Assembly (NCBI GenBank): GCA_965208125.1
Contig: OZ242320.1
Span: forward strand, 3,008,001-3,072,000
Origin: Candidatus Latescibacterota bacterium
Lineage (GTDB): Bacteria > Latescibacterota > UBA2968
Length of the DNA stretch: 64,000 bases
Direction: 5' to 3'
Shown here: piece after piece, positions 1-64,000 of the stretch
Layout of the letters: each line of letters begins with the position of its first letter
Position numbering within the stretch: the stretch's first letter is position 1
Position numbers and translations under genes: made by a program
The notes under the pieces: generated by a model
Told to the model about the DNA's origin: nothing
Seen by the model: only the letters and a program-made list of their open reading frames with translations
Database searches by the model: none

Positions 1-27
1 TTCGCGTGTTGTTTCGGGGGTGCTCAT
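1..27 (-). CDS. Possible 5' end of a divergent gene (MSTPETTRE...), running off the window edge
   Basis: ATG at 27-25 on the - strand, open to position 1; only 9 codons are visible. Confidence 0.3.
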
Positions 28-174
28 AGTTTATAACCTGTGGAATCGTTTTTGAGGGACGGGGGTTGTTAGACAGAACAAATAATCTATAAAGGATAGA
101 GAAAATAAGCAACCAAATTTTCCTCCGCAGGCGGGCGTTTAAATTCATCCCGATCTTGTGCCTGCCAAAAAAAA

Positions 175-201
175 GTAACAGTTTGATCTGTGTGATGTGT
201 T
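175..201 (+). promoter_or_regulatory. Candidate ECF-type autoregulatory promoter (GTAAC-N17-GTGTT)
   Basis: AAC-containing -35 box preceded by an A-tract, just upstream of the ECF sigma gene; weak pattern match. Confidence 0.3.
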
Positions 202-225
202 AAAAAATAAAGCGATGGGTTGTTT

Positions 226-693
226 ATGAATGTCGAATTGTTATATCAAAAATACGGTCCTATGGTGTTGCGACGCTGTCGGCGATTGTTGCGTGATGAA
301 GATCGCGCCATGGATGCCATGCAAGATGTTTTTGTGCGGGTATTGCAACACCGGGATCGTCTGAAGGCGACCTATCCGTCGAGTTTGTTGTATCGCATTG
401 CGACCAATGTGTGTTTAAATCGCATTCGAGGTCAGCGGCTCGACCTGCCGGGCGATGAGGTGTTGATGCAGATTGCGGGGATGGAAGATCTGGAATCGCG
501 GTTGGATGCCCGGGCGATGCTGGACCGGCTTTTTGCCCGGCACAGAGATTCGACGCGAACAATTGCGGTTTTGCATTTTGTGGATGGTTTCACATTGGCG
601 GAAGTCGCTCAAGAGGTGGGGATGTCGGTTTCTGGGGTGCGAAAGCGGTTGCGGGGGTTGCGGGAATCGCTGAAGAATCTGGAGGAGCTATGA
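226..693 (+). CDS. ECF-family RNA polymerase sigma factor
   Basis: Region 2 (DAMQDVFVRVL...LLYRIATNVCLN) and region 4 HTH (GFTLAEVAQEVGMSVSGVRKRL); about 155 aa; ATG at 226 (ORF track starts at TTG 220). Confidence 0.93.
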   Translation: MNVELLYQKYGPMVLRRCRRLLRDEDRAMDAMQDVFVRVLQHRDRLKATYPSSLLYRIATNVCLNRIRGQRLDLPGDEVLMQIAGMEDLESRLDARAMLDRLFARHRDSTRTIAVLHFVDGFTLAEVAQEVGMSVSGVRKRLRGLRESLKNLEEL

Positions 694-1454
694 CTATGGA
701 ATGCGGTATTCCCGATTGGAAATTGGAGCGTTTTCGGCTGAATGAATTGCCGGAAGAAGGGATGAGAGCTATTCAAAGGGCGCTGGATGAGGACCCGAAT
801 TTGAGCGCACACTTGGAGGCACTGGAAGGGTCAGATCGAGAAATTTTCGAGTCCTATCCGACCGAGTGGGTGGCGCGGCAGGTTGCGCGTCGATCGGAGA
901 GGCGAGGGGTGCCGAGTATATCGCGGTTCGGTCCGCGTTTGGCATTGGCGGCCGTGATGGTGCTCGCCGTTGTTTTTGCAATCTATTTGCCGGGGCCTGA
1001 AGCGCCACCAACCTGGGATCGGAAAGGGATGGATGGCATTCGGTTAAAAGGCGTAAAGCCAGATTTGTTGCTGTACCGAAAAAGAGCGTCTGGGGTTGAA
1101 CAATTGGCGGATAGCAGTGTGGCTTATGCAGGCGATTTGATTCAGATTTTTTATCGCGCGGCAGGCAAACCTTTTGGGGTGGTTGTGTCTGTGGATGGGC
1201 GCGGTACTGTGACGCGGCATTTGCCCGCATCGGGAACAAGAGCCGTGCGCTTGATACAGGGCGATCCCGTGCCGCTGGATTATTCTTATGAATTGGATGA
1301 TGCCCCAAAGTGGGAGCGGTTTTATTTTTTAACAGCAGATACGTCTTTTGATGTGCGCGATGTGACACAAGCGGCGAAGGATGGTCCCGATTCATTGCGG
1401 GTGGGAAGAGAGTTTGAGCAGTTTGCCATTACGCTTTACAAGGGAGTCGAGTGA
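690..1454 (+). CDS. Single-pass membrane anti-sigma factor-like protein with a periplasmic DUF4384-like domain
   Basis: ATGA overlap with the sigma stop; N-terminal anti-sigma-like helices (IPDWKLERFRLNELP), one TM (LALAAVMVLAVVFAIYL), then RLKG...GDLIQIFY...VVVSVDGRGTVT...SYELDDAP..ERFY. Confidence 0.75.
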   Translation: MTMECGIPDWKLERFRLNELPEEGMRAIQRALDEDPNLSAHLEALEGSDREIFESYPTEWVARQVARRSERRGVPSISRFGPRLALAAVMVLAVVFAIYLPGPEAPPTWDRKGMDGIRLKGVKPDLLLYRKRASGVEQLADSSVAYAGDLIQIFYRAAGKPFGVVVSVDGRGTVTRHLPASGTRAVRLIQGDPVPLDYSYELDDAPKWERFYFLTADTSFDVRDVTQAAKDGPDSLRVGREFEQFAITLYKGVE

Positions 1455-3250
1455 TGTTGTGCCGATGGATAGTGCTGTTGGGAATCGGTTTGCTGTTATG
1501 TGCCCAGGGAATCGAGGCAACACAAGTTGTGCGGCGGTGGGTACTGGCAGTGGGTGCCAATGCTGGCGGTGCAAAGCGCGAGACTTTGCAATATGCTGTC
1601 TCTGATGCTCAAAATTTTGTGCAGGTTATGGAAACAATGGGCGGTGTTGATGCTGGTGTTTTGTTACCCGATCCGCGCATTGACGATCTTGAGGAAGCTT
1701 TGCACGCATTGCACAATCGGGTCGCATCTGCGGAAGCAGCGAGGAGAGAGGTGATTATCTATTATTCGGGACACGCCGATGAAAATGGCCTTCGGTTGGG
1801 GGAATCGCTTTTTTCTTACGCACGCCTTCGCAATGCGATGGATCGGATGGAAGCCGATGTGCAAATTGCTATTCTGGATGCCTGTGCTTCTGGTGCGATT
1901 ACGCGATTGAAGGGCGGGCGACGGCAAGAAGCGTTTATGGTGGATGCGTCATCGGATATGCGAGGATATGCGTTTTTGACGTCGAGTTCAGAAGATGAAG
2001 CGGCGCAGGAGTCGGATGCGATTGGGGCGTCATTTTTTTCGCATTATCTGGTGTCGGGATTGCGCGGCGCAGCTGATGTGACCGGGGATGGGCGAGTTAC
2101 GTTGAATGAGGCCTATCACTTCGCGTTTCAAAATACATTGGAGGGTACGGAACGCACACAAGGCGGGGCGCAGCATCCGGCTTATGATATCAAGATGACG
2201 GGTACGGGTGATGTGGTGATGACGGATGTGCGACAAACGTCGGCGGGACTGATTTTGGCGGAGGCACTTCAGGGACGATTTTTTATTCGAAATGCCAATC
2301 GACAGTTGATTGCAGAGTTGTTTAAGCCCGCTGGACGGCGCGTTGAGTTGGGGCTGGAACCCGGTACGTATCGCGTTCACATGGCCCGTGAGATCGAATC
2401 GGCTACAACTTCGGTCGAATTGGCGATGGGACAACGCGAGATACTCGACGAAGATCATTTTGAAATTATTGCGCGAGAACGCACCACAATTCGGGGTGGG
2501 ATTAAATATAGCGTAAAACGCTCTCGGGTCGAATTTCGCGGGGGATATTGGAATCCAATCGGAAGATCGACGACAAGTACAGATGGGTTGGCGCGGCAAA
2601 GTGTAGGGAGCGGATTGGTGCAGCAGAGTGCAGAGAATGTGATGGGGTCTGTCGCTTATACCTATCAGCTAAAAGAAAATCTGGCTTTGACGGTTCGATG
2701 GGCTGGGTTGATTGTAGAGGCGAAAAATAATGTGGGTATTCTGGGTATATCCCAGGACGCTGTTATTGTTATGCCTCTGCTTTTTGGTGTACGCTACTAC
2801 TGGCCTTTGGCACCGTCCCCTTTTCGGCCTTATGTTGTCGCAAGCGCGGGATCCTATTTTTTGTCAGATACCTATCAAAAAGTTGGTACAGGACAAAATG
2901 TGCCAAACGTCGATATTGAGGCGGAAGGTGTTAGCGTTAATGTGCAAGAGGACGATGAGGGGCGAACCGTCAACGTTCAGGCTGACCTTGAAAAGCTAAA
3001 TCTCGACTTGACCACATCGGGGATTGTTCAAGAAGCTCGTATTCAAGCCAGTTTGGGAGCTTATATCGGTGGCGGTGTTGATTTTGCCATCGGAAGGTAT
3101 TTGATGCTCGGCGCAAGCGCGGGCTATCATCTGATTGCAAATTTTGCAGAGCCAATAAGAGGTCGTAGAAATTTCAGTGGTCCGGAATTGAGCTTTAGTT
3201 TGAGTTTGTTGTGGGGGAAAGATGTGGGAGCGGTCAAGAGTATTCGCTGA
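1451..3250 (+). CDS. Exported caspase-family (C14/metacaspase-like) protease with a C-terminal outer-membrane beta-barrel-like domain
   Basis: Signal peptide; catalytic dyad motifs YYSGHA and ILDACASG; AQESDAIGASFFSHYLVSGLRGAADVTGDGRVTLNEAY; amphipathic strands (LLFGVRYY, FRPYVVASAG, YIGGGVDF, ELSFSLSLLW); GTGA overlap with the upstream gene. Confidence 0.88.
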   Translation: MMLCRWIVLLGIGLLLCAQGIEATQVVRRWVLAVGANAGGAKRETLQYAVSDAQNFVQVMETMGGVDAGVLLPDPRIDDLEEALHALHNRVASAEAARREVIIYYSGHADENGLRLGESLFSYARLRNAMDRMEADVQIAILDACASGAITRLKGGRRQEAFMVDASSDMRGYAFLTSSSEDEAAQESDAIGASFFSHYLVSGLRGAADVTGDGRVTLNEAYHFAFQNTLEGTERTQGGAQHPAYDIKMTGTGDVVMTDVRQTSAGLILAEALQGRFFIRNANRQLIAELFKPAGRRVELGLEPGTYRVHMAREIESATTSVELAMGQREILDEDHFEIIARERTTIRGGIKYSVKRSRVEFRGGYWNPIGRSTTSTDGLARQSVGSGLVQQSAENVMGSVAYTYQLKENLALTVRWAGLIVEAKNNVGILGISQDAVIVMPLLFGVRYYWPLAPSPFRPYVVASAGSYFLSDTYQKVGTGQNVPNVDIEAEGVSVNVQEDDEGRTVNVQADLEKLNLDLTTSGIVQEARIQASLGAYIGGGVDFAIGRYLMLGASAGYHLIANFAEPIRGRRNFSGPELSFSLSLLWGKDVGAVKSIR

Positions 3251-3362
3251 TGAAGGCGTTGGTCTTGCACCCGATGTTTGGGTTTCGACGCCGGACGCGC
3301 TTTTGGAAAGTGGAACGGATCGCATTTTTGAGACAGCAATTGAGATTCTGCGAGAGAAATGA
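3222..3362 (+). pseudogene. C-terminal remnant of an S41 (tail-specific) peptidase
   Basis: Frame 3252-3362 reads EGVGLAPDVWVSTPDALLESGTDRIFETAIEILREK*, which fits the S41 C-terminal pattern EGxGxxPDxxV...D...A...L. Confidence 0.6.
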
Positions 3363-3488
3363 GCGTATCTTTTCATCTGAAATTCTCCTTCATTCTCGTT
3401 GCATTCGCAGTTAAATGTTATTAAAATTTGTTGAATTTTCAGATCGTCAAAATATTTTACTGCACTGCGACAAGAGGGGAAGGAAAAC

Positions 3489-3908
3489 ATGGCACAAAAA
3501 AATTCTGCTATTGCACCAGAACTCGTCAACCAATTTGTCCAAGATGCCCACGGCGACTTCGACAGTGTAAAAAAGCTGCTTGAGAAAGAACCGGCACTCG
3601 TCAATTCTTCTTGGGATTGGGGAGGTGGCGACTGGGAAACGGGACTGGGCGCAGCAGCACACATGGGTCGCAAGGATATTGCCGAGTTTCTGCTGAACAA
3701 GGGCGCGCGCATCGATTTGTTTGCGGCGGCCATGCTGGGCAAGCTCGAAATCGTACAGGCGGTGGTGAACGACAATCCAGCGGTTGTAAATGAAAAGGGA
3801 CCACACGGGATTGCACTGATGACCCATGCCAAAAAGGGAGGCAAGGAGTCGGCAGAAGTGGTGAAATTTCTGCAGTCTGTTGGCAATTCGGTCAAGAAGA
3901 AGGCGTAA
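3489..3908 (+). CDS. Small ankyrin-repeat protein
   Basis: AHGDFDSVKKLLEKEPALVN, ETGLGAAAHMGRKDIAEFLLNKGA; RBS AAGGA. Confidence 0.88.
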   Translation: MAQKNSAIAPELVNQFVQDAHGDFDSVKKLLEKEPALVNSSWDWGGGDWETGLGAAAHMGRKDIAEFLLNKGARIDLFAAAMLGKLEIVQAVVNDNPAVVNEKGPHGIALMTHAKKGGKESAEVVKFLQSVGNSVKKKA

Positions 3909-3985
3909 CAGAGACGCGGGACCACACGGATGGATGTACATCTGTCTAAAGATGATGCTTTTCTTATTCGCCTATTCTTGTTGTG

Positions 3986-4175
3986 TTATTAGCGAATACC
4001 GGTATAAACGCTAATAAGCATTATTCTTCTTTTCGCATTTGAAAACAAGGAGGGGAGCGGGCCGAGGCGCAGAGATCACTCTACGGGTTTCCGGCACTCG
4101 TCTTTGCGTTTTTATATGGTCTAATTCAGATTTTATGCATAAGTCTTAATAAGTGTGCGGCTTATTAAGTTATGC
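3986..4175. repeat. AT-rich inverted-repeat cluster between convergent genes
   Basis: ttattagcg(3986-3994)/cgctaataa(4009-4017); gcataa..cttaataag(4137-4153)/cttattaagttatgc(4161-4175). Confidence 0.6.
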
Positions 4176-4240
4176 TTAACAAGGATGCTTCTCTATGAAA
4201 CGCGGCGAGACCGAACACGAAACAGGGATTACGGGGGATT

Positions 4241-5356
4241 TTAATGTGAGGAATCGTTAATCAGACGGCGAACGACTTCGGCGGGGTCTCCAGTTAGGGC
4301 GAGGAGGTCCATTTGTCGTTGTGCCCAGGTGGGTTGGTAAGCCATGTCGAGGACGTGTTTGAGATAGGGTACGCAATTGAGTTGTTCGGCCATGGGGAGC
4401 AGTTTTTCGACGAGTTCCTCGGTTATTTGGGGGACGGATTTGAGGTTGTGAGAAGTGGAATCGACCAGTTGTGCTTCGATGCCGTACCGCGAGGCGTGCC
4501 ATTTGTTTTGGCGGATGAGCATGGGGTGGCTGTCGTGTTGATAGATTCCCCGGTCGATTTCGTCGGACAGGTTGCAAATTAAACACTGAACGAGTGCGAC
4601 CAATCCCAATGTGTCTTCGAGAGTGCCGGGAATGTCGCAAATGCGGACTTCAACGGTGCCAAATGCGTGATGGGGACGCACGTCCCACCAGATTTCGCGG
4701 ATGGATTCGATATAGCCGGTGTCGATGAGGTGGTTGATTAGCCAGACGTATTCGCTCCAGTTGCGCATTAAGGGGGGCAGCCCAGCGGTGGGGAGGCCCT
4801 CCATTACTTTTGATCTCCAGGAGTGTAAGCCCGTGACTCGACCCTCCCAGAATGGGCTGTTGCAAGAAAGCGCCAGCAAGACGGGCAAATAGCGCAGTAT
4901 TCGGTCGCAGATCATTATGGCTTTGTCGCCGCTGTTGACGCCTACGTGTACGTGGAGGCCAAATGTGACCAGTTGCCGGGCGGTGTCCTGGAGGAGGTTG
5001 ACGAGGCCCATGTATCGGTCATTGGGTGTGATTTTTTGTTCGCGCCAGGTGGAAAATGGGTGTGTGCCCGACCAGTAGAGCTGGACATTCTCGGCGGCTG
5101 CTACGCTGGATAGTGTATGGAGTTTGGGCTTGAGGTCGGCTTCTACATGGCTGACACTTTCACATATATCGGTGTTGATTTCAACATAACACTGCATCAA
5201 TTCGGGCTTGATTTTGTCGGCATATTCGCCGGGAATGCGGTTGAGTATCGCGGCATTTTTGCTGCACAAAGCCATGGTGTCGGCATCGACCAGAGCCAGT
5301 TCTATTTCCACGCCGAGGGTGGGTTTTTTGCTGGGATTAAATTCAAGTCGGGTCAT
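4241..5356 (-). CDS. YbdK-family carboxylate-amine (glutamate--cysteine) ligase
   Basis: TLGVEIEL, SGTHPF, FGLHVHVG, IWWDVRP, GTVEVRICD motifs; likely start MTRLEF at 5356 with a GGAG RBS. Confidence 0.9.
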   Translation of the reverse strand: MTRLEFNPSKKPTLGVEIELALVDADTMALCSKNAAILNRIPGEYADKIKPELMQCYVEINTDICESVSHVEADLKPKLHTLSSVAAAENVQLYWSGTHPFSTWREQKITPNDRYMGLVNLLQDTARQLVTFGLHVHVGVNSGDKAIMICDRILRYLPVLLALSCNSPFWEGRVTGLHSWRSKVMEGLPTAGLPPLMRNWSEYVWLINHLIDTGYIESIREIWWDVRPHHAFGTVEVRICDIPGTLEDTLGLVALVQCLICNLSDEIDRGIYQHDSHPMLIRQNKWHASRYGIEAQLVDSTSHNLKSVPQITEELVEKLLPMAEQLNCVPYLKHVLDMAYQPTWAQRQMDLLALTGDPAEVVRRLINDSSH

Positions 5357-6563
5357 GGCAATCTCCATTCTTTTTTCGCGATGGATCAAAATAGTTGACG
5401 ACGCTGCGCGCGAGTATTTTGGCACCTATGATCAGGGCGCGTTCATCAATGTCGAAGTCGGGTGCATGCAAAGGCGGGGCACTTCCGCGGGCGGGCATGC
5501 ATCCCAGGCGAAACAAGCTGCCGGGCACATGGTCGAGATAATTGGCAAAGTCTTCGCCCCCCATGCTCGGTCTGGCGATGGTTTGAACGTGTGTTTGGCC
5601 CAATAGATCGATGGCATTTTGGCGGATCAGTTCGGTGAGTGCGGGGTCGTTATTGACCGATGAGGGGCCGGTGAGAAAGCGAACATCGATTTCCGTGTCG
5701 GTGAGATTGGCTATGCCATTGGCTATCTTGAGGATGTGATCCATGGCATGGGCTTGAGAACTGCCACTGAGGGTGCGAAGGGTGCCTTGAAGCAGAGCCT
5801 GGCCGGGTATGACGTTGGGATTTTCGCCCGCAGAGATATGCCCAATTGATATGACAATCGGGTCGTAGGTATCTACATTGCGAGGCAATGATTGATAAAG
5901 CGCAGTGATGACCTGTGCGGCAGCGACGATGGGGTCTCGCGTTTCCCGGGGGCGCGCGGCATGTCCGCCCCGGCCCTGGATGCAAATTTCTATTTCCGCG
6001 CAATTGGCTGTGAGCACGCCTTTGCGTGTGCCCACAGTGCCTGCTGGACGCGAGGGATCGAGATGAAGACTGAGCAGGCCACAGACGTTTTTGAGGGCGC
6101 CAAAGGCGATCATGTCTTTGGCGCCGCGATTGGTTTCTTCAGCAGGTTGAAAGATGGCGCGCCAGTGTACAGGCCACGGCAATACCTGGTCGCATTCCAG
6201 AAGACCCAAAATAGCACCGAGCACTGTGGCTGTATGACCATCGTGTCCGCAGGCATGCATCACACCTGGTACGCGACTGCGATAGGGCACATTTTTGTCA
6301 TCTTGTATGCGAAGTGCATCGATATCGGCTCGCAGGCCTATACGCGTGTTTTCCAATGTATTGTCGGCTATAACGCCACAACTTCTGGGACCTATCTGTA
6401 CATGGCATCTGGTCTGTTGTAACAATTTGACGAGATAGCGCGTGGTTTCCACTTCGCGACCGCTGGGTTCGGGATACATGTGCAGATCGCGGCGGACGCG
6501 TATAATTTTTTTGCGTTGTGCGTCAATGGCACGGTCGAGTTTTTGTGTCCAGGTATTGGGCAT
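5343..6563 (-). CDS. M20D-family amidohydrolase
   Basis: RRDLHMYPE, LRADIDAL, MHACGHDGH, FQPAEE, GGHAA, MGGEDF. Confidence 0.93.
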   Translation of the reverse strand: MPNTWTQKLDRAIDAQRKKIIRVRRDLHMYPEPSGREVETTRYLVKLLQQTRCHVQIGPRSCGVIADNTLENTRIGLRADIDALRIQDDKNVPYRSRVPGVMHACGHDGHTATVLGAILGLLECDQVLPWPVHWRAIFQPAEETNRGAKDMIAFGALKNVCGLLSLHLDPSRPAGTVGTRKGVLTANCAEIEICIQGRGGHAARPRETRDPIVAAAQVITALYQSLPRNVDTYDPIVISIGHISAGENPNVIPGQALLQGTLRTLSGSSQAHAMDHILKIANGIANLTDTEIDVRFLTGPSSVNNDPALTELIRQNAIDLLGQTHVQTIARPSMGGEDFANYLDHVPGSLFRLGCMPARGSAPPLHAPDFDIDERALIIGAKILARSVVNYFDPSRKKNGDCHDPT

Positions 6564-6730
6564 GCTTCTAAAAATACTGATAATTTTTTTTTTGCGCTAT
6601 AATATTGTTTTAAGTGGTTCGCAGGCTCCTGCAATACCTGTTTTCTCTTGACTTCCTGTCGTGTATGGTTGAAATTAGGTCGTCATTTTGTAGCAATAGA
6701 TAACCGAAGATTATTTCTAAGGAGCGTGTT

Positions 6731-6964
6731 ATGTGGCGACGACAAGAAGCAAATCGCGATTTTTTTTGGATTGGAGTCGTAGTTGGCCTTGCTGCCGTTA
6801 GCCTCGCCGTTGTGGGATTTTTGTTGGGAACGGAAATGGGGCGAAATACGCGCACGAGATTGGGACAGACCGTTCAACGCGTGCGTAGCCGCATTGATGG
6901 TTCGGCGGAATCCAATGGTTCAACAGAATCCAAGGAGTCACCCGCTGAAGAATATATAGATTAA
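6731..6964 (+). CDS. Small membrane-anchored YtxH-like protein
   Basis: GGAG RBS; N-terminal TM followed by GRNTRTRL; strong terminator downstream. Confidence 0.65.
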   Translation: MWRRQEANRDFFWIGVVVGLAAVSLAVVGFLLGTEMGRNTRTRLGQTVQRVRSRIDGSAESNGSTESKESPAEEYID

Positions 6965-7025
6965 AAAGAGCCCCGGGTGTGTTTCTGGATTGAACTACCC
7001 GAGTGGTTAACCGATAAGAGGTGAG

Positions 7026-7069
7026 ACGCAAGAAGTAAAACGCGAGGGCGTTTTATTTCTTGCGTTTTT
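7026..7069 (+). terminator. Intrinsic terminator
   Basis: 18-bp stem acgcaagaagtaaaacgc/gcgttttatttcttgcgt, 4-nt loop, T-run. Confidence 0.75.
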
Positions 7070-7073
7070 ATAT

Positions 7074-7577
7074 GTGATGAATTTGCTTTATAAACCCGAT
7101 GGATATCCCATTTATGCCGTTGTGGAAAATGTTCGTTCACTGTTTAATGTGGGCGCGATTTTTCGCTCGGCAGATGGGATCAACGCATCGGGGGTTTATT
7201 TAACGGGATTTACGGGATGTCCCCCGCGCAAGGAGATCAGTCGCGTGGCGTTGGGCGCAGAAGAGACCGTGCCCTGGTATTATGAACGGGATACGGCAAA
7301 GTTGATCGGCGATTTGCGCTCGCAAGGTGTACAGGTGGTTGCGTTAGAGCAAACACCAGATAGTGTCGATTTCCGAACTTTTTACTATCGCTGGCCGGTG
7401 GCTGTGATTTTGGGCCATGAAGTGACGGGTGTGCGTCCTGAGACCCTGTGTTTGTGCGATAGCGTTGTTCACATTCCGATGTTGGGAACAAAAGTGTCTC
7501 TAAATGTGTCTGTAGCTGCAGGGGTTATGCTTTATGAATTGTTGTCCGTTTTTGAGAGACAACGAGATAGGTTGTGA
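7074..7577 (+). CDS. SpoU/TrmH-family RNA methyltransferase
   Basis: NVRSLFNVGAIFRSAD, ILGHEVTGV, IPMLGTKVSLNVSVAAG. Confidence 0.93.
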   Translation: MMNLLYKPDGYPIYAVVENVRSLFNVGAIFRSADGINASGVYLTGFTGCPPRKEISRVALGAEETVPWYYERDTAKLIGDLRSQGVQVVALEQTPDSVDFRTFYYRWPVAVILGHEVTGVRPETLCLCDSVVHIPMLGTKVSLNVSVAAGVMLYELLSVFERQRDRL

Positions 7578-7660
7578 TATACCTGGTTTGAAATCCGGGG
7601 CTGGGCGGGCTGACAATGTGGTATAACTGGCTGCTGACTACTGAGAAAGGACGTATCCCA

Positions 7661-8863
7661 ATGAGTTTACGCTTTTGCGCTGTGCTGTGTATGCTTATGG
7701 CCCTGAACGGGGAGGAACTGCGGGCTGAAACGAGCGTGTTTTGGGTGGCTAATGGTCCGATGGCATCGGATTTTGATGGCGATGGCGAGGTGACGTTTTC
7801 CGATTTTTTGCACTTTATCAATAATTTTAATGTGGATTCAGAAGATGAGAGCTATGATCCTCGCACGGATTTGAATGAGGACGGGGTCACGAATTTTAAC
7901 GATTTTTTGGCATTTAGTTCTTCTTATGGTCAAACAAAGACCTCTGATGAACCGAGCGGAGATCGATATATTATTTATGTCGCGGATTCGGATGATAGTT
8001 CGATTATGGCACTGGATTTTGATTCACACTTGCTGCTTGATTATATACCCTATCGGGGTACGGGTGGCGTGATGGTGTCTGCGGATCAGCAGTCGATTTA
8101 CGTGACGGATATATTTGGGTTTTACAAGATGAACACGCGCCATGAGGTGCAGTTTAGCGTGCCTGTTGAATCGCGGGGCAAAGCGGTGTTGAGTCTGGAT
8201 CAGACGCGGGCTTATGTGGCTGATCAGGTACAGGATCTGGTTCGGGTGGTGGATGTGGTGAATGGCGTTACCACAGATTCTATCCTGGTGGGCAATCGAC
8301 CGTTTGATGTCGCGCTCTCTCCCGATGGCACAAAGTTGTATGTGGCAAATTTTACCGATCAAAATGTGGCGGTCGTCGATTTGGAAACGATGACGGTTAC
8401 GGCGAGGATAATTATCGGTGATATTCCGGGGGAGATATCAGTTACGCAGGATGGGACGCAGGCTTATGTGACAAATTTGAGGCGCGGTGTGATTTCTGTT
8501 TTGGATCTCAATACCAATCAGGTGGTGGGCGCGCTTCAGATTGATCAAGAGGCTTCGTTTGGCGCAGAGTTTTCGCCCGATAGAAAGTTATTGTACGTGA
8601 GCGCAGAGGGCGTGTTGTTGGAAATTGATGTAGAGCGCAATTTGATTGTTCGCACATTGCGGTTGGGAGATGATTCGACGGTGCTCGGGGTTTCACCCGA
8701 TGGCTCTCGGGCTTATGTTACAACGCTTTTGAGGCAGACCAGCGGGCCGGGACTTACGGTGGTGGATTTGAATGAGTGGAAGATTCTCGGGCGATTACGG
8801 GGGTTCATTTTTCCGAGGGAGATCGCGTTTCTGGCTGTGCCGAGGAGCACGGGGTCTCAGTGA
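7661..8863 (+). CDS. Exported protein with an N-terminal paired EF-hand/dockerin-like domain and a YVTN/YncE beta-propeller
   Basis: Signal peptide; DFDGDGEVTFSDFLHF...DLNEDGVTNFNDFLAF; repeats SPDGTKLYVAN, QDGTQAYVTN, SPDGSRAYVT. Confidence 0.85.
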   Translation: MSLRFCAVLCMLMALNGEELRAETSVFWVANGPMASDFDGDGEVTFSDFLHFINNFNVDSEDESYDPRTDLNEDGVTNFNDFLAFSSSYGQTKTSDEPSGDRYIIYVADSDDSSIMALDFDSHLLLDYIPYRGTGGVMVSADQQSIYVTDIFGFYKMNTRHEVQFSVPVESRGKAVLSLDQTRAYVADQVQDLVRVVDVVNGVTTDSILVGNRPFDVALSPDGTKLYVANFTDQNVAVVDLETMTVTARIIIGDIPGEISVTQDGTQAYVTNLRRGVISVLDLNTNQVVGALQIDQEASFGAEFSPDRKLLYVSAEGVLLEIDVERNLIVRTLRLGDDSTVLGVSPDGSRAYVTTLLRQTSGPGLTVVDLNEWKILGRLRGFIFPREIAFLAVPRSTGSQ

Positions 8864-8897
8864 GGTGAGGGTCTGATTTGATGTATAAAAGGATAAG

Positions 8898-8921
8898 AAG
8901 CGGCCTTAATGGTCGCTTTTT
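8898..8921. terminator. Terminator between convergent genes
   Basis: aagcggcc-ttaat-ggtcgctt followed by a T-run. Confidence 0.6.
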
Positions 8922-9620
8922 TTATTTGGTTGGTAGCAACAGGTCGAGACATTCTGCCATGAGGATGTTGATGCGTTCAAATTTGTGTTGATCTGTCAGT
9001 ATTTCGTGAGGGGATTGAATATAGGGCGCATCGACGATTTCGTGGCCACAGTGATCGATTAATGCCCGGGCTGCGTTGGGCGTTGTTTCCAGATGGAATT
9101 GCAATGCGAGGATTTGATGATCGCCTACCGAGAATGCCTGATTTTTGCAGGCACGGCTTTTGGCGAGGTGAGTCGCGCCAGTGGGGAGGTCATAAGTGTC
9201 GCCATGCCAGTGAAAAACTTCGCCGGCATTGGAGAGTAGCTTTTCTATGGAACCGCTGGGCACCGTTCGCACGCCCTCAATGGGAAACCAGCCGATTTCT
9301 TTGTGGTCATTGGGATAGATCCTGGCACCGAGTACTTCGGCTATGAGTTGGGCACCCAGACAAACGCCCAGTACACGTGTACCGGTGTCCATAGCCTGTT
9401 TCAAAAACTTTTTTTCGCGCCCGAGCCAGGGGTAGTCGTGTTCGTCATAGACGCCCATAGGTCCCCCCATGACGACCAATAGGTCAATTTCATCGGCTGA
9501 TGGCAATGCCTCGCCGGCAAAGAGGCGCGTGCGTGAGATTTGAGCGCGACGCGCTTTTGCCCAGGAAGCAATGCTGCCGAGGCCCTCGAATGGCACATGC
9601 TGGAGATAATGCAGGTTCAT
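8922..9620 (-). CDS. Class I glutamine amidotransferase-like protein
   Basis: LQHVPFEG, VMGGPM, LGVCLGAQL, WHGD, QFHLE (Cys-His-Glu triad). Confidence 0.9.
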   Translation of the reverse strand: MNLHYLQHVPFEGLGSIASWAKARRAQISRTRLFAGEALPSADEIDLLVVMGGPMGVYDEHDYPWLGREKKFLKQAMDTGTRVLGVCLGAQLIAEVLGARIYPNDHKEIGWFPIEGVRTVPSGSIEKLLSNAGEVFHWHGDTYDLPTGATHLAKSRACKNQAFSVGDHQILALQFHLETTPNAARALIDHCGHEIVDAPYIQSPHEILTDQHKFERINILMAECLDLLLPTK

Positions 9621-9624
9621 GATT

Positions 9625-10623
9625 TCAAGAAATGTCAACGGGTTGTTGTGTTCTCATGGACTCGTAGATGGCGTCCATTGTTTTCATATTGCCGATGCTG
9701 TTTTCGGGCGGGATGCGGTGCGGTTGCCCGGTGTCGAGGCAATCGCACAGATGGTGGAGTTGGTTCAGGAATTGAAAGACAGGTTCAAATTCATGGGTTT
9801 CAATGCCATCGCGGGTGCGGACCTCAAGGGTCGTGGGCCGGTTTTCGTTATTCCAGGCGAGTTCTGTTCGCAACATGCCATCGGTGCCTGAGATTTCAAA
9901 ATATTGTGAGGAGGACATTTTGAAGCTAAAGGTGAGTTGAGCTGTGACATGATTGGGAAATTCATAGATGGCTATAATTGTTTCATCTACTTCTCGACCA
10001 AATTCTCCCGTGGCATAGACGCGGATGGGGTCGGCGTTGGCTATGAAGCGGGCATGATGGGTGTTGTAACACCCCAGGTCATAGACTGCGCCACCGCCTT
10101 TTTCTTTGTTGAATCGCCAGTTGAGTTCGGGTTTTCGGCGGTCGTCTGAAACACCGGTGCAAAAGGTGCTGCGAATGTTGCCCAGCGTTCCGATTTTTCC
10201 ACTGTCGAGAATTTCTTTGGTTTTGAGATGTAAGGGGTGATGGCGAAATTTGAAGGCTTCGGCGAGGAGGATATTGTTGGCTTTGGCACAGGCGACCATT
10301 TCTCGGCATTCTGCAGCGGTTTGTGTGATGGGTTTTTCGCAGAGGATGGCGCGGACTTTTTGCGATTTTGCAATTTGATTGCTCAGGCTGGCGTGAAAGC
10401 GCCCCCATGTGCAGATGATGGCGATGTCGAGGTTTTCATTGTCGAGCATCAGGTCGAGATCGGTATAACCTTTTCGGACGTCAAATTCACCGCGGTATCT
10501 CTCAACTGCTTCGGGTAAGACATCGCAGACTGCAACGATTTCTGCGCGGTCAGATTGTGCTGCAGCCCGACCATGAGCACGCGAGATACCGCCAGCACCA
10601 ACAATTCCAATGCGATAAGACAT
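9625..10623 (-). CDS. Gfo/Idh/MocA oxidoreductase
   Basis: IGIVGAGGIS, LCEKP, GGGAVYDLGCY. Confidence 0.92.
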   Translation of the reverse strand: MSYRIGIVGAGGISRAHGRAAAQSDRAEIVAVCDVLPEAVERYRGEFDVRKGYTDLDLMLDNENLDIAIICTWGRFHASLSNQIAKSQKVRAILCEKPITQTAAECREMVACAKANNILLAEAFKFRHHPLHLKTKEILDSGKIGTLGNIRSTFCTGVSDDRRKPELNWRFNKEKGGGAVYDLGCYNTHHARFIANADPIRVYATGEFGREVDETIIAIYEFPNHVTAQLTFSFKMSSSQYFEISGTDGMLRTELAWNNENRPTTLEVRTRDGIETHEFEPVFQFLNQLHHLCDCLDTGQPHRIPPENSIGNMKTMDAIYESMRTQQPVDIS

Positions 10624-10649
10624 GTAAAACTCCTGAAAAATAAAAACCC

Positions 10650-11264
10650 TCAGGCCAGTGCATCCAAGATATGTCGCGCAACAGATTCAGCCAGTATGAC
10701 AGAGCCTTCTTTTGAAAAATGTACGTTGGCGGGGAGTTGTATATCGTCAAGGCGTTCTATAGCATATCCATAGAGGTCATGTGTGGGAATGCCTTGTGCT
10801 TCCATGACTTTTTGTGCGATGGCGTTGTATTCAATTTCGTCGCCGGGTTTGCGGATGGACGCGCCTTCGGGAACTGGTGTGGTGGCACACCAGATCAATT
10901 TGGCACCGGTTTGTTTGAGGCGTTTGACCAGGGTGTCGAGGTTTTGTTCGTATTGGTCGGCAGGCACCTGATGTTGGCCCTGCGGTGGATCGACGCGCTC
11001 ACCCTGTTCTGTCATATAGACGATGTCGTGTAAGCCCCAGTTGAAGTGGATGACATCCCAGGAACCGTCACCGAGCCAGTTTTCGATTTCCTCTACGCCG
11101 CGTTTTGTCGGTCCGCAGTTGGTGAGCGGGCGGTGGAGATTGGCTTTGCCTTTGAGCAGTTCGCGCACGGGCACGGTATAGCCAATGGAGATGGAGTCCC
11201 CAATGATCAGTACGCGGGGAAGGCCGGGGTCGTCCTGGATGGGTTCAAATGCTGGATTATTCAC
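10650..11264 (-). CDS. SGNH/GDSL hydrolase
   Basis: IGDSIS, FNWGLHD, NVHF. Confidence 0.9.
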
Positions 11265-11286
11265 ATGGTTCTCCTTTTTATGGGGC

Positions 11287-12945
11287 TTATGCGTTGTGCC
11301 ATGCGTCTTCCCAGGGCGTGCCTTCGAGCGATTCTGCGGCGATATCCTGAGGGCTGCGTTTGAGCACTTGTTCTTTATATTTTTTGATGCTCAATTTGTC
11401 GGGTGATAAGGAGGTTTCTTTGCTGATGGCGCGGGTAAAGGCTTCGGCAAAGGTTTCGATGCTGTCTTTTTCATCTTCGGGCAAGCGTTTGGGCCAGGGG
11501 CCGTCGTTGAGGTTGACCGTGCGGCATTCTTCTTCTGTGGGAATGCGGACCGGGCCGGGATATGAGCGTAGTCTATCGCCGTCAAGCGAATCACTCAGGC
11601 CGTGCTGTAGTTCCCAGGCGATGATTTGATCGCGAAATTTTGCCGCCAGTGCGGGGTGTTCGGCGATGAGGTTGTGCTGTTCGTGTGGATCATTTTCAAG
11701 GTCGTAGAGTTCTTCGATTCCGCCGTGGGCAAAGAAGGCGTATTTGTGTTTCTGGTTGCGTGCTGAAATCCAGCGTCCTTTGCCCTTGCCGTAGTCTATA
11801 ATCGCGGCTTCTCGAGGCTGGGATAGACCTCCACCTGTTGCGCCCAGGAGGTTTGACCCTGACAATGGGCCGTGTTTTTCCGGGTACTGAAGGTCGAGTT
11901 CTTCTATGAGGGTGGGAAAGAAGTCGAGCAGGCTGACGAGGGCATCACATTGTTGCCCCGCCTGTGTTTTGCCGGGCCAGCGGAGGAGATATGGAATGCG
12001 CACGGAGGATTCATAAGGGCAGTTTTTTTGCGAAAGGCCGTGTTCGCCCATCATTTCACCGTGGTCTGAGACAAAGAGGACAACAGTGTTATCGGATAGG
12101 CCGAGGGTTTCGAGTTCATTCAAAATGCGACCGATGCCGTCGTCAACATGAGAGATGAGGCCATAGTAAAGGGCACGCAGGCGGCGCAGGCGGTCGGGAT
12201 CGCGATGGGCACCATCCAGACGTCCGCGGCTGCCGTAAAAATTGGGTGGCAGGGTTTCGATAGGGCGGTCGGCAAAGGGCGGAAGTTCCATGTCGGCGGG
12301 GTCGTACATGTCGTCGTACGGTTCACAGGGCGCAAAGGGCGGGTGCGGCGATATCCAGGAACTCCATAAAAAAAAGGGTTGATTGGTGCGGTAGCGCATA
12401 TGTTCTCGGAGAAAGTCAATGGACCGGTCGGCGACCCAGGTATTTTTGTGGTGTTCAACAGATATGCCACAGGTTTGGGGCTGGAAGAAGAGCAGATCGC
12501 GGATGCCTTTGGGAAAACGGGTGCGAACGCCGTTTTCTCGCAGATAGCGGAGGTAGTCGTCATTGACCCGGTGATCGATACATTCTTCCATGGTGAGGAG
12601 GTTTCGGAAGCCGTAGTGCCGACCGTGAAAGTGCATTTTTCCAATGCCCTGCGTCCAGTACCTGGCGCGCAAAAGAAGCGTCATGATGGTGGGAAGTTCG
12701 GGTAAGGGACCAGGTAGCGCACTGTTGTCTGTCCAGTGGTGTCGGGACATTCTGTGTCCCGTGATGAAACTCATGCGCGCGGCAACGCAGACGGGGGTGG
12801 GCGTGACGGCCTGTGTAAAGCGTACACCGGAATTGGCGAGCGCGTCGAGGTTGGGCGTGCGGATCGTTGTATTTCCAGCGCAGCCCAGGGCATCTGCGCG
12901 CTGCTGGTCGGTCATAAGGACGAGAATATTGGGGCGATCAGACAT
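11287..12945 (-). CDS. Sulfatase (Cys-type, no signal peptide)
   Basis: Starts [16 protein letters not shown]; CVAAR, GKMH, SDHGEM. Confidence 0.92.
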
Positions 12946-12956
12946 GGTGTTTGATA

Positions 12957-14453
<1,497 letters not shown>

Positions 14454-14511
14454 CTATAGTAAAGTCGAGAAAGTCGATGAGGATTATTTTCCCCTTTAGA
14501 TTATAGAATAC

Positions 14512-14546
14512 AAAAATCCCCTTGACGCAGACACATCAAGGGGATT
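14512..14546 (-). terminator. Attenuator-type intrinsic terminator in the guaB leader
   Basis: 11-bp perfect stem aatccccttga/tcaaggggatt (14515-14525 / 14536-14546) followed by a T-run on the - strand. Confidence 0.8.
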
Positions 14547-14644
14547 CAAGCGGCAGGCACAGTTACACACGCCGCTCCGAGGCCTGGCGGAGGTGTAAAC
14601 CGCCGTTTTTTTCGGCAACAATAAGTGTAAAGCCTCTGGTACAT
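14546..14644 (-). CDS. Putative 32-aa leader peptide MYQRLYTYCCRKKRRFTPPPGLGAACVTVPAA
   Basis: GGAG RBS 6 nt before ATG; lies between the promoter and the terminator; stop codon overlaps the first base of the terminator stem. Confidence 0.55.
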   Translation of the reverse strand: MYQRLYTYCCRKKRRFTPPPGLGAACVTVPAA

Positions 14645-14675
14645 GATCTTCTCCAAATCGCAATTAGATTTGCCA

Positions 14676-14704
14676 AATATACCGCTTCTCTTTTGTTCTG
14701 TCAA
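14676..14704 (-). promoter_or_regulatory. Sigma70 promoter for the leader and guaB
   Basis: TTGACA-17 nt-TATATT on the - strand. Confidence 0.75.
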
Positions 14705-14943
14705 TATGTGTGAAATAGATTTTGTTCACAGGGGTCTCTGGAAAAGGGGTTGACACCGATCTTAACTGCTTATATTTTTTATTTTTATTCACACGAACTT
14801 CCAATGTTGTTGTCGGTTGATTAGCTGTTTTAAATTTTTAAGACCGGGATAATTAACATTCCTCATAACGCATTGTTGTAGAGTTGGATATACCGGGAAC
14901 TCTACTGATTTGTATTTCGTTATAATCTAAAGCAGATTTTGGC

Positions 14944-14972
14944 TTGACAGGGTTTTTTTCATTCATTAGATT
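14944..14972 (+). promoter_or_regulatory. Sigma70 promoter for the TPR-exb-tonB operon
   Basis: TTGACA-17 nt-TAGATT. Confidence 0.6.
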
Positions 14973-15107
14973 CTTCAGCCCTGCTACCTGTAATTGCATT
15001 ATTTTTTAGGAGTGAGTTATATATTGTTATTAGCAGGGAAGCGGCTTGTCTAAACTATGTGTCGTTTCCTCCAAATTTTTATTCACAATATTATGGAGAC
15101 TGGAGCC

Positions 15108-16430
15108 ATGATTTTGGATTTGAAATTCCGATCTGGTTTTTTGGTTTTGCTGTGTGGGTTTTTTGTTTTGAGTACAGCGTCATTTTGTTTTGCCGAAGAA
15201 GGCGAGACCGAGATGACACAGGCGGATTCTATCAAGAGGGCCAGCCAACATTTGGGTTGGGGTGCTCGGTATCTTAATAGTGGGCAATATGAAGACGCCG
15301 AAACACAGTTGCTCAAATCATGGGGGTTTAATCCCAAAAGAGCAGCAACGGCTCGACGCCTGGGCAAATTGTATAATGAAACAGAAAAATATGGGGACGC
15401 TATTCGATGGTATCAAAAAGCCATTGAGATTGACCCTATGACCAAGTACACCAGAGGAGTACACAAGATATTGAGCAGTATCTATGAAATACAGGAGCAG
15501 CCTGAAAAAGCCATTGGAAGTTATGAAGCATTGCTGGCATTAGACCTCGAGTTAGAAAAAATAATTAAAGAAGCGTTGTTGGCCCCCGAGTCAGAGAAAA
15601 AAATTAAAGAAGCGTTGTTGGCATTTGATCTCAAGTCAAAGGACATGAATAAACTCGAAGAGGAAAAGAATAAACTCGCGGAGGAAAGAATTCCAACTTA
15701 CCATAAGCTGGTCAGTTTGAATGTTGAAACTGAAGACTATGAGATGGCATTGGATTATGCCAAAAAGTGGGGTGAATTGGCTCCTGATGATCCCGAAGTG
15801 CGGGATATGATTGGTAAATTACATCTACAAACGGGCGGCGAGGACGAAGCTCTGGCCGAAATGGAGAAAGTGCTGGAGTTAAACCCCGATGATTATGCTA
15901 CGCTGGAAAAATTGGCGGGTATGTATGATCGAAGAGGCGATGATGATAAAGCCTTTAATGCCTTTGAAAAATTATATCAAAATGATGATTCGAGTGTTTT
16001 CTTTTTGGAAGAGACCATTAAATTGGGCAAGAGGATAGGAAAATCCAAAAGCTGGATCGTTAGTCGGCTTGAAAAATTACATGCCCTGCGGCCCGACAAT
16101 TTAGGCGTGATCGAAGAATTGGCCGAGTTGACCGGAAGCCTCAAGTGGGTCAATAAAGGACTTAAACAAGATTCACAAAATGGTAGGTATCCCTATATGA
16201 TGGGGGATCATTATTTTAGCAGGTGGGAAAATTCAAGTGGAAAACAGGATTCGATCAATGCCTTGAGATGGTACAAAAGGGCGTTGATAGATCCGATGTG
16301 GAAAGGCAATGCCACTGCAATGATCCTGACACTTGATCCTCCCCTGACCGAAGAAGAAAAGAAGCGTCGAGAATTTTTTGAAGGTAGTAAAAAGAAAAAG
16401 GAGGAGGTGGAAACAGAAGGTAAGAAGTAA
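15108..16430 (+). CDS. Exported tetratricopeptide-repeat protein
   Basis: Signal peptide; TPR helices (AIRWYQKAIEIDP, MEKVLELNPDD); internal tandem duplications; ORF track start 15057. Confidence 0.85.
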   Translation: MILDLKFRSGFLVLLCGFFVLSTASFCFAEEGETEMTQADSIKRASQHLGWGARYLNSGQYEDAETQLLKSWGFNPKRAATARRLGKLYNETEKYGDAIRWYQKAIEIDPMTKYTRGVHKILSSIYEIQEQPEKAIGSYEALLALDLELEKIIKEALLAPESEKKIKEALLAFDLKSKDMNKLEEEKNKLAEERIPTYHKLVSLNVETEDYEMALDYAKKWGELAPDDPEVRDMIGKLHLQTGGEDEALAEMEKVLELNPDDYATLEKLAGMYDRRGDDDKAFNAFEKLYQNDDSSVFFLEETIKLGKRIGKSKSWIVSRLEKLHALRPDNLGVIEELAELTGSLKWVNKGLKQDSQNGRYPYMMGDHYFSRWENSSGKQDSINALRWYKRALIDPMWKGNATAMILTLDPPLTEEEKKRREFFEGSKKKKEEVETEGKK

Positions 16431-16491
16431 AAGGCTTTTGTGTTGTTAATCCATTTTTCGCAATTCATAACCTAACTTCGGGAGATGTGGC

Positions 16492-17112
16492 ATGGTTGAT
16501 CTTTTTATTAAAGGCGGAAACTTTATGTATCCGTTGCTGGTGATGTTGTTCTTTGGTGTTGTGGTGATGATTGAGCGCTTTTACACGCTTTTTAAGGCAC
16601 ATATCAATGCCAAAGAGTTTATGGTAGAGCTTCAGGATGCCCTCAAGCAAAATGGGCCAGAAGGTGCTGCCGAGTTGTGTTCCAATACGCGCGGCCCAGT
16701 CGCCACGGTGCTGCATGCAGGGCTGTTGCGTTTAGACCGCGGTATTGAGCATGTGGAGAAATCGATTGAGGAATCCGGTGCTATCGAAATGGCTTTTCTC
16801 GAGCGTGGTCTCGTGTGGCTTTCCACTGTTGCAAACCTGGCACCTCTTGTCGGTTTCCTGGGCACTGTGTCGGGTATGATCCGAGCTTTTAACGATATTG
16901 CCGCTGCTGGCGATGTTGATCCCAGTGTTGTGGCTGGCGGTATTTCTGAAGCTTTGATTACAACGGCTTCGGGCCTGGTGGTTGCTATTCCAGTGCAGGC
17001 TGCATACAATTTCTTCCTGTCAAAAATTGACAAGATCATCATCGATCTTCAGGAAAGTTCCAATCAATTTGTCGATGACCTGATTCAATTGGGCTACGGC
17101 AAGGAGGAATAA
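16492..17112 (+). CDS. exbB: MotA/TolQ/ExbB proton channel
   Basis: APLVGFLGTVSGMIRAF, GISEALITTASGLVVAIP. Confidence 0.93.
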   Translation: MVDLFIKGGNFMYPLLVMLFFGVVVMIERFYTLFKAHINAKEFMVELQDALKQNGPEGAAELCSNTRGPVATVLHAGLLRLDRGIEHVEKSIEESGAIEMAFLERGLVWLSTVANLAPLVGFLGTVSGMIRAFNDIAAAGDVDPSVVAGGISEALITTASGLVVAIPVQAAYNFFLSKIDKIIIDLQESSNQFVDDLIQLGYGKEE

Positions 17113-17115
17113 AAC

Positions 17116-17520
17116 ATGGCCCTTCAGCGACGCGAAAAATCTTCACCTGAAATCCCCACCGGATCTATGGCAGATATCGTGTTTTTGTTGCTGGTGTTTT
17201 TCCTCGTGACAACCACGATGAACCAGGATAAGGGTATTGGTATGCACTTACCGCCGGCAGGCGAGTCCAAGAAAATCCAGAAGAAAAATATTTGCAACGT
17301 CTGGGTCAATGTCAATGGGGATATTCTCATCAATTTGGAACAAAGTGTACCGTTGAATATGCTTCGAGCAGATATTGAGCAGCGATTGGCGCAAAATGAG
17401 AAGCTGATCGTTTCATTAAAGGCCGACGAAGAAACGCCCTATGAGAAATTTATCGATGTGCTCGACGAGATTAAATTATCAGGGGCAGACAAAATTTCGC
17501 TCGCCTCGCCCAGTGAGTGA
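17116..17520 (+). CDS. exbD: ExbD/TolR protein
   Basis: SMADIVFLLLVFFLVTT, LKADEETPY. Confidence 0.92.
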   Translation: MALQRREKSSPEIPTGSMADIVFLLLVFFLVTTTMNQDKGIGMHLPPAGESKKIQKKNICNVWVNVNGDILINLEQSVPLNMLRADIEQRLAQNEKLIVSLKADEETPYEKFIDVLDEIKLSGADKISLASPSE

Positions 17521-17535
17521 GTTGAGGAGGTTTTC

Positions 17536-17943
17536 ATGAATTTTAAGAAAAAAGGTGGTGTCTCACACAGCATCCCAACCGGGTCTATGGCCGACATTAC
17601 TTTTTTGCTGCTCATTTTCTTTATGGTCTCTACGGTTTTTGTGCGCTACCGCGTGACGGGTATTATTATGCCCAAAGCCGAAAAAATTGAAGAGCTCAAG
17701 AAACGTCGTCACATCAACTATTTATGGGTTTCTGCTGATCGCAAGATATATATTGACGACAAGTTGGCGAATCTCGACCAGGTAGCCGGGATTTTTTATG
17801 ATCGCCGCGTCAAAGATCCCCGTATGGTTGTGTCACTCAAATGTGACTATCGCGCGCCTTATGGGTTGATCAGCAGAGTGATGGAAGAATTGCGCGAGGC
17901 CGATGCGTTGCGCATCAACTTTGCGACTAACCGAGAGGGGTAA
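17536..17943 (+). CDS. exbD: ExbD/TolR protein (second copy)
   Basis: SMADITFLLLIFFMVST, LKCDYRAPYG. Confidence 0.92.
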   Translation: MNFKKKGGVSHSIPTGSMADITFLLLIFFMVSTVFVRYRVTGIIMPKAEKIEELKKRRHINYLWVSADRKIYIDDKLANLDQVAGIFYDRRVKDPRMVVSLKCDYRAPYGLISRVMEELREADALRINFATNREG

Positions 17944-17946
17944 GCT

Positions 17947-18594
17947 ATGGCAATGATTCGGGGAAAAGCACCAGAAGCCGATTTGCGACGCACGTATAAT
18001 AAGGTCTTTGGATATTGTACGTTGATCACGTTTGTCCTGCATACCGCCGTGGCCGTGATTTTTCCAACTTTTGAAGCCTCTGCGAGTGATCGCAAGAAGA
18101 AACAGATCATTATTGAAAATGTAGATATTCCAGAAACCCAACAGATCAAGCGTCCGCCACCGCCGCCTCGACCGGCTGTGCCAATTGAGACAGAGAGCGA
18201 CGATGTGCCCGACGATGTGACTATTGAGAGTACAGATCTCGATTTTGACGATGCAATGGTCGATATGCCGCCGCCACCGCCGCCGGGTTCACAAGAGGAA
18301 GAAGAAGAGATCTTCGAGTTTTTCATGGTTGAACAAAAACCAAAAGTTATAAAGCAGGTAAATCCTAAATATCCGGAAATCGCCCGCAAAGCCGGGTTGA
18401 CTGGCAAAGTGTTTTTGAAGTTTTTGGTTGATAAGAGTGGTCGGGTAAGCAATGTGACCGTTCTCAGAGGTCAAGAAATTTTCCGGCAAGCAGCAATTGA
18501 TGCCGTTTTGCAATTCAGGTTTGAACCAGCCCAACAAAATGACAAGCCGGTTTCTGTTTGGATGACACAGCCGATGTCTTTCCGTCTGAATTGA
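17947..18594 (+). CDS. tonB: Energy transducer TonB
   Basis: TM with His, Pro-rich linker, YPEIARKAGLTGKV...FEPAQQNDKPV. Confidence 0.93.
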   Translation: MAMIRGKAPEADLRRTYNKVFGYCTLITFVLHTAVAVIFPTFEASASDRKKKQIIIENVDIPETQQIKRPPPPPRPAVPIETESDDVPDDVTIESTDLDFDDAMVDMPPPPPPGSQEEEEEIFEFFMVEQKPKVIKQVNPKYPEIARKAGLTGKVFLKFLVDKSGRVSNVTVLRGQEIFRQAAIDAVLQFRFEPAQQNDKPVSVWMTQPMSFRLN

Positions 18595-18612
18595 GGTGGT
18601 AGTTTTATTATT

Positions 18613-18649
18613 AAAAGGCCATTGTGCAGGGCGTACAATGGCCTTTTTT
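18613..18649 (+). terminator. Intrinsic terminator
   Basis: aaaaggccattgt...acaatggcctttttt. Confidence 0.8.
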
Positions 18650-18757
18650 GTGTAAATATGTAAACAATACTTGACATATACGCCGAAATTTTACAATATA
18701 TATTGCCTAATCCGAATTTTAAGTCTATGTAAAGGTTCAAAATAGAGGAGATTTTCC

Positions 18758-19954
18758 ATGCATATGCGTTCCTTCTTTGCGATGCTTTCGTTGTCTGTGT
18801 TAGTGGTTGGTTCTGCCCTTGCACAGGGAGTAAGCCCCGAATCGGCTGAAAAGTATAATGCTGGACAGGAATTATTCAAGAAACGACAGTTTCAAAGAGC
18901 ACTCGTATCCTTTGAAGAGGCTGTAAAGCTCGATGCCAAAAACGCGCCGGCATATCGCGCGATGGGCACGACATATAAAAAGTTGCGCAATTACAAAAAG
19001 GCGATTGAAGCTTATCAAATGGCGACTTCAATTAAGTCTGATTACGCAGCCGCTTATTTTGAGATGGGCGAATTGCAATTTCAGACCAGAGACTATAAAG
19101 GTGCCCAGGCCAGCATACAAAAGGTGCTGGCGACGGATCCCAGCTTTGAAGCAGACAAAACGCGGGAGATATTGAAGAAAGCCTATCTTCAAGAGGGTAC
19201 CACGTTGTTCAAACGGCGCGATTTCAAGGGTGCAGCGGCTCAGTATGAAAGTGCTACGCAAGTCGATCCTTCGGATGCGACCGTATTTTTCAATTTGGGA
19301 TTGGCACATAGATATGCACGCAGTGTGAATGCCGCGCGCGAAGCATTTGAAACCGCCATTGAGTTGGATCCGAACTATGGCAAAGCTCATCGCAGTTTGG
19401 GCGATCTCTTCAGGGCGACGGGAAAAAATAGCAGTGCAGCAAGGGCGTACTTAAATGCGATTAAGGCTGACGCAAAAGATACGAGGTCTCGTCTGAATTT
19501 AGCAATAGTCTATCAGGCGATGAAGCAAAATAGCAAAGCAATTGCCGTGCTTACAAAAGCGGCACAGGTTGATCCCAAAGATGCAGATGTTCACACAGCA
19601 CTTGGCAAAGCCTACTCAGATGGCAGACAGTACACAAATGCTGTTGCTTCCTACAAAAGGGCACTGGGCATTAAGAATACAGCCGAGGCAAATTATCGGA
19701 TATCGGAGCCTTATTTTGGACTCAAGCAATATCAAAATGCCATCAGGCACGCCAATAGAGCTTTGTCTTCGTCTAAATGGAGAGTGCCCGCCAATGTCAT
19801 TCTGGGCGATTGTTATCGAGAGCTTGGTCAAAAAGAAAGAGCGATATCGCACTACAAAAAAGCGGTTGGGAATCGCCAATATAAGAAATACGCCGAAGAC
19901 CAGATTGATCGCATTCTCAATCCAATGGGCGGTGGAGAAGAAGAAGCACAGTAA
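18758..19954 (+). CDS. Exported multi-TPR protein
   Basis: Signal peptide (ALA-QG); about 9 TPR units. Confidence 0.9.
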   Translation: MHMRSFFAMLSLSVLVVGSALAQGVSPESAEKYNAGQELFKKRQFQRALVSFEEAVKLDAKNAPAYRAMGTTYKKLRNYKKAIEAYQMATSIKSDYAAAYFEMGELQFQTRDYKGAQASIQKVLATDPSFEADKTREILKKAYLQEGTTLFKRRDFKGAAAQYESATQVDPSDATVFFNLGLAHRYARSVNAAREAFETAIELDPNYGKAHRSLGDLFRATGKNSSAARAYLNAIKADAKDTRSRLNLAIVYQAMKQNSKAIAVLTKAAQVDPKDADVHTALGKAYSDGRQYTNAVASYKRALGIKNTAEANYRISEPYFGLKQYQNAIRHANRALSSSKWRVPANVILGDCYRELGQKERAISHYKKAVGNRQYKKYAEDQIDRILNPMGGGEEEAQ

Positions 19955-19981
19955 GCAGTGCAGTGCTTTGTGTTAAAAATG

Positions 19982-20010
19982 AAAAGGGACTCTTTTGAGT
20001 CCCTTTTTTT
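19982..20010 (+). terminator. Intrinsic terminator
   Basis: aaaagggactc-tttt-gagtcccttttttt. Confidence 0.8.
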
Positions 20011-20029
20011 GTAGGAGAATCCTCTTTTT

Positions 20030-21181
20030 GTGAAAAAAGACACCTTTTTGTATATCAATGCCTTTTTAATGGATTGTTGTTTTGCCATTGTGGGCGTTTG
20101 CGTGCCATTGCACGCTCTGCAATTCGGTGCGACTTATGACGATCTGGGGCACATCAATGCCTGGGGGGCATTGGCTTATACGCTGACCAGTCTCGTGTCG
20201 GGCCGTCTTGCAGATCGGATGGGTTATCGCCCGGTTATGACTATTGGGTGTGTTTTTCTCGCGCTGGCATTTGTGGGATATATCGGTGTCAATCGCATCT
20301 GGCACTTTGTTGTACTTTCTGTGCTTACGGCGATTGCCATTGCACATTATTGGCCCCCGATGCAAGCCTATCTTGGGCGTGGGAAATCGCGAGATATGCT
20401 GTTACCCGCGTTGGGGCGATTCAATGTGGCGTGGACATTGGGCGTGTGTATTGGTCCGGCCGCAGGTGGTGAGTTGTTTGAATTTCACCCTTTTAGCGGA
20501 TTTATTCTGGGTGGTTTTTTGGTCGTTTTGCTATTTGTCGGTTTGCTCGTTGTTCCGATTTTGGAATCGGAGCCTGATGCTGTAAATAGACGGCCGGTTG
20601 CCGCAACGTCGGGACATTTTTTACCGCTTGCTTTGCTGGCCAATTTTGCAACGTTTTTTGCTATTGGTCTTGTGCGTGCATTGTTTCCAAAGTTGGCGAC
20701 AGACCTCGACATTTCACCGAGTTTGCTGGGGTATTTGCTGGCGCTGATCGCTTTGACCCAACTTGCGGTTTTTTATTTCATGTCGCGGACGGATCGATGG
20801 CAATTTCGCCTGTCACCCATTGTTTTTGCTCAGCTTCTGGCCGCTTTGGGGCTCGGTTTGATCGGGATAGGTACAAAGCCGATTGTTTTTGCATGTGGTT
20901 TTTTGCTGTTGGGCGGGCTTATTGGCGTGACGTTTACGGCGAGTATTTTTTACAGTTTATACACCGAAGGTCCAGGAGGCCGTCGCACGGGGATTCACGA
21001 AGCGATTGTGGGGAGTGGATTTTTGTTTGGTCCCCTTCTCGGCGGTCTTGTCGCCGAGCATTTCAATGCGCGATTGCCCTATTTGATGGGTAGTATGGTT
21101 ATTCTGATGACGATTGGTATTCAGTTGTTTATCCATAAAATGAAAGCTCCCAGAGGGTTTGTGCCACAGGCGGGTGACTAA
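20030..21181 (+). CDS. MFS transporter
   Basis: About 12 hydrophobic segments; motif A GRLADRMGYR. Confidence 0.9.
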   Translation: MKKDTFLYINAFLMDCCFAIVGVCVPLHALQFGATYDDLGHINAWGALAYTLTSLVSGRLADRMGYRPVMTIGCVFLALAFVGYIGVNRIWHFVVLSVLTAIAIAHYWPPMQAYLGRGKSRDMLLPALGRFNVAWTLGVCIGPAAGGELFEFHPFSGFILGGFLVVLLFVGLLVVPILESEPDAVNRRPVAATSGHFLPLALLANFATFFAIGLVRALFPKLATDLDISPSLLGYLLALIALTQLAVFYFMSRTDRWQFRLSPIVFAQLLAALGLGLIGIGTKPIVFACGFLLLGGLIGVTFTASIFYSLYTEGPGGRRTGIHEAIVGSGFLFGPLLGGLVAEHFNARLPYLMGSMVILMTIGIQLFIHKMKAPRGFVPQAGD

Positions 21182-21192
21182 TTTCCAATCTT

Positions 21193-21852
21193 GTGTGGAG
21201 GATGAATTTGAAAAAGCGTTTTAGTAAAGCCGAGAAAGCCGAAAGGATTGCCGAGATTTTGGACGAATTGTATCCCGATCCCGAAGGATCGCTGAGACAC
21301 GGGAGTGCTTATACTCTGCTGGTTGCGGTGTTGTTGTCGGCGCAGTGTACCGATGTGCGGGTCAATCAGGTGACGCCCGTTCTGTTTGCCCGGGCGGATA
21401 CGCCAGAGAAAATGATTGCGCTGTCGGTTGAGGAAATCGAAGGCATTATCCGTCCGTGCGGATTGGCGCCTCGCAAAGCGCAGGCGATTTTCGATTTGTC
21501 TCGTATTTTGCTGGATAAACACGATGGCGAGGTGCCCCAATCTTATGAAGATTTGGAAGCATTGCCCGGCGTGGGACACAAGACAGCGTCGGTGGTGATG
21601 GCTCAGGCTTTTGGCGTGCCAGCATTTCCCGTGGATACGCATATTCACCGTCTCGCCTATCGATGGGGATTGTCCAGTGGCAAAAATGTGGTGCAGACCG
21701 AGCGCGATTTGAAACGCATTTTTCCCGCAGAAATTTGGAATAAGCTGCATTTGCAGATTATCTTTTTTGGACGAGAATATTGCCCGGCGAGAGGCCATGA
21801 TCTCCATCAATGCCGCATTTGCAATGTGTATGGACGCAGGAGTTTGTTTTGA
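21193..21852 (+). CDS. nth: Endonuclease III
   Basis: LLSAQCTD, LPGVGHKTA, VDTHIHR, C-terminal Cys cluster; exact start codon uncertain. Confidence 0.95.
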   Translation: MWRMNLKKRFSKAEKAERIAEILDELYPDPEGSLRHGSAYTLLVAVLLSAQCTDVRVNQVTPVLFARADTPEKMIALSVEEIEGIIRPCGLAPRKAQAIFDLSRILLDKHDGEVPQSYEDLEALPGVGHKTASVVMAQAFGVPAFPVDTHIHRLAYRWGLSSGKNVVQTERDLKRIFPAEIWNKLHLQIIFFGREYCPARGHDLHQCRICNVYGRRSLF

Positions 21853-21868
21853 GAGATTGGAGGTGGGA

Positions 21869-23008
21869 GTGAAGATTCGAGCGATTGATATTTCGGTGTT
21901 TGAGTTGCCCGCCAATACGGGTCGGTTTCGGATGGAACAAACTGGTCAGGGTGCCCGCAAGCGATGGGCAAAGCGGGGTACGGGTAAGTCGGCAGAGCAT
22001 ATACACGTTTTGCATGTGAAAACTGATGAAGGGATAGAAGGGGTATGTACGGTGGGGGATGCGCGGTACACGACGATGCGTCCTGAAGATCTGGAGCAAT
22101 TGCGGTTGCTAACGGTTGGCGAAGATCCATTTGATCGCGAACGGCTCGCTCAAAAATTACACAAAGCAACGCGTGGCATGTTCACGCGACCTGGATGGTT
22201 TGGTGCTTTTGACAATTGTTTGTGGGATATTGCAGGCAAGGTTGCAGAGCTGCCCGTTCACAGTCTAATTGGTCGTGCGCGGTCTCGTTGCGCGGCTTAT
22301 TACAATTTTAGAAGTGGTTCACAAGAGGAGGCCGCAGCCGATGCAAAAAGGGCAGTGGAAATGGGATTTCTGGCTGTAAAAGATCACTTTGGAGGTACGG
22401 CAGATGAAAATATCGCGTGTTTTCACGCGGTGCGCGATGCGGTGGGGGATGATGTCGATATTTTGCACGATGCCGCAGGGTGTGATTATACGTTGCACGA
22501 TGCGATTCGGGTGGGTAAGACTCTGGAGGCGTTGCGGTTTGGGTGGTTTGAAGAGCCTTTGGCAGATCGAGATCAAAAGAATTTGCAGCGTTTGTGCGCT
22601 GCGCTGGATATTCCCATTTTGGCGCCTGAGACTTTGATGCACGATGTGGATTTGAGCGCGCAATGGATTATTTCCGGGGCAACCGATGCCCTGCGCGCCA
22701 ATGCGCGGCTGGGTACGACAGCGACGTTGAAATTGGCACATTTGACTGAGATGCACGGCGCAAATATTGAATTTAATGGACCGGGTGGGTTGTTTGGGCT
22801 GGTGCATGCACATCTGGTTTGTGCCATATCGAATACGAGTTATTACGAGTTTTTCCCAGGCGGCTCCCGGGATGTGCGCGGTCGCGAGATTGGATTGCTC
22901 AATCCTCCCCTGCCCGAGAATGGTCATATTACGCCGCCCAATGATCCCGGATGGGGCGCCGAATGGGATTGGGAATTTTTTGAGAAGAAGCGGATTGGAG
23001 AGTTGTGA
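21869..23008 (+). CDS. Mandelate racemase/enolase-superfamily enzyme
   Basis: GTG start with GGAGG RBS; DNCLWDIAGK, WFEEP, PNDPGWG. Confidence 0.88.
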   Translation: MKIRAIDISVFELPANTGRFRMEQTGQGARKRWAKRGTGKSAEHIHVLHVKTDEGIEGVCTVGDARYTTMRPEDLEQLRLLTVGEDPFDRERLAQKLHKATRGMFTRPGWFGAFDNCLWDIAGKVAELPVHSLIGRARSRCAAYYNFRSGSQEEAAADAKRAVEMGFLAVKDHFGGTADENIACFHAVRDAVGDDVDILHDAAGCDYTLHDAIRVGKTLEALRFGWFEEPLADRDQKNLQRLCAALDIPILAPETLMHDVDLSAQWIISGATDALRANARLGTTATLKLAHLTEMHGANIEFNGPGGLFGLVHAHLVCAISNTSYYEFFPGGSRDVRGREIGLLNPPLPENGHITPPNDPGWGAEWDWEFFEKKRIGEL

Positions 23009-23032
23009 TACTGACAACTGAAAGGAGATTTT

Positions 23033-24277
23033 ATGGCTTCTGATAAACCAAATATTATTCTGATTCTGTCCGATGATTTGGGATATGAATGCCTGGGGTG
23101 TTATGGGGGTGAATCGTATCAAACGCCCGTGCTGGATGGTTTGAGTAAAGAGGGAATGCGTTTTGACCATGCGTATGTTCTGCCGTTGTGTACGCCTACG
23201 CGGTTACAGTTGATGACTGGTAAATACAATTTTCGCAACTGGCGAGCTTTTGGGGTGATGGATCCCCAGGAGCGCACCTTTGGGCATTTGATGAAAGCGG
23301 CTGGGTACAAAACGTGTATTTCGGGGAAATGGCAAATGTATAGCTATAATCCGCCGGATTTTGAACCCGAGTGGCGCGGTAAGGGGCAATTGGCGGAAGA
23401 TTCGGGTTTTGACGAGTATTGTTTGTGGCATACGGAACATACCGAGGATAAGGGGTCGCGGTATGCCGATCCGGTGATTCAACAAAATGGGGAGTATTTG
23501 GAGGAGACAGAGGGCAAGTACGGTCCAGATATTTATACGGCTTATATTTGCGATTATATCGAGCGGCACAGGGATGAGCCGTTTTTTGTTTATTATCCAA
23601 TGGCACTGACACACGGTCCGTTTGAACCCACGCCCCATAGTGAAATATGGTCTGAAAACCGACACGATAGCGGTGTGGAATATTTTAAAGATATGGTTGA
23701 GTATATGGATGTGGTGATTGGACGGATTGTAGATAAATTGGATGAACTCGATCTGAGAGAGAATACTTTGCTTTTGTTTATTGGCGATAATGGGTCGCCT
23801 CGTCAGGTGACTTCTATTATCAATGGTCGCGAGTTTCAGGGTGGAAAGGGCCTTTCGACTGATGCGGGTACGCGGGTGCCATTTGTTGCGAGTTGGCCGG
23901 GTACGATTCCCCCCGGGTCTGTGTGTGATGATTTGATCGATTGTAGCGATTTTGTACCGTTGATGATGGATATGGCTGGGGCTTCCTTGCCCGAGGACGA
24001 TGTGTTTGATGGGGTGTCATTTTTGCCGCAGTTAAAGGGCGAGGCGGGAACGCCACGCGAGTGGATTTTTGCCCATCACGATCCCCTGCCCGGATGGGGT
24101 AAGGAGGGTTATTACTTAAAGCGATGGGCACAGGATAAACGCTGGAAGCTCTACGATACGGGCGATTTGTACGATGTTGTAGCAGATGAGTTGGAAGAGC
24201 ATCCCATCGTCGATGGAGGTGCAGAAGCAGAGGCAGCGCGACAAAAATTACAGCCCGTGCTGGATCGGATGAAGTAG
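23033..24277 (+). CDS. Sulfatase (Cys-type, no signal peptide)
   Basis: KPNIILILSDDLG, CTPTR, GKW, GDNG. Confidence 0.92.
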   Translation: MASDKPNIILILSDDLGYECLGCYGGESYQTPVLDGLSKEGMRFDHAYVLPLCTPTRLQLMTGKYNFRNWRAFGVMDPQERTFGHLMKAAGYKTCISGKWQMYSYNPPDFEPEWRGKGQLAEDSGFDEYCLWHTEHTEDKGSRYADPVIQQNGEYLEETEGKYGPDIYTAYICDYIERHRDEPFFVYYPMALTHGPFEPTPHSEIWSENRHDSGVEYFKDMVEYMDVVIGRIVDKLDELDLRENTLLLFIGDNGSPRQVTSIINGREFQGGKGLSTDAGTRVPFVASWPGTIPPGSVCDDLIDCSDFVPLMMDMAGASLPEDDVFDGVSFLPQLKGEAGTPREWIFAHHDPLPGWGKEGYYLKRWAQDKRWKLYDTGDLYDVVADELEEHPIVDGGAEAEAARQKLQPVLDRMK

Positions 24278-24463
24278 AAGATTTATTGCATGTTTTGTTC
24301 TGTGGAGGATGGCTATTTTGAACAGATCTTTCAACACCTGTCCGCTTTGATATGATGTATTTCATTTTATAACAATAGGTTATATCTCTAAGGGGTTCTG
24401 GCACGCTCCTTGCCTGATTCTATTGCTTCTTTCAGTTGGTTCCTTTCAGGCAAGGAGGTTTTG

Positions 24464-26002
24464 ATGACTTCGCGTGTGTTGAGTTGTGCAACGCTGGGTA
24501 TTGATGCGTATATCGTGCATATTGAGGCGGATATTTCGCGTCGGCTTCCCTCATTTTCAGTGGTGGGTTTGCCCGATAGTACGGTGAAGGAGAGCCGGGA
24601 TCGGGTGATGGCTGCGATTAAAAATTCCGGGCGAACATTCCCGAATAATCGGATTACGGTGAATTTGGCACCGGCAGATATCCGAAAGGAAGGCTCGGCA
24701 TTTGATTTGCCGATTGCGATAGGTATTATTGCCGCGATGGGCGATTCAATTTCACCCGAGAAGCTGTCGCAATATCTCATTTTGGGTGAGTTGGCTTTAG
24801 ATGGCACGGTGCGGCCCGTGCGCGGGGCGCTGTCAATGGCTGTGGAAGCCAAAAAGGCGGGTTTAAAAGGGTTGCTCGTTCCTGTGGAGAATGCGCGAGA
24901 GGCGGCGATTACAGGAGGATTAGATGTTTTGCCGGTGCGCGATTTGAGTGAGGCACTGGATTTTTTTGAGGGGTACTGCGATATTATGCCCTTTGAAATC
25001 AATAGCAAGGCGATTTTTCGGCAGGCGCAGATGCATCGGGTGGATTTTAAGGATGTGCGCGGGCAAGAGCATGCAAAGCGCGCGCTGGAGGTGGCGGCGG
25101 CAGGCGCGCATAACGCGATTCTCATGGGACCTCCCGGATCGGGCAAGACGATGCTCGCGAGAAGATTGCCGACCATTTTGCCCGATCTGACGCTGGATGA
25201 GGCCCTGCAGACGACAAAAATTCACTCGGTGGCGGGGTTGTTGCCGCCCGATACGGCACTGGTGGCGATAAGGCCGTTTCGCTCGCCGCATCACACGATT
25301 TCAGATGCGGGGTTGATCGGTGGCGGTCCCTATCCCCGGCCAGGAGAGGTGTCGCTGGCACATCACGGGGTGCTGTTTTTGGATGAGCTTCCCGAGTTTA
25401 AGAAACAGGTCCTGGAATCTCTTCGACAACCCATTGAGGACAGTTTTGTGACGATTGCACGCGCGGCGATATCGCTTTCGTATCCCGCGCAGTTTATGCT
25501 CGTTTGCGCTATGAATCCGTGTCCCTGCGGGTATTTGGGCGATCCACACCACGAGTGTATTTGCTCGCCTCCTGTGGTGCAGCGCTATGTCAATCGGATC
25601 TCGGGACCGTTGATGGATCGCATTGATATTCACGTAGAAGCCCCGGCTGTGCAGTATGAAGAACTGGTCAATGAACCCGCTGGCGAGTCTTCCGCAGAGG
25701 TTCGCAAGCGCGTGCAAGGCGCGCGGCAAATACAGTTGGAACGATTTGCGGATTATAGCGATTTGTTTAGCAACGCGCACATGGGGTCGCGAGAGATTCG
25801 GATGTTTTGCAAAATTGATGATAGGAGCGAGGAGTTGTTGCGGATGGCGATTACGCGATTGGGGCTGTCGGCACGGGCTTATGATCGCATTCTGAAGGCG
25901 AGCCGCACAATAGCAGACCTGGAGGGCGAAGAGGATATCCAATCGCGCCATGTTGCCGAGGCGATTCAATACCGTAGTCTGGATAGAAGGTTGTGGGAGT
26001 GA
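24464..26002 (+). CDS. comM: ComM/YifB Mg-chelatase-like AAA ATPase
   Basis: VGLPDSTVKESRDRV, GPPGSGKT, LFLDELPEF, MNPCPCG. Confidence 0.93.
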   Translation: MTSRVLSCATLGIDAYIVHIEADISRRLPSFSVVGLPDSTVKESRDRVMAAIKNSGRTFPNNRITVNLAPADIRKEGSAFDLPIAIGIIAAMGDSISPEKLSQYLILGELALDGTVRPVRGALSMAVEAKKAGLKGLLVPVENAREAAITGGLDVLPVRDLSEALDFFEGYCDIMPFEINSKAIFRQAQMHRVDFKDVRGQEHAKRALEVAAAGAHNAILMGPPGSGKTMLARRLPTILPDLTLDEALQTTKIHSVAGLLPPDTALVAIRPFRSPHHTISDAGLIGGGPYPRPGEVSLAHHGVLFLDELPEFKKQVLESLRQPIEDSFVTIARAAISLSYPAQFMLVCAMNPCPCGYLGDPHHECICSPPVVQRYVNRISGPLMDRIDIHVEAPAVQYEELVNEPAGESSAEVRKRVQGARQIQLERFADYSDLFSNAHMGSREIRMFCKIDDRSEELLRMAITRLGLSARAYDRILKASRTIADLEGEEDIQSRHVAEAIQYRSLDRRLWE

Positions 26003-26010
26003 TATCACAA

Positions 26011-26039
26011 TTGTAAAACGATGTCCAGGACGGTATATT
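26011..26039 (+). promoter_or_regulatory. Sigma70-like promoter
   Basis: TTGTAA-17 nt-TATATT. Confidence 0.5.
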
Positions 26040-26077
26040 ATGACATTCCTCGAAACAGTTGAGCAGGAGTATCCAAA

Positions 26078-26419
26078 ATGAAAAAAGAACTGTTTGATGA
26101 TTTACTCCAAAGTGTGCGTGAGGGGGGTGCTATTATGCGTGGTGAGATGGCACCGAGTCGCGTATTTGATTTTACGCCTTTGGATGTCAAAGCCATTCGC
26201 GAAAAGCTCAACAAGTCTCAACATGAATTTGCACTTATGATCGGTGTGAGTACGTCAACGCTACAAGATTGGGAAAAAGAACGTTGCATTCCTCAGGGGG
26301 CTGCCCGTGCAGTATTAAAAATTGCAGAAAAAAATCCTCAAGAGTTTGCCGAGATATTAGAGGCGTACAAAAAATCTCTGGCAGGGGATCTTCAGGTCTC
26401 GTCCAGTCAACAGGATTAA
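26078..26419 (+). CDS. Xre-HTH antitoxin-like regulator (NadS/HigA-like)
   Basis: LFDDLLQSVREG...DVKAIREKLNKSQHEFALMIGVSTSTLQDWE. Confidence 0.85.
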   Translation: MKKELFDDLLQSVREGGAIMRGEMAPSRVFDFTPLDVKAIREKLNKSQHEFALMIGVSTSTLQDWEKERCIPQGAARAVLKIAEKNPQEFAEILEAYKKSLAGDLQVSSSQQD

Positions 26420-26448
26420 ATTCATCCTGAATTGGCGGATTTCAAAAC

Positions 26449-26484
26449 AAAAAGCGGAGCTTTGAAAGATGCTCCGCTTTTTTT
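26449..26484 (+). terminator. Intrinsic terminator
   Basis: aaaagcggagc...gctccgctttttt. Confidence 0.7.
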
Positions 26485-26494
26485 GGGTTACAAT

Positions 26495-28663
26495 ATGAAA
26501 CGCGATGCGAATAAAATTATAATACCAGGTGTAAAGGGCGAGGTGTGCATTCAGCGGATGGCGCATGGGTTTCCGCATATTTCGGCGCGGGATGAAGGGG
26601 ACCGGTATTACGGTCTGGGGTATGCACATGGCCGGGATAGGCAGATGCATATGTGGTTGCTGAAGCTCATCGGGCGCGGGAATGCGTCGGCATATCTGAA
26701 AGCGGATGACGAGTTGATTGAGGTAGATCGGTTTATGCGCTGGCTCGATATAGCGGGCGATGCGGATCGGGAAGCGCGACATTTGTCACCTGATGTGCAA
26801 GCGGTTCTGGATGCGTATTGCAAGGGGGTGAATCAGGCGGTTCGCGCAATGGGAACGCCTTTTGAGTTTAAGCTGATGGGATATCGACCAGATGATTGGA
26901 CGCCGGCAGATGCCTTGCTGATGGTTAAGTTGATCGGTTTTGTGGGGCTTTCGCAAATGCAGGGCGATATGGAGAAGTTGATTGTTCAGTTGATTCAAAA
27001 GGGTCTGGATACGGAGCGACTAAAGACGCTTTTTCCGGCGATTCGGGACGATATATCAGAAGAGTACATCGATCTGATAAAGAAGGTGCGTCTGGTGCGT
27101 CCGATGATTCCGACATCTGTGGTGTGGCGCGATTTGTTGCCCGATTTTTCCGCGAGCAATAATTGGGCTGTGCGTCCGTCAAAGACGGCATCTGGATGGG
27201 CGATGATGTGCGGGGATCCACATCTGCAATTGCAATTGCCTTCGGTGTGGTATCTGGCGGTGCTGTCTGGGGACGATGATTATTTGATGGGTGCGACGCT
27301 GCCGGGGTTGCCGGTTGTGGCTATGGGACGATCACCCCATCTGTCGTGGGCAGCGACCTATGGTACGGCCGATGTGTGTGATTATTTTTTGGAGGAGGTG
27401 AAGGATGGGAAGTATAGATGTGGGGATAAATGGGTGCCTCTGCGCGTGCGAGAAGAGGTTATTCGGCCTAAGAAGCGGGATCCGATAGGGTTGCGCGTTT
27501 GCGAGACAGAGCGCGGTTTGTTGGAGGGCGAGGTTGAGGAGGATGGGTTTTACCTGTGTTATGCGTGGACGGGTAAGCAGCAAGAAGGGACGGGTGCGAA
27601 TGCGTTGGATTGTGTTTTGCGGATTACAAAATCGAAGGGTGTTGAAGAGGCACGAGATTATTTTGCGGGGTTGACGTTTGCGCCGTTTAATTGGGTGTTT
27701 GCAGATCGGGCGGGGAATATTGGCTATCAACTCGGGGGGCTGGTGCCCAAACAACCCGAAGGTTCATCGGGTTTGCTTCCGTATTTGGGGTGGGATGAGA
27801 AACAGAATTGGGATGGGATGGTTGATCCGATATTGTATCCGCGTGCGATGAATCCCGAATGTGATTTTATTGTGACGGCAAATCAGGATCTCAATTTTAT
27901 GGGGCAGTTCGCGCCAATGAAATTGTCGATTTCGTCTTATCGCGCGGATCGAATTTGCGAGATGTTGCGGGAGAAGGATGATTTAACAGTAGAGGATATG
28001 AAGCAGATTCACTGCGATCTTTACGCGCTTCAGGCCAGGGAGTTTATGGCAATTATACGTCCGTTGTTACCAGAATCGGAAAACGGGAATATATTGCGGG
28101 ATTGGGATTTGTGTTATGATGCGGATTCTCTGGGTGCGACGCTTTTTGAACGCGTTTATCGCGAACTCGTTTTGCTCGTTTTTGGGGATCATGGTTTGGG
28201 GCGCGAGATGGTGACGTTTTTGCTGGATGGTACGACGTTGTTCAGTGTTCTGCACGGGTATTTTGATCGCATTCTTTTGAGCGAGGCGTCGGTCTGGTTT
28301 GGAGATCAGCCGCGTGAGGTTCTTTATCAAATGGCGATTGAACGCGGGTTAAGGGAGAAAGCCGTGCCGCATGGCGAAGTGAGCAGGGTTTATATTGAGC
28401 ATATTTTTTTCAGGGGGAAGTTGCCGAGGTTTTTGGGTTTTGATTATTCGCTTGCGAATACTGGGAGTCGGTCAACGGTTTCGCAGGCTGGTGTGTTCAA
28501 AGGTGGCGCGCTTGCACCCACTTTTCGAATGATTTGCGATTTTGGGGAGGATGTTCTACACGCGAATGTCGCGGGCGGTGCTTCAGATCGCCGTTTTTCC
28601 AAATTCTATACGTCGGGGTTGGATGCGTGGGCGCAAGGTGAGTACGAGGTTTTAGGACTATAA
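26495..28663 (+). CDS. Penicillin acylase (S45 Ntn-hydrolase) family protein
   Basis: GFPHISA, GYAHGRDR, catalytic SNNWAV, DPHL; no signal peptide. Confidence 0.9.
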   Translation: MKRDANKIIIPGVKGEVCIQRMAHGFPHISARDEGDRYYGLGYAHGRDRQMHMWLLKLIGRGNASAYLKADDELIEVDRFMRWLDIAGDADREARHLSPDVQAVLDAYCKGVNQAVRAMGTPFEFKLMGYRPDDWTPADALLMVKLIGFVGLSQMQGDMEKLIVQLIQKGLDTERLKTLFPAIRDDISEEYIDLIKKVRLVRPMIPTSVVWRDLLPDFSASNNWAVRPSKTASGWAMMCGDPHLQLQLPSVWYLAVLSGDDDYLMGATLPGLPVVAMGRSPHLSWAATYGTADVCDYFLEEVKDGKYRCGDKWVPLRVREEVIRPKKRDPIGLRVCETERGLLEGEVEEDGFYLCYAWTGKQQEGTGANALDCVLRITKSKGVEEARDYFAGLTFAPFNWVFADRAGNIGYQLGGLVPKQPEGSSGLLPYLGWDEKQNWDGMVDPILYPRAMNPECDFIVTANQDLNFMGQFAPMKLSISSYRADRICEMLREKDDLTVEDMKQIHCDLYALQAREFMAIIRPLLPESENGNILRDWDLCYDADSLGATLFERVYRELVLLVFGDHGLGREMVTFLLDGTTLFSVLHGYFDRILLSEASVWFGDQPREVLYQMAIERGLREKAVPHGEVSRVYIEHIFFRGKLPRFLGFDYSLANTGSRSTVSQAGVFKGGALAPTFRMICDFGEDVLHANVAGGASDRRFSKFYTSGLDAWAQGEYEVLGL

Positions 28664-28674
28664 AGGGCTGACCG

Positions 28675-30048
28675 CTAACGGGTTGCTCTGTTAATGCCTT
28701 TGATTTTTTGATTTGCTTTGGCGCGCTGGTCGATTTCTTCGGGTGTGACGATGTTGTGGAGGTCGGCGCGGAGGTCGGAGAGGATGTCGGCACAGGTGGG
28801 GTCGTCGGCGCGATTCTCGGTTTCGTCGGGGTCGTTGGCGATGTTGAATAACTGGTCTGGCAGGCCGACGTAGTGGATGTATTTCCAGTCGCCTTTTTTG
28901 ATCATGAAGCCGCCGTTTAGAGCGCCCTGGGCGTGATATTCGCTGAAGATGGGGCGGTCGGAAAAGGCGTGACCGTGGATGGCGGGGAGGAGGCTGCTGC
29001 CGGGTAAAGGCGCGGGATCCTGTTCGGCGAGGTCGAGAAGGGTGGGGAGGATGTCGATGAGGTTGGCTCCTGCGGCGATGCGCTGGTTGCCCTCGGCGTT
29101 TGGATGGCGAATGATCATGGGGACGCGTACGGCGTGTTCGTAAAAGCATTGTTTTTGCCATATACCGTGATGTCCACCCATTTCGCCGTGGTCGCTGACG
29201 TAGATGACGACGGTGTTGTCGCGCAGGGATGAGTTATCGACAATGTGGAGCAAGCGACCGACGAGGTCGTCGGTGAAAGAGATGAGGCCGTAGTAAGCAG
29301 CGGTTGCGGTGGTGGAGATGGCGTCGGGCAAGGGTTCTTCGTTGCGTAGCCAGTGGCGGAGTTGCTGGATGGAAGGGTGCTGGGTATCGCAGGGTTCGGT
29401 TCTCGTGTGTGGCAAGATGACGCGGTCGGGATAGTAGCGGTCGAAGTATTCTTGCGGGCACAGGAGGGGGAAGTGGGGGTTCATGAAGCCGGTGTAGAGG
29501 AAGAAGGGACGGTCGGCGTATTGTGCGCGGGATTTGAGGAAGCGTTCGGAGAGGTCAGTAGCTGTGCTGTCGTAGTCGTTTTGCCAGTTTTCCCCGGGAC
29601 CGCATTCGGTGACGTGGCTGTTGCTGCCGCGCCGGTTGTCGGGTGTGCGCGAGGGAGCACCCATATTCCAGTGTTTCCATTTTTCTGCGTCGTCCATGAG
29701 CCGTTTGCCAAAGCCGTGCAGGCGTTCGGGACCTATGAAGTGGGTGCGGCCACAGACTGCGGTTTCGTAGCCCGCGGCTTCGAGGTAGCTGCCCATTGTG
29801 GGGATTGTTCCCGCGAGGGGCGAGCCGTTGTCCCAGGTGCCGATCTGGTGGACGTATTGTCCGGTCATAAAGGACATGCGTGCCGGTACGCATATCGGGC
29901 AGGCGGTATAGGCATTGTCAAAGGTGGTGCCTTCGGATGCGAGGCGGTCCATGTGTGGCGTTTCGATATGGGGGTGGCCGTAACAACCGGTGACTGAGGG
30001 GTCGTGTTCGTCGCTCATGATGAGCAAGATGTTGGGACGCTGGTTCAT
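28675..30048 (-). CDS. Sulfatase (choline-sulfatase-like)
   Basis: RPNILLIMSDEH, CVPAR, SDHGEM. Confidence 0.92.
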   Translation of the reverse strand: MNQRPNILLIMSDEHDPSVTGCYGHPHIETPHMDRLASEGTTFDNAYTACPICVPARMSFMTGQYVHQIGTWDNGSPLAGTIPTMGSYLEAAGYETAVCGRTHFIGPERLHGFGKRLMDDAEKWKHWNMGAPSRTPDNRRGSNSHVTECGPGENWQNDYDSTATDLSERFLKSRAQYADRPFFLYTGFMNPHFPLLCPQEYFDRYYPDRVILPHTRTEPCDTQHPSIQQLRHWLRNEEPLPDAISTTATAAYYGLISFTDDLVGRLLHIVDNSSLRDNTVVIYVSDHGEMGGHHGIWQKQCFYEHAVRVPMIIRHPNAEGNQRIAAGANLIDILPTLLDLAEQDPAPLPGSSLLPAIHGHAFSDRPIFSEYHAQGALNGGFMIKKGDWKYIHYVGLPDQLFNIANDPDETENRADDPTCADILSDLRADLHNIVTPEEIDQRAKANQKIKGINRATR

Positions 30049-30049
30049 G

Positions 30050-31495
30050 CTAATATCTTCCTATGCGTTCGGGACCGGGGTCGGTGCATATAACGGTGTG
30101 GTCGAAGTTTTGTTTTATGAGCTGGTATTTCAGATCTGTGTGGGATGGATCTTCCCAGAGGTTGTGAAATTCATCGGGGTCTTCTTGCAGGTCGTAGAGT
30201 TCGCCATAGTTTTCGCCGTGATAGGCGACGAGTTTGTAGCGGTTGTTGCGCAACATGGTGGCCCAACATGGCGTGTGTTTTTCAGAGGCGTGTGGGGCGA
30301 ATTTATCGACGACATCGTAGTATTCACAGCGCACAAATTCGTGGTGCGCGTGACCGGGATTTTCGCCTGTGAGAATGGGGATGAGGGATTTGCCGTGTGT
30401 CCATTCGAGAGGAATACCGGCGAGGTCGGCGAGGGTGGGCGCAATGTCTAAGAGCGCAGTGAGGCCGTCTGCGCGGTGGCCCTGGAGAAAGGTGCCGGGC
30501 CACGAGATGATGAGGGGGACTCGCACGAGGGCTTCGTAGAAGCGGCAACCTTTGCCGGTGAGGCCGTGATCGCCGAGCATTTCGCCGTGGTCGCTCGTGA
30601 AGATGACGACGGTGTTTTCGCGTTGACCCGTGCGCTCAAGTGCATTGAGCATGCGACCGACGTTTTCGTCGATGAGGGCGATCATGCCGTAGTAAGACGC
30701 TTTGTTGTGCTGTTCGCGGTCACCTGGCGGGTTGCCTTCCTTGTCAGCAAAAAAGCGTTTGAGCCGCGTTTGTGTTTGCAGGTCACTTTCGCAAAATAGC
30801 GGCGGTGGCAGGTCGGTGGGATTGTATTTGTGCGTGTCGGGGGCGTCAAAAGGTCCGTGTGGGTCAAAGGGATTGACGCTCATGAGATAGGGGCCGTCGT
30901 GGGGAGATTCGATAAATTCAATGGCGCGGTCCGCACACCAGGTGGTCTGGTGGTGTTGGGGATTCATGTCGGGACGATAGTTGCCATACGTGCCGTCTTT
31001 TTTTGTTTGAAAGACGTCGCCGAGGTCTATGCCCTGTTCGGTGAGCCAGTCGGTGTACTGGTTGCCAATTCCGATACCTTGATTGTGCGAGTGGCTGTAC
31101 CAGAATTTGCGATATCCATCGTCAACGCGTTGTTCTTCGCCGTTCCAGGCCGAGGCGAGGTGGAGTTTTCCCGATAAGCCGCAATCGTATCCGACATCTG
31201 CGAGGCGTTTGGTGATGAGTTGTACGCGTTCATTTGCCGGGAAATAAGCATTGCCATTGCGATTGCCGTGTACAGTGCTGGGATATAGCCCGGTGAGAAA
31301 GCTGGAGCGGCTGGGCGTGCATATCGCGCTCTGGCAGTGGGCCTGTGTGAATGCTACGCCTTCGGCGCAGAGGCGGTCGAGGTTGGGCGTCTGGATGTGT
31401 TCATTGCCGAGGGCGTGGATGGTGTCGTAGCGTTGTTGATCGGTGCAGATCCAGAGGATGTTGGGGCGTTTTGATGTCAATGGTGGTCTCCTCAA
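30050..31495 (-). CDS. Sulfatase
   Basis: RPNILWICTDQQR, CTPSR, GKLH; true start may be about 31480. Confidence 0.92.
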   Translation of the reverse strand: MRRPPLTSKRPNILWICTDQQRYDTIHALGNEHIQTPNLDRLCAEGVAFTQAHCQSAICTPSRSSFLTGLYPSTVHGNRNGNAYFPANERVQLITKRLADVGYDCGLSGKLHLASAWNGEEQRVDDGYRKFWYSHSHNQGIGIGNQYTDWLTEQGIDLGDVFQTKKDGTYGNYRPDMNPQHHQTTWCADRAIEFIESPHDGPYLMSVNPFDPHGPFDAPDTHKYNPTDLPPPLFCESDLQTQTRLKRFFADKEGNPPGDREQHNKASYYGMIALIDENVGRMLNALERTGQRENTVVIFTSDHGEMLGDHGLTGKGCRFYEALVRVPLIISWPGTFLQGHRADGLTALLDIAPTLADLAGIPLEWTHGKSLIPILTGENPGHAHHEFVRCEYYDVVDKFAPHASEKHTPCWATMLRNNRYKLVAYHGENYGELYDLQEDPDEFHNLWEDPSHTDLKYQLIKQNFDHTVICTDPGPERIGRY

Positions 31496-32913
31496 TCGCG
31501 CGCGCCTCTGATAACGCGGCCGTTTTCGATCCAGTGATCGCGGTAAAAGGTAGTGGGTTCAAAGGTGTCGTTTAGTGCGTCCATGCGCGTCCGAATCTGG
31601 TCGCGGTAATGCTGGATTGTTCTGGCATGGTCAGGGCTGCTGGCGAGATTGTGCAATTGCAGGGGGTCTTCGCGGTGATTGTAGAGGGATTCTCCATGTT
31701 TTTCAATGGCATAGGTATATTGTTTGTCGCGCAAGGCACGCCATTCAAAGCCATCGTCCCAATCGACACTGGGGCCCATGCCCTGCAAGAATGCAGCTTC
31801 GGGTTCTTTTCCAGGCTGACCAAATGCGCAATGCGAAAGGTCAAATCCATCGATACCATCTGGGATATCGATGTTCAGGAGTGAGAGCAGCGTGGGCATG
31901 ATATCGGGTGTGTTGAGGCAGGCATCGCTTTCAGAGTTGGGTGCGATGCGATTGGGCCAGCGCATGAGAAAGGGGACGCGAGCGGCTTCTTCATAGTAGA
32001 TGTTTTTCTGAACGCGACCGTGTGCGCCAAACATTTCGCCGTGGTCTGATGTGAAGACGACAAGGGTGTCGTGCGCGAGGTTGAATCTGTCTATCGCGTC
32101 TAAAATTCGGCCCACGTTCCAGTCGAGGTTGGCAGTCATAGCAGCATAGATTCGCTGCCATTCAATGAGGTTGGGTTTGACGGATTTCATCCACCAATCG
32201 CGGTCAAACCATGCGTGCCAGTATTCACCTGATCCGTCCCGGTAATTTGGCGGCAAGTCAAAGACCATGTCTTTGAAGTGCATACCCCATTCTTCGGGGA
32301 CGTTGTCCCAGTTCCAGGGCTGATGGGGTGTGCCATAAGAGACGAAGAGGGCGAAGGGTTCTGGATTTTCGCGCGCGTTTTCGAGATAGGAGATGGCGAG
32401 GTCGGTCATGGCATCGGGTTCATAGGCCTGGATGTCGATGCGTTCAAATTTGTCTTCGTAATAAAATCCCTTGTAATAGCTGTGGTTGAAGTTGTAGGCT
32501 GCCCAATAGTGGTCAAACCCCAGTCGGTGCGGGCCTGGAGGCACGAATTGATTGGCGGGATTCTTGTGAAAATCTCCGGCCTGTTTATAAATTTTACCTT
32601 CGGTCGCGTAAATGTGCCATTTGCCGATGTAGGCACAATGCGTGCCGTTCCGCGTCAATGTGCCGGCAAGCGTTGGCAGATCGGTGCGGGCACTCAATTC
32701 GTTCATGACGTAGCCATTGGTGGTGGGATAACAGCCCGTAAAGAGGGATGCGCGATGCGGGCTGCACACGGGATAGACCGAGGTGGCGTTGACAAAGTTG
32801 ATGCCTTCAGATGATAGGCGGTCGATATTGGGAGTGCGGGCGCGGTTGTCGCCCATATAGCCACAGGATTGCGGGCGGAGTTGATCGGCGAAGATGTAGA
32901 GAAGGTTAGGCAC
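31492..32913 (-). CDS. Sulfatase
   Basis: PNLLYIFADQLR, CSPHR, GKWH. Confidence 0.92.
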   Translation of the reverse strand: MPNLLYIFADQLRPQSCGYMGDNRARTPNIDRLSSEGINFVNATSVYPVCSPHRASLFTGCYPTTNGYVMNELSARTDLPTLAGTLTRNGTHCAYIGKWHIYATEGKIYKQAGDFHKNPANQFVPPGPHRLGFDHYWAAYNFNHSYYKGFYYEDKFERIDIQAYEPDAMTDLAISYLENARENPEPFALFVSYGTPHQPWNWDNVPEEWGMHFKDMVFDLPPNYRDGSGEYWHAWFDRDWWMKSVKPNLIEWQRIYAAMTANLDWNVGRILDAIDRFNLAHDTLVVFTSDHGEMFGAHGRVQKNIYYEEAARVPFLMRWPNRIAPNSESDACLNTPDIMPTLLSLLNIDIPDGIDGFDLSHCAFGQPGKEPEAAFLQGMGPSVDWDDGFEWRALRDKQYTYAIEKHGESLYNHREDPLQLHNLASSPDHARTIQHYRDQIRTRMDALNDTFEPTTFYRDHWIENGRVIRGARD

Positions 32914-32916
32914 AGA

Positions 32917-33753
32917 TTACGCGCTTTCGTGTTCTGCTCGCATTGCGTTAAAGAAGCGCACATCGATCCGCGCCAGGTCAATTACGGTTTCTATGGGTTC
33001 ACCGCTGTATTCGCTATGGAAACTCACGGGGCCTTCAAAGTTTAATCGATCCAGTGTTTTTACGACTGCGGGCCAATCGCCAAATCCCTGTCCCAGTCGC
33101 ATTGTCCCACCCGTGGGCGTCCCCTGTACAGTGCGCCCCAGAGGTCGCTGGCGAATCAGGTCTTTAAATGCCAGGACTGATAGGTACTCGCGCACGATAT
33201 CCAGTGCCATTTCTATGGGTTCACCGCATATTGACAGGTGTCCCGGGTCGGAAAATACGCCGATGTGTTCGGGATTAAATCCCTTGACCACGTTCATGAC
33301 GGCACACGAATTTAATCCCATCGATTTGCCCGAATGGTTGTGTACTACGGTTTTGACGCCGTGTTTTTCCGACAATTTCTCAAAGCCTTCCATCCAGCCC
33401 CGGATTTCATCCAGCTGATCCCAGTAGTGCTTTGCGTCCGACCAGTGCCAGTAGCCCAGTTTCACGTTCGCTACGCCGGCTTCGCCCAGCGCGCCGTAAT
33501 AACGCTCGGCGTAATCGATGTCCGGGCGACTAAAATCGCCGGGGGCTGTTACGAGTGGAATGCACAGGCCCGCAGCTTCAAACTGTTTGGCTGCTTCGGG
33601 CAGTGCTTTGTCGATATTGTCTGGGTTTACAGGATATCCCTCTCGCACACACAAATCCGCGCCCTGCACGCCTACCGATTGGAGGGATTCGATGATTCCA
33701 GAAACGTCCATGCCTTCGAGATGTTTTGTGAACATGATGTACGTGAGCTTCAT
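32917..33753 (-). CDS. Sugar-phosphate isomerase/epimerase (xylose-isomerase-like TIM barrel)
   Basis: HNHSG, DPGH, FKD, LGQG, HSEY. Confidence 0.85.
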   Translation of the reverse strand: MKLTYIMFTKHLEGMDVSGIIESLQSVGVQGADLCVREGYPVNPDNIDKALPEAAKQFEAAGLCIPLVTAPGDFSRPDIDYAERYYGALGEAGVANVKLGYWHWSDAKHYWDQLDEIRGWMEGFEKLSEKHGVKTVVHNHSGKSMGLNSCAVMNVVKGFNPEHIGVFSDPGHLSICGEPIEMALDIVREYLSVLAFKDLIRQRPLGRTVQGTPTGGTMRLGQGFGDWPAVVKTLDRLNFEGPVSFHSEYSGEPIETVIDLARIDVRFFNAMRAEHESA

Positions 33754-33869
33754 TTTCTTTCCTTTCTCTGGTGTCGTTTGCATTTGTGAGCGCTTCAGGA
33801 TACGCAATTGTGCGTCAAAAATCAATGGTGAGTTGAAAGCTCAAATCTTGACAGGCTGTGAAAAATGTA

Positions 33870-33910
33870 TACCTTGTCGTCAAATTGTTGTGAAAAATGA
33901 CGACAAGGTA
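33870..33910. promoter_or_regulatory. 13-bp perfect inverted repeat (operator or hairpin) in a divergent promoter region
   Basis: taccttgtcgtca-N15-tgacgacaaggta; TTGACA at 33848. Confidence 0.55.
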
Positions 33911-33967
33911 GTCAAAAAACACGGTTTCCCATATTTCAGCATCCCGATGCAGAGGTCGTAAAAAGAC

Positions 33968-36900
33968 ATGAAGCTCAGTCGTTTTGCCATTTTTAAACCC
34001 ATCAGTACGATTATGATCGCGCTTAGTCTTGTGGTGATGGGTTTTATTTCCCTATTCAAGTTGCCGCTTGAATATTTGCCCAGCGTGACGTTTCCAGTCC
34101 TTTTTGTGTCTATTCGGTATCCGTCTTCGTCTCCAGAGGAAATTGAACGGTTTATCACGCGCCCGATTGAAGAGATATTGGGCACTATGCCCGGCATTGA
34201 AAATATGGGATCCACATCCAATGAGTCTTCTTCGACCATTCGCCTGGAATTTGCAATGGATGCGGATATGGATCTCGTCGGCATTCATTTGCGCGATAGG
34301 CTCGATCAGGTTCGCGCAGATTTGCCCGAAGATGTGGATTATATTGGTATAAAAAGTTTTGATACGGAAGATATTTCGGCTCTCGAATATACTGTTTCGT
34401 GGCTCGGTGAAGATCCCGAGGATCTCATCGCGGTCTATAACCAGCGCCTGTTGCCGCGATTGCAGCGGCTCGATGGCGTGGCAAGTGTTGAATTGAGGGG
34501 TTTACAGCAAAAGGATCTCCTCGTCGAGGTCGATCAGAGAGCTATGACCGCGCACAAATTGGATTTTCGCGCTATCAATCGCGCGCTTCGCAGAAATAAT
34601 ATCAATATCTCGGCGGGTTATGTCACCGATGGCGACAGGCGATTTGCCGTGCGAAGTGTGGGCGAGTTTGAGACCGTTGACCAGATTCGCAACTTGCCCA
34701 TTCGCCCAAATTTGACACTGTCCGAGGTTGCATCGGTTACTTACGATTATCCCCCTGCTCGTCGCTTTGATCGCCTCGATGGCATACCTTCTCTTTATCT
34801 TTCTGTGCATAAATCTTCAACGGCAAATATGGTTGATGTTTGCAAGCGTGTCCGCGAAGAACTCTCCCGCATCAACGAGGAGGTTGGCAAAGATAAACTT
34901 CGAATGCTTCTGGTTCGAGATCAGTCAACTGATGTTATTGCCAGCATAACCAGCCTCAGCCAATCGGCGATTATGGGCGGTCTCTTAGCCGTTATTGCCA
35001 TCTTCATTTTTCTCCGCAACTTCCGCAGTACGCTCATCATTGGCTCCGCCATTCCAATTAGCGCGCTCACGGTGTTTCTCATGATGTATTTTCTGCGACA
35101 ATCGGGTATTGATATTACCTTGAACTTGATTTCGATGATGGGGCTGATGGTCGCTATTGGGATGCTCGTGGATCCCGCTGTTGTGGCTCTGGAGAATATT
35201 TTCCGCAAATGTTTTGATGAAGGTCAGAGTGCCACACAGGCAGCGCTTGAGGGTAGTGAGGAGATTGGTCTCCCGGTTCTGGCTGCTACGCTTACTACTG
35301 TGTGTGTATTTGTTCCGGTCATTTTTGTGACTGATTCGGGCACTTCGCTCTTTATGCGGCAATTCTCTGTGACAGTAGTCGTGTCTGTGATTGCATCATT
35401 TTGTGTCGCGCTTTCCCTGATCCCGTTGGCTGCATCCCGCGCCTTTAATGAAGGGGGAAAGACGCTTGATCGCATTCTCAAAAGTATTTTGGTGCTCGCG
35501 GCCATTGTCGGGGTGGGCGCGTATATCTATTATACGGATTTCAGTAAGGTTGATTACGCTGGTTTGTGGGACGCAATTGCGAGTACTATCGCTGCTCTGC
35601 CTTTGTTTGCCAAAATTGGTGTTCCTACGACAATTGCACTGACGCTTTTTCTGTATTTCCGTTACCGCGCCATTGGTGCCAAAGCTCTGTACGCGAGGGT
35701 GGTCGCCAATACTTTGCACTATCGCTGGGCAACGCTTTCTGTTGCCTGCGTTCTTCTCTTTTTGGGAAACCACATCTACGGCAAAATAGAACAAGAACCC
35801 TTCCGCTATCAACCCACACGTGCGATCAGGCTGACGGTAGAGATGCCTCGCACGTACGATTTGGCGCAGGCGAGTAATACTTTCAAAATCGCCGAAGATA
35901 TGCTCATTCCCCTGAAGGAGGAACTGGACATAGAGGCTATTGCGACGAAGTTCAATACGGGTAACCGCCAGGGAAAGAGAAACGCACTTTTGACCATTTA
36001 TCTCACGCCTGCAGAAGAAAGCAAGTTGACGACAGACGAAGTTCAGCACAGGATCATCGCGCTTCTTCCAAAGGATATTCCCGGTGTGCGTTTCAGATCT
36101 CGCGGGGGCAAGTCGGGCGGGACCATTGGGGTGGGTGTTGAACTCAAAGGGCGAAAGCAGGAAATTCTGGAGGTTCTGGCCGAGGATATTGAAATGAGTA
36201 TGCAGGGGATGCCCGGCGTTCACGAGATCGAAACCAGCCTTGAGACGGGTATGGAAGAGATTCGCGTGGTTGTAAATCGCGAACGGGCGCAGCGGTATGG
36301 CATTTCTACGCGCGATATTGCCACCAATATTGCTTCGGCGCTCGGGTCGCGCGGTGCTTCACACTTCAAAACACCCCATGGTGAAATTGATATTACTGTT
36401 CAGCTTCGCGAAGAAGATCGCGCTACTCTCGAGCAACTCAAAACAACGGAGTTTGAGAGCGACAAAGGTGGGATGGTCACGTTCTCAAGTCTGGCGGATT
36501 TCAATCTTATACAGGGACCCAATGCCATCTCCCGCGAAGACCGCATGCCCACGCTAACGGTTTTTGCCAATACAGAGCAAAAAGCAGTATTCAGCGTGGG
36601 ACAGATTATGAAAGCGCGCATGGAAAGCGTGCCCCTGCCCAAGGGATATACGTATCAGATGGACCGCCGATTCAAGTCTATGGATGCAGAACAGGATCAG
36701 GATTTTGAGACGATGATTTTCGCGCTGATTCTCATTTATATTATTATGGCCTCGCTCTTTGAATCCTATGTCCATCCGCTTACCATTATGTTCTGTATTT
36801 TCTTTGCGTTCATCGGTGTTGCGCTCGGTCTCTACACTTTCAAGATCGCTATGGATAGCAATGCGAAGTACGGCCTTCTGGTGCTTTTTGGTATTGTGGT

Positions 36901-37237
36901 GAATAATGGCATTGTTCTGGTCGATCATATCAACAGATACCGAAAACAGGGGCTTGTTCGCCGCGATGCCATTATTCGCGGGGGGCAAGACCGTTTGCGT
37001 CCGATTATGATGACTGCCACGACCACCATTATTGGCCTGATGCCGCTTGTCATTCCGATGCTTTTTGGCCATGCCGAAGGCACAGCCCGCCGCTGGGGTC
37101 CCATCGGTCTGGTCGTTGTATCGGGGTTGTCTATTTCAACCATTCTGACACTTGTTCTCCTGCCCACGATGTATTCGCTTATGGATGACCTCTCCCAATT
37201 TGCCAGGCGCGTTGTCGCGGTGGCGCGTGCGCGATAG
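33968..37237 (+). CDS. RND (AcrB-family) transporter permease
   Basis: 1089 aa; SSPEEIERFITRPIEE, AIGMLVDPAVVALENI, GIVVNNGIVLVD, RLRPIMMT. Confidence 0.93.
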   Translation: MKLSRFAIFKPISTIMIALSLVVMGFISLFKLPLEYLPSVTFPVLFVSIRYPSSSPEEIERFITRPIEEILGTMPGIENMGSTSNESSSTIRLEFAMDADMDLVGIHLRDRLDQVRADLPEDVDYIGIKSFDTEDISALEYTVSWLGEDPEDLIAVYNQRLLPRLQRLDGVASVELRGLQQKDLLVEVDQRAMTAHKLDFRAINRALRRNNINISAGYVTDGDRRFAVRSVGEFETVDQIRNLPIRPNLTLSEVASVTYDYPPARRFDRLDGIPSLYLSVHKSSTANMVDVCKRVREELSRINEEVGKDKLRMLLVRDQSTDVIASITSLSQSAIMGGLLAVIAIFIFLRNFRSTLIIGSAIPISALTVFLMMYFLRQSGIDITLNLISMMGLMVAIGMLVDPAVVALENIFRKCFDEGQSATQAALEGSEEIGLPVLAATLTTVCVFVPVIFVTDSGTSLFMRQFSVTVVVSVIASFCVALSLIPLAASRAFNEGGKTLDRILKSILVLAAIVGVGAYIYYTDFSKVDYAGLWDAIASTIAALPLFAKIGVPTTIALTLFLYFRYRAIGAKALYARVVANTLHYRWATLSVACVLLFLGNHIYGKIEQEPFRYQPTRAIRLTVEMPRTYDLAQASNTFKIAEDMLIPLKEELDIEAIATKFNTGNRQGKRNALLTIYLTPAEESKLTTDEVQHRIIALLPKDIPGVRFRSRGGKSGGTIGVGVELKGRKQEILEVLAEDIEMSMQGMPGVHEIETSLETGMEEIRVVVNRERAQRYGISTRDIATNIASALGSRGASHFKTPHGEIDITVQLREEDRATLEQLKTTEFESDKGGMVTFSSLADFNLIQGPNAISREDRMPTLTVFANTEQKAVFSVGQIMKARMESVPLPKGYTYQMDRRFKSMDAEQDQDFETMIFALILIYIIMASLFESYVHPLTIMFCIFFAFIGVALGLYTFKIAMDSNAKYGLLVLFGIVVNNGIVLVDHINRYRKQGLVRRDAIIRGGQDRLRPIMMTATTTIIGLMPLVIPMLFGHAEGTARRWGPIGLVVVSGLSISTILTLVLLPTMYSLMDDLSQFARRVVAVARAR

Positions 37238-37248
37238 GATCGCGGAAT

Positions 37249-37488
37249 TTATATTTGCTGTGCAGATGCCAACATCTCACCAACGGTATCGGGCAGGTCA
37301 ACGCGATGAAAGCGGTGGTCGCCAAAAGCGTAATCTTCACCGCTTTCATCAATGATGCGAATATAGCCATGAGCAGAGGCTTCGTCATCGGGAATGATGC
37401 GATAAACCTTACCCACTTCGAGAGATGCCTCGTATCCCTCGTTATTGATGCAGAGGGCAAATTGTTGTGTAAAATTATTTTTTTTCAT
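37249..37488 (-). CDS. Small conserved hypothetical protein (putative TA-like pair member)
   Basis: FALCINNEGYEASLEVGKVY...IRIIDESGEDY; start 2 nt downstream of the stop of an upstream fragment. Confidence 0.7.
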   Translation of the reverse strand: MKKNNFTQQFALCINNEGYEASLEVGKVYRIIPDDEASAHGYIRIIDESGEDYAFGDHRFHRVDLPDTVGEMLASAQQI

Positions 37489-37490
37489 AA

Positions 37491-37600
37491 TCAACCAAGA
37501 AAGGGTAGTTTGAGTTTAAATTCTTTTTTGCCAATGCCATGTGCTTCGTACCAATGAATTTCGGCAAGCCTTATACTGTTGTCAAGTAAGCGTATGACAA
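37491..37600 (-). pseudogene. 5'-truncated partner gene (...VIRLLDNSIRLAEIHWYEAHGIGKKEFKLKLPFLG*)
   Basis: Protein-like C-terminal fragment with no credible start; coupled to the downstream small gene. Confidence 0.6.
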
Positions 37601-37673
37601 AAAAAGAAAACGTTTGCGGTTGTAAAACACCTTATCGCTCTGCTGTCGATATTCATATTTCGGAGGGAAGAAG

Positions 37674-38804
37674 ATGAATCCACTGGAAGAACGTTTGAAC
37701 CAATTAGAGATGCGCGTTACGCGCTATCGCAATTTCAATATCCTGTTGTGTCTCCTGCTGGTGGCCATTGTAACAGTTGCGGCAACAGATGGTATATCAC
37801 CATTTCAGGCGGGATCAGCCCCTGACCCCATCCCAATGCCCAAAGGCAATATAGGAGTTCCTGATTTACGAAAAGAAGATATACCTGCTGTGATGTATCC
37901 AGATGCAGACAGAGCGGGAAAAGTGACGTCACAGATACAGGGTGTGATTCGCACGAGGGGATTGCAGATTGTGAACAGCGATGGACAAGCAGTTGTTGAA
38001 CTGTGGCCCAGTACCGTAGGTAATGGCCTCATTTTTGTCAATTCAGCAGAAGGTAAGCAACTGGTTTACATTGGATCCTTAGCCGCGAGTGGCGATGGGT
38101 TGGTGCATATCAATTCAACAGAAGAAAAGAACCAGATTGCTCTGGGATCAGATTCTGAAACAGGAGATGGGTTTATCGGTATCAGAAACAGAAATGAAGA
38201 GCCTTTGATTAGTCTGAATACGGGCGAGAGTTCTGGTTGGATAAGAATCGACAAAACTGGAAATGAAAATTTGGCATATCTGGGTGTAAACACTTTGGGT
38301 AATGGACTTTTGAGTCTGAGTAATAAATCGGGAAAAGATATGGTGTCAATGTATGCAGATGAGACCTCTGGTAATCTGTGGCTATCAAATCATAACGATA
38401 AGACGATTGCTCGCTTGGGGGCATATTCTGCTGGAGACGGATTCTTGAACATCAACTCCAAAACAGGCACAGAGCTTATTACTTTAGGTTCAAACACAAA
38501 TGATGATGGGTTGCTTAGAGTAAGTAATCGCTATGGTACCCTCGGCGTTTGGATCGTTGGCGCAAACGAACATGGATACGTGGGAATACAGGATAACCGG
38601 GAGAGGTTGCTTGCAGAACTGGGAGCGACGGTAGGTGGCAATGGGCTTGTTCGCACTTTATCTCCACAGGGTATCACGACCTGGTCGAGCAATTCTGTTC
38701 AAGTCAACACGGGTTCATCCTTAAGAGGTGATATGGACAATGATGGCGATATTGATGGCGATGATTTTCTCATTTTCTCTGAAAACTTCGGCAAAAAACG
38801 GTGA
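37674..38804 (+). CDS. Membrane-anchored beta-repeat protein with a C-terminal EF-hand/dockerin-like motif
   Basis: Short coiled coil plus TM; about 11 imperfect ~23-aa GxG-hydrophobic repeats; GDMDNDGDIDGDDFLIFSENFG. Confidence 0.75.
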   Translation: MNPLEERLNQLEMRVTRYRNFNILLCLLLVAIVTVAATDGISPFQAGSAPDPIPMPKGNIGVPDLRKEDIPAVMYPDADRAGKVTSQIQGVIRTRGLQIVNSDGQAVVELWPSTVGNGLIFVNSAEGKQLVYIGSLAASGDGLVHINSTEEKNQIALGSDSETGDGFIGIRNRNEEPLISLNTGESSGWIRIDKTGNENLAYLGVNTLGNGLLSLSNKSGKDMVSMYADETSGNLWLSNHNDKTIARLGAYSAGDGFLNINSKTGTELITLGSNTNDDGLLRVSNRYGTLGVWIVGANEHGYVGIQDNRERLLAELGATVGGNGLVRTLSPQGITTWSSNSVQVNTGSSLRGDMDNDGDIDGDDFLIFSENFGKKR

Positions 38805-38807
38805 GCA

Positions 38808-41696
38808 ATGTTTGTCTATTTGAAATCTTGGGGAAAGCGATTAGTTTTCTCTGTGCTCGTCCTGCTTTTTTATGATGCTGTGGCTTTTGGCGCAGCCCCA
38901 GTTGAGTACGAAAAGGTAGATCATCCCCCGAAGTTGGAAGGCGTGCTGGCTCGGATTCAAAAGAGTTGGGTAGCGCAAAAGCGGGCGTTGGCCAAGGCGA
39001 CGGCGAGACAATATGGTGCAGCAGATATTGATGGCGAAAATATCACAGTCGTATTGGAGCCACGCCAGGGCAGGCTTTCGGAAAGTATTGATTTTAGGGC
39101 GTTGTCCAGTTTGGGCGTTAGAATTGTTGCCCAATCGCGGCATTTGGTTGAGGTGTCTGCACCTATAGCTGCGCTTGAAAGGCTGACACAGGTGAATGGT
39201 GTGCAATTTGTGCGGTTGCCCATAAAGCCAAAATTACATGCTGTGGTCAGCGAGGGTGTAGAACGCATTAAGGCATCAGTTTATTCAAATAGGGGGTTTA
39301 CTGGACGAGGCATAAAAGTGGGGGTCATTGATCTCGGTTTTGTCGGGGTTCCAGCACTGCAAACTCGAGGAGAGTTACCCAATCTGTCTTATCGAGATTT
39401 TACGAGAGAAGGGATTTTTACTGAAACAGTGCATGGATCGGCCTGTGCTGAAATTGTTCACGACCTCGCTCCGGATGCTGAGATTTATCTGTATAAGGTC
39501 GGGAATCTGGTCAGTCTGGAAAACGCTAAGGATGCGGCAATTCAGGAGGGTGTTGACATTGTCACGGTATCTTTGGGAACCCATGCTACTGGTTTTGGCG
39601 ATGGATTGGGTTTTGAGTGCGAAATTGTAGATGATGCTTTTCAGAATAATGTGCTGTGGGTGAATGCTGCGGGGAATGAGGCCCAACGAGTTATATACGC
39701 CCAGTTGCGCGATCCCAATAGCAATGGGTATCACAACTTTGCAGGAGACAATGAAATAGTCAAGTTAAAAAATCGTCAAACGGGAAATACGTTCCTGCAA
39801 AGAGGAGAGGAAGTAGAAGCATGGCTGACATGGAATGAATGGCCTCTTACGTCTCACGACTACGATCTTGTGCTCGTAAAAATTGAAGCAGATGGTAGCA
39901 CTGAGATTGTTGAGCGCGCAGATACCAGACAGCTTCAGTCGCCTCCCAGAGAACATCTCATTTACACGATCCGCGATCCGGGAACTTATGGCTTTGCAGT
40001 TTGGAAAACAGAGGACGCCAAATTTACCGATTTCAAATTGATCAGTAGCAATCATGACCTCGATGGGCCTGTGTCAATTACGGGGTCCGTAGGCACACCG
40101 GGGGACGCCCGGGGTGCGCTGACTGTGGGGGCATTGTATCATCAAAACTGGACGACAGGGCCTATTGATTCGTACAGTTCGCAAGGCCCTACATTTGATG
40201 GGCGAATCAAACCGGATTTGGTTGCACCTGCGGGTGTTTCTACCATAAGCTATAGCCCCGATCCATACTTTGGAACATCGGCGGCAACACCGCATGTCGC
40301 CGGGGCGGCTGCTCTCTTAAAATCTGCCAATCCAGTCCATTATAATGCGCGAAATTTATATGACGCGCTGGTGCAATCTGTGGTCGATATGGGGGTTGCT
40401 GGACAAGATAATGTCTATGGCCATGGGAGGCTGGAGTTGTCTTTGCTTCCCGTTGGCGCACCTGTTATGAATCTTTCGCGTACTGCGCTCGATTTTGGGG
40501 CGGTCTTATTGGGGGCATCCCAAACCCTTAACCTTGGGATTGTCAACACGGGTCAGGCGTCATTGGTTATTACAAATATCCTGTTGCCATCCAGTGATTA
40601 TAGCCTTTCTCAATCTTCTTATGCCGTAGCACCGGGTCGTAGCCAGCAGATTTCTGTCACCTTTTCTCCGCAAAGTGTGGGCGATAAGTCTGGCGATATG
40701 ACCATTTTGAGCAATTTACCGCAGACCACTGTGACACTGCGAGCACAAGGTGTTCAACAACCCGTTGTTCCCATTCCGCAAATATCGATCAATGCTTCTC
40801 AGCGCGATTTTGGCAGCGTTGAGGTCGGCAGTTCAAATTCTATGACAGTGACTATCACAAATTTTGGAGACGCTTCCCTGTCAATTACAGATATTGTTGC
40901 CAGCGATGAACAGGTGGGTGTTACGCCCAGACAATTCGTGATTCCCGCAAAGCAAAACGGCTTTTTTACGCTTCGTTTTGAGCCGAATAGAGCGGGAGAT
41001 TTGTCAGCGCGTGTGACCATTTATAGCAACGATTCTAAAACGCCTGCGGTTAGTTTCCCTGTTGTTGGAAAGGGACTTCAATCTCAAACCACTTCTTTTT
41101 CCTTATCTCTTGTAACAAATGCGCCAGAAAATCAGGGTGTGTATGTCACGCCTTCGGATGGTGTGATTGCTGTGGAAATTCACGGGCAGCAGGTTGTAGA
41201 TGCAATAGGATTTCGCGCTTTGTTTGATTTTGATGCACCATTGTTGGCTTACGAAGGTTTTGATATTGGAGATGGTATTCCAAATGGACATTCGCCAGGG
41301 CCTTATTATCCTTCCTATCCTTCTTCTGTTGAAGTGATGGCAGCGTCATTTGGAGGAAAAATTGCACAGGAGTCGGTGAGGCTCGGCACGATACGTTTTC
41401 GCGTTTCGGATACTTTTCAGACGGGTCAAATACGACTGCGATATGCGCGTATTCGACGGTCTGGACAGTTTGAATCCTTTGCCAATCCCGTGGTCTTAAA
41501 GTTTTCGCAACAGGGGGCACTGCGGGCAGACTTTGATGGCGATGGCTCAGTGGGGATCAGTGATTTTCTCCTTTTCACGTCTCATTTTGGTTACGCGGTT
41601 GGTCACGCAAACTACAATGCGCGATATGATCTGGATGGTGATGGGCAGATTGGTGTTGGAGATTTTTTGATCTTTGTCCAGGATTTTGGGCAGTAA
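38808..41696 (+). CDS. Exported S8 subtilase with two ASH/Ig-like domains, a cohesin-like domain and a dockerin-like domain
   Basis: Triad VIDLG / HGSACA / GTSAATPHVAG; LDFGAV and RDFGSV Ig-like units; DFDGDGSVGISDFLLF...DLDGDGQIGVGDFLIF. Confidence 0.9.
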   Translation: MFVYLKSWGKRLVFSVLVLLFYDAVAFGAAPVEYEKVDHPPKLEGVLARIQKSWVAQKRALAKATARQYGAADIDGENITVVLEPRQGRLSESIDFRALSSLGVRIVAQSRHLVEVSAPIAALERLTQVNGVQFVRLPIKPKLHAVVSEGVERIKASVYSNRGFTGRGIKVGVIDLGFVGVPALQTRGELPNLSYRDFTREGIFTETVHGSACAEIVHDLAPDAEIYLYKVGNLVSLENAKDAAIQEGVDIVTVSLGTHATGFGDGLGFECEIVDDAFQNNVLWVNAAGNEAQRVIYAQLRDPNSNGYHNFAGDNEIVKLKNRQTGNTFLQRGEEVEAWLTWNEWPLTSHDYDLVLVKIEADGSTEIVERADTRQLQSPPREHLIYTIRDPGTYGFAVWKTEDAKFTDFKLISSNHDLDGPVSITGSVGTPGDARGALTVGALYHQNWTTGPIDSYSSQGPTFDGRIKPDLVAPAGVSTISYSPDPYFGTSAATPHVAGAAALLKSANPVHYNARNLYDALVQSVVDMGVAGQDNVYGHGRLELSLLPVGAPVMNLSRTALDFGAVLLGASQTLNLGIVNTGQASLVITNILLPSSDYSLSQSSYAVAPGRSQQISVTFSPQSVGDKSGDMTILSNLPQTTVTLRAQGVQQPVVPIPQISINASQRDFGSVEVGSSNSMTVTITNFGDASLSITDIVASDEQVGVTPRQFVIPAKQNGFFTLRFEPNRAGDLSARVTIYSNDSKTPAVSFPVVGKGLQSQTTSFSLSLVTNAPENQGVYVTPSDGVIAVEIHGQQVVDAIGFRALFDFDAPLLAYEGFDIGDGIPNGHSPGPYYPSYPSSVEVMAASFGGKIAQESVRLGTIRFRVSDTFQTGQIRLRYARIRRSGQFESFANPVVLKFSQQGALRADFDGDGSVGISDFLLFTSHFGYAVGHANYNARYDLDGDGQIGVGDFLIFVQDFGQ

Positions 41697-41716
41697 AGAG
41701 AGGCTCTTTGTAATAT

Positions 41717-41753
41717 AAAAAGGGCTTGCGATTCGATCTCGCAAGCCCTTTTC
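41717..41753. terminator. Bidirectional terminator
   Basis: aaaagggcttgcga...tcgcaagccctttt. Confidence 0.8.
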
Positions 41754-41772
41754 TGCGCCAGGTGTTTATGAG

Positions 41773-41805
41773 CTATACCTGTTGTATAGATGCCAACATC
41801 TCACC
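41773..41805 (-). repeat. Degenerate copy of the 3' end of the 37249-37488 gene
   Basis: agatgccaacatctcacc is identical at 37264-37281 and 41788-41805; translates GEMLASIQQV* versus GEMLASAQQI*. Confidence 0.8.
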
Positions 41806-41844
41806 CGTCTTTTGTGAACCAACGTCTTATTGTTCTAAATAAAA

Positions 41845-42051
41845 TTATCCGACCTTGAACAGAATGAGCGTTCCGAGAGTCAACAAGGTTGTGATTTGAA
41901 TGCCGATAACCCAACGAATATCGGTTCTCAAATCACGCTGGCCTTGCTCAACGCTTGTCAAGCGCGTGTTCATCTGTTCATTAATGCCTTCAATGCGAGA
42001 CAAGCGGGCATCAAACTCTGCCAACTTGTCTTGAGGTGTCGGAATCTGCAT
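41845..42051 (-). CDS. Small coiled-coil protein with a C-terminal TM helix
   Basis: Heptads RLSRIEG..RLTSVEQGQRDLRTD followed by WVIGIQITTLLTLGTLIL. Confidence 0.7.
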   Translation of the reverse strand: MQIPTPQDKLAEFDARLSRIEGINEQMNTRLTSVEQGQRDLRTDIRWVIGIQITTLLTLGTLILFKVG

Positions 42052-42253
42052 TATGGTTTTCTTTTGGGATTTTGGTGGTCAATGTTTGGAGTACGTTATA
42101 GAAATTTTCAGCAAATTCATTTGTTCAGACTATAAGAAATATAGTCACTGATTGGGGGGATTACAAGGATTTTTAGAAATATCCCTTGCTATTTCCTATG
42201 TATAAATTTAAACTCTGCTCCACCATGTCCCCTTTGTGTCTTAGTGTCTTTGT

Positions 42254-44248
42254 GTGATCCCTGCTCCTATGAAAAAATTGTCCCCGAAAAGCACTGTTCT
42301 ATCAAAAGTGACACGCCGATCCCTTGTAATCGGCCTGGTCATGGCGGCATGGGTCAATTTTTGGCCCGTGTACGCGAGTCTGGTGTTGCATTCCACACGC
42401 GCTGATCACGCGCATTTGTCCGTGGCTCTGCTCATTCCGTATTTGTTTTTGCTGGTGGGCAATCTGTTTCTGGGGCAGCGCGGTTTGTCGCCGTCTGAGT
42501 TGCTGGTCGTGTGTTGCATAGGCATAGTGGCTGCGTGTATGCAGGGTGAATGGTTGTCGAACTATTTTCTCGAAGCGCTTACTATGCCGCACTATTTTGC
42601 GTCGGCAGAGAACCGGTGGGGCGAGTTGCTGTTGCCGCATTTGCCGGGGTGGGCTGTGGTAAATGATCGCACGGCTGTGACGCATTTTTATGAGGGACTT
42701 CCGCCCGGGGAGGGGTTTCCGTGGCGTTTGTGGATTGCCCCGCTGTTCTGGTGGGGCACTTTTTTGGGTGCTATACTGGGTGTCAATCTCTGCTTGAGCG
42801 TGATTTTGCGAAGGCAGTGGGTGGCGCACGAGCGGTTGGCTTTTCCCGTGGCGCGTGCGCTTTTGGAACTGACGGGTGTGTCTGGAACGCGCGGCACGCT
42901 TTCCTCTCTGGTGAGGTCGCGTTTTTTTCTGGTGGGGTTTGCGGTCACTTTTCTGATTATTTGCTGGTTTATACTCACCTGGTTTTATGTGGCTGTGCCG
43001 CCACCGCCCATTTTGAGTGGCAATTTTGCGTCTAAATTGTTGCCACTTGCGCGGGGTTTTCCGCCTTTTCAGTTCCGGTTCAGTATTTTGACACTGGTGT
43101 TTGGCTATTTCACGAATCTGGAAGTGCTGTTTTCAATCTGGTTTTTTCATGTGCTGGCTATTGTGCAGGCAGGGGTGTTTAATCGCTTTGGTCTGGAAGT
43201 GGGCAGTGTGGATCCGTGGGGATCTTTTCACGCGGCGGTGGGGTGGCAGAGTTTTGGGGGGATGATCGTTTTTGTGGGCTGGGGCATGTGGATTGCGCGG
43301 TCACATTTGCGGGATGTTTTTCGCAAAGCGTTCTGGGGCGATGAGCGGGTGGATGATACTGGAGAATTGATGTCGTATCGGACCTCTGTGTGGGTGATGC
43401 TGGGCTGTTCTGCATATCTCCTGCTGTGGTTGAAAAGCGCGGGTATGGCCTGGGGCCCCATTCTGGCATTTTATTTTGCCACGCTGGTCTTGTATTTGGG
43501 ATTGGCGCGGATTATGGTGGAGAGCGGGCTTATATTTTTGCGCGGGCCGATCACGGCGCAGGCTTTTACCTGGCATTTGTTCGGCGTTTTGGGCATGGGA
43601 CCGGGCAGTGCAGTGATTTTGACGCTGACCAATGCGTTTGCCTGCGATGCCAAGACGTTTGCGATGACGCCTATGGCGCATGTGCCGAGATTGGGTATGG
43701 CAGTAAATCGCAGGTTGCGCAAAGTGCTCGCGCCAGGTGTGATGCTGGGGGCGTTAATTGGGGCTGCGATGGCGGTGGGATTTATTTTGTATTACGGCTA
43801 TTTTGTCATGGGAAGTTACAATTTTGGAACTGTGAGTTTCAGGGGTATTGGAGCGCTGAATCTGGCGGGGTTTAACCGGCTCGCCGCGGACCGCATTCAA
43901 GCCGGGACAATGGGGACGAGTTGGGATCGCATTGGTTTTTTGGGGATTGGTGCCGCATTTACGGGATTGTTGTTTTTTTTGCGGTATCGATTTCCGGGTT
44001 TTCCGATTCATCCGATTGGGTTTACGATTTCAGCTTCTGCACCGCTTCGCAATACAACACTGACGATTTTTATGGTTTGGGTATTGAAGACGATTGTTTT
44101 GCGGCTTGGTGGATTGGAGCGCTATCGCAGGTTGATACCGCTTTTTTTGGGGATGATGGTCGCTTATATGGCGGGCACGGCAATCGGTGTTGTTGTGGAT
44201 TGGATCTGGTTCCACGGGCAGGGGCATATGATCCATGTCGCGTGGTGA
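42254..44248 (+). CDS. Polytopic membrane protein, DUF6785/DUF6784-like (putative transporter)
   Basis: Many TMs; YFASAENRW, RRQWVAHERLAFP, RYRFPGFPIHPIG, RLGGLERYR. Confidence 0.75.
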   Translation: MIPAPMKKLSPKSTVLSKVTRRSLVIGLVMAAWVNFWPVYASLVLHSTRADHAHLSVALLIPYLFLLVGNLFLGQRGLSPSELLVVCCIGIVAACMQGEWLSNYFLEALTMPHYFASAENRWGELLLPHLPGWAVVNDRTAVTHFYEGLPPGEGFPWRLWIAPLFWWGTFLGAILGVNLCLSVILRRQWVAHERLAFPVARALLELTGVSGTRGTLSSLVRSRFFLVGFAVTFLIICWFILTWFYVAVPPPPILSGNFASKLLPLARGFPPFQFRFSILTLVFGYFTNLEVLFSIWFFHVLAIVQAGVFNRFGLEVGSVDPWGSFHAAVGWQSFGGMIVFVGWGMWIARSHLRDVFRKAFWGDERVDDTGELMSYRTSVWVMLGCSAYLLLWLKSAGMAWGPILAFYFATLVLYLGLARIMVESGLIFLRGPITAQAFTWHLFGVLGMGPGSAVILTLTNAFACDAKTFAMTPMAHVPRLGMAVNRRLRKVLAPGVMLGALIGAAMAVGFILYYGYFVMGSYNFGTVSFRGIGALNLAGFNRLAADRIQAGTMGTSWDRIGFLGIGAAFTGLLFFLRYRFPGFPIHPIGFTISASAPLRNTTLTIFMVWVLKTIVLRLGGLERYRRLIPLFLGMMVAYMAGTAIGVVVDWIWFHGQGHMIHVAW

Positions 44249-44254
44249 GAGGGC

Positions 44255-45214
44255 CTACGTTGCTCTTATTAGCCGATATAAATTGGGGATTGTCTCCCGG
44301 TGGTCGCCCTGAATATAATAGCTTTCGCCGCCGTCTCGTACCGTGCGAACGAGGATGGTTTTGAAGGGGCGGTAGTAGTAGCGGGGGTCGGTTTTGGGGG
44401 CTTCGGTGTCGAGGTCGTCGCCGAGGGGGATGAGGTCGAAGACTGCCGTGGTAAATCTGGCGATGTTGCGACCTTCCTGGCGGGCGACATTGCGGGCCAT
44501 GGCGAGGGCTTTGAGATAGACTTCAGGCCCCATGATGGCCGTGCCGATGTTGAGCAGGACGCCGCCTTCGAGGTGGGAGATGGATTCTGTGAAAATTAAG
44601 AAGTCGGTGTAGGTGCTTGCGCCAATCGCTGCACCGTCGCAGTTGGGGTGTTCGTGCACAATGTCATAACCGATGCTGACGTGTGTGGTGATGGGGATGT
44701 TGAGTCGGACAGCAGCGGCAAAAATGCTGATGTCTTTGTGTGGGTAATTGCTTTCGAGGATGTTGCGCCCAACGGCTTCGCCCAGTCCAATGCCTTTTTG
44801 CGCCGCTGTTTGGGCAATGAGGTTGAGGTCGCCGGTTTCGGTCCACAGTCCAAATTCTCCGGTGCGGATATATCTGCCCACGCTTTCGGTGGTCGCGCCG
44901 ATGCGGGCAAGTTCGTAGTCGTGGATGGCACAGGCTCCATTGCCCGCAATATGGGTGATGAGGCCGCGTTCCATCATGTCGATGAGATAGCGCGCGGCGC
45001 CAGCGCGAATGACGTGTGCGCCAATCATGAAAATGATCGCGCAATTGTTTTGTCTGGCGCGTATAATGCGATCTGCGACAATGGGAAGGTTGGGGTTGTG
45101 AAAAGGGGGTATTGGCGCGTTGAGGTCGGGAATTTGATCGACGGAGAGGTCGTGTTTCCGCTGGTTGAGAGGGCGGAGTTTGAGTTTGGAGCGGTCGAAG
45201 GTTTTGTAGGGCAT
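44255..45214 (-). CDS. Conserved hypothetical protein, deoxyhypusine-synthase-like fold
   Basis: MIGAHVIRAG, NGACAIHD, GLGEAVG, HVSIGYDIVHEHP, NIGTAIMGPEVYLKA. Confidence 0.65.
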   Translation of the reverse strand: MPYKTFDRSKLKLRPLNQRKHDLSVDQIPDLNAPIPPFHNPNLPIVADRIIRARQNNCAIIFMIGAHVIRAGAARYLIDMMERGLITHIAGNGACAIHDYELARIGATTESVGRYIRTGEFGLWTETGDLNLIAQTAAQKGIGLGEAVGRNILESNYPHKDISIFAAAVRLNIPITTHVSIGYDIVHEHPNCDGAAIGASTYTDFLIFTESISHLEGGVLLNIGTAIMGPEVYLKALAMARNVARQEGRNIARFTTAVFDLIPLGDDLDTEAPKTDPRYYYRPFKTILVRTVRDGGESYYIQGDHRETIPNLYRLIRAT

Positions 45215-45224
45215 GTTCTCTGTT

Positions 45225-45947
45225 TTAAATGTATTGATATGCTTTCATCGCGGGATGCAAAAACTCAAAATCATGGACGCCATCATCGGTTTTCCACCTG
45301 CCCACGGAATCGGGGCGCACGATTACTTTGCCCAATGGAAATCCGAGAAATTTTTCTACCCGCGCAAATGTCTCATCCTGATTTGTGATCGCATCCTCAA
45401 ATCGCACGGTGATACAGTGTTTGGGCACGGGTGTAGATTTCATGATTTCATACTGATACAACCAGGAGATTGCCCGTCGCTCGCGTATGTCATCTGTGTG
45501 CGGATATTGAATATCGAAGTCGCGCAGATCATCTGTTTTGTGCCCACTTAAGATGCAGTCGCGGGGATCGCGTACCCAGTGAATGTATTTTGCATCGGGA
45601 AACATGCGCACAATCCACGGATAGACCAGTGTGGTTTCGGGCAATTTCCATCCGTAGTTCTCGTACCGATTTCTGGGGGGAAGCACGTCTTGCAAATAGG
45701 TTTCGACGAGGTGGATAAATTCGGGGTCGATGTCCATGGTGTGCAGGTCATCAAAATCCCACGATAGATCGCCGTTCCATTTTACGTATTTTGCCATTAC
45801 GCGACACGCATCGTACAGCGCCTGGGGAGGCATTTTATCGCCCGATGCATTGATCAAGCGTCCCATGTACATACCGCTGGCATAGAGCGTGTGGGAGATC
45901 AAGCGCGTGCCCGAATGCCCACGTCCGATAACTGTGACTAACGACAA
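45225..45947 (-). CDS. Sulfotransferase-family protein
   Basis: GRGHSGTR (5'-PSB), GWKLP, HWVRDPRDCILS (3'-PB), VRFED. Confidence 0.85.
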   Translation of the reverse strand: MSLVTVIGRGHSGTRLISHTLYASGMYMGRLINASGDKMPPQALYDACRVMAKYVKWNGDLSWDFDDLHTMDIDPEFIHLVETYLQDVLPPRNRYENYGWKLPETTLVYPWIVRMFPDAKYIHWVRDPRDCILSGHKTDDLRDFDIQYPHTDDIRERRAISWLYQYEIMKSTPVPKHCITVRFEDAITNQDETFARVEKFLGFPLGKVIVRPDSVGRWKTDDGVHDFEFLHPAMKAYQYI

Positions 45948-45959
45948 TGTTTTTCCTCC

Positions 45960-46769
45960 TTATAGCTTTTCTTCAAACTCGTTTTTTATGCGAATTTTAT
46001 CGGCTGCATTTCCAAAGCCCAGACTGAACCATCCGTCATATCCCATGGTGTTTAAGCGTTTGAAAAGTGCGTCAAAATCGATTGTTCCTTCTCCCGGTAC
46101 CAGGTGTATTTCACGATCGCCATTGTTATCATTGATGCGTATCTGGCCGATGTTATCTACGCCAAATGCATCGAGAAATCCAGCCCAGCCTTCGGGTACG
46201 AGATGCCCATGCGCGACGTTGAAAGCCCACTTGAAGTGATCGGATTGAATGGCATCAAAAAACCACTGTGTCTCTTCGACATTGTGTGGCAAATAGTGAA
46301 TTTCGGCGTGTTCGGGTTCCAGGTTGTGGTTTTCAAAATAGATCGCGACATCGGTTTTTTCCGCCCGATGTACCAGTCGTTTCATGCGTTCTATGGCAGC
46401 ATCTCGGCGCGAGGCTATATCGCCAAAGTGATAGCCTCCATGGCCGACGATCCAGCCGCATCCCAATTGAACCGCGAGGTCAAAATTGGCGTTTACATAG
46501 ACATCGACGGCCTCGGATAATATCGGTACGTATTCGGCATTGTTAATGGCGGAGGAGGGATGTACGCCGATTTGCACAGCGTGTTTTTCGCACAGGTCTC
46601 GAATGCGTTTTACGCGCGCATTGTCAAAAGAGGCGAGATTATTTGGGGGCATATCGGCCTGAAAGTCGATATAGCGAAATCCATTTTCTGCACCCCACAC
46701 AATGCCCTCTTCAAGGGGTGTGGTTCTGTCCATGTTGTATCCAAATCGTCCGCTCATTATTGTCTCCAT
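45960..46769 (-). CDS. Sugar-phosphate isomerase/epimerase TIM barrel
   Basis: FENH, NVAH, NDNNGDREIHLVPGEGTIDF. Confidence 0.85.
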   Translation of the reverse strand: METIMSGRFGYNMDRTTPLEEGIVWGAENGFRYIDFQADMPPNNLASFDNARVKRIRDLCEKHAVQIGVHPSSAINNAEYVPILSEAVDVYVNANFDLAVQLGCGWIVGHGGYHFGDIASRRDAAIERMKRLVHRAEKTDVAIYFENHNLEPEHAEIHYLPHNVEETQWFFDAIQSDHFKWAFNVAHGHLVPEGWAGFLDAFGVDNIGQIRINDNNGDREIHLVPGEGTIDFDALFKRLNTMGYDGWFSLGFGNAADKIRIKNEFEEKL

Positions 46770-46787
46770 GAAGATGTAAAAAAATCA

Positions 46788-47987
46788 TTACGCAATCAAT
46801 GCCTGGTACACCAGTGTTTTAAATTCAGCGCGAATGCGATAATAATTTGCGGGCATAAATTGCGTGAGCAATAGCCCGACGAGTTCTTCTTCATAATCGA
46901 TCCAGAACGCAGTTGTTGCCGCACCACCCCAACGAAATGTTCCCACACTTCCGGGACCGCCAGCGGCAGCGTCGAGCAAAATCGCGCCTCCCAATCCAAA
47001 ACCTTCCCCCGATAGATTTGTCAGTCCCAGAGAGATGGGCATCAGTTCGTCGGGCAAGTGGTTCATTGTCATCAGTTCGACGGTTTTGCGTCCCAGAAGG
47101 CGTACGCCTTGAAACGCGCCTCCATTGAGCATCATGTGGCAGAAGCGAATATAATCAGAGGCTGTGGAGACCAATCCGCCGCCACCGGAAAAGAATTTTT
47201 GCGGACTGGAAAATTTGCTGGTCGCCGGGTCGTCAATTACTCGAATCCCACCTTCTTGTGCCGGGCCGTAATTTGTTGTAAACCGATGTCCCTGGCCCTC
47301 GCGCACCCAAAATTCCGTGTCTTCCATGCCGAGGGGATCTAAAATTCGCTCTCTGAAAAACGCATTGAGAGGCATGCCAGAGACAACTTCGACAAAATGC
47401 CCGAGTACATCGGTCGATACGCTGTAACGCCAGGCTGTACCCGGTTGATTCGCCAGGGGTAGCTTTGCCAGTGTTTGTACCATTTCTTTTGTCGAATGAT
47501 CTGGCCGATTAATTTTTGCCTGATTATACATTTGTTCGACGGGTGAATTGCCCAAAAAGCCATAGGTCATTCCCGATGTGTGGGTCATCAAATGGCGAAT
47601 TGTGATTTCTCGCTCCAGGTCCTCTGGGGGTACGCCTGTACCGGCGAAGACTTTTACATCATTCAATTCTGGAATATAATTCGATACGGGATCATCCAGT
47701 TGAAAAAGTCCCTCTTCAAAGAGCATCATGGCCGCGACAGTTGTGATCGGTTTGGTCATTGAATAAATCCGAAAGATCGTATCGCGCGTTGTGGGTACTT
47801 TTGTGTCTTGTGTTCCGAAACATGAAAAATGCGCGATTTTGCCCTGCCGACAAACCATCGTTATAATGCTGACGAGTTTGTCTTCGTCGATATAGCGCTG
47901 CATCACGCGATTGATGCGGTGCAGACGCGTAGCCGATAGTCCCACATCTTCTGGTGCAACGGTGGGAAGCCCTGGATCACTGTTCAA
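46788..47987 (-). CDS. Serine hydrolase, beta-lactamase family
   Basis: YSMTK, LMTHTSG, WRYS, GGGGLVST, WGGA. Confidence 0.92.
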   Translation of the reverse strand: MNSDPGLPTVAPEDVGLSATRLHRINRVMQRYIDEDKLVSIITMVCRQGKIAHFSCFGTQDTKVPTTRDTIFRIYSMTKPITTVAAMMLFEEGLFQLDDPVSNYIPELNDVKVFAGTGVPPEDLEREITIRHLMTHTSGMTYGFLGNSPVEQMYNQAKINRPDHSTKEMVQTLAKLPLANQPGTAWRYSVSTDVLGHFVEVVSGMPLNAFFRERILDPLGMEDTEFWVREGQGHRFTTNYGPAQEGGIRVIDDPATSKFSSPQKFFSGGGGLVSTASDYIRFCHMMLNGGAFQGVRLLGRKTVELMTMNHLPDELMPISLGLTNLSGEGFGLGGAILLDAAAGGPGSVGTFRWGGAATTAFWIDYEEELVGLLLTQFMPANYYRIRAEFKTLVYQALIA

Positions 47988-48021
47988 GATTTACTCCTTT
48001 CGCTTAAAGTATGTATCGCTT

Positions 48022-49170
48022 TCAGTTCAGTCCATTTACCAGATCCGGTGGTATAGACGCCACATGAATCTGGGGCTGTCCACTCAGGTCGGATGTGAAC
48101 ACCAGCCATTGCATATCCGGAGAGGCGTAGGCGTGTGGATGCGCTTTTTTGACGAGAATTGAGGTGCGGGCGTCGCATACGACCGCATTTTTTCCCGTCT
48201 GGATGGATCCCAGCAGGAGCTTGCCGGATCCCTGCCAGTCATCGGCAAAAAAGTACTGGCCGCACGGAGATGTCCCCAGGTGATTAAATCGGTACCCGCG
48301 CGAGACGCTCCGGGGCGGTGCCCCGGCTTTTACGCCCAGCAGATTGCCCTTTTCGGGGGTGTAGTCGCCTTCTGCAAAATACCATTCCTCGGGGCTGTGT
48401 AGCCCGCGGGCGTTTGGGGCACGGACTGTGAGCAAGATCTCGTTCGTTCCCGCAATCCACGCCTCGTGTCCCACGATGCTGGGCGTATAAGGTTCCCCTA
48501 CCTGCAACCGCGTCACCTTTCCGCTCGGGATGTCCAGAAGAAATTCTGTGGCACCCTGTTCTCCGAAAATTACCGCCCTGGTACCGTCGGGCAGCACCTT
48601 GCATCCCCGGTTGTGCTGTACCATAATTTGCTTGCCCCAGGTGGGCTCGAACTGGGTGTGGGGGTTGCAAATATCCGGATCGGTGTGGATGAGATCCCGC
48701 GTGCCGGTCTTCAAATCCAGCAGTTCGATCCCGAACATCTGGGGTTCCAGGCTGAGGGTGACGCCATAGGCATAGTAGCGCTCGTCGGGAGACACTGTGT
48801 CCATCCCCCGGTGCTGAAAATCTTCGGGAAATTCAAAAATTACCTCCCATTCGCCCGTGGCGAGATCCACCCGCCGCAGTTCCAGGCATTTCCCCTCTCG
48901 AACATGGCGGTAGTAAAAGATCCCGGTGTGGCTCATCCCCGGTGCCCGCAGTCCCTGCCCCACAACCTCACTCTTCCAGGTCCCGAATTCGCAGGTCACA
49001 TATTCGGTATCGTTCGGGCCGGGTTTCGGATTTTGCCGTTCGTACACAAAAACTCGAGAGTCCGCCGAACAGTAGGGCTGTTCGCAGTAAATATTAGATT
49101 TTTCGAGTGGGTCGTCGGTGATCTGATAGACGACAGTGCCACTTGTATCTTCCTCAAGTATTCTGGCCAT
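48022..49170 (-). CDS. Oligogalacturonate-lyase-like beta-propeller
   Basis: VYQIT..NIY, HTQFEP, GHEAW, HPHAYASPDMQWLVFTSD. Confidence 0.7.
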   Translation of the reverse strand: MARILEEDTSGTVVYQITDDPLEKSNIYCEQPYCSADSRVFVYERQNPKPGPNDTEYVTCEFGTWKSEVVGQGLRAPGMSHTGIFYYRHVREGKCLELRRVDLATGEWEVIFEFPEDFQHRGMDTVSPDERYYAYGVTLSLEPQMFGIELLDLKTGTRDLIHTDPDICNPHTQFEPTWGKQIMVQHNRGCKVLPDGTRAVIFGEQGATEFLLDIPSGKVTRLQVGEPYTPSIVGHEAWIAGTNEILLTVRAPNARGLHSPEEWYFAEGDYTPEKGNLLGVKAGAPPRSVSRGYRFNHLGTSPCGQYFFADDWQGSGKLLLGSIQTGKNAVVCDARTSILVKKAHPHAYASPDMQWLVFTSDLSGQPQIHVASIPPDLVNGLN

Positions 49171-49220
49171 AGCTGGTTTCCTTTTCTATCGTCCTCCTGG
49201 TTCTGGTGGCCAATGTCCTG

Positions 49221-50372
49221 TTATGGCTCAATCAGATTGTCGTTAATATAATCCCAGTTGAAATCAAATCCCAGACCTGGTAGCTGGGGGAGGATGACAT
49301 TGCCGTCATCATCCAGGGGATCGACAATGGAATTCAAATAGGGGGGTGGGGTTTCGTAGTCGAAGTCGGGACGCAAGAGGCCGCGTTCATAGTATTCACA
49401 AGTTGCTTCTGTTGTTGCGCCCAGGATTTGCATGTTTGCCCATCCGCCATAGTGCATTTCACACTGAATGCCGAAGGCCTGGGCTATGTTGACCATTTTG
49501 TAGCATCCCGTGATACCGCCATAGTTTTGGTCGATGCGCAGCATGTCAGATGCGCCCTGGAGTACCCATTCGGCGCGTGTGAATACGCCACCGGGAATGT
49601 GTTCGGGTGAGAGAATGGCGATGTCCAGCTCGCGGGTCAATCGTCGGTATGCTTCTGTTCGCGTTTCTACCATGGGATGTTCGAGCCAGTAATAGTTCAG
49701 TTTTTCCAACTCTCGACCGACCCAAAGCGATTGCTCTAAGGTATAAACGCCAAAGGGGTCTAACATCAAGACCATGTCATCGCCGACGGCTTCGCGCACG
49801 GCCTTGCATACTTCTATGTCTTCTTTGGGAAATCCGGGTACCTGTGGGGCAGGTTCCCAGGTGTGTGGATTCCAGCAGATGTACGCGTGAACTTTATAGG
49901 CTTTGTATCCCTGTTTTTTGCATTCGAGTGCATGTTCGGCATAGTCTTCGGGTTTGCCGATGTTGGGATAGGTGCTGGCATAAGCTTTGACTTTGTCGCG
50001 CGCACCGCCGAGGATCTTGTGTACGGGCAGGTCAACCATTCTGCCGAGCAGGTCCCAAAGGGCGCAATCGACTGCGCCCATCACATGCTCGGGCAAGCTG
50101 TGACCGAAAGTGACGAGTTGGTCCATCCAGTTCCAGATTGTTTCACGCGCAAGAGGATCTTCGCCGATTAACATGCGCTTGATTGGACCTTCAAGGTATC
50201 GCCGATCGCCGCCGACCATATATCCTTCGAGACCCTCATCTGTAGCGATTTTGAAGATTGAGCTTGCCGACTCTTTTTGCTCTTCTCCCCAGATGCCGTA
50301 GCCCCACTTACTCGGTCGAGACCTGCCGCCTGGCGTGCGGAATGTAATCACTTCGATGTCTGTAATTTTCAT
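49221..50372 (-). CDS. Mandelate racemase/enolase-superfamily enzyme (probable acid-sugar dehydratase)
   Basis: DCALWDLLG, YKVH, MLDP, WLEHP, CEMH. Confidence 0.9.
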   Translation of the reverse strand: MKITDIEVITFRTPGGRSRPSKWGYGIWGEEQKESASSIFKIATDEGLEGYMVGGDRRYLEGPIKRMLIGEDPLARETIWNWMDQLVTFGHSLPEHVMGAVDCALWDLLGRMVDLPVHKILGGARDKVKAYASTYPNIGKPEDYAEHALECKKQGYKAYKVHAYICWNPHTWEPAPQVPGFPKEDIEVCKAVREAVGDDMVLMLDPFGVYTLEQSLWVGRELEKLNYYWLEHPMVETRTEAYRRLTRELDIAILSPEHIPGGVFTRAEWVLQGASDMLRIDQNYGGITGCYKMVNIAQAFGIQCEMHYGGWANMQILGATTEATCEYYERGLLRPDFDYETPPPYLNSIVDPLDDDGNVILPQLPGLGFDFNWDYINDNLIEP

Positions 50373-50468
50373 GGGGTCCTCAATTCAAAAGATGAAAAGG
50401 AACACAGATTGCTCGTGATGTTTCAATTTAGTTTTTTATACTGAAAAATCAAGGATAAGCGGATATCT

Positions 50469-52490
50469 CTACCAGGTGTGGATCCAGTGACCTCCCTCGG
50501 GAAACCAGATGAGGTCAACGATGGAGGAGGCGACGATGCCAGCGACATACCCCACCGTGATACCGATAAAAAAGGGTGCGGCGCGGCGGTAGAGCGCGAC
50601 CCCTCCAATGCGGAGCAGGATGAGTTTCGCCGCCCAGGTGAGGAATAGCGAAAAGGAATAGAATCGCAGGCCACGCGTGTCTTGAAAGACCAATCCGAGC
50701 GGGTGAATTGGCCACCAGGGAAGACGGTTGCGCAGAAGAATCAGAAGACTTGCCTGGAGGCCTCCTATCAGCCAGACGATCATTTTGGCGGGATCGAAGA
50801 CAGTGCGATCGGCGCGAAGGATATCTGATCGCATTGCGTTGTAGGAACCGACGGGACCTGCGCTCGAGCTGAATGGCGCAAGATGGAGGTTCTGTCCGCC
50901 ATAGTGATAGGCGATATAGATGATGGAGATGAATGAGGCGGCCATACCGACGACAAAGGCCAGCAAAGCCAGGTGAGGGAGGCGGGAAGATGTTCTGGTC
51001 TGTCTGCCGAGGAGCTTGAAGTGGTGGGGTAGCGCGGGCCACGCCGGTACGCGAGCGTTCCCGAAGAAACCGCAGGAGTTCACCAATCCGATGCCGATGA
51101 GGTTTTTCCGATCCAGATGCGCTGTGCCGACAAAGCTTGTCAGCAGTTCCCCGCCCTTGGCTCCATAGGGATTGGTGGTGGGGGGGAAGAGGTGGGTGAA
51201 CCCGGTGGCAGCGGTGAATTTGGCCACGGTGAAGTAGGCAATATAGAGCAGGAGTGTGTGAAACACAGCAACCGGATAGGCCATGCCAACTGCGTGCATC
51301 CACCCGATGATGTAAATTGTGGCGGCAAAAAACGCGATCAGTACAGCGCGATAGCGCCTCCTATCACCCGCTATGCGGTTACCAGTGCGCGCCGACTGCC
51401 ATACCTGGTGGAGATGCTCCCGTGTCGCCCAGACCGACCATATTACGAGCAGTACCATAGCGCCGTGGCTTTCGATCTCGATGATCTGTTCGGGGCGGGC
51501 CTGCTGGCCTGCCATGCCGACAGAGAAGCCCGTTCGGGTCATCAGGCCCAGTTTCAGGGTGGCGAGAAGTCGGATAAACCAGAAACTGAACAGAATATCG
51601 AGATCGCAGAAGTAGGTGAGTCCTACGACAGAAGGCAGGATGCGAATGGGGATGAATGGGTAGCCTTTGGCAATCTCTATCTGTTTGCTTCCGATGCCGC
51701 CATAGATGCCCAGAGGCGGTAGTTCGTGAAGGAAATAGCCCGCGATATTGTATAGAATGACGCCGAACACAGCGAAGAATCCTGCCCAGAAGATCTTTTT
51801 TTTGAAGATGGCAGGCACGCGGTCGTGTCCGTTGAACCCCGAAGTCAAGTGGATAGCGAACTGCCCGAGAGGATATGTCAGGCGCTCGGCATCTTCCCAC
51901 TGCCGTTGGAAGAGCATGCAGAGGCAGACTCCCGCGGTAAACAGGGCGATGGATACGCTCCCCCACCAGAACATGGGTTTGATCCACCCGATCCAGGGTA
52001 TCGACATGCCCGGAGAAAGACCGTCGAAGAAAGGCCGAATGACGCCCGTCTCTGTGTCTGTAAACGCCCACCAGGGAATAGCGCTGAAAAGGACCTCTTG
52101 CCACTGGTTTTCGGGAGACGCGTAATAGGTCGGGGTCGAGACGATAGTGGACCAGTAGGCTGCCCAGCCTTCAAGGGCAATGCCGGAGGAGATCCAGGAC
52201 ATACAATAGATGACCAGAAGCTCTCTGCTGCTGAGGGTGGCGGAAGGGAAGAAGGCTTTCAGAACGATATTTACAAAGAGCCAGAGGAAGAAAGGAATCA
52301 GCATCGCCATGGGGTATTGTGACTTTACAAGGGCGGAAGATCCCATGACCAGGCCTGTGTGATTGGTATAGATGTGCAAGGCAATGATGGTGACCACACC
52401 CAGGAGGACAGAACGAAGCGTGATGCGATCCGGTCTGGCGACTTCGACGTTTTCTGTCGGACTGATCCTCGGTGTATCCAGTGCTGACAT
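50469..52490 (-). CDS. Polytopic membrane protein, DUF6785/DUF6784-like (paralog 2)
   Basis: YYASPENQW, QRQWEDAERLTYP, RNRLPWWPIHPLG, RIGGVALYR. Confidence 0.75.
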   Translation of the reverse strand: MSALDTPRISPTENVEVARPDRITLRSVLLGVVTIIALHIYTNHTGLVMGSSALVKSQYPMAMLIPFFLWLFVNIVLKAFFPSATLSSRELLVIYCMSWISSGIALEGWAAYWSTIVSTPTYYASPENQWQEVLFSAIPWWAFTDTETGVIRPFFDGLSPGMSIPWIGWIKPMFWWGSVSIALFTAGVCLCMLFQRQWEDAERLTYPLGQFAIHLTSGFNGHDRVPAIFKKKIFWAGFFAVFGVILYNIAGYFLHELPPLGIYGGIGSKQIEIAKGYPFIPIRILPSVVGLTYFCDLDILFSFWFIRLLATLKLGLMTRTGFSVGMAGQQARPEQIIEIESHGAMVLLVIWSVWATREHLHQVWQSARTGNRIAGDRRRYRAVLIAFFAATIYIIGWMHAVGMAYPVAVFHTLLLYIAYFTVAKFTAATGFTHLFPPTTNPYGAKGGELLTSFVGTAHLDRKNLIGIGLVNSCGFFGNARVPAWPALPHHFKLLGRQTRTSSRLPHLALLAFVVGMAASFISIIYIAYHYGGQNLHLAPFSSSAGPVGSYNAMRSDILRADRTVFDPAKMIVWLIGGLQASLLILLRNRLPWWPIHPLGLVFQDTRGLRFYSFSLFLTWAAKLILLRIGGVALYRRAAPFFIGITVGYVAGIVASSIVDLIWFPEGGHWIHTW

Positions 52491-52581
52491 CCATAATTCC
52501 CGTTGGCTGGATCAATGCGTACCCATCAGGCGGAAAGAGTTCCTGAGATCGTGCTATCAGGGAAAGATCTGCTGATGAGTC

Positions 52582-54594
52582 TCATTCTTTCGACCAGGTG
52601 AAATCTCCTTCTTCCAGGGCGGTGAGGCCGGGCACTCCCCGATGCACTTCCAATGCCGTCCGGAAGATGCGCGATTTGCCCTTTGCTCTGAGGAGGATTG
52701 TGCCTCTGCTATCTGGAATGGGGTTGCCGGGGGTCCGCGCTGATGTGATTTCGAAGGGACCATCGGAAACGGCAAGTAGGCGCAGCCAAACCCGAGCGGA
52801 AATTCGCCAATCTACACAGAGAGTTCCGTCTGTAGAAGTGGTCTGGCGATTCCTGAGCCAGGCAAACACGCCGTAGTATGACAGAGGCGGGAAATCGAGG
52901 TTATCGATAACGTTTGATGGACGAACAATCATGCCGCCTTTAGCATGAAATACCCACGCGTACCGGTGGATGGTATCGGATGTGCAGCGATCTTCGATCC
53001 ATATGCAGGGCGGTTCGAACCGGATGCGGCGTTCCAATGCCACATCCTCGTACGCGTCTTCGATTACGGCAGATGCCAGTCGAGGATCTATTTCACGGAA
53101 TTCCAGCCGGGCCTTTTCCACAGGCTGCTGATTCTGCTCATCTACCATCAGGGTGTTATGCGACAATGTGCTTCTGTAATAGGCATGGATGTCGCTGACA
53201 GCATAGCCCGCTGTGCCGAGGTCGGGCGCGATTTGTACTCCGAGGGCCCTGAGATCGATGGATAGCTTATCGGGATGGTCGTGACCGGCTCCGTGCGCCC
53301 CTCCTTTGAACAAAAGATAGAAAGGGCCTTCGGCTGTGTCTTCTCGAAAGATGCCGAAGCCCATGGCCGAAAGATGGGTGGATCCCTGCGACAGTGGAGC
53401 TATGTCGATCTCATCAGGGCCGAAGGCGAGTGCGGTCAGGCTGTTACGGGGAATACCTCGCTTGTATATGGCGTTGAGCGTTTCTGCGAACAGATCGCCG
53501 CCGAGTTGTCCAGCAGCGTATTCGTAAACGTGTCTGTAGATGGCCAGAGAACGTGAACCAGGCGATCCCAGGTCGCCCACGCATGGCAGGTCGAGATTCT
53601 GGTCACACATGTGTACGGGTGCTTCGAGTAGCTTTTCAAAACGCGTCTGGATATCCTGGGTTACCTGACCTTGCTGGCGAAGCATTTCAAACACAGTGAC
53701 CATGGGGCAGATTGAGTAGAAATGGTAGAACATGGTGCCTTCAAACCAGAATCCATCCACTTTGCCTTCCGGGTCGGTTCTCAATCCATCGGTAAGTAGC
53801 GCAGATAGGCCTCCACGGTCGCCGCCCAGACCCATCGAAAGCCAGTCTTCATGGCCGGTCGCTTCGCCGGAGAGAGCCAGGCACGCACCCACATAACAGG
53901 TCATGTTGTGCGCGCCTGTACGTTCGAAAAATTGGATCTGCGAAGGCATCCCGGCTTCAAAGATCCCTTCGCGGATGGTTTGATGGTCGGTGCTGGAATA
54001 CACCTCGCTGTCGCGCGTCCAGGAGTAAGCGTTAGCTATTAGAGCCAGCACCTGGGCATCGTAAAGCGGCTGGAAATAGAGGGCGTCACCGTGGTTCCCT
54101 TCGCGGAGGTCTTCCCGGGTGAAGAACTGGGCTGCCAGGCGCATTCCCTCGGCTATCCACCTGGCATAGCGTTCATCTCCGGTGAGGCCGTAGAGCAGTC
54201 CCAGGCTGCGCATAAGGCGATAGGTACGTTCGTGGGTGAGCAGTGTCCAGGCCCGGTGTTGGACTTCACTTTCGTGGAGTGATTGATCTGCGGGATCCAG
54301 AAATCGATATGGACTCTGGGGATCATAGATCAGATGCTCGGCAGTGGTGTGCGAGTAGAAGTCGTGGCGCCACCCTATCCGTTCTTCGGGTAGCTGCGGT
54401 GGTTCTTTGAGTACAATCTCGGCTTCTTCTCGCATCTGTGAGAGGGAATCGGCGGCCCACTGCAGTGCGTCTGTTTTTCTGCGGATCTCTTTTAGGCGTT
54501 CTGCGCCAAAGAAAATTGTCGGCCAGACATCCTCGATGACCAGACCCGAGTCATAGGGCGATAAAGTGTAGGGCCATTGAAAGGTCTGGTTCAA
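52582..54594 (-). CDS. Heparinase II/III-domain polysaccharide lyase (no signal peptide)
   Basis: HNMT, DGFWFEGTMFYHFY, GHDHPDKLS, YYRSTLSHNTL. Confidence 0.85.
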   Translation of the reverse strand: MNQTFQWPYTLSPYDSGLVIEDVWPTIFFGAERLKEIRRKTDALQWAADSLSQMREEAEIVLKEPPQLPEERIGWRHDFYSHTTAEHLIYDPQSPYRFLDPADQSLHESEVQHRAWTLLTHERTYRLMRSLGLLYGLTGDERYARWIAEGMRLAAQFFTREDLREGNHGDALYFQPLYDAQVLALIANAYSWTRDSEVYSSTDHQTIREGIFEAGMPSQIQFFERTGAHNMTCYVGACLALSGEATGHEDWLSMGLGGDRGGLSALLTDGLRTDPEGKVDGFWFEGTMFYHFYSICPMVTVFEMLRQQGQVTQDIQTRFEKLLEAPVHMCDQNLDLPCVGDLGSPGSRSLAIYRHVYEYAAGQLGGDLFAETLNAIYKRGIPRNSLTALAFGPDEIDIAPLSQGSTHLSAMGFGIFREDTAEGPFYLLFKGGAHGAGHDHPDKLSIDLRALGVQIAPDLGTAGYAVSDIHAYYRSTLSHNTLMVDEQNQQPVEKARLEFREIDPRLASAVIEDAYEDVALERRIRFEPPCIWIEDRCTSDTIHRYAWVFHAKGGMIVRPSNVIDNLDFPPLSYYGVFAWLRNRQTTSTDGTLCVDWRISARVWLRLLAVSDGPFEITSARTPGNPIPDSRGTILLRAKGKSRIFRTALEVHRGVPGLTALEEGDFTWSKE

Positions 54595-55568
54595 AATGCA
54601 ATTCCCACTGAAAACCGGCTCACATTGGCGAAAAACTCGTTCCTGGTAAAGGAATAATCGATCAGGACCTGCCTCTCGCCGATACGTTGCATCACGCCGG
54701 CTCCCGCGGTCAGGCTTTCCATATCGTGATTGAACTTGTAGCCAACCCGGAGCGCCAGCATCTCCTGAAACCAGTATTCTCCGCCCAGGTAAATCCGCTC
54801 GCTGAAATCGCGCGGGTGGATGGCGTCGAATGCCAGCGATAGAGAATGTGAGGGGGAGTCAAAGAGTTCCATTGCGGCGCCGATATGGAATGTCAGGGGA
54901 AGCTGAAAACCAATTTTCTGGTATTCGATTTCTGGCGAGAAGTTCCGAATGTAGATCCCCAGTCTCAGGCTCCTCAACCCGGTGTAGTAGATGGTCCCAA
55001 ACGTGAAGTTCACCGCATTCGCTTTGTTATCAACGGCCAAGCTGGATGTCCCCGCAGGTGAGATTATACTTGAGCCCAGATGCTCGGACACATACTTGAT
55101 CTGACTCCCGATGAAGAACTTGTTTGTCAACTGCTTGGAATAAGCAAGTCCCACAAAATAGGCTCCCACGTCGATGTTTCCCGTCTCGGTAAATCCCTTC
55201 TCGTTCCCGGCGACCTGCGTCCCGATCAATTCACCGTAATCGATAGCGCCGAAGTTCACTGCAAAAATCCCGTGAGATGCTTTGTAGGCAGTCCCCAGTG
55301 CCGTATAGTTGATATCCGCGATCCACTGGACTCGGTGTGCGACCATCTGGACCTTAGAGTCCATGCGGGCCATGCCGGCCGGATTGTAGAACATAGCATC
55401 GGCGCCGTCACCTACCATCGAATACGCCCCGCCCATTGCCTCCGCCCGCGCACTGAGACCAATCTTCAGAAATTGAAACCCCGTCTGGGCCAGTTTCTTT
55501 TTCTGTGCCTCGGCAGGTGTAACCAGACACAGCAACAGTATCAGAATTAAACCCATACATTTTTTCAT
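54591..55568 (-). CDS. PorV/PorQ-family (UPF0164) outer-membrane protein
   Basis: Signal peptide; FLKIGLSARAEAMGGA, FYNPAG, GGEYW, terminal F. Confidence 0.85.
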   Translation of the reverse strand: MKKCMGLILILLLCLVTPAEAQKKKLAQTGFQFLKIGLSARAEAMGGAYSMVGDGADAMFYNPAGMARMDSKVQMVAHRVQWIADINYTALGTAYKASHGIFAVNFGAIDYGELIGTQVAGNEKGFTETGNIDVGAYFVGLAYSKQLTNKFFIGSQIKYVSEHLGSSIISPAGTSSLAVDNKANAVNFTFGTIYYTGLRSLRLGIYIRNFSPEIEYQKIGFQLPLTFHIGAAMELFDSPSHSLSLAFDAIHPRDFSERIYLGGEYWFQEMLALRVGYKFNHDMESLTAGAGVMQRIGERQVLIDYSFTRNEFFANVSRFSVGIAF

Positions 55569-55596
55569 TGTTTTTCTCCTTCTCCGAGACCGTCGA

Positions 55597-57731
55597 TTAC
55601 CTGACGATGACGAATTTGACAAAGCTGGATTCTCCGCTTGGCGTCTCTATATGCGCAATATAGACGCCGCTGACAACGATCTGCCTGGTTTCGGTCGTCA
55701 AATCGCTCCAGGGCTCATCTCCCGAACCATCTGTGTGCTCCAGGACTTTGACCAGGTCTCCGCTTAGAGTGAAGATACGGATTGTACATTCTGGCGGCAG
55801 CCCTGCGAACAGGATCTTGTCATTTTCTCCTGGAAACTGCAGTCCTGCCTTCTGCTGCCGTAATATTGTAGGGATTGGGCACGACTCTGATATCGGCCAA
55901 TGTATTTCCTGGCGCTCGCGTCAGAGAGACCGGTTCCGTCGTTCGGTTATACAGGATGCCGCTTTCGACGCTCTCGCCGGGTTGAAGTCCATTCTCGATG
56001 CCCGGCTGATTCTGCGACCCATCGTCAAACGCTGTGACAGCGTAATAATAAGAAACGCCCCGCTGGGCGGTGATGTCGTCAAACGAGTGGACGCTGTTTC
56101 CCAGAGACTCGTGAATCACCGTGAACGTCGTGTCGGGACTCCCAACCGCTCGATACACCCTGTATCCGGCAAAGTCGGACGCGGATTCGGATTCGGACCC
56201 CCACAAAATCTGGACTTTATCGGGGCGCCCCCATACCTCAATGGATGGCGGCGGCGGAGCCTTGGGGACGTTGTAATTGTGTCTTACGGCCCACTCCGCG
56301 TTGTAGATGTTCTGGAACAGCGAGTCCTTACCCGTGGCGACCCAGTTGTCTTTGGCGCGATCAACGGCCGTCGGAATGAGATCCGGAACGTCTGGCCCAC
56401 GGGCGGGATCTTGTCTTCGCCTTCCCAGGTCAGCGTTCCATCTTTCCATCTTTGTCCGATATCCCACCTCATCTCGCGGGATATAGAGCCGCCGACAACG
56501 GCGAATACCACCCGGAAATCATCTCCGGCCTTCATCTCGTCGAACGGTCCCAGAGACATATAGATGGCCCCACGTCCCTTCGTTGCATCTTGTACCCATT
56601 TGATCTTTCGCTCATCCATTCGCGACTGGTAGCGCACACGGCCCTCGCGGGGACGTTAAGGCCGAAGTAGTAAGCCTTCTGACCCTCCACCAGTTCGGGA
56701 AAACCGTAGTGGAAGGAGCTGTATTCCAGTTCGGTCACTGTTGGATCGTTCTGGTCATGCTGTTTGGCTGTGGTGTATTTCTGCAGTCCGGATGCAAATA
56801 CGTGTGGCTGCTCTCGGTCGTCGGTCGGGTCGTCAACAGATTTGTCAACGTGTAGAATGGCGATGCCAACGTAGGATGGTTCTTTGATAAACCCCGTCGT
56901 AGGATCGGGATTTCCGAAAGTGTCGTATTGCTGACCCCTGTTCCAGGCGGGATAATTGTAGGCGACCCGCAGCGAATCGCCTTCCCGTTCGCCATACGTT
57001 GTGCTCCAGCCGAAATTTCCCATATCCTGATTGACCCATGCAGCGAGGGCAAAATATACGCCATTCAGGGTCTGGGCGGGCAGATCCACCTGTATCCCGG
57101 ACGGCGTCAGGTACTGACCTGTGGTATTCTTAAAAGTCCAGTCATAAAGCACATAGTCGTCGTGGTTGACCTGCGAAAAAACGAACACCTTCTGATGGAT
57201 CGTGATCCCGACCGAGGTTCGAATCCAGGATTCGATTAACTGATCAGCACCTTTTCCCCCACTCGAATCGATATAGTCTGGATTGACTTCATCCCCTTCT
57301 AATGGAAAGAAGGGCTGGATGGGAGCACCCTGAACGGATATAGATGGAGGCTGGAACCTCACATACCTTCTAATCGTAAACCCATCTACCTCGACGGGCA
57401 TATTGTCAAAGGCCTCTTCACCGTTATAGACGCTCGTACCGCTGGTCTTGAAGCCCCAGGTAGTACCCTTCTCATCGGTCCAGTCCCTAACCGCAACCCT
57501 CCACGCGATATTCTCCATGAATCGGTTTCCATTGTAGTAGAATTGCCGGTATGATCTGAGGGGCCTAGACATATCGCCGGAATCGAAAATGGCGCTCCAC
57601 ATTCGCCCGATTCTCACCCACTTGAACACATCCGCCCGGGCAGTGTTGTCGAGGATCAGGAAGGCAATCAATCCAAAAACGATCGCCACCAGTGCCTTCG
57701 GGATCCTTATCCTTTTCACTGAATATTTCAT
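55597..57731 (-). pseudogene. Exported protein of about 711 aa with a T9SS-type C-terminal domain, split by three frameshifts
   Basis: Four consecutive frames join into one protein: signal peptide ... FN3-like (DFAGYRVYR, YYYAVTAFD) ... VVPNPY ... LPPECTIRIFTLSGDLVKVLEH ... SGVYIAHI ... KFVIVR*. Confidence 0.8.
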
Positions 57732-57772
57732 GGCTTTTCCTTCCTCTTAACTGTCAGAAACAGAACAGTTTT

Positions 57773-60736
57773 TTAAAAACTCACCTTGATTCCGAAGAAG
57801 ATATCCCTCGGAGGCAAGAAGGTCGCGCTTTCTGCGTTTGGCATTATGATATGGCTGTCCTCTCCTCCGATGGCTCCCATCCTGTCGTTCCCCACTGGAT
57901 TTTCATAGGCCGGGGATTCGGGCAGGTTCAAGGATGTCATATAGTCCTCCCTGTCGGAGGTGCTGACAAAACCCGCGTTCCCATTGAAGTGTTTCTGGTT
58001 GAACAGATTCGTAATATCCACAAACAGGCCGACATCTACTCCTCTCGCCGCGAAGTCCTTGGATATCCGCGCGTTCCAGTTCGAGTAGTTCTCCCACTGG
58101 AGGTTGTTCTGGATACCTGGAATCTGGTTTGGATTGTAGGTGATCCAGCCCCCGGCTCTCCAATTGTAGAAGAGGCTGAATCGAAATCTCTCCAGCGGCT
58201 TGAATCCGGCCACTTCTGGTCCGGAATCCGGCGGCACCAGGAGCATCACATTCGCCCGGAATGAGGGCCGGGTTTTAGGCCTGCTCTGGTATGGGTCCTG
58301 CAGGCCAAAAAGTCTGTGTTGAACCGGGTCCTCGTAGTAGTGCCGGCGCCCGATAAACCCACTGGTCAGGACCATGTAGTTGTAGTTCGCCCATCCTGTG
58401 AACCACTGCCCCACGCTTTTATCCACTCTGATTTCGAAACCCCTGATGTCCGCGTAGTTGTTGTTTTCAACGGTGGTATAGACCACACTTCCATCTACAT
58501 TGTTGTAGGTGACATTGCCAGCCTGATCGGCGACATCCTTATAGTATCCGGCCAGATGAATGAGCACCGTATTGAACAGATTGTGGTCGTACCCCAGTTC
58601 ATAAGCGATGGTTCGTTCCCACTCTGTGCTCGGGTTGCCCAGATAGGTTATCTTGCCCGGAAAACTTCTTCGGACGCCGTAGTAATGCTCTGTTCTGGGT
58701 ATGCTGTAGAAGTGACCGTAGTTGAAATAGATCTTTGAATTCACTGTGATGGGGTGTGATACGCCCAGCCGTGGGCTGAATTTGAGGTGGCTCTTAGCAG
58801 GCTCCGTGGGAACGACTTCCTCAAAGTCTTCCTGGTATTTCGCCGTCAGGAATTTGGAATAGCGATCCACTGAATACCAGTCTGTGGCGGGCGTGGCGTA
58901 ATCCATACGAACCCCAATATTCGCGATCATGCCCTCCACCTCCAGCTTGTCCTGGGCGTACGCGCTGAACCGTTTGGGGATCTTTTCGTACGTGTTGATC
59001 CAGGTGTAGGGTGTGATGCCCGGGTTGTAGATGGCATTCCAGATCGCCATGTCGTTATAGACGTAGTGAAATCCCGCTTTGGCCTGATTGTAACGGCCGA
59101 TCTGGCTGGTGATATCCACCCGGATATTCGTGGTCGTAATAATCGAGCTGTCACGAGCCGTCGAAAGATGCATGCCCATACGCATTCCGTCCTGGGCTTC
59201 AATTGAATCAAACCACAAACCCAGCGGTGCTTCATCTACCATCATTGGACCGAACTGGTATTGCGGCGTGCGGTCCCTTATGGGCAGAGCAGTCGTACGG
59301 TACTCGGATTCCATCTGATCTACCCTGAGGTTATAGAAAGTAGATCTGCCCAGCGTGTGTGTGAGTACGAAACCCAACGAGGTCCTCTTGAGGCTGAACA
59401 GAGAAAACCTGGATGGTGTATAGATCGTCGCGCCGCTATAGCTGGTCGCGTCTGCCAGTGCCTCGATGGCGTTGTCGTAATAGAGCCCTGTGTTGCCGTC
59501 TGCGACTGACTCGATATTGCTGTATCCTCCAACAACAGTGAGTTTCATTGATGGGATGATATTCAAAATCAGCTTCAGCGTCGAGTTGTCTTCCCGATGG
59601 TTGTCTCTTGACATCGGATAGGGATAGACATTGATATCCGTACGGTGTGATGCAAAGAAGCTCAGCTTCCTGCTGGCGGGAATCAGAGGGCCGCCGATAC
59701 TCGCGTCTCCAATATGGTCCGCTTTGTCCCCATCCTTCAAAGGACGCGGTCCGCCTTCGGCGAATTTTCTGAACATAAATAGCTGCTGGGCTTCTTGGGG
59801 CGACATGTCATTTGAGGGATCGTCATCTTCTGTATATCGCCTGGCTATCTCATTCCAGCCTACAAATTGCCTTTCCTGTAGCTGGGTTTCCTCATCCCAC
59901 TTGCCCGTACCTTCAAAGGCAACTTCAGGATCGAGAAAAGCCCGCAGATAGTAGTTATCTGCGCTATACCATGAGGGTCCGAAATGCTTTTTGGCAGGGG
60001 GGCTGTAGCGATAATCAACCGACCCGTGGTAACGGTCCTGGGCAGATTTTGTGATCACGTTGATCACACCTGATCTCACATTTCCGTATTCCGCATTGAA
60101 TCCACCGGTGATAATTGAGATCTCCTGTACGGCACTCAGGTTGAGGGAGGTCAGCGTGGGTCTGTTCACCCGTTCATCCACCATCAGGATGCCATCCACC
60201 ATCATCGCGACCTGGTTTTGCCCACCCCCTCGGACCACCATATTCTCGATTCCCGGCTGCGTGTTCAGAAACTGCTCGACCTTCACAACTGCAGGGATCT
60301 CCCTCACCTGTTCACCCTGGGCAATTACTTCGCTGGCGGAAACGTCCATCTGGACCACTTCCCTTTCAGCCGTGATCTGGATCTCCTGCCCCTCTATACT
60401 GCTAACCTGCAATGAGAAGTTGATAGGAACCGTACGTCGTCCCTGCACCAGCACATCCGTTTTGCTCACAGTCGTGTATCCGACCATGGATGCCCGGACC
60501 ACATGCTTGCCCGGCGAAACGTTCAGGATGTTGTAAACGCCTTCCGCATCGGTTGAAGCCCCCAGCGATGTGCCTTCGATGATTACATTCGCCCCCGGTA
60601 GGGGATCTCCGGTCTGCGCGTCTGTGACGACACCGCGGACCTTACCTGTCTCTTGAGCAAACAGGCCTCCCTGGACGAGGAAGAGGGAAAGCGCAATGCT
60701 GAGTAGCGGTAGAAAACACCTTCTTGTCCGTTCCAT
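57773..60736 (-). CDS. TonB-dependent receptor with an N-terminal carboxypeptidase-regulatory-like domain
   Basis: GKVRGVVTDAQTGDPLPGANV, VRGG, GGFNAEYGN..SGVINVITK, C-terminal PRDIFFGIKVSF. Confidence 0.93.
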   Translation of the reverse strand: MERTRRCFLPLLSIALSLFLVQGGLFAQETGKVRGVVTDAQTGDPLPGANVIIEGTSLGASTDAEGVYNILNVSPGKHVVRASMVGYTTVSKTDVLVQGRRTVPINFSLQVSSIEGQEIQITAEREVVQMDVSASEVIAQGEQVREIPAVVKVEQFLNTQPGIENMVVRGGGQNQVAMMVDGILMVDERVNRPTLTSLNLSAVQEISIITGGFNAEYGNVRSGVINVITKSAQDRYHGSVDYRYSPPAKKHFGPSWYSADNYYLRAFLDPEVAFEGTGKWDEETQLQERQFVGWNEIARRYTEDDDPSNDMSPQEAQQLFMFRKFAEGGPRPLKDGDKADHIGDASIGGPLIPASRKLSFFASHRTDINVYPYPMSRDNHREDNSTLKLILNIIPSMKLTVVGGYSNIESVADGNTGLYYDNAIEALADATSYSGATIYTPSRFSLFSLKRTSLGFVLTHTLGRSTFYNLRVDQMESEYRTTALPIRDRTPQYQFGPMMVDEAPLGLWFDSIEAQDGMRMGMHLSTARDSSIITTTNIRVDITSQIGRYNQAKAGFHYVYNDMAIWNAIYNPGITPYTWINTYEKIPKRFSAYAQDKLEVEGMIANIGVRMDYATPATDWYSVDRYSKFLTAKYQEDFEEVVPTEPAKSHLKFSPRLGVSHPITVNSKIYFNYGHFYSIPRTEHYYGVRRSFPGKITYLGNPSTEWERTIAYELGYDHNLFNTVLIHLAGYYKDVADQAGNVTYNNVDGSVVYTTVENNNYADIRGFEIRVDKSVGQWFTGWANYNYMVLTSGFIGRRHYYEDPVQHRLFGLQDPYQSRPKTRPSFRANVMLLVPPDSGPEVAGFKPLERFRFSLFYNWRAGGWITYNPNQIPGIQNNLQWENYSNWNARISKDFAARGVDVGLFVDITNLFNQKHFNGNAGFVSTSDREDYMTSLNLPESPAYENPVGNDRMGAIGGEDSHIIMPNAESATFLPPRDIFFGIKVSF

Positions 60737-60759
60737 ATTTCTCTCCTCTTTTTTCCAAC

Positions 60760-60770
60760 TTGTGATACAA
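60760..60770. promoter_or_regulatory. Candidate GntR/FadR-type operator TTGT-N3-ACAA
   Basis: Palindrome 24 nt upstream of the receptor start codon. Confidence 0.35.
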
Positions 60771-61034
60771 CGTGTTAAATTTTATAGCATTTAACCTCCT
60801 TTCTACCGAAAGGCCCGATTCGGTTGGCAATTTTTGTTGCTGAAAATGTTTAGGAAATTTAATACTAATCTTATGAATGAACTTTGACTGGTCCATTGTT
60901 TGCTGAAGCCGTAGCAGAGTCGGAAAAAGGATTTTCCTGCTACGAATTGCATACTATGGGAGCGATATCCCCGCCGAGATCGCCCAGTCAAGATTCTATA
61001 TTTAATTAGTATAATTTAATAAAATATCAAGTAT

Positions 61035-61063
61035 AGTTTATTATCATAATTAGTAGATGTCAA
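61035..61063 (-). promoter_or_regulatory. Sigma70 promoter upstream of the TonB receptor locus
   Basis: TTGACA-17 nt-TAAACT in a very AT-rich tract. Confidence 0.55.
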
Positions 61064-61095
61064 TATTTTATTTTTCTATCCGATGGGCTGCTTTA

Positions 61096-61172
61096 TGGTG
61101 GGCGATACTGGATTCGAACCAGTGACCTCCTGCTTGTAAGGCAGGCGCTCTAACCAGCTGAGCTAACCGCCC
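61096..61172 (-). tRNA. trnV: tRNA-Val(TAC)
   Basis: GGGCGGTTAGCTCAGCTGG...CCTTACAAG...GGTTCGAATCC...CGCCCACCA; 77 nt with encoded CCA. Confidence 0.97.
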
Positions 61173-61274
61173 GGATAGTGTTAGCGCAAATTAGCCTAAT
61201 AACGGGTTCAAATTTTGGGTCACAGATCCTGATTTGAATACTTCTTCAGTCATGCTTATCTCCTATACTCAATA

Positions 61275-61312
61275 AAACAGCCCTGTCTCCGCTGAAAGAG
61301 ACAGGGCTGTTT
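61275..61312. terminator. Terminator hairpin
   Basis: 15-bp perfect stem aaacagccctgtctc/gagacagggctgttt. Confidence 0.8.
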
Positions 61313-61384
61313 GTGTGTACCTCCGGTAAGGGAAGCTATTCGAGCTTTCCAATTTCCCCTACCGCGAGGTCTGGGGTTGATTGG

Positions 61385-63463
61385 TTAATTGATGGTCACG
61401 CCAAACGCATCCATAAAGATCAGAAAATCGGGCACCCCGATTTCCCCATCCATATTCAGATCGTATTTGGCATCGTATCTGTCATCGCCAAGTTTGGAAT
61501 CAAAGGCACTGACAAAGAGCACAAAATCAGCAACATTAACTATTCCGTTGCCATCAAAATCAGGTGTAAGGGCTGGTTTGAGCAACAAATCAATTCCAGT
61601 ATTGAGCGACACGAACACTGGATGTGTCACATATTGAATACGTGCTTCAACCATTCGTATAGTAGCACCTGAGAACTGGTCAGTTGTACGCAAATTTAAT
61701 GTAAACAGATGACCAGGTGAATAGTGAGTATGGTATGAACGGACTCGCACTCGCTTGATATCTGACTCTGTTGCAATAGGGACAAGATAATAAGAGGAAT
61801 GTGCGACTTCGATGTGATCTATCTGAGAAGAATCATACTCAAAGTCAATATATATCCGATGGACAGGTTCATCAGGCTCAGTGCTGAAAATCTGGATTGG
61901 GACGATCTCATTCGGCGCAACCTCGATTGAATTAACCGATTGATCACCACGAGCAAGGTTTAAATCCATAGAAAGCGTTGTGGGATTGACCGCAGGGGGA
62001 TCAACAGGTAAAGGTGTGGGTGGATCAGGCTGCACTGGTGGCGTGGGCGGTTGCACTGGGGGTTTAACTTCTGGCGGCGTGATATTCCGCAAGACGAAGC
62101 CCTTGAAACCAAGTGGTTTATTATCGCCACTCTGCATGTATTGATCTACTTGAACAATAGCTGGCTTTGAACGTCTAAGGTAGCCTTGACCAGAAGGAGC
62201 AGACTTAGGTGTATCATTTGTAAATCCAAAAGCATCATCATCTGTAAAGTGTGCAGCCCACACACCTTCCCTATCTTGTATCGGTTCGTAGTCGTCTGGA
62301 CCTCTGCCAACGGATATAAGAAAGGCTCGTTCAGCATCGAGATGAGCCCCACGTCCAATCTTACTATAATCATCAACAACATGATCGTAATCCACTGCAA
62401 CTCTATCAGTACTTGTCACTGCTTTGTTTAATGTCAGTGTGACATTCCTACCGCTGATAGAAACGGTTGATACTTTATACCCATGGCCAATATCTCCGTT
62501 CAAAGACGAACCGTTTATAATCATCGTGAAGTCCATAGGAGAAGGCGGTTTGGCTGTTTTTAGCAGTTCATCATAAGCAATCGTGACAGTGTTGCCATTT
62601 ACATTGCTTTCCGATGCTATGATGATAGGGGCAGGATTGATACTGGGAGAATGGTTCAAATTTGGAAGATTCGTAGCAGTTCCACCAATATTTGCTGTAA
62701 TTGTAGAACCGCCATGACGTACCAAGGTGTTTGCAAGCAATACTAATCCTGAACCCTTTGGGACGTTGCCAGTGCTGCGAAATGTCAATGTGTTGGTTCC
62801 GCCGCCTGAGTTATAATTGGCAATTCTATTATGAGTGGTGTTGTCTGACATTTTTCTCGCCCTGAATGTAACTCGAGGCGTGCCTGTGACTGTAACAATC
62901 TTAGAAAATTTCATCTTCACTGTAATGATACGATCCGCAATTGCTGCTTGCTCATATAACTGATTGTCGTCTGGTCCTGATATAGTTGCACTCAGAACCG
63001 TATTGGTCAAATTATTGGTTACAGATGTAGCAGTGAAACTCGGTGTGCTACCCAGGTTTTTACCTCCATCCTTCATCGTGTTGTCATAAGCAACCGTGAC
63101 AACTGCACCCCAGCCTATAGGCTCCATAACATAAACCTTCACCTCTGTTGACACATCATTATATCCCCAAGGATGGAGAGGGACATTTTCGCCATCTGCT
63201 GTGACAGTGATTCCGCTCGTGTGGAAGCTCCAAATATTGGCGGGCGGATTTGATATTGTAATCGGGGTAGGGTCACTTGTAAAATTCAATACTACGCAGA
63301 TGCCAGAGAGACGGCCCTGTGCATCTGGCTTGAAAGAATCCAATCTCATCTTGGCATTTTGAAGTGCTCCCCCATTCGGTTGCCCCCATGATTCTCCAAT
63401 AAACACTGCAAACAACATACTCATTGCAAAAACAAACCTGGTAAACCTTGTCGCTTTTTTCAT
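61385..63463 (-). CDS. Exported surface protein with SwmB/Ig-like repeats, a Pro-rich linker, and cohesin-like and dockerin-like C-terminal domains
   Basis: Signal peptide; NGNTVTIAYDELL..VSISGRNVTLTLNKAV; PPVQPPTPPVQPDPP; DFDGNGIVNVADFVLF...DLNMDGEIGVPDFLIF; visibly AT-richer codons. Confidence 0.8.
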   Translation of the reverse strand: MKKATRFTRFVFAMSMLFAVFIGESWGQPNGGALQNAKMRLDSFKPDAQGRLSGICVVLNFTSDPTPITISNPPANIWSFHTSGITVTADGENVPLHPWGYNDVSTEVKVYVMEPIGWGAVVTVAYDNTMKDGGKNLGSTPSFTATSVTNNLTNTVLSATISGPDDNQLYEQAAIADRIITVKMKFSKIVTVTGTPRVTFRARKMSDNTTHNRIANYNSGGGTNTLTFRSTGNVPKGSGLVLLANTLVRHGGSTITANIGGTATNLPNLNHSPSINPAPIIIASESNVNGNTVTIAYDELLKTAKPPSPMDFTMIINGSSLNGDIGHGYKVSTVSISGRNVTLTLNKAVTSTDRVAVDYDHVVDDYSKIGRGAHLDAERAFLISVGRGPDDYEPIQDREGVWAAHFTDDDAFGFTNDTPKSAPSGQGYLRRSKPAIVQVDQYMQSGDNKPLGFKGFVLRNITPPEVKPPVQPPTPPVQPDPPTPLPVDPPAVNPTTLSMDLNLARGDQSVNSIEVAPNEIVPIQIFSTEPDEPVHRIYIDFEYDSSQIDHIEVAHSSYYLVPIATESDIKRVRVRSYHTHYSPGHLFTLNLRTTDQFSGATIRMVEARIQYVTHPVFVSLNTGIDLLLKPALTPDFDGNGIVNVADFVLFVSAFDSKLGDDRYDAKYDLNMDGEIGVPDFLIFMDAFGVTIN

Positions 63464-63481
63464 TTTATTCTCCTATCTTAA

Positions 63482-63832
63482 TTGTCTTACATTCTGAATG
63501 ATAACGTTTGCCGGATTAGGCCAAAATTGCAAAATCTGAACTGGCCAGAGAGTTTGAGCCAACCGCTCAGACGATCCAAAACTGGATACGCCATGCTGAT
63601 CGAGATGAGGGCCTTCGAGAAGATGGTCTTAAGAGCGATGAGCGCGAAGAGTTGCGTCGTCTTCGACGCGAGAAATGGCACTTATGGTGCCCCGCGCATC
63701 TGGAAAGATCTGATGGATGAGGATATCCGAGTAGGCAAGAAGCGCGTAGCGCGTCTGATGGGTGAGATGGGCATTTATGGCTTTAGGCGCCGAAAGAGCA
63801 CACAAACGACTGTTAAGAGGTGCATTAGGTGA
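63482..63832 (+). mobile_element. IS3-family transposase OrfB fragment (degraded)
   Basis: TYGAPRIWKDL...VGKKRVARLMGEMGIYG (HTH_21-like); no DDE domain. Confidence 0.8.
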
Positions 63833-63840
63833 ATTTGTAC

Positions 63841-63996
63841 AAATAGAAACGTCAGTTTATAGACAGTGGTGCTGAGATTTTCTCTGGTAATGATACAGTC
63901 AAGACGTATGAAGCGCGTCTTTCTGAGTTGGAGCGATTGCTGGGTCAGAAAGAAGTAGAACTGGCTCTGCTTAAAAATTTTTTAGGCAACCGTTGA
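63841..63996 (+). mobile_element. IS3-family OrfA C-terminal fragment (degraded)
   Basis: K*KRQFIDSGAEIFS...RLSELERLLGQKEVELALLKNFLGNR*; A/T slippery run at the end. Confidence 0.7.
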
Positions 63997-64000
63997 ACGT

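Follow-up and report, generated by a model that had tools for sequence, protein, structure and literature searches.

The window, the whole 64-kb stretch of DNA that was analysed, carries three open reading frames on the + strand at 220..693, 690..1454 and 1451..3250. They form a caspase operon (226-3250, + strand) that encodes an ECF sigma factor, a single-pass anti-sigma factor and a Peptidase_C14 protein that is exported and also comprises an Ig-like domain and an OmpA/OmpW-like barrel of eight strands. The genes for the sigma factor and the anti-sigma factor overlap by ATGA (690-693), those for the anti-sigma factor and the caspase by GTGA (1451-1454), and Shine-Dalgarno-like sequences, GGAGG and AGGGAG, are found directly 5' of both overlaps. 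The translational coupling of three genes put forward in the original prediction is borne out by these overlaps and by the conservation of the triplet described below. Its 3' boundary at position 3362 had to be corrected: the caspase-barrel gene stops at 3250, and the following 3251-3488 are intergenic. A scan of this intergenic region found no terminator-like site. The individual features are as follows.

175..202, + strand: predicted ECF-type promoter (-35 GTAACA at 175-180, 16-nt spacer, -10 GTGTTA at 197-202), 24 nt upstream of ATG 226
226..693, + strand: ECF (group 4) sigma factor with ATG 226 as start (155 aa); reading frame open from TTG 220
690..1454, + strand: single-pass anti-sigma factor, 254 aa (helices, residues 9-71; TM helix, 82-99; linker, 103-119; predicted periplasmic DUF4384-like beta-sandwich, 125-251)
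1041..1052, + strand: R118-L-K120-G121 of the anti-sigma factor, where the linker meets the domain; candidate motif for site-1 cleavage or docking
1451..3250, + strand: exported caspase-barrel protein, 599 aa, start at GTG 1451 or ATG 1454
1529..2236, + strand: Peptidase_C14 caspase domain, residues 27-262 (H108 at 1772-1774, C145 at 1883-1885)
1901..1918, + strand: T151-R-L-K-G-G156 loop, candidate autoprocessing site, 6-11 residues after the catalytic Cys
2237..2500, + strand: middle Ig-like beta domain, residues 263-350 (AF2 strands 265-340)
2513..3220, + strand: 8-stranded outer-membrane beta-barrel, residues 355-590 (AF2, Foldseek, PF13505 in homologues)

Properties of the three gene products

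The product of the first gene was matched by Sigma70_r2 (E 1.7e-15), Sigma70_r4_2 (5e-6) and the sigma70-ECF family TIGR02937 (8e-19). With a length of 155-157 aa and sigma-2 and sigma-4 regions only, it is an ECF (group 4) sigma factor. Identity across phyla amounted to 54-72% in tblastn, and because these matches begin at residue 3, ATG 226 is most likely the start codon.

Profile matches of the second gene product were weak (NF010501, 6e-4; NF052375, 0.055). An AF2 model with a mean pLDDT of 87.3 comprised helices in residues 9-71, a TM helix, a disordered linker (residues 103-119, pLDDT <50) and a beta-sandwich. On the basis of this model, the protein is predicted to be an anti-sigma factor with a cytoplasmic helical domain and a periplasmic DUF4384-like domain. 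At E<=0.05, matches to PF14326 (DUF4384) came from 12 of 47 orthologues, the best at 1.7e-4; the protein encoded at this locus had no Pfam DUF4384 match at E<=0.1. An Atlas cluster that contains PF14326 in 10% of its members scored 0.80. A DUF4384 search had been suggested in the original prediction, and the DUF4384-like domain was instead located in the anti-sigma factor rather than in the middle domain of the caspase protein. The family is large (4538 representative proteins at E<=1e-10). The anti-sigma factor had no FecR-type Pfam match, and H-x3-C-x2-C, the zinc motif of ZAS-type anti-sigma factors, is absent from its N-terminal 80 residues, where C5 is the single cysteine.

The third gene product starts with a putative signal peptide, MMLCRWIVLLGIGLLLCAQG, to be cleaved before IE, which was called by eye only. 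Residues 28-247 matched Peptidase_C14 (PF00656, 4.1e-9; 36.9 bits versus a gathering cut-off of 21.4), and Foldseek aligned the N-terminus with MALT1 caspase-Ig3 and caspases (E~3e-5 to 1e-4). The intact His/Cys caspase dyad noted at the outset was confirmed: each of the 40 homologues that were aligned has SGH (H108) and DAC (C145). D52, S106 and D143, with S-G-H and D-x-C kept, make up what we take to be the acidic S1 pocket pattern of Arg/Lys-specific metacaspases. By analogy, the caspase would prefer Arg or Lys at P1. The small beta-rich middle domain also proved correct: AF2 placed beta strands at 265-340, no Pfam family matched there, and the Foldseek alignments to MALT1 caspase-Ig3 extended over 465-488 columns.

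A C-terminal barrel, likewise part of the original prediction, was found by several approaches. AF2 gave eight long strands (358-588), Foldseek returned the OmpA TM domain, OmpX and OmpW (E 1e-8 to 1e-5), PF13505 (OMP_b-brl) was matched in 14 of 40 homologues, this locus's own copy being without a match, and OmpW from the PDB matched the caspase-barrel family profile with E 1.6e-3. A C-terminal aromatic residue is the beta-signal of outer-membrane barrels; the protein ends in ...LLWGKDVGAVKSIR, with W 11 residues before the terminus, and the paralogue type ends in ...LLLF. Residues 481-522 (nt 2891-3016) form a disordered insert in a loop, variable among close relatives, and the loop at residues 563-576 is conserved as F-x-E-P-x3-R-x-N-[YF]-S-G. 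Because of the usual topology of such 8-stranded barrels, the caspase domain is expected to reside in the periplasm. A type Va autotransporter, whose barrel is 12-stranded and whose N-terminal passenger is secreted, was considered and rejected; the model has eight strands, and PF03797 was matched in only 1 of 40 homologues (3.3e-4).

Conservation of the operon and its predicted promoter

The order sigma factor, anti-sigma factor, caspase was kept in 72 of 76 loci, so the neighborhood survey called for by the original prediction yielded a strongly conserved triplet. According to submitter labels, these loci belong to at least nine named phyla (Latescibacterota, Acidobacteriota, Gemmatimonadota, Fibrobacterota, Eisenbacteria, Myxococcales, Planctomycetota, Spirochaetota and Fermentibacteria). 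A 4-nt overlap joins the sigma factor and anti-sigma genes in 53 loci and the anti-sigma and caspase genes in 41, counts that depend on the analyst's choice of start codons. The module is single-copy and mostly clade-consistent in the tree. In close relatives, an Omp85-family gene lies within the operon, flanked by two caspase-barrel paralogues.

The barrel is the exchangeable part. In 14 of 80 caspase ORFs it is replaced by LA_2272-type repeats, and sigma factor, anti-sigma factor and caspase are retained. This replacement lends no support to the original proposal that the barrel senses a ligand from outside, and neither does the lack of a channel in an 8-stranded barrel. Its role seems to be anchoring, not sensing.

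Of 73 loci, 56 have the strict motif GTRACA-N16-GTGTT at most 200 nt upstream of the sigma factor start, against a mean of 0.005 loci in mononucleotide shuffles. The operon's own promoter was the top PWM match in the organism's genome (26.6 bits), which holds eight matches to the strict motif. Genome G169 has a single strict match, the promoter of its own operon, and genome G168 has the operon promoter plus one further match within an ORF. We infer that the motif serves as the autoregulatory promoter of the sigma factor. As judged from these motif searches, the operon itself is the sole universal target, and the regulon looks small. Among same-genus loci, 11 of 16 also have the strict motif ahead of a SusC/RagA-like TonB-dependent receptor operon, compared with 0 of 4 loci from another family, and the receptor gene is probably a further target in this genus. 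CarbopepD_reg and Plug were matched in this receptor and STN was not.

A shared R-x-K-G motif and the proposed release of the sigma factor

In the anti-sigma factor, an R-x-K-G motif closes the disordered linker (residues 103-119) beside the TM helix. Among 47 orthologues, R was conserved in 46, K in 47 and G in 47; in a set of 150 anti-sigma sequences, K120 was invariant, and R118 and G121 were each conserved in at least 90%. Shuffled anti-sigma sequences contained R.KG anywhere in 4.4% of trials. The protease carries a T-R-x-K-G-G loop after the catalytic Cys that is invariant in 40 of 40 homologues. Over 52 triads, this loop read R-x-K-G-G in 49 and R-x-K-S-G in 3, and it lies in a stretch (residues 146-183) with pLDDT <50 in the AF2 model. 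R-x-K-G is a plausible cut site in the anti-sigma factor, and the presence of R-x-K-G-G in the protease's own post-Cys loop suggests self-processing at a like site. The motif could also be structural, marking the start of the first strand, or it could be the site of another protease or a binding motif.

Distance matrices pointed to co-variation of the same two partners. For the periplasmic domain of the anti-sigma factor and the caspase domain, r was 0.671 over 52 triads and 0.482 as a partial correlation given the sigma factor, through which alone shared ancestry was controlled. The same comparison gave 0.392 for the caspase and its own middle domain and 0.227 for the two halves of the anti-sigma factor, where the N-terminal distances are saturated (mean 1.5).

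The best explanation, to which we assign a probability of about 0.42, is that the module is an autoregulated trans-envelope signaling system in which an outer membrane-anchored periplasmic caspase cuts the anti-sigma factor at R-x-K-G (site 1) and an RseP-type protease finishes the process. In the resting state, the cytoplasmic helical domain of the anti-sigma factor would hold the ECF sigma factor at the inner membrane, and its periplasmic part would consist of a disordered linker of about 20 residues up to R-x-K-G, followed by the DUF4384-like beta-sandwich. The third gene product would be exported, its barrel inserted into the outer membrane and its caspase (C14) and Ig-like domains suspended in the periplasm. 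The caspase would be a latent Arg/Lys-directed protease; once active, it would dock on the DUF4384-like domain and cut the anti-sigma factor at the R-x-K-G junction. The remaining stub would be removed by a site-2 protease of the RseP type, and an RseP-like Peptidase_M50 is encoded in the genome (E 1.1e-66). The released sigma factor would then transcribe from GTRACA-N16-GTGTT, both at its own operon and, within this genus, probably at the TonB-dependent receptor operon. As an activator encoded in a sigma-driven operon, the caspase would create positive feedback. By a rough estimate, the reach of the outer membrane-anchored enzyme across periplasm and peptidoglycan to its short (~150 aa) inner-membrane partner is borderline.

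Because the operon is the sigma factor's own main target, a role as output fits the caspase equally well. It would then be an effector under control of the sigma/anti-sigma pair, an outer membrane-tethered periplasmic protease for envelope or imported proteins or peptides, and the DUF4384-like domain would sense another periplasmic cue, with the anti-sigma factor being degraded by generic proteases plus RseP. Many ECF operons hold an output gene downstream, the operon is the sole universal target of the promoter motif, and a SusC/RagA-like receptor as likely second target in the genus fits uptake combined with periplasmic processing. We nevertheless consider this explanation rather doubtful. 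It does not account for the R-x-K-G common to anti-sigma linker and protease loop, for the link between DUF4384 and proteases, for the caspase co-varying more with the periplasmic domain of the anti-sigma factor than with its own neighbor domain, or for one protease family being tied to one anti-sigma family across phyla despite a changing C-terminal module.

The same evidence from motif, synteny and co-variation would also agree with a caspase that binds the R-x-K-G and DUF4384 region as a pseudo-substrate and shields the anti-sigma factor from degradation without productive cleavage. Titration of the caspase by its real substrates, or its loss from the envelope, would then expose the anti-sigma factor to other proteases, and the freed sigma factor would restore the caspase in a homeostatic negative feedback that spares an autoregulated operon the runaway of positive feedback. 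A precedent is given in the available part of one account, in which TonB-dependent transducers bind the anti-sigma factor in the absence of signal and guard it against proteolysis (PMC11637429). True cleavage is the simpler fit for a catalytic dyad that is intact and invariant and for a protease loop that bears the same motif; we regard protection as unlikely. A conflict or cell-death module, in which the caspase is a defense or programmed-death effector like NTPase- or CRISPR-linked caspases and is merely armed by the sigma pair, is very improbable: caspase_w_EACC1 is the best NCBIfam match (1.3e-15), and type III CRISPR systems have C14 and CHAT proteases that act together with sigma factors, according to the accessible portions of two preprints (bioRxiv 10.1101/2022.08.17.504292, 10.1101/2023.06.23.546230), but that match is far under the family cut-off (57.5 versus 140 bits), the protein is predicted to be exported and membrane-anchored, the single-copy module is for the most part clade-consistent, and Pfam found no cas, NTPase or other defense families among 40 ORFs of the window.

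Comparison with known systems

The operon comes close to several known systems. Like FecI/FecR/FecA, it combines an ECF sigma factor, a single-pass anti-sigma factor and an outer membrane barrel whose N-terminal part is predicted to lie in the periplasm; the sigma factor would drive the gene for the outer membrane protein, and the anti-sigma factor would be lost by regulated proteolysis ending with RseP. In contrast to the Fec system, the operon has no TonB-dependent transducer with a signaling domain, and its barrel is 8-stranded and channel-less. Signaling of the FecIRA type proper was rejected, as genes 2 and 3 had no Plug, TonB_dep_Rec, STN or FecR matches. In the available accounts of cell-surface signaling, site 1 is ascribed to Prc-type proteases, whereas in the caspase operon the predicted periplasmic domain is itself the protease. 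With RseA/DegS/RseP the proposed system would share an anti-sigma factor that sits in the membrane and is cleaved initially in its periplasmic part and later inside the membrane, and an RseP homologue is present in the genome. The proposed site-1 enzyme, however, is an outer membrane-tethered caspase-fold cysteine protease and not an inner-membrane PDZ serine protease, and the regulon looks small, unlike that of the sigma-E system.

Caspase-fold proteases have been connected with sigma factors before. For DdvA of Myxococcus xanthus, the part of the report available proposes periplasmic proteolysis by a caspase-fold (TPR-CHAT) module prior to RseP cleavage (PMC11506125). DdvS/DdvA thus resembles the present case in having a transmembrane anti-sigma factor with a periplasmic caspase-fold module. 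In DdvA, as described there, anti-sigma factor and protease fold make up one fusion protein, and autoproteolysis in trans within a dimer is proposed; in the caspase operon the C14 protease is separate and probably anchored in the outer membrane, and the anti-sigma factor carries a small beta-sandwich. PCaspase from the type III-B system of Haliangium ochraceum, also a Peptidase_C14, has been shown to cleave proteins that include a putative sigma factor (bioRxiv 10.1101/2023.06.23.546230). It differs in belonging to a cytoplasmic defense cascade activated by SAVED-CHAT, with neither a membrane anti-sigma factor nor export.

In the type III-E craspase, the caspase-fold protease Csx29 (TPR-CHAT) cuts the flexible linker of Csx30, the holder of the ECF-type sigma factor. 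This analogy, already drawn in the original prediction, is closer than was supposed: the portion of the preprint at hand states that the C-terminal domains in one group of Csx30 proteins are DUF4384 and that DUF4384 is often fused to protease domains (bioRxiv 10.1101/2022.08.17.504292). The operon is not itself a craspase, whose TPR-CHAT protease comes with Cas7-11 and a CRISPR array, as its protease is a C14 enzyme without TPR or CHAT matches and no cas families were found among 40 ORFs of the window. Craspase is cytoplasmic, RNA-guided and of the CHAT type, whereas the C14 protease is predicted to be exported and the event would be periplasmic. A wider reading, which is speculative and on balance doubtful, is that DUF4384 is a general docking module offering an adjacent flexible linker to caspase-fold proteases, so that the envelope triad and Csx29-Csx30-sigma would be two versions of one ancient device for releasing ECF sigma factors. 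The C14 zymogen would then cut both itself and the anti-sigma factor at R-x-K-G, and protease activity may report the insertion state of its own barrel; close relatives have the Omp85-family gene in their operons. If this wider reading were true, no periplasmic site-1 protease of the caspase type would have been known before the outer membrane-tethered C14 zymogen.

The original prediction knew of no mechanistic description of such operons. None was found in the literature searched, but the operon type itself was already noted in 2012, when metacaspase genes were described as sharing operons with sigma-70 factors for Myxococcus, Anaeromyxobacter, Haliangium, Sorangium, Ralstonia and Fibrobacter (Asplund-Samuelsson et al. 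2012, PMC3501461). These operons may be of the same family as the loci studied here, which include members of the Myxococcales and Fibrobacterota. The 2012 account, in the part available, is descriptive and names no anti-sigma factor, barrel, motif, promoter or mechanism.

Operon layout and distribution of the triad

Positions 220-3250 of the window were occupied by three + strand open reading frames. The genome is a single contig of 5.75 Mb, and close relatives of the window carry the label Candidatus Latescibacterota.

175-202, + strand: promoter motif, match to GTRACA-N16-GTGTT
220-693, + strand: gene 1, ORF of the ECF sigma factor (Sigma70_r2 1.7e-15, r4_2 5e-6, TIGR02937 8e-19)
690-1454, + strand: gene 2, anti-sigma factor, 254 aa
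1451-3250, + strand: gene 3, caspase-barrel protein, 599 aa

ATG 226 is the likelier start of the sigma factor because tblastn matches in other genomes start at the third residue. The sigma stop and the gene 2 start share the sequence ATGA (690-693), and the gene 2 stop overlaps the start of gene 3 as GTGA with GTG 1451, a further ATG lying at 1454; the predicted translational coupling of the three genes could thus be read in the sequence. ORFs, profile matches, and fold matches confirmed the operon of sigma factor, anti-sigma factor, and exported caspase-barrel protein as a whole. Its span had been given as 220..3362; the three-gene operon is present, but gene 3 stops at 3250, and 3251-3362 yielded no feature. 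No terminator was listed between 3250 and 4083. Contigs of RNA library X1, from a relative roughly 92-95% identical, covered 102-644, 762-1536, and 1529-2489 and left 2521-3240 without cover, and those of library X2 reached only 3250-3372; such contigs are no proof of transcription, of start sites, or of one continuous transcript, and DNA may have carried over.

Scanning one genome per species for the pattern yielded 275 encoding stretches, and 76 loci were kept. The order sigma, anti-sigma, caspase on one strand was retained in 72 of them, as expected for three genes conserved together. By our choice of start codons, the sigma and anti-sigma genes overlapped by four nucleotides in 53 loci, and 41 loci had the same overlap between the anti-sigma and caspase genes. 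The exceptions were L023 (cut by a contig end) and L037, in which no sigma gene was detected, and L030 and L038, short contigs with the caspase gene ahead of a sigma gene. By submitter label the phyla were Latescibacterota, Acidobacteriota, Gemmatimonadota, Fibrobacterota, Eisenbacteria, Myxococcales, Planctomycetota, Spirochaetota, and Fermentibacteria; some stray labels probably reflect binning errors. Sigma identity between these phyla was 54-72%. A maximum-likelihood tree of 52 caspase-plus-middle-domain sequences, which omits 11 near-identical or two-caspase relatives and the loci lacking three complete genes, separated an Acidobacteriota-rich half from a mixed half with support 99/99. 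Within the window's phylum, the anti-sigma family was present in 69 of 168 genomes, nearly always as a single copy; it was concentrated in two families (21/30 and 47/76 genomes), and the rest were without it.

Truncated regulatory genes were encountered in some genomes of the same genus. At locus L010 (4328-5004), sigma and anti-sigma factors were reduced to 92 aa and 129 aa, and in genomes G087 and G089 the anti-sigma matches covered just profile positions 128-268 or 145-268; a caspase-barrel gene was kept. These truncations may reflect decay of the regulatory pair.

Genes 3' of the caspase gene were not conserved between phyla. In the window, the operon is followed after a 238-nt gap by a gene for a 139-aa ankyrin-repeat protein (3489-3908, + strand; Ank_2 4.4e-8), a homologue of which also lies 3' of the caspase gene in locus L009; in other phyla no link with the triad was evident. 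The window is dense in sulfatase genes, five of them with PF00884, and also contains a sulfotransferase gene and a heparinase II/III-like gene (11290-13098, 23033-24274, 28678-32913, 45228-45947, and 52585-54594); near them lie genes for ExbB and TonB (16492-18591) and for a TonB-dependent receptor (57776-60736). This neighborhood looks like one that degrades sulfated polysaccharides. Two paralogous large proteins with DUF6785/DUF6784 (E 2e-94 and 2e-85; 42254-44245, + strand, and 50472-52490, - strand) flank a group of enzyme genes. GC skew was positive in every 500-nt bin of positions 1-8000 (0.07 to 0.31), irrespective of gene strand, which points to a strong bias between the replication strands of this genome. 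The only Rfam match in the window was a single tRNA gene (61099-61172, - strand, 75.2 bits).

Domain architecture of the anti-sigma factor and the caspase-barrel protein

The profile match identifying gene 2 as an anti-sigma factor was weak (NF010501, 6e-4). Its structure, modeled with 47 orthologues at a mean pLDDT of 87.3, was predicted to comprise the following parts.

Residues 9-71: helices
Residues 82-99: one transmembrane helix
Residues 103-119: disordered segment
Residues 125-251: beta-sandwich

DUF4384 (PF14326), which the original prediction had listed among the profiles to search with, was matched by none of the caspase proteins scanned; it turned up in 12 of the 47 anti-sigma orthologues (best E 1.7e-4), the window's own copy falling below match level. 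For the sandwich, Foldseek returned generic beta-sandwiches alone (PEBP/CEN 6e-4, RhoGDI, CBMs), and in a wide VIA-align search an AGS-C domain of Ig-like fold scored Z 9.5 and macroglobulin MG domains scored about 9, barely clearing a background that usually runs at 7-8. No functional reading was taken from either search. The anti-sigma profile marks a large family: 7680 representative proteins reached E<=1e-3, of which 4538 also reached E<=1e-10 and 2265 reached E<=1e-30. Longer proteins containing the periplasmic domain were found neither with the single sequence 118-254 nor with a further alignment (A3), a result that counts as weak evidence. Searching PDB sequences with the anti-sigma alignment (A2) gave nothing meaningful, and an Atlas search yielded clusters without names and one weak pointer to DUF4384.

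Gene 3 encodes a hydrophobic leader (judged by eye) and a Peptidase_C14 domain (4.1e-9). The caspase dyad is intact as predicted, H108 of SGH and C145 of DAC being invariant in 40/40 homologues. The AF2 model contained a beta domain (265-340) and eight long strands (358-588). Foldseek related the first two domains to MALT1 caspase-Ig3 and caspases; the middle domain, without a Pfam match, resembled the Ig3 that follows the MALT1 caspase domain. For the C terminus, the OmpA transmembrane domain, OmpX, OmpW, Ail, and NspA were obtained (E 1e-8 to 1e-5). PF13505 was reached by 14 of the 40 homologues, with the window's own copy below it, and the family profile found OmpW in the PDB at 1.6e-3. Strands, fold matches, and profile matches thus agree with the proposed C-terminal barrel. 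More than 3145 relatives of gene 3 scored E<=1e-3 among 8000 scored candidates. One barrel loop (481-522) showed insertions and deletions even between relatives more than 80% identical, and another, F-x-E-P-x3-R-x-N-[YF]-S-G, was kept across phyla; given the usual topology, both would face outward.

The 76 loci contained 80 caspase ORFs: 51 with barrel-type ends, 14 with a ...WPG..G.R tail, 10 unclassified by patterns, and 5 fragments. Long forms of about 680-850 aa had C14 as their sole Pfam match and carried LA_2272-type surface repeats (NF047436, about 1e-6); a PDB search with their C termini (alignment A4) gave nothing. What stays constant is thus a core of sigma factor, anti-sigma factor, and caspase with its Ig-like domain, and the variable C-terminal module has the look of an anchor. 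The idea that the barrel senses an outside ligand found no support, since other tails, and LA_2272-type repeats in the long forms, stand in for it.

In five close relatives (loci L003, L004, L006, L008, and L016), sigma and anti-sigma genes are followed by a caspase-barrel paralogue of about 525 aa ending in LLLF, an Omp85-family gene (PF01103 8e-11 plus DUF4252), and the orthologue of gene 3. The arrangement in L003 is as follows.

1693-3270: caspase-barrel paralogue
3271-4959: Omp85-family gene
4989-6809: gene 3 orthologue

Gene 3 of the window (1451-1540) joins a paralogue-type leader (…LLGIGLLLCAQGIEATQVVRR) to an orthologue-type body. From the sequence comparison, it looks like a hybrid left by a deletion via recombination between tandem paralogues, with loss of the Omp85-like gene.

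Proposed action of the caspase on the anti-sigma factor

Synteny, translational coupling, a shared exposed motif, co-variation, and published links make action of the caspase on the anti-sigma factor the best-supported reading. In its specific form, a periplasmic caspase tethered to the outer membrane would directly target the periplasmic part of the anti-sigma factor and cleave it; we hold this tentatively, at a probability of roughly 0.4. As site-1 protease, the caspase would make its cut at R-x-K-G, and an RseP-type enzyme, found in the genome at E 1.1e-66, would complete sigma release after the first cut. From the original prediction, protease action on the anti-sigma factor is plausible, but outside sensing by the barrel is unsupported.

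The variable linker that follows the anti-sigma membrane helix closes with R-[ILV]-K-G (R in 46/47, K in 47/47, and G in 47/47 sequences). In a second alignment of the window sequence with 149 library representatives, K120 was invariant, and R118, G121, and R130 were conserved to at least 90%. The motif forms the final part of the low-confidence linker in the AF2 model, directly before the sandwich; R.KG occurred anywhere in shuffled anti-sigma sequences in 4.4% of trials. The protease carries T-R-[LIM]-K-G-G six to eleven residues past the catalytic Cys, invariant in 40/40 homologues and in a segment with pLDDT below 50. Among 52 triads, the protease motif read R-x-K-G-G in 49 and R-x-K-S-G in 3. 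We take its position to be roughly that at which caspases cleave their own intersubunit linker, and S-G-H, D-x-C, and the Asp in L-x-Y-A-x-S-D-A presumably mirror the acidic S1 pocket of Arg/Lys-specific metacaspases. R-x-K-G might be structural instead of a cut site.

Across the 52 triads, the anti-sigma periplasmic domain co-varied with the caspase domain (r 0.671). The partial correlation given sigma, 0.482, exceeded those of the caspase with its own middle domain (0.392) and of the two anti-sigma halves (0.227). As for published links, passages of a preprint describe DUF4384 as often fused to protease domains and place it at the C terminus of one group of Csx30 proteins, which hold the sigma factor and are substrates of caspase-fold Csx29 (bioRxiv 10.1101/2022.08.17.504292), and a periplasmic caspase-fold step ahead of RseP is proposed in a passage on M. 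xanthus DdvA (PMC11506125).

The promoter bears on the alternatives. In 56 of 73 loci (60 for a relaxed form), the 200 nt ahead of the sigma start contained GTRACA-N16-GTGTT, compared with a mean of 0.005 loci in shuffled controls. The strict motif occurred 8 times in the window's genome, where about 5 are expected by chance (our own arithmetic). When this genome was scored with a weight matrix derived from 46 non-redundant sites, the operon's own promoter ranked first (26.6 bits). The second site (C1:4175288 of the same contig, 21.5 bits) was rejected, as it lies inside an opposite-strand ORF. The third (20.4 bits) is intergenic, 182 nt upstream of a gene for a SusC/RagA-like TonB-dependent receptor (CarbopepD_reg_2 1.3e-14, Plug 1.4e-10), with a lipoprotein gene following it.

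C1:5515698-5518129, outside the window: locus L079, second copy of the sigma promoter motif ahead of the receptor and lipoprotein operon (receptor promoter at C1:5518129, minus strand)

The strict motif, with varying spacer, preceded the orthologous receptor gene in 11 of 16 same-genus loci and a relaxed form in two more, counts that overstate independence because the genomes are kin. It was missing in 4/4 loci from a family without the triad and in the sole same-genus genome without the anti-sigma factor. As judged from sequence, the receptor-upstream site appears conserved. Of three other genomes, one had its own promoter only, one its own plus an in-ORF match, and the third its own plus several matches upstream of exported or lipoprotein genes. 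The one universal target is thus the operon, to which individual lineages have probably added envelope genes.

That the protease gene sits in an operon driven by the sigma factor fits a pure output role for the caspase. The same placement would give positive feedback if the protease were the activator, which weighs against the site-1 reading, as does a rough estimate that the reach of an outer-membrane caspase across the periplasm is borderline. The co-variation and the shared exposed motif argue for action on the anti-sigma factor, and we consider the pure output role rather unlikely. A protective pseudo-substrate role is unlikely. A role in conflict or death is very improbable.

Relation to known systems

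Metacaspase operons with sigma-70 factors were noted in Myxococcus, Fibrobacter, and others in 2012, in passages that mention neither anti-sigma factor nor mechanism (PMC3501461), and a review mentions CHAT domains near ECF54, a group without an anti-sigma factor (PMC8999054). Caspases are absent from the main text of the ECF reclassification paper. Literature searches on ECF sigma, anti-sigma, and caspase described no such system; those combining extracytoplasmic function with Peptidase_C14, or Myxococcus xanthus metacaspase with ECF, found nothing; and those on metacaspase with anti-sigma, or on caspase-like periplasmic site-1 cleavage of an anti-sigma factor, held nothing on the triad, in the latter case among the matches listed. 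The earlier statement that no mechanistic description of such triplets is published holds in the literature searched.

Regulated proteolysis that activates ECF sigma factors is a central theme of bacterial envelope signaling. To our knowledge, most ECF groups have no identified site-1 protease, and the bacterial caspase homologues that are exported have few known functions. In the triad, the obvious site-1 candidate is a dedicated enzyme of the caspase family, and the specific candidate cut site makes R-x-K-G a testable prediction. If correct, direct cleavage would provide exported bacterial caspase homologues with a physiological substrate and a role, give DUF4384 a function, and link envelope signaling to the craspase sigma switch. 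The compact, highly conserved, and apparently orthogonal set of sigma factor, anti-sigma factor, protease, and promoter may then serve as a synthetic switch.

The triad would work like cell-surface signaling and RseA/DegS/RseP. It does not belong to the FecIRA type, having neither a transducer nor a FecR domain. An autotransporter was ruled out by the eight strands of the modeled barrel, and craspase by the lack of CHAT and TPR, with no cas gene among the ORFs scanned. Unlike in DdvA, the protease of the triad is separate from the anti-sigma factor. Set beside these systems, the triad is a real, widespread, uncharacterized module, a variant of regulated-proteolysis ECF signaling.

Follow-up and report, generated by a model that had tools for sequence, protein, structure and literature searches.

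A candidate ribosome-dependent attenuator upstream of guaB in Candidatus Latescibacterota

The IMP dehydrogenase gene (guaB) of a Candidatus Latescibacterota bacterium is preceded by a leader element of ∼190 nt, in which the conserved arrangement of a short open reading frame (ORF) and an intrinsic terminator suggests that a purine gene is controlled by a ribosome-dependent switch not yet described. Read on the − strand, the leader has a promoter, a GGAG motif, a 32-codon ORF, and an intrinsic terminator that starts at the ORF stop codon, with guaB following 70 nt further on. On balance, and by a rather narrow preference, we favor the interpretation that the guaB leader acts as a ribosome-occlusion transcription attenuator of the pyrE/pyrBI type. 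The anatomy of the leader and its conservation are observed directly, and from these we infer that the ORF is translated, that transcription terminates at the hairpin, and which signal the system would respond to.

RESULTS

Anatomy of the guaB leader

The window analyzed here is a 64,000-nt stretch of DNA that is part of a 5.75-Mb single-contig genome; coordinates are those of the window, and the leader features all lie on its − strand. The leader opens with a sigma-70-type promoter (14676 to 14704), in which TTGACA (14704 to 14699) and TATATT (14681 to 14676) are separated by a 17-nt spacer. This promoter scores 11/12 in a consensus scan and ranks best among 25 promoter-like sites in 20 kb, and its hexamers and their spacing are identical in all of the leaders compared (23/23); transcription probably starts near position 14669. 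The Shine-Dalgarno (SD) sequence of the leader ORF, GGAG (14651 to 14654), is situated 6 nt 5′ of the ATG, and GGAG and ATG are both invariant in 17/17 close relatives, with an SD-ATG spacer that is variable in length and sequence. We coded the GTDB families of the phylum as f1 to f14, with f1 being the window's own family, and an SD-like motif (loosely defined) accompanies an ATG ORF in 44 of the 51 genomes of f1 and f2.

The leader ORF (14546 to 14644; ATG at 14644, TGA at 14548 to 14546) has 32 codons followed by the stop and codes for the peptide MYQRLYTYCCRKKRRFTPPPGLGAACVTVPAA, which includes Cys-Cys, RKKRR (14614 to 14600), and PPP (14593 to 14585). An earlier reading of this DNA, made from the letters alone (here, the sequence-only reading), had described a TTGACA-17-TATATT promoter, a GGAG ribosome-binding site, a 32-codon upstream ORF (uORF), and guaB ∼70 nt later, as well as CC, RKKRR, and PPP in the uORF, and all of these are present on the − strand as described. 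The full leader folds with a z-score of −3.5 relative to shuffled sequences. The leader features exceed chance expectation, and the strongest argument is their conservation in relatives.

Four contigs from RNA libraries of two studies (X10 record 4, X12 record 9, X17 record 10, and X18 record 20) each cover the leader, the terminator, and the start of guaB. This fits cotranscription of the leader with guaB but does not prove it, and the libraries may contain DNA. We note that these contigs end at 14652, 14658, 14655, and 14701, near the predicted start, but contigs cannot show starts, ends, or termination; cover at 14722 to 14772 is absent from all four RNA runs, and we take neither observation as evidence.

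An intrinsic terminator at the leader stop codon

The terminator hairpin (14514 to 14547) has a core in which CCCC (14543 to 14540) pairs with GGGG (14521 to 14518), and its stem begins inside the leader stop codon. The sequence-only reading had proposed a terminator whose first base is the last base of the stop codon, and this part stands; the length of 11 bp that it gave does not, as a terminator scan identifies 15 pairs (G-T allowed) with a 4-nt loop, followed by a T-run. The hairpin is the second longest of 32 terminator-like hairpins in 20 kb and contributes about −23.6 kcal/mol of the leader fold. The U-run, TTTTT (14516 to 14512), and the conserved GTAT that follows it together occupy 14505 to 14516; several lineages, including the largest genus of f2 (TTTCCTGTAT), have an interrupted U-run. 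Other canonical terminators are also present in the window.

A consensus fold of 28 distinct hairpin variants has 12 pairs, three of which are changed on both sides with pairing kept, and several pairs alternate among U-G, C-G, and U-A. The T-G wobbles correspond to A-C mismatches on the opposite strand, so that it is the sense RNA, rather than a DNA palindrome, that is constrained. By this comparison the terminator is a real RNA hairpin, and transcription would be expected to terminate there. Covariation, proposed together with the sequence-only reading as a check on the leader, is thus evident for the terminator (3/12 pairs changed on both sides) but almost absent from the competing TTACAC/GTGTAA pairing described below. 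The hairpin stem, the U-run, and GTAT are nearly letter-for-letter constant across f1 and f2, the core is also found in f4, and the 3′ arm ends in GGGG in every case. Plain ribosome occlusion leaves this near-invariant hairpin sequence unexplained.

Distribution and linkage to guaB

Leader DNA matches were found in all 20 same-genus genomes, with identities of 87 to 97% in 16 and 66 to 76% in the other four, and the matches in other genera are limited to the hairpin part. A scan with a hairpin pattern, for which the reversed control pattern gave zero matches, identified the hairpin in 27/30 other f1 genomes, 3/22 f2 genomes, and 0/115 genomes of the remaining families, occurring once per genome; the remaining f2 genera and f4 have diverged hairpins upstream of guaB. 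The two f1 genomes without the hairpin pattern that were checked (G022 and G023) have no guaB match either, and both are fragmented. In f3, the only match is an IMPDH-like one with 35% identity, present in two of the five genomes tried.

Within an all-species collection, the hairpin pattern occurs at 83 loci, of which 29 include guaB. The 54 loci without guaB are from unrelated phyla, and we treated these as chance matches; the nine loci from a metagenome pattern scan had no guaB match by tblastn and were treated likewise. The leader is linked to guaB in all 50 genomes in which guaB is adjacent, with a single exception that results from an IS insertion, G052 having three transposase-like ORFs between an intact leader and guaB. 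All of these relatives are non-independent samples.

Conservation of the leader ORF

Conservation of the uORF in the guaB upstream regions of relatives, another check proposed with the sequence-only reading, is borne out in two families, with an ORF ending at the hairpin in 45/51 genomes of f1 and f2. These are ATG ORFs of 27 to 40 codons whose stop lies within −22 to +6, counted relative to the initial C of the hairpin, limits that we widened after seeing the data, as a strict range of −9 to +5 missed the uORFs of the largest f2 genus. The stop is at −9 to +5 in 31/51 genomes and at −13 to −20 in 14/51, with all of the latter in the largest f2 genus, where it is ∼19 nt before the hairpin. Four f1 genera and one f2 genus have the stop at position −5, −4, or −3, and two further f2 genera have it at +5 (inside the stem) or −9. 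When leaders were shuffled with the last 22 nt fixed, an ORF this long had p values of 0.013 to 0.21 in 8/10 genera, and two genera failed the test (p = 0.62 and p = 1); the Fisher p value over the 10 genera, with both of these included, is 5.6e-4, which overstates independence because the genera are related.

All indels within the leader ORF are in frame (−6 and +3 in the window's genus), the ORFs of the largest f2 genus fall into length classes of 27, 31, and 40 codons, and L021 differs from L020 by a −1 plus a +1 shift that restores the frame. Pro-Pro-Pro-Ile-Val-x-Gly is common to L120 and L121, with four third-position differences. The ORF test is failed by 6/51 genomes. Among these, L020 has lost the stop, and its frame continues past the hairpin until it overlaps the guaB ATG, where it ends; L122 and L123 (one f1 genus) have a 13-codon ATG ORF without an SD or, as an alternative, a different open frame of >50 codons, for which only one of the two genomes has a GTG start; L146 and L147 constitute one f2 genus without a clear uORF; and L144 has a duplication. 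For the third family, f4, no ATG uORF was found in the three leaders, and a hairpin variant is present.

The pN/pS ratio in the ORF frame is 0.69 in the window's genus (0.62 and 0.78 in the shifted frames) and 0.76 in the largest f2 genus (0.78 and 1.27 in the shifted frames), and is clearly low only in a three-genome f1 genus (L022, L023, and L025; 0.30 versus 0.74 and 1.97). Variable sites by codon position (12/6/11) show no third-position excess in close relatives, and neither these counts nor the three-frame pN/pS values separate coding from noncoding constraint. Within the genus, the divergence of the whole leader, third positions included, is 0.075 versus 0.187 at guaB 4-fold sites, which means that part of the constraint acts at the RNA or DNA level. 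A Pfam search with the leader peptide gave no match, and no known arrest motif was matched in it. The only codon runs are KK, RR, and PPP, which are not retained in every genus, with strict PPP kept in part of the lineages only. We interpret these data to mean that selection probably acts on translation as far as the hairpin and that the peptide sequence carries little weight beyond a loosely kept pattern of Arg-Arg, Pro-Pro, and Cys-Val, with RNA-level constraints likely overlying the ORF.

Among the nine genera having an ATG leader ORF, five have uORFs in which Pro-Pro or Pro-Pro-Pro follows Arg/Lys. It is conceivable, though we are doubtful of it, that the anatomy and the occlusion are those of the favored attenuator but that the input is translation itself, through either the speed of the ribosome in the basic/Pro-Pro stretch or initiation at the leader ORF. 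Candidate inputs include EF-P activity, Pro-tRNA, and (p)ppGpp acting on translation GTPases, and guaB would then track translational capacity in a feed-forward form of growth-rate control. The leader ORFs of the Salmonella mgt genes that have consecutive Pro codons sense translation speed and provide a precedent. However, the uORFs of the four other genera and of L021 either lack Pro-Pro or have it in altered form, and its occurrence by chance is not very improbable because the peptide is Pro-rich overall. Moreover, a decrease in guaB expression as GTP-dependent translation slows would not be homeostatic.

Comparison with known RNA families

An Rfam 15 search of the whole window at gathering scores identified only a tRNA (61099 to 61172), and a permissive scan of positions 14300 to 15200 gave five matches, each with an E value of at least 0.92 and far below gathering. 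The lack of a match to the purine, ZTP, and ykkC riboswitch consensus, as stated in the sequence-only reading, agrees with the Rfam 15 scan of the leader. The pairings that it listed also exist, including GGCGG (14604 to 14600) with CCGCC (14590 to 14586), GAGGCT (14636 to 14631) with GGCCTC (14584 to 14579), and two TTACAC copies (14630 to 14625 and 14598 to 14593) with a single GTGTAA (14568 to 14563).

The accompanying suggestion of a new RNA switch fares poorly, with no Rfam match, an upstream fold like that of shuffled sequences, and almost no covariation. When the terminator 3′ arm is removed, the leader folds with a z-score of 0.31 relative to shuffles and the 5′ arm stays unpaired, and neither the leader folds nor the consensus fold gave an alternative RNA partner for either terminator arm. 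When 13 leaders of the genus are folded to a consensus, the TTACAC...GTGTAA/CCGC...GCGG helix noticed in the sequence-only reading is predicted, which is clear of the terminator, and changes on both sides are seen in only 2 of the 36 predicted leader pairs, one of which is within the terminator hairpin. Apart from the hairpin and a G/U-rich block, the leaders can hardly be aligned between genera, a pattern that is unlike that of a riboswitch aptamer.

The G/U-rich block (14562 to 14578) is directly 5′ of the terminator, codes for Cys-Val in the ORF frame, and is conserved at the nucleotide level across genera, including in two f4 leaders without an ATG uORF. TGTG is present within the last 45 nt before the hairpin in 13/17 lineages, and the G fraction of these 45 nt is 0.34 versus 0.25 further upstream, a modest enrichment. 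The block is a possible RNA polymerase (RNAP) pause site or GTP-limited stretch.

Conservation at the RNA level invites a different explanation, in which a trans-acting factor reads the hairpin and/or the G/U-rich block and sets termination, with the uORF being secondary or modulating; this strikes us as unlikely. Such a factor might be a small ligand or a protein that binds RNA and attenuates transcription, a role that IMP dehydrogenase itself could conceivably have. It would be consistent with the near identity of the stem, U-run, and GTAT across two families while guaB 4-fold sites differ by 0.19 within the genus, with the hairpin core being kept also in f4, with the retention of the G/U-rich block in the two f4 leaders that lack an ATG uORF, and with an ORF frame that is not singled out by pN/pS. 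However, we identified no candidate factor, and the region upstream of the terminator has no aptamer-like structure or covariation and no Rfam match; an SD-ATG ORF that ends at the hairpin in 45/51 genomes and has only in-frame indels would also be left unexplained.

guaB, its neighbors, and the intervening spacer

guaB (12957 to 14444, − strand) starts at GTG 14444 or ATG 14441, the latter being the likely start, and codes for an IMP dehydrogenase with a CBS pair (PF00478, E = 2.4e-164, plus PF00571); orthologues in relatives are 72 to 97% identical. A sulfatase gene lies downstream of guaB and the upstream neighbor is a divergent gene for a TPR protein, and the leader therefore serves guaB alone. 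In this genome, guaA has no leader, as its start coincides with the end of the ORF before it, and thus there is no regulon. The spacer between the terminator and guaB (14445 to 14513, − strand) contains the guaB SD sequence, GAAAGGA (14454 to 14448), is conserved in the genus, and folds no better than shuffled sequences (z = −0.26).

With a promoter, an SD, and a terminator of its own, the leader ORF could also be viewed as an independent small-protein gene, with guaB being unregulated and transcribed through constitutive leak-through or from its own promoter. The window does have a TATAAT (14505 to 14500) after the terminator, and the 178 to 528 nt that separate the hairpin and guaB in some genomes of the largest f2 genus could house a promoter. 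Nonetheless, we regard this explanation as highly improbable. The TATAAT is unique to the window, with the 16 closest relatives having a 2- to 3-nt deletion there, and a consensus scan found no promoter-like site between the hairpin and guaB (14514 to 14444, − strand). A separate guaB promoter after the terminator, which the sequence-only reading had named as counting against attenuation, accordingly has no conserved or predicted candidate. In addition, L020 and L021 have a hairpin-to-guaB distance of 26 nt, the linkage to guaB is kept in 50 genomes with an IS insertion as the sole exception, and the weak peptide constraint, together with the absence of a Pfam match, is unlike that of a functional small protein. 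The proposal of a leader-peptide attenuator controlling guaB is thus the part of the sequence-only reading that gains comparative support: the uORF and its stop position are kept, the hairpin is predicted to act as RNA, and no second promoter was found.

DISCUSSION

Because the guaB leader has no antiterminator and its stop codon touches the terminator stem, direct occlusion is the simplest working model for the attenuator that we favor. A ribosome on a stop codon covers ∼10 or more nt past its A site. Transcription from the strong promoter would produce a leader RNA carrying a translatable ∼32-codon ORF, and if the first ribosome is at the stop codon while RNAP makes the 3′ arm and the U-run, the 5′ arm would be covered, the hairpin blocked, and transcription would read through into guaB. 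If the ribosome is late, or if the ORF is untranslated, the hairpin would close and transcription would stop 70 nt before guaB. With occlusion depending on the first ribosome, the quantity sensed would therefore be the relative speed of polymerase and ribosome. At the Escherichia coli terminator tR2, termination is reported to fall from ∼90% to <10% when the distance between an upstream stop codon and the terminator is shortened from 28 bp to 5 bp, and to be restored when translation is abolished (PMC4824070). By the same reasoning, readthrough into guaB should depend on how closely the ribosome trails the polymerase.

As to the signal, we infer GTP only tentatively, and favor it because of the identity of the regulated gene (guaB), the G richness of the 45 nt that precede the hairpin, which include the G/U-rich block, and the GGGG at the end of the 3′ arm. 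When GTP is scarce, the G/U-rich block and the GGGG of the 3′ arm would be transcribed more slowly, allowing the ribosome to catch up, and more IMP dehydrogenase would be synthesized; the basic/Pro-Pro stretch in the middle of the ORF would delay the ribosome, so that it trails the polymerase as long as GTP is abundant. Possibly, then, although we would not wager on it, the guaB leader would be the first attenuator to sense GTP through transcription-translation coupling, with a basic/polyproline delay in the leader peptide. A bolder form of this proposal is that the near-invariant hairpin would also be read by a protein, such as IMP dehydrogenase, giving autoregulation.

The closest parallels are pyrE (rph-pyrE) and pyrBI of E. 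coli and Salmonella, in which an ORF likewise extends up to or into an intrinsic terminator before a nucleotide biosynthesis gene and there is no antiterminator hairpin. In these systems, the terminator is blocked when a ribosome closely follows the polymerase, and the coupling is set by nucleotide-dependent polymerase pausing. They differ from the guaB leader in that guaB belongs to the purine/GMP branch, any nucleotide sensed would be GTP instead of UTP, and there is a G/U-rich block instead of U-rich pause stretches. The guaB leader peptide is also of another family (Arg-Arg, Pro-Pro, Cys-Val), the host phylum is uncultured, and the terminator is unusually conserved.

With the trp, his, leu, and ilv leaders, the guaB leader shares the order of promoter, short ORF, intrinsic terminator, and structural gene, and a decision that would depend on ribosome position. 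Unlike leaders of the trp/his type, it has neither a run of codons for a single amino acid nor a 2:3 antiterminator overlapping the terminator, and whereas the trp system works in the opposite direction, a ribosome at the stop codon of the guaB leader should prevent termination. We considered a classical amino acid attenuator and rejected it, as there is no antiterminator, there are no tandem regulatory codons, and guaB is not an amino acid gene. The Salmonella mgtA and mgtCBR leaders (mgtL, mgtM, and mgtP) are similar in having short ORFs, some with consecutive Pro codons, and one mgt leader ORF is reported to sense ATP via transcription-translation coupling. However, the mgt leaders use alternative stem-loops and serve Mg2+ transport and virulence genes, whereas the guaB leader would directly occlude one terminator.

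Purine pathway riboswitches (guanine/adenine, PRPP, ppGpp, ZTP, and xanthine) and the IMPDH RNA motif, which is included in Rfam, are also cis-acting leaders with a terminator and a purine gene, but the guaB leader is below every Rfam threshold and lacks a conserved aptamer-like fold. A short leader peptide with a basic and Pro-Pro stretch, and a stop codon (mostly TGA) placed for control by a waiting ribosome, are reminiscent of TnaC, SpeFL, SecM, and the RAPP class. The guaB leader shares no arrest motif with these, and they act on Rho access or SD exposure, in contrast to the intrinsic terminator on which the guaB leader would act.

Control of guaB and GMP synthesis is known to involve promoters (PurR and growth-rate control), start-nucleotide sensing, and riboswitches. 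We found no description of a leader-peptide attenuator for guaB in Rfam 15 or in full-text literature searches, as judged from the listings, abstracts, and passages of the hits. These hits, PMC1242208 and PMC2965389 among them, concern other matters. If the favored interpretation is correct, then the pyrimidine type of coupling attenuator would extend to the purine branch, with the guaB leader as a compact candidate for GTP- or translation-dependent control and an instance of classical ribosome-mediated attenuation in an uncultured phylum. The element can be tested heterologously, because it is small and its promoter, SD, and terminator are of kinds that E. coli recognizes. The public records that have the same leader are metagenome-assembled genomes (MAGs) of Candidatus Latescibacterota or Latescibacteria, and several of the sources, X17 and X18 among them, are labeled as sponge metagenome.

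Sequences flanking the guaB leader

The spacer that follows the terminator (14445-14500) is almost invariant within the genus, as seen in the AATAATCCTCATC...ACTTTCTCGAC stretch, and folds no better than shuffled sequences. On the other side of the leader, a promoter-like TTGACA-17-TATTTT and a GTCAAC-containing stretch map to 14750-14778 (+ strand) and 14712-14735 (- strand), the promoter-like sequence, on the + strand, overlapping the GTCAAC-containing stretch. Many relatives keep the latter 5' of their guaB promoter; the site could be a factor-binding site or a promoter for divergent transcription. We note that contigs from relatives' RNA libraries (X10 record 5, X17 record 14, and X18 records 21-22) cover 14817-15079, which lies 5' of the divergent gene for a TPR protein. 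The depth given for these contigs, a per-contig value that cannot rank expression, is greater than that of the guaB contigs.

The guaA locus

In the window's genome, guaA starts (locus L182 860-880; G000:C1, about 3609660) where the open reading frame before it ends, or overlaps the last part of that frame, which by eye has an L-aspartate-oxidase-like C-terminus. There is no leader, promoter-like site, or terminator at this start; guaB and guaA are unlinked and appear to be regulated in different ways.

Variation among relatives

A close guaB orthologue was not found in the five genomes tried of the fourth family, from the same phylum (G053, G060, G107, G112, and G135); a 35%-identical IMPDH-like sequence is the sole match in two of these, and the other three have no guaB match at an E value of 1e-100 or better. 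Three guaB leaders of the third family were examined (L149, L150, and L177), all lacking an ATG-initiated uORF and having a diverged hairpin (CTCCTTGG...GTCAAGG) together with several short GC hairpins. The G/U-rich block that directly precedes the terminator is retained in L149 and L177. These leaders may use a different control mechanism.

Within the largest genus of the second family, 7 of 15 genomes (loci L144, L165, L166, and L168-L171) have 178 to 528 nt between the hairpin and guaB, compared with the usual ∼70 nt. L144 additionally carries a tandem duplication of ∼45 nt, so that the last part of its uORF occurs twice, as does the hairpin's 5' half. At L035 (900-6400; genome G052), the leader and hairpin are intact and separated from guaB by ∼4.3 kb that contain three transposase-like open reading frames (508, 318, and 372 amino acids). 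Finally, the leader at L020 (genome G010) has CAA in place of the uORF stop codon, such that the frame passes through the hairpin to a terminal TAA overlapping the guaB ATG, and the U-run is interrupted; this arrangement looks like a change to translational coupling.
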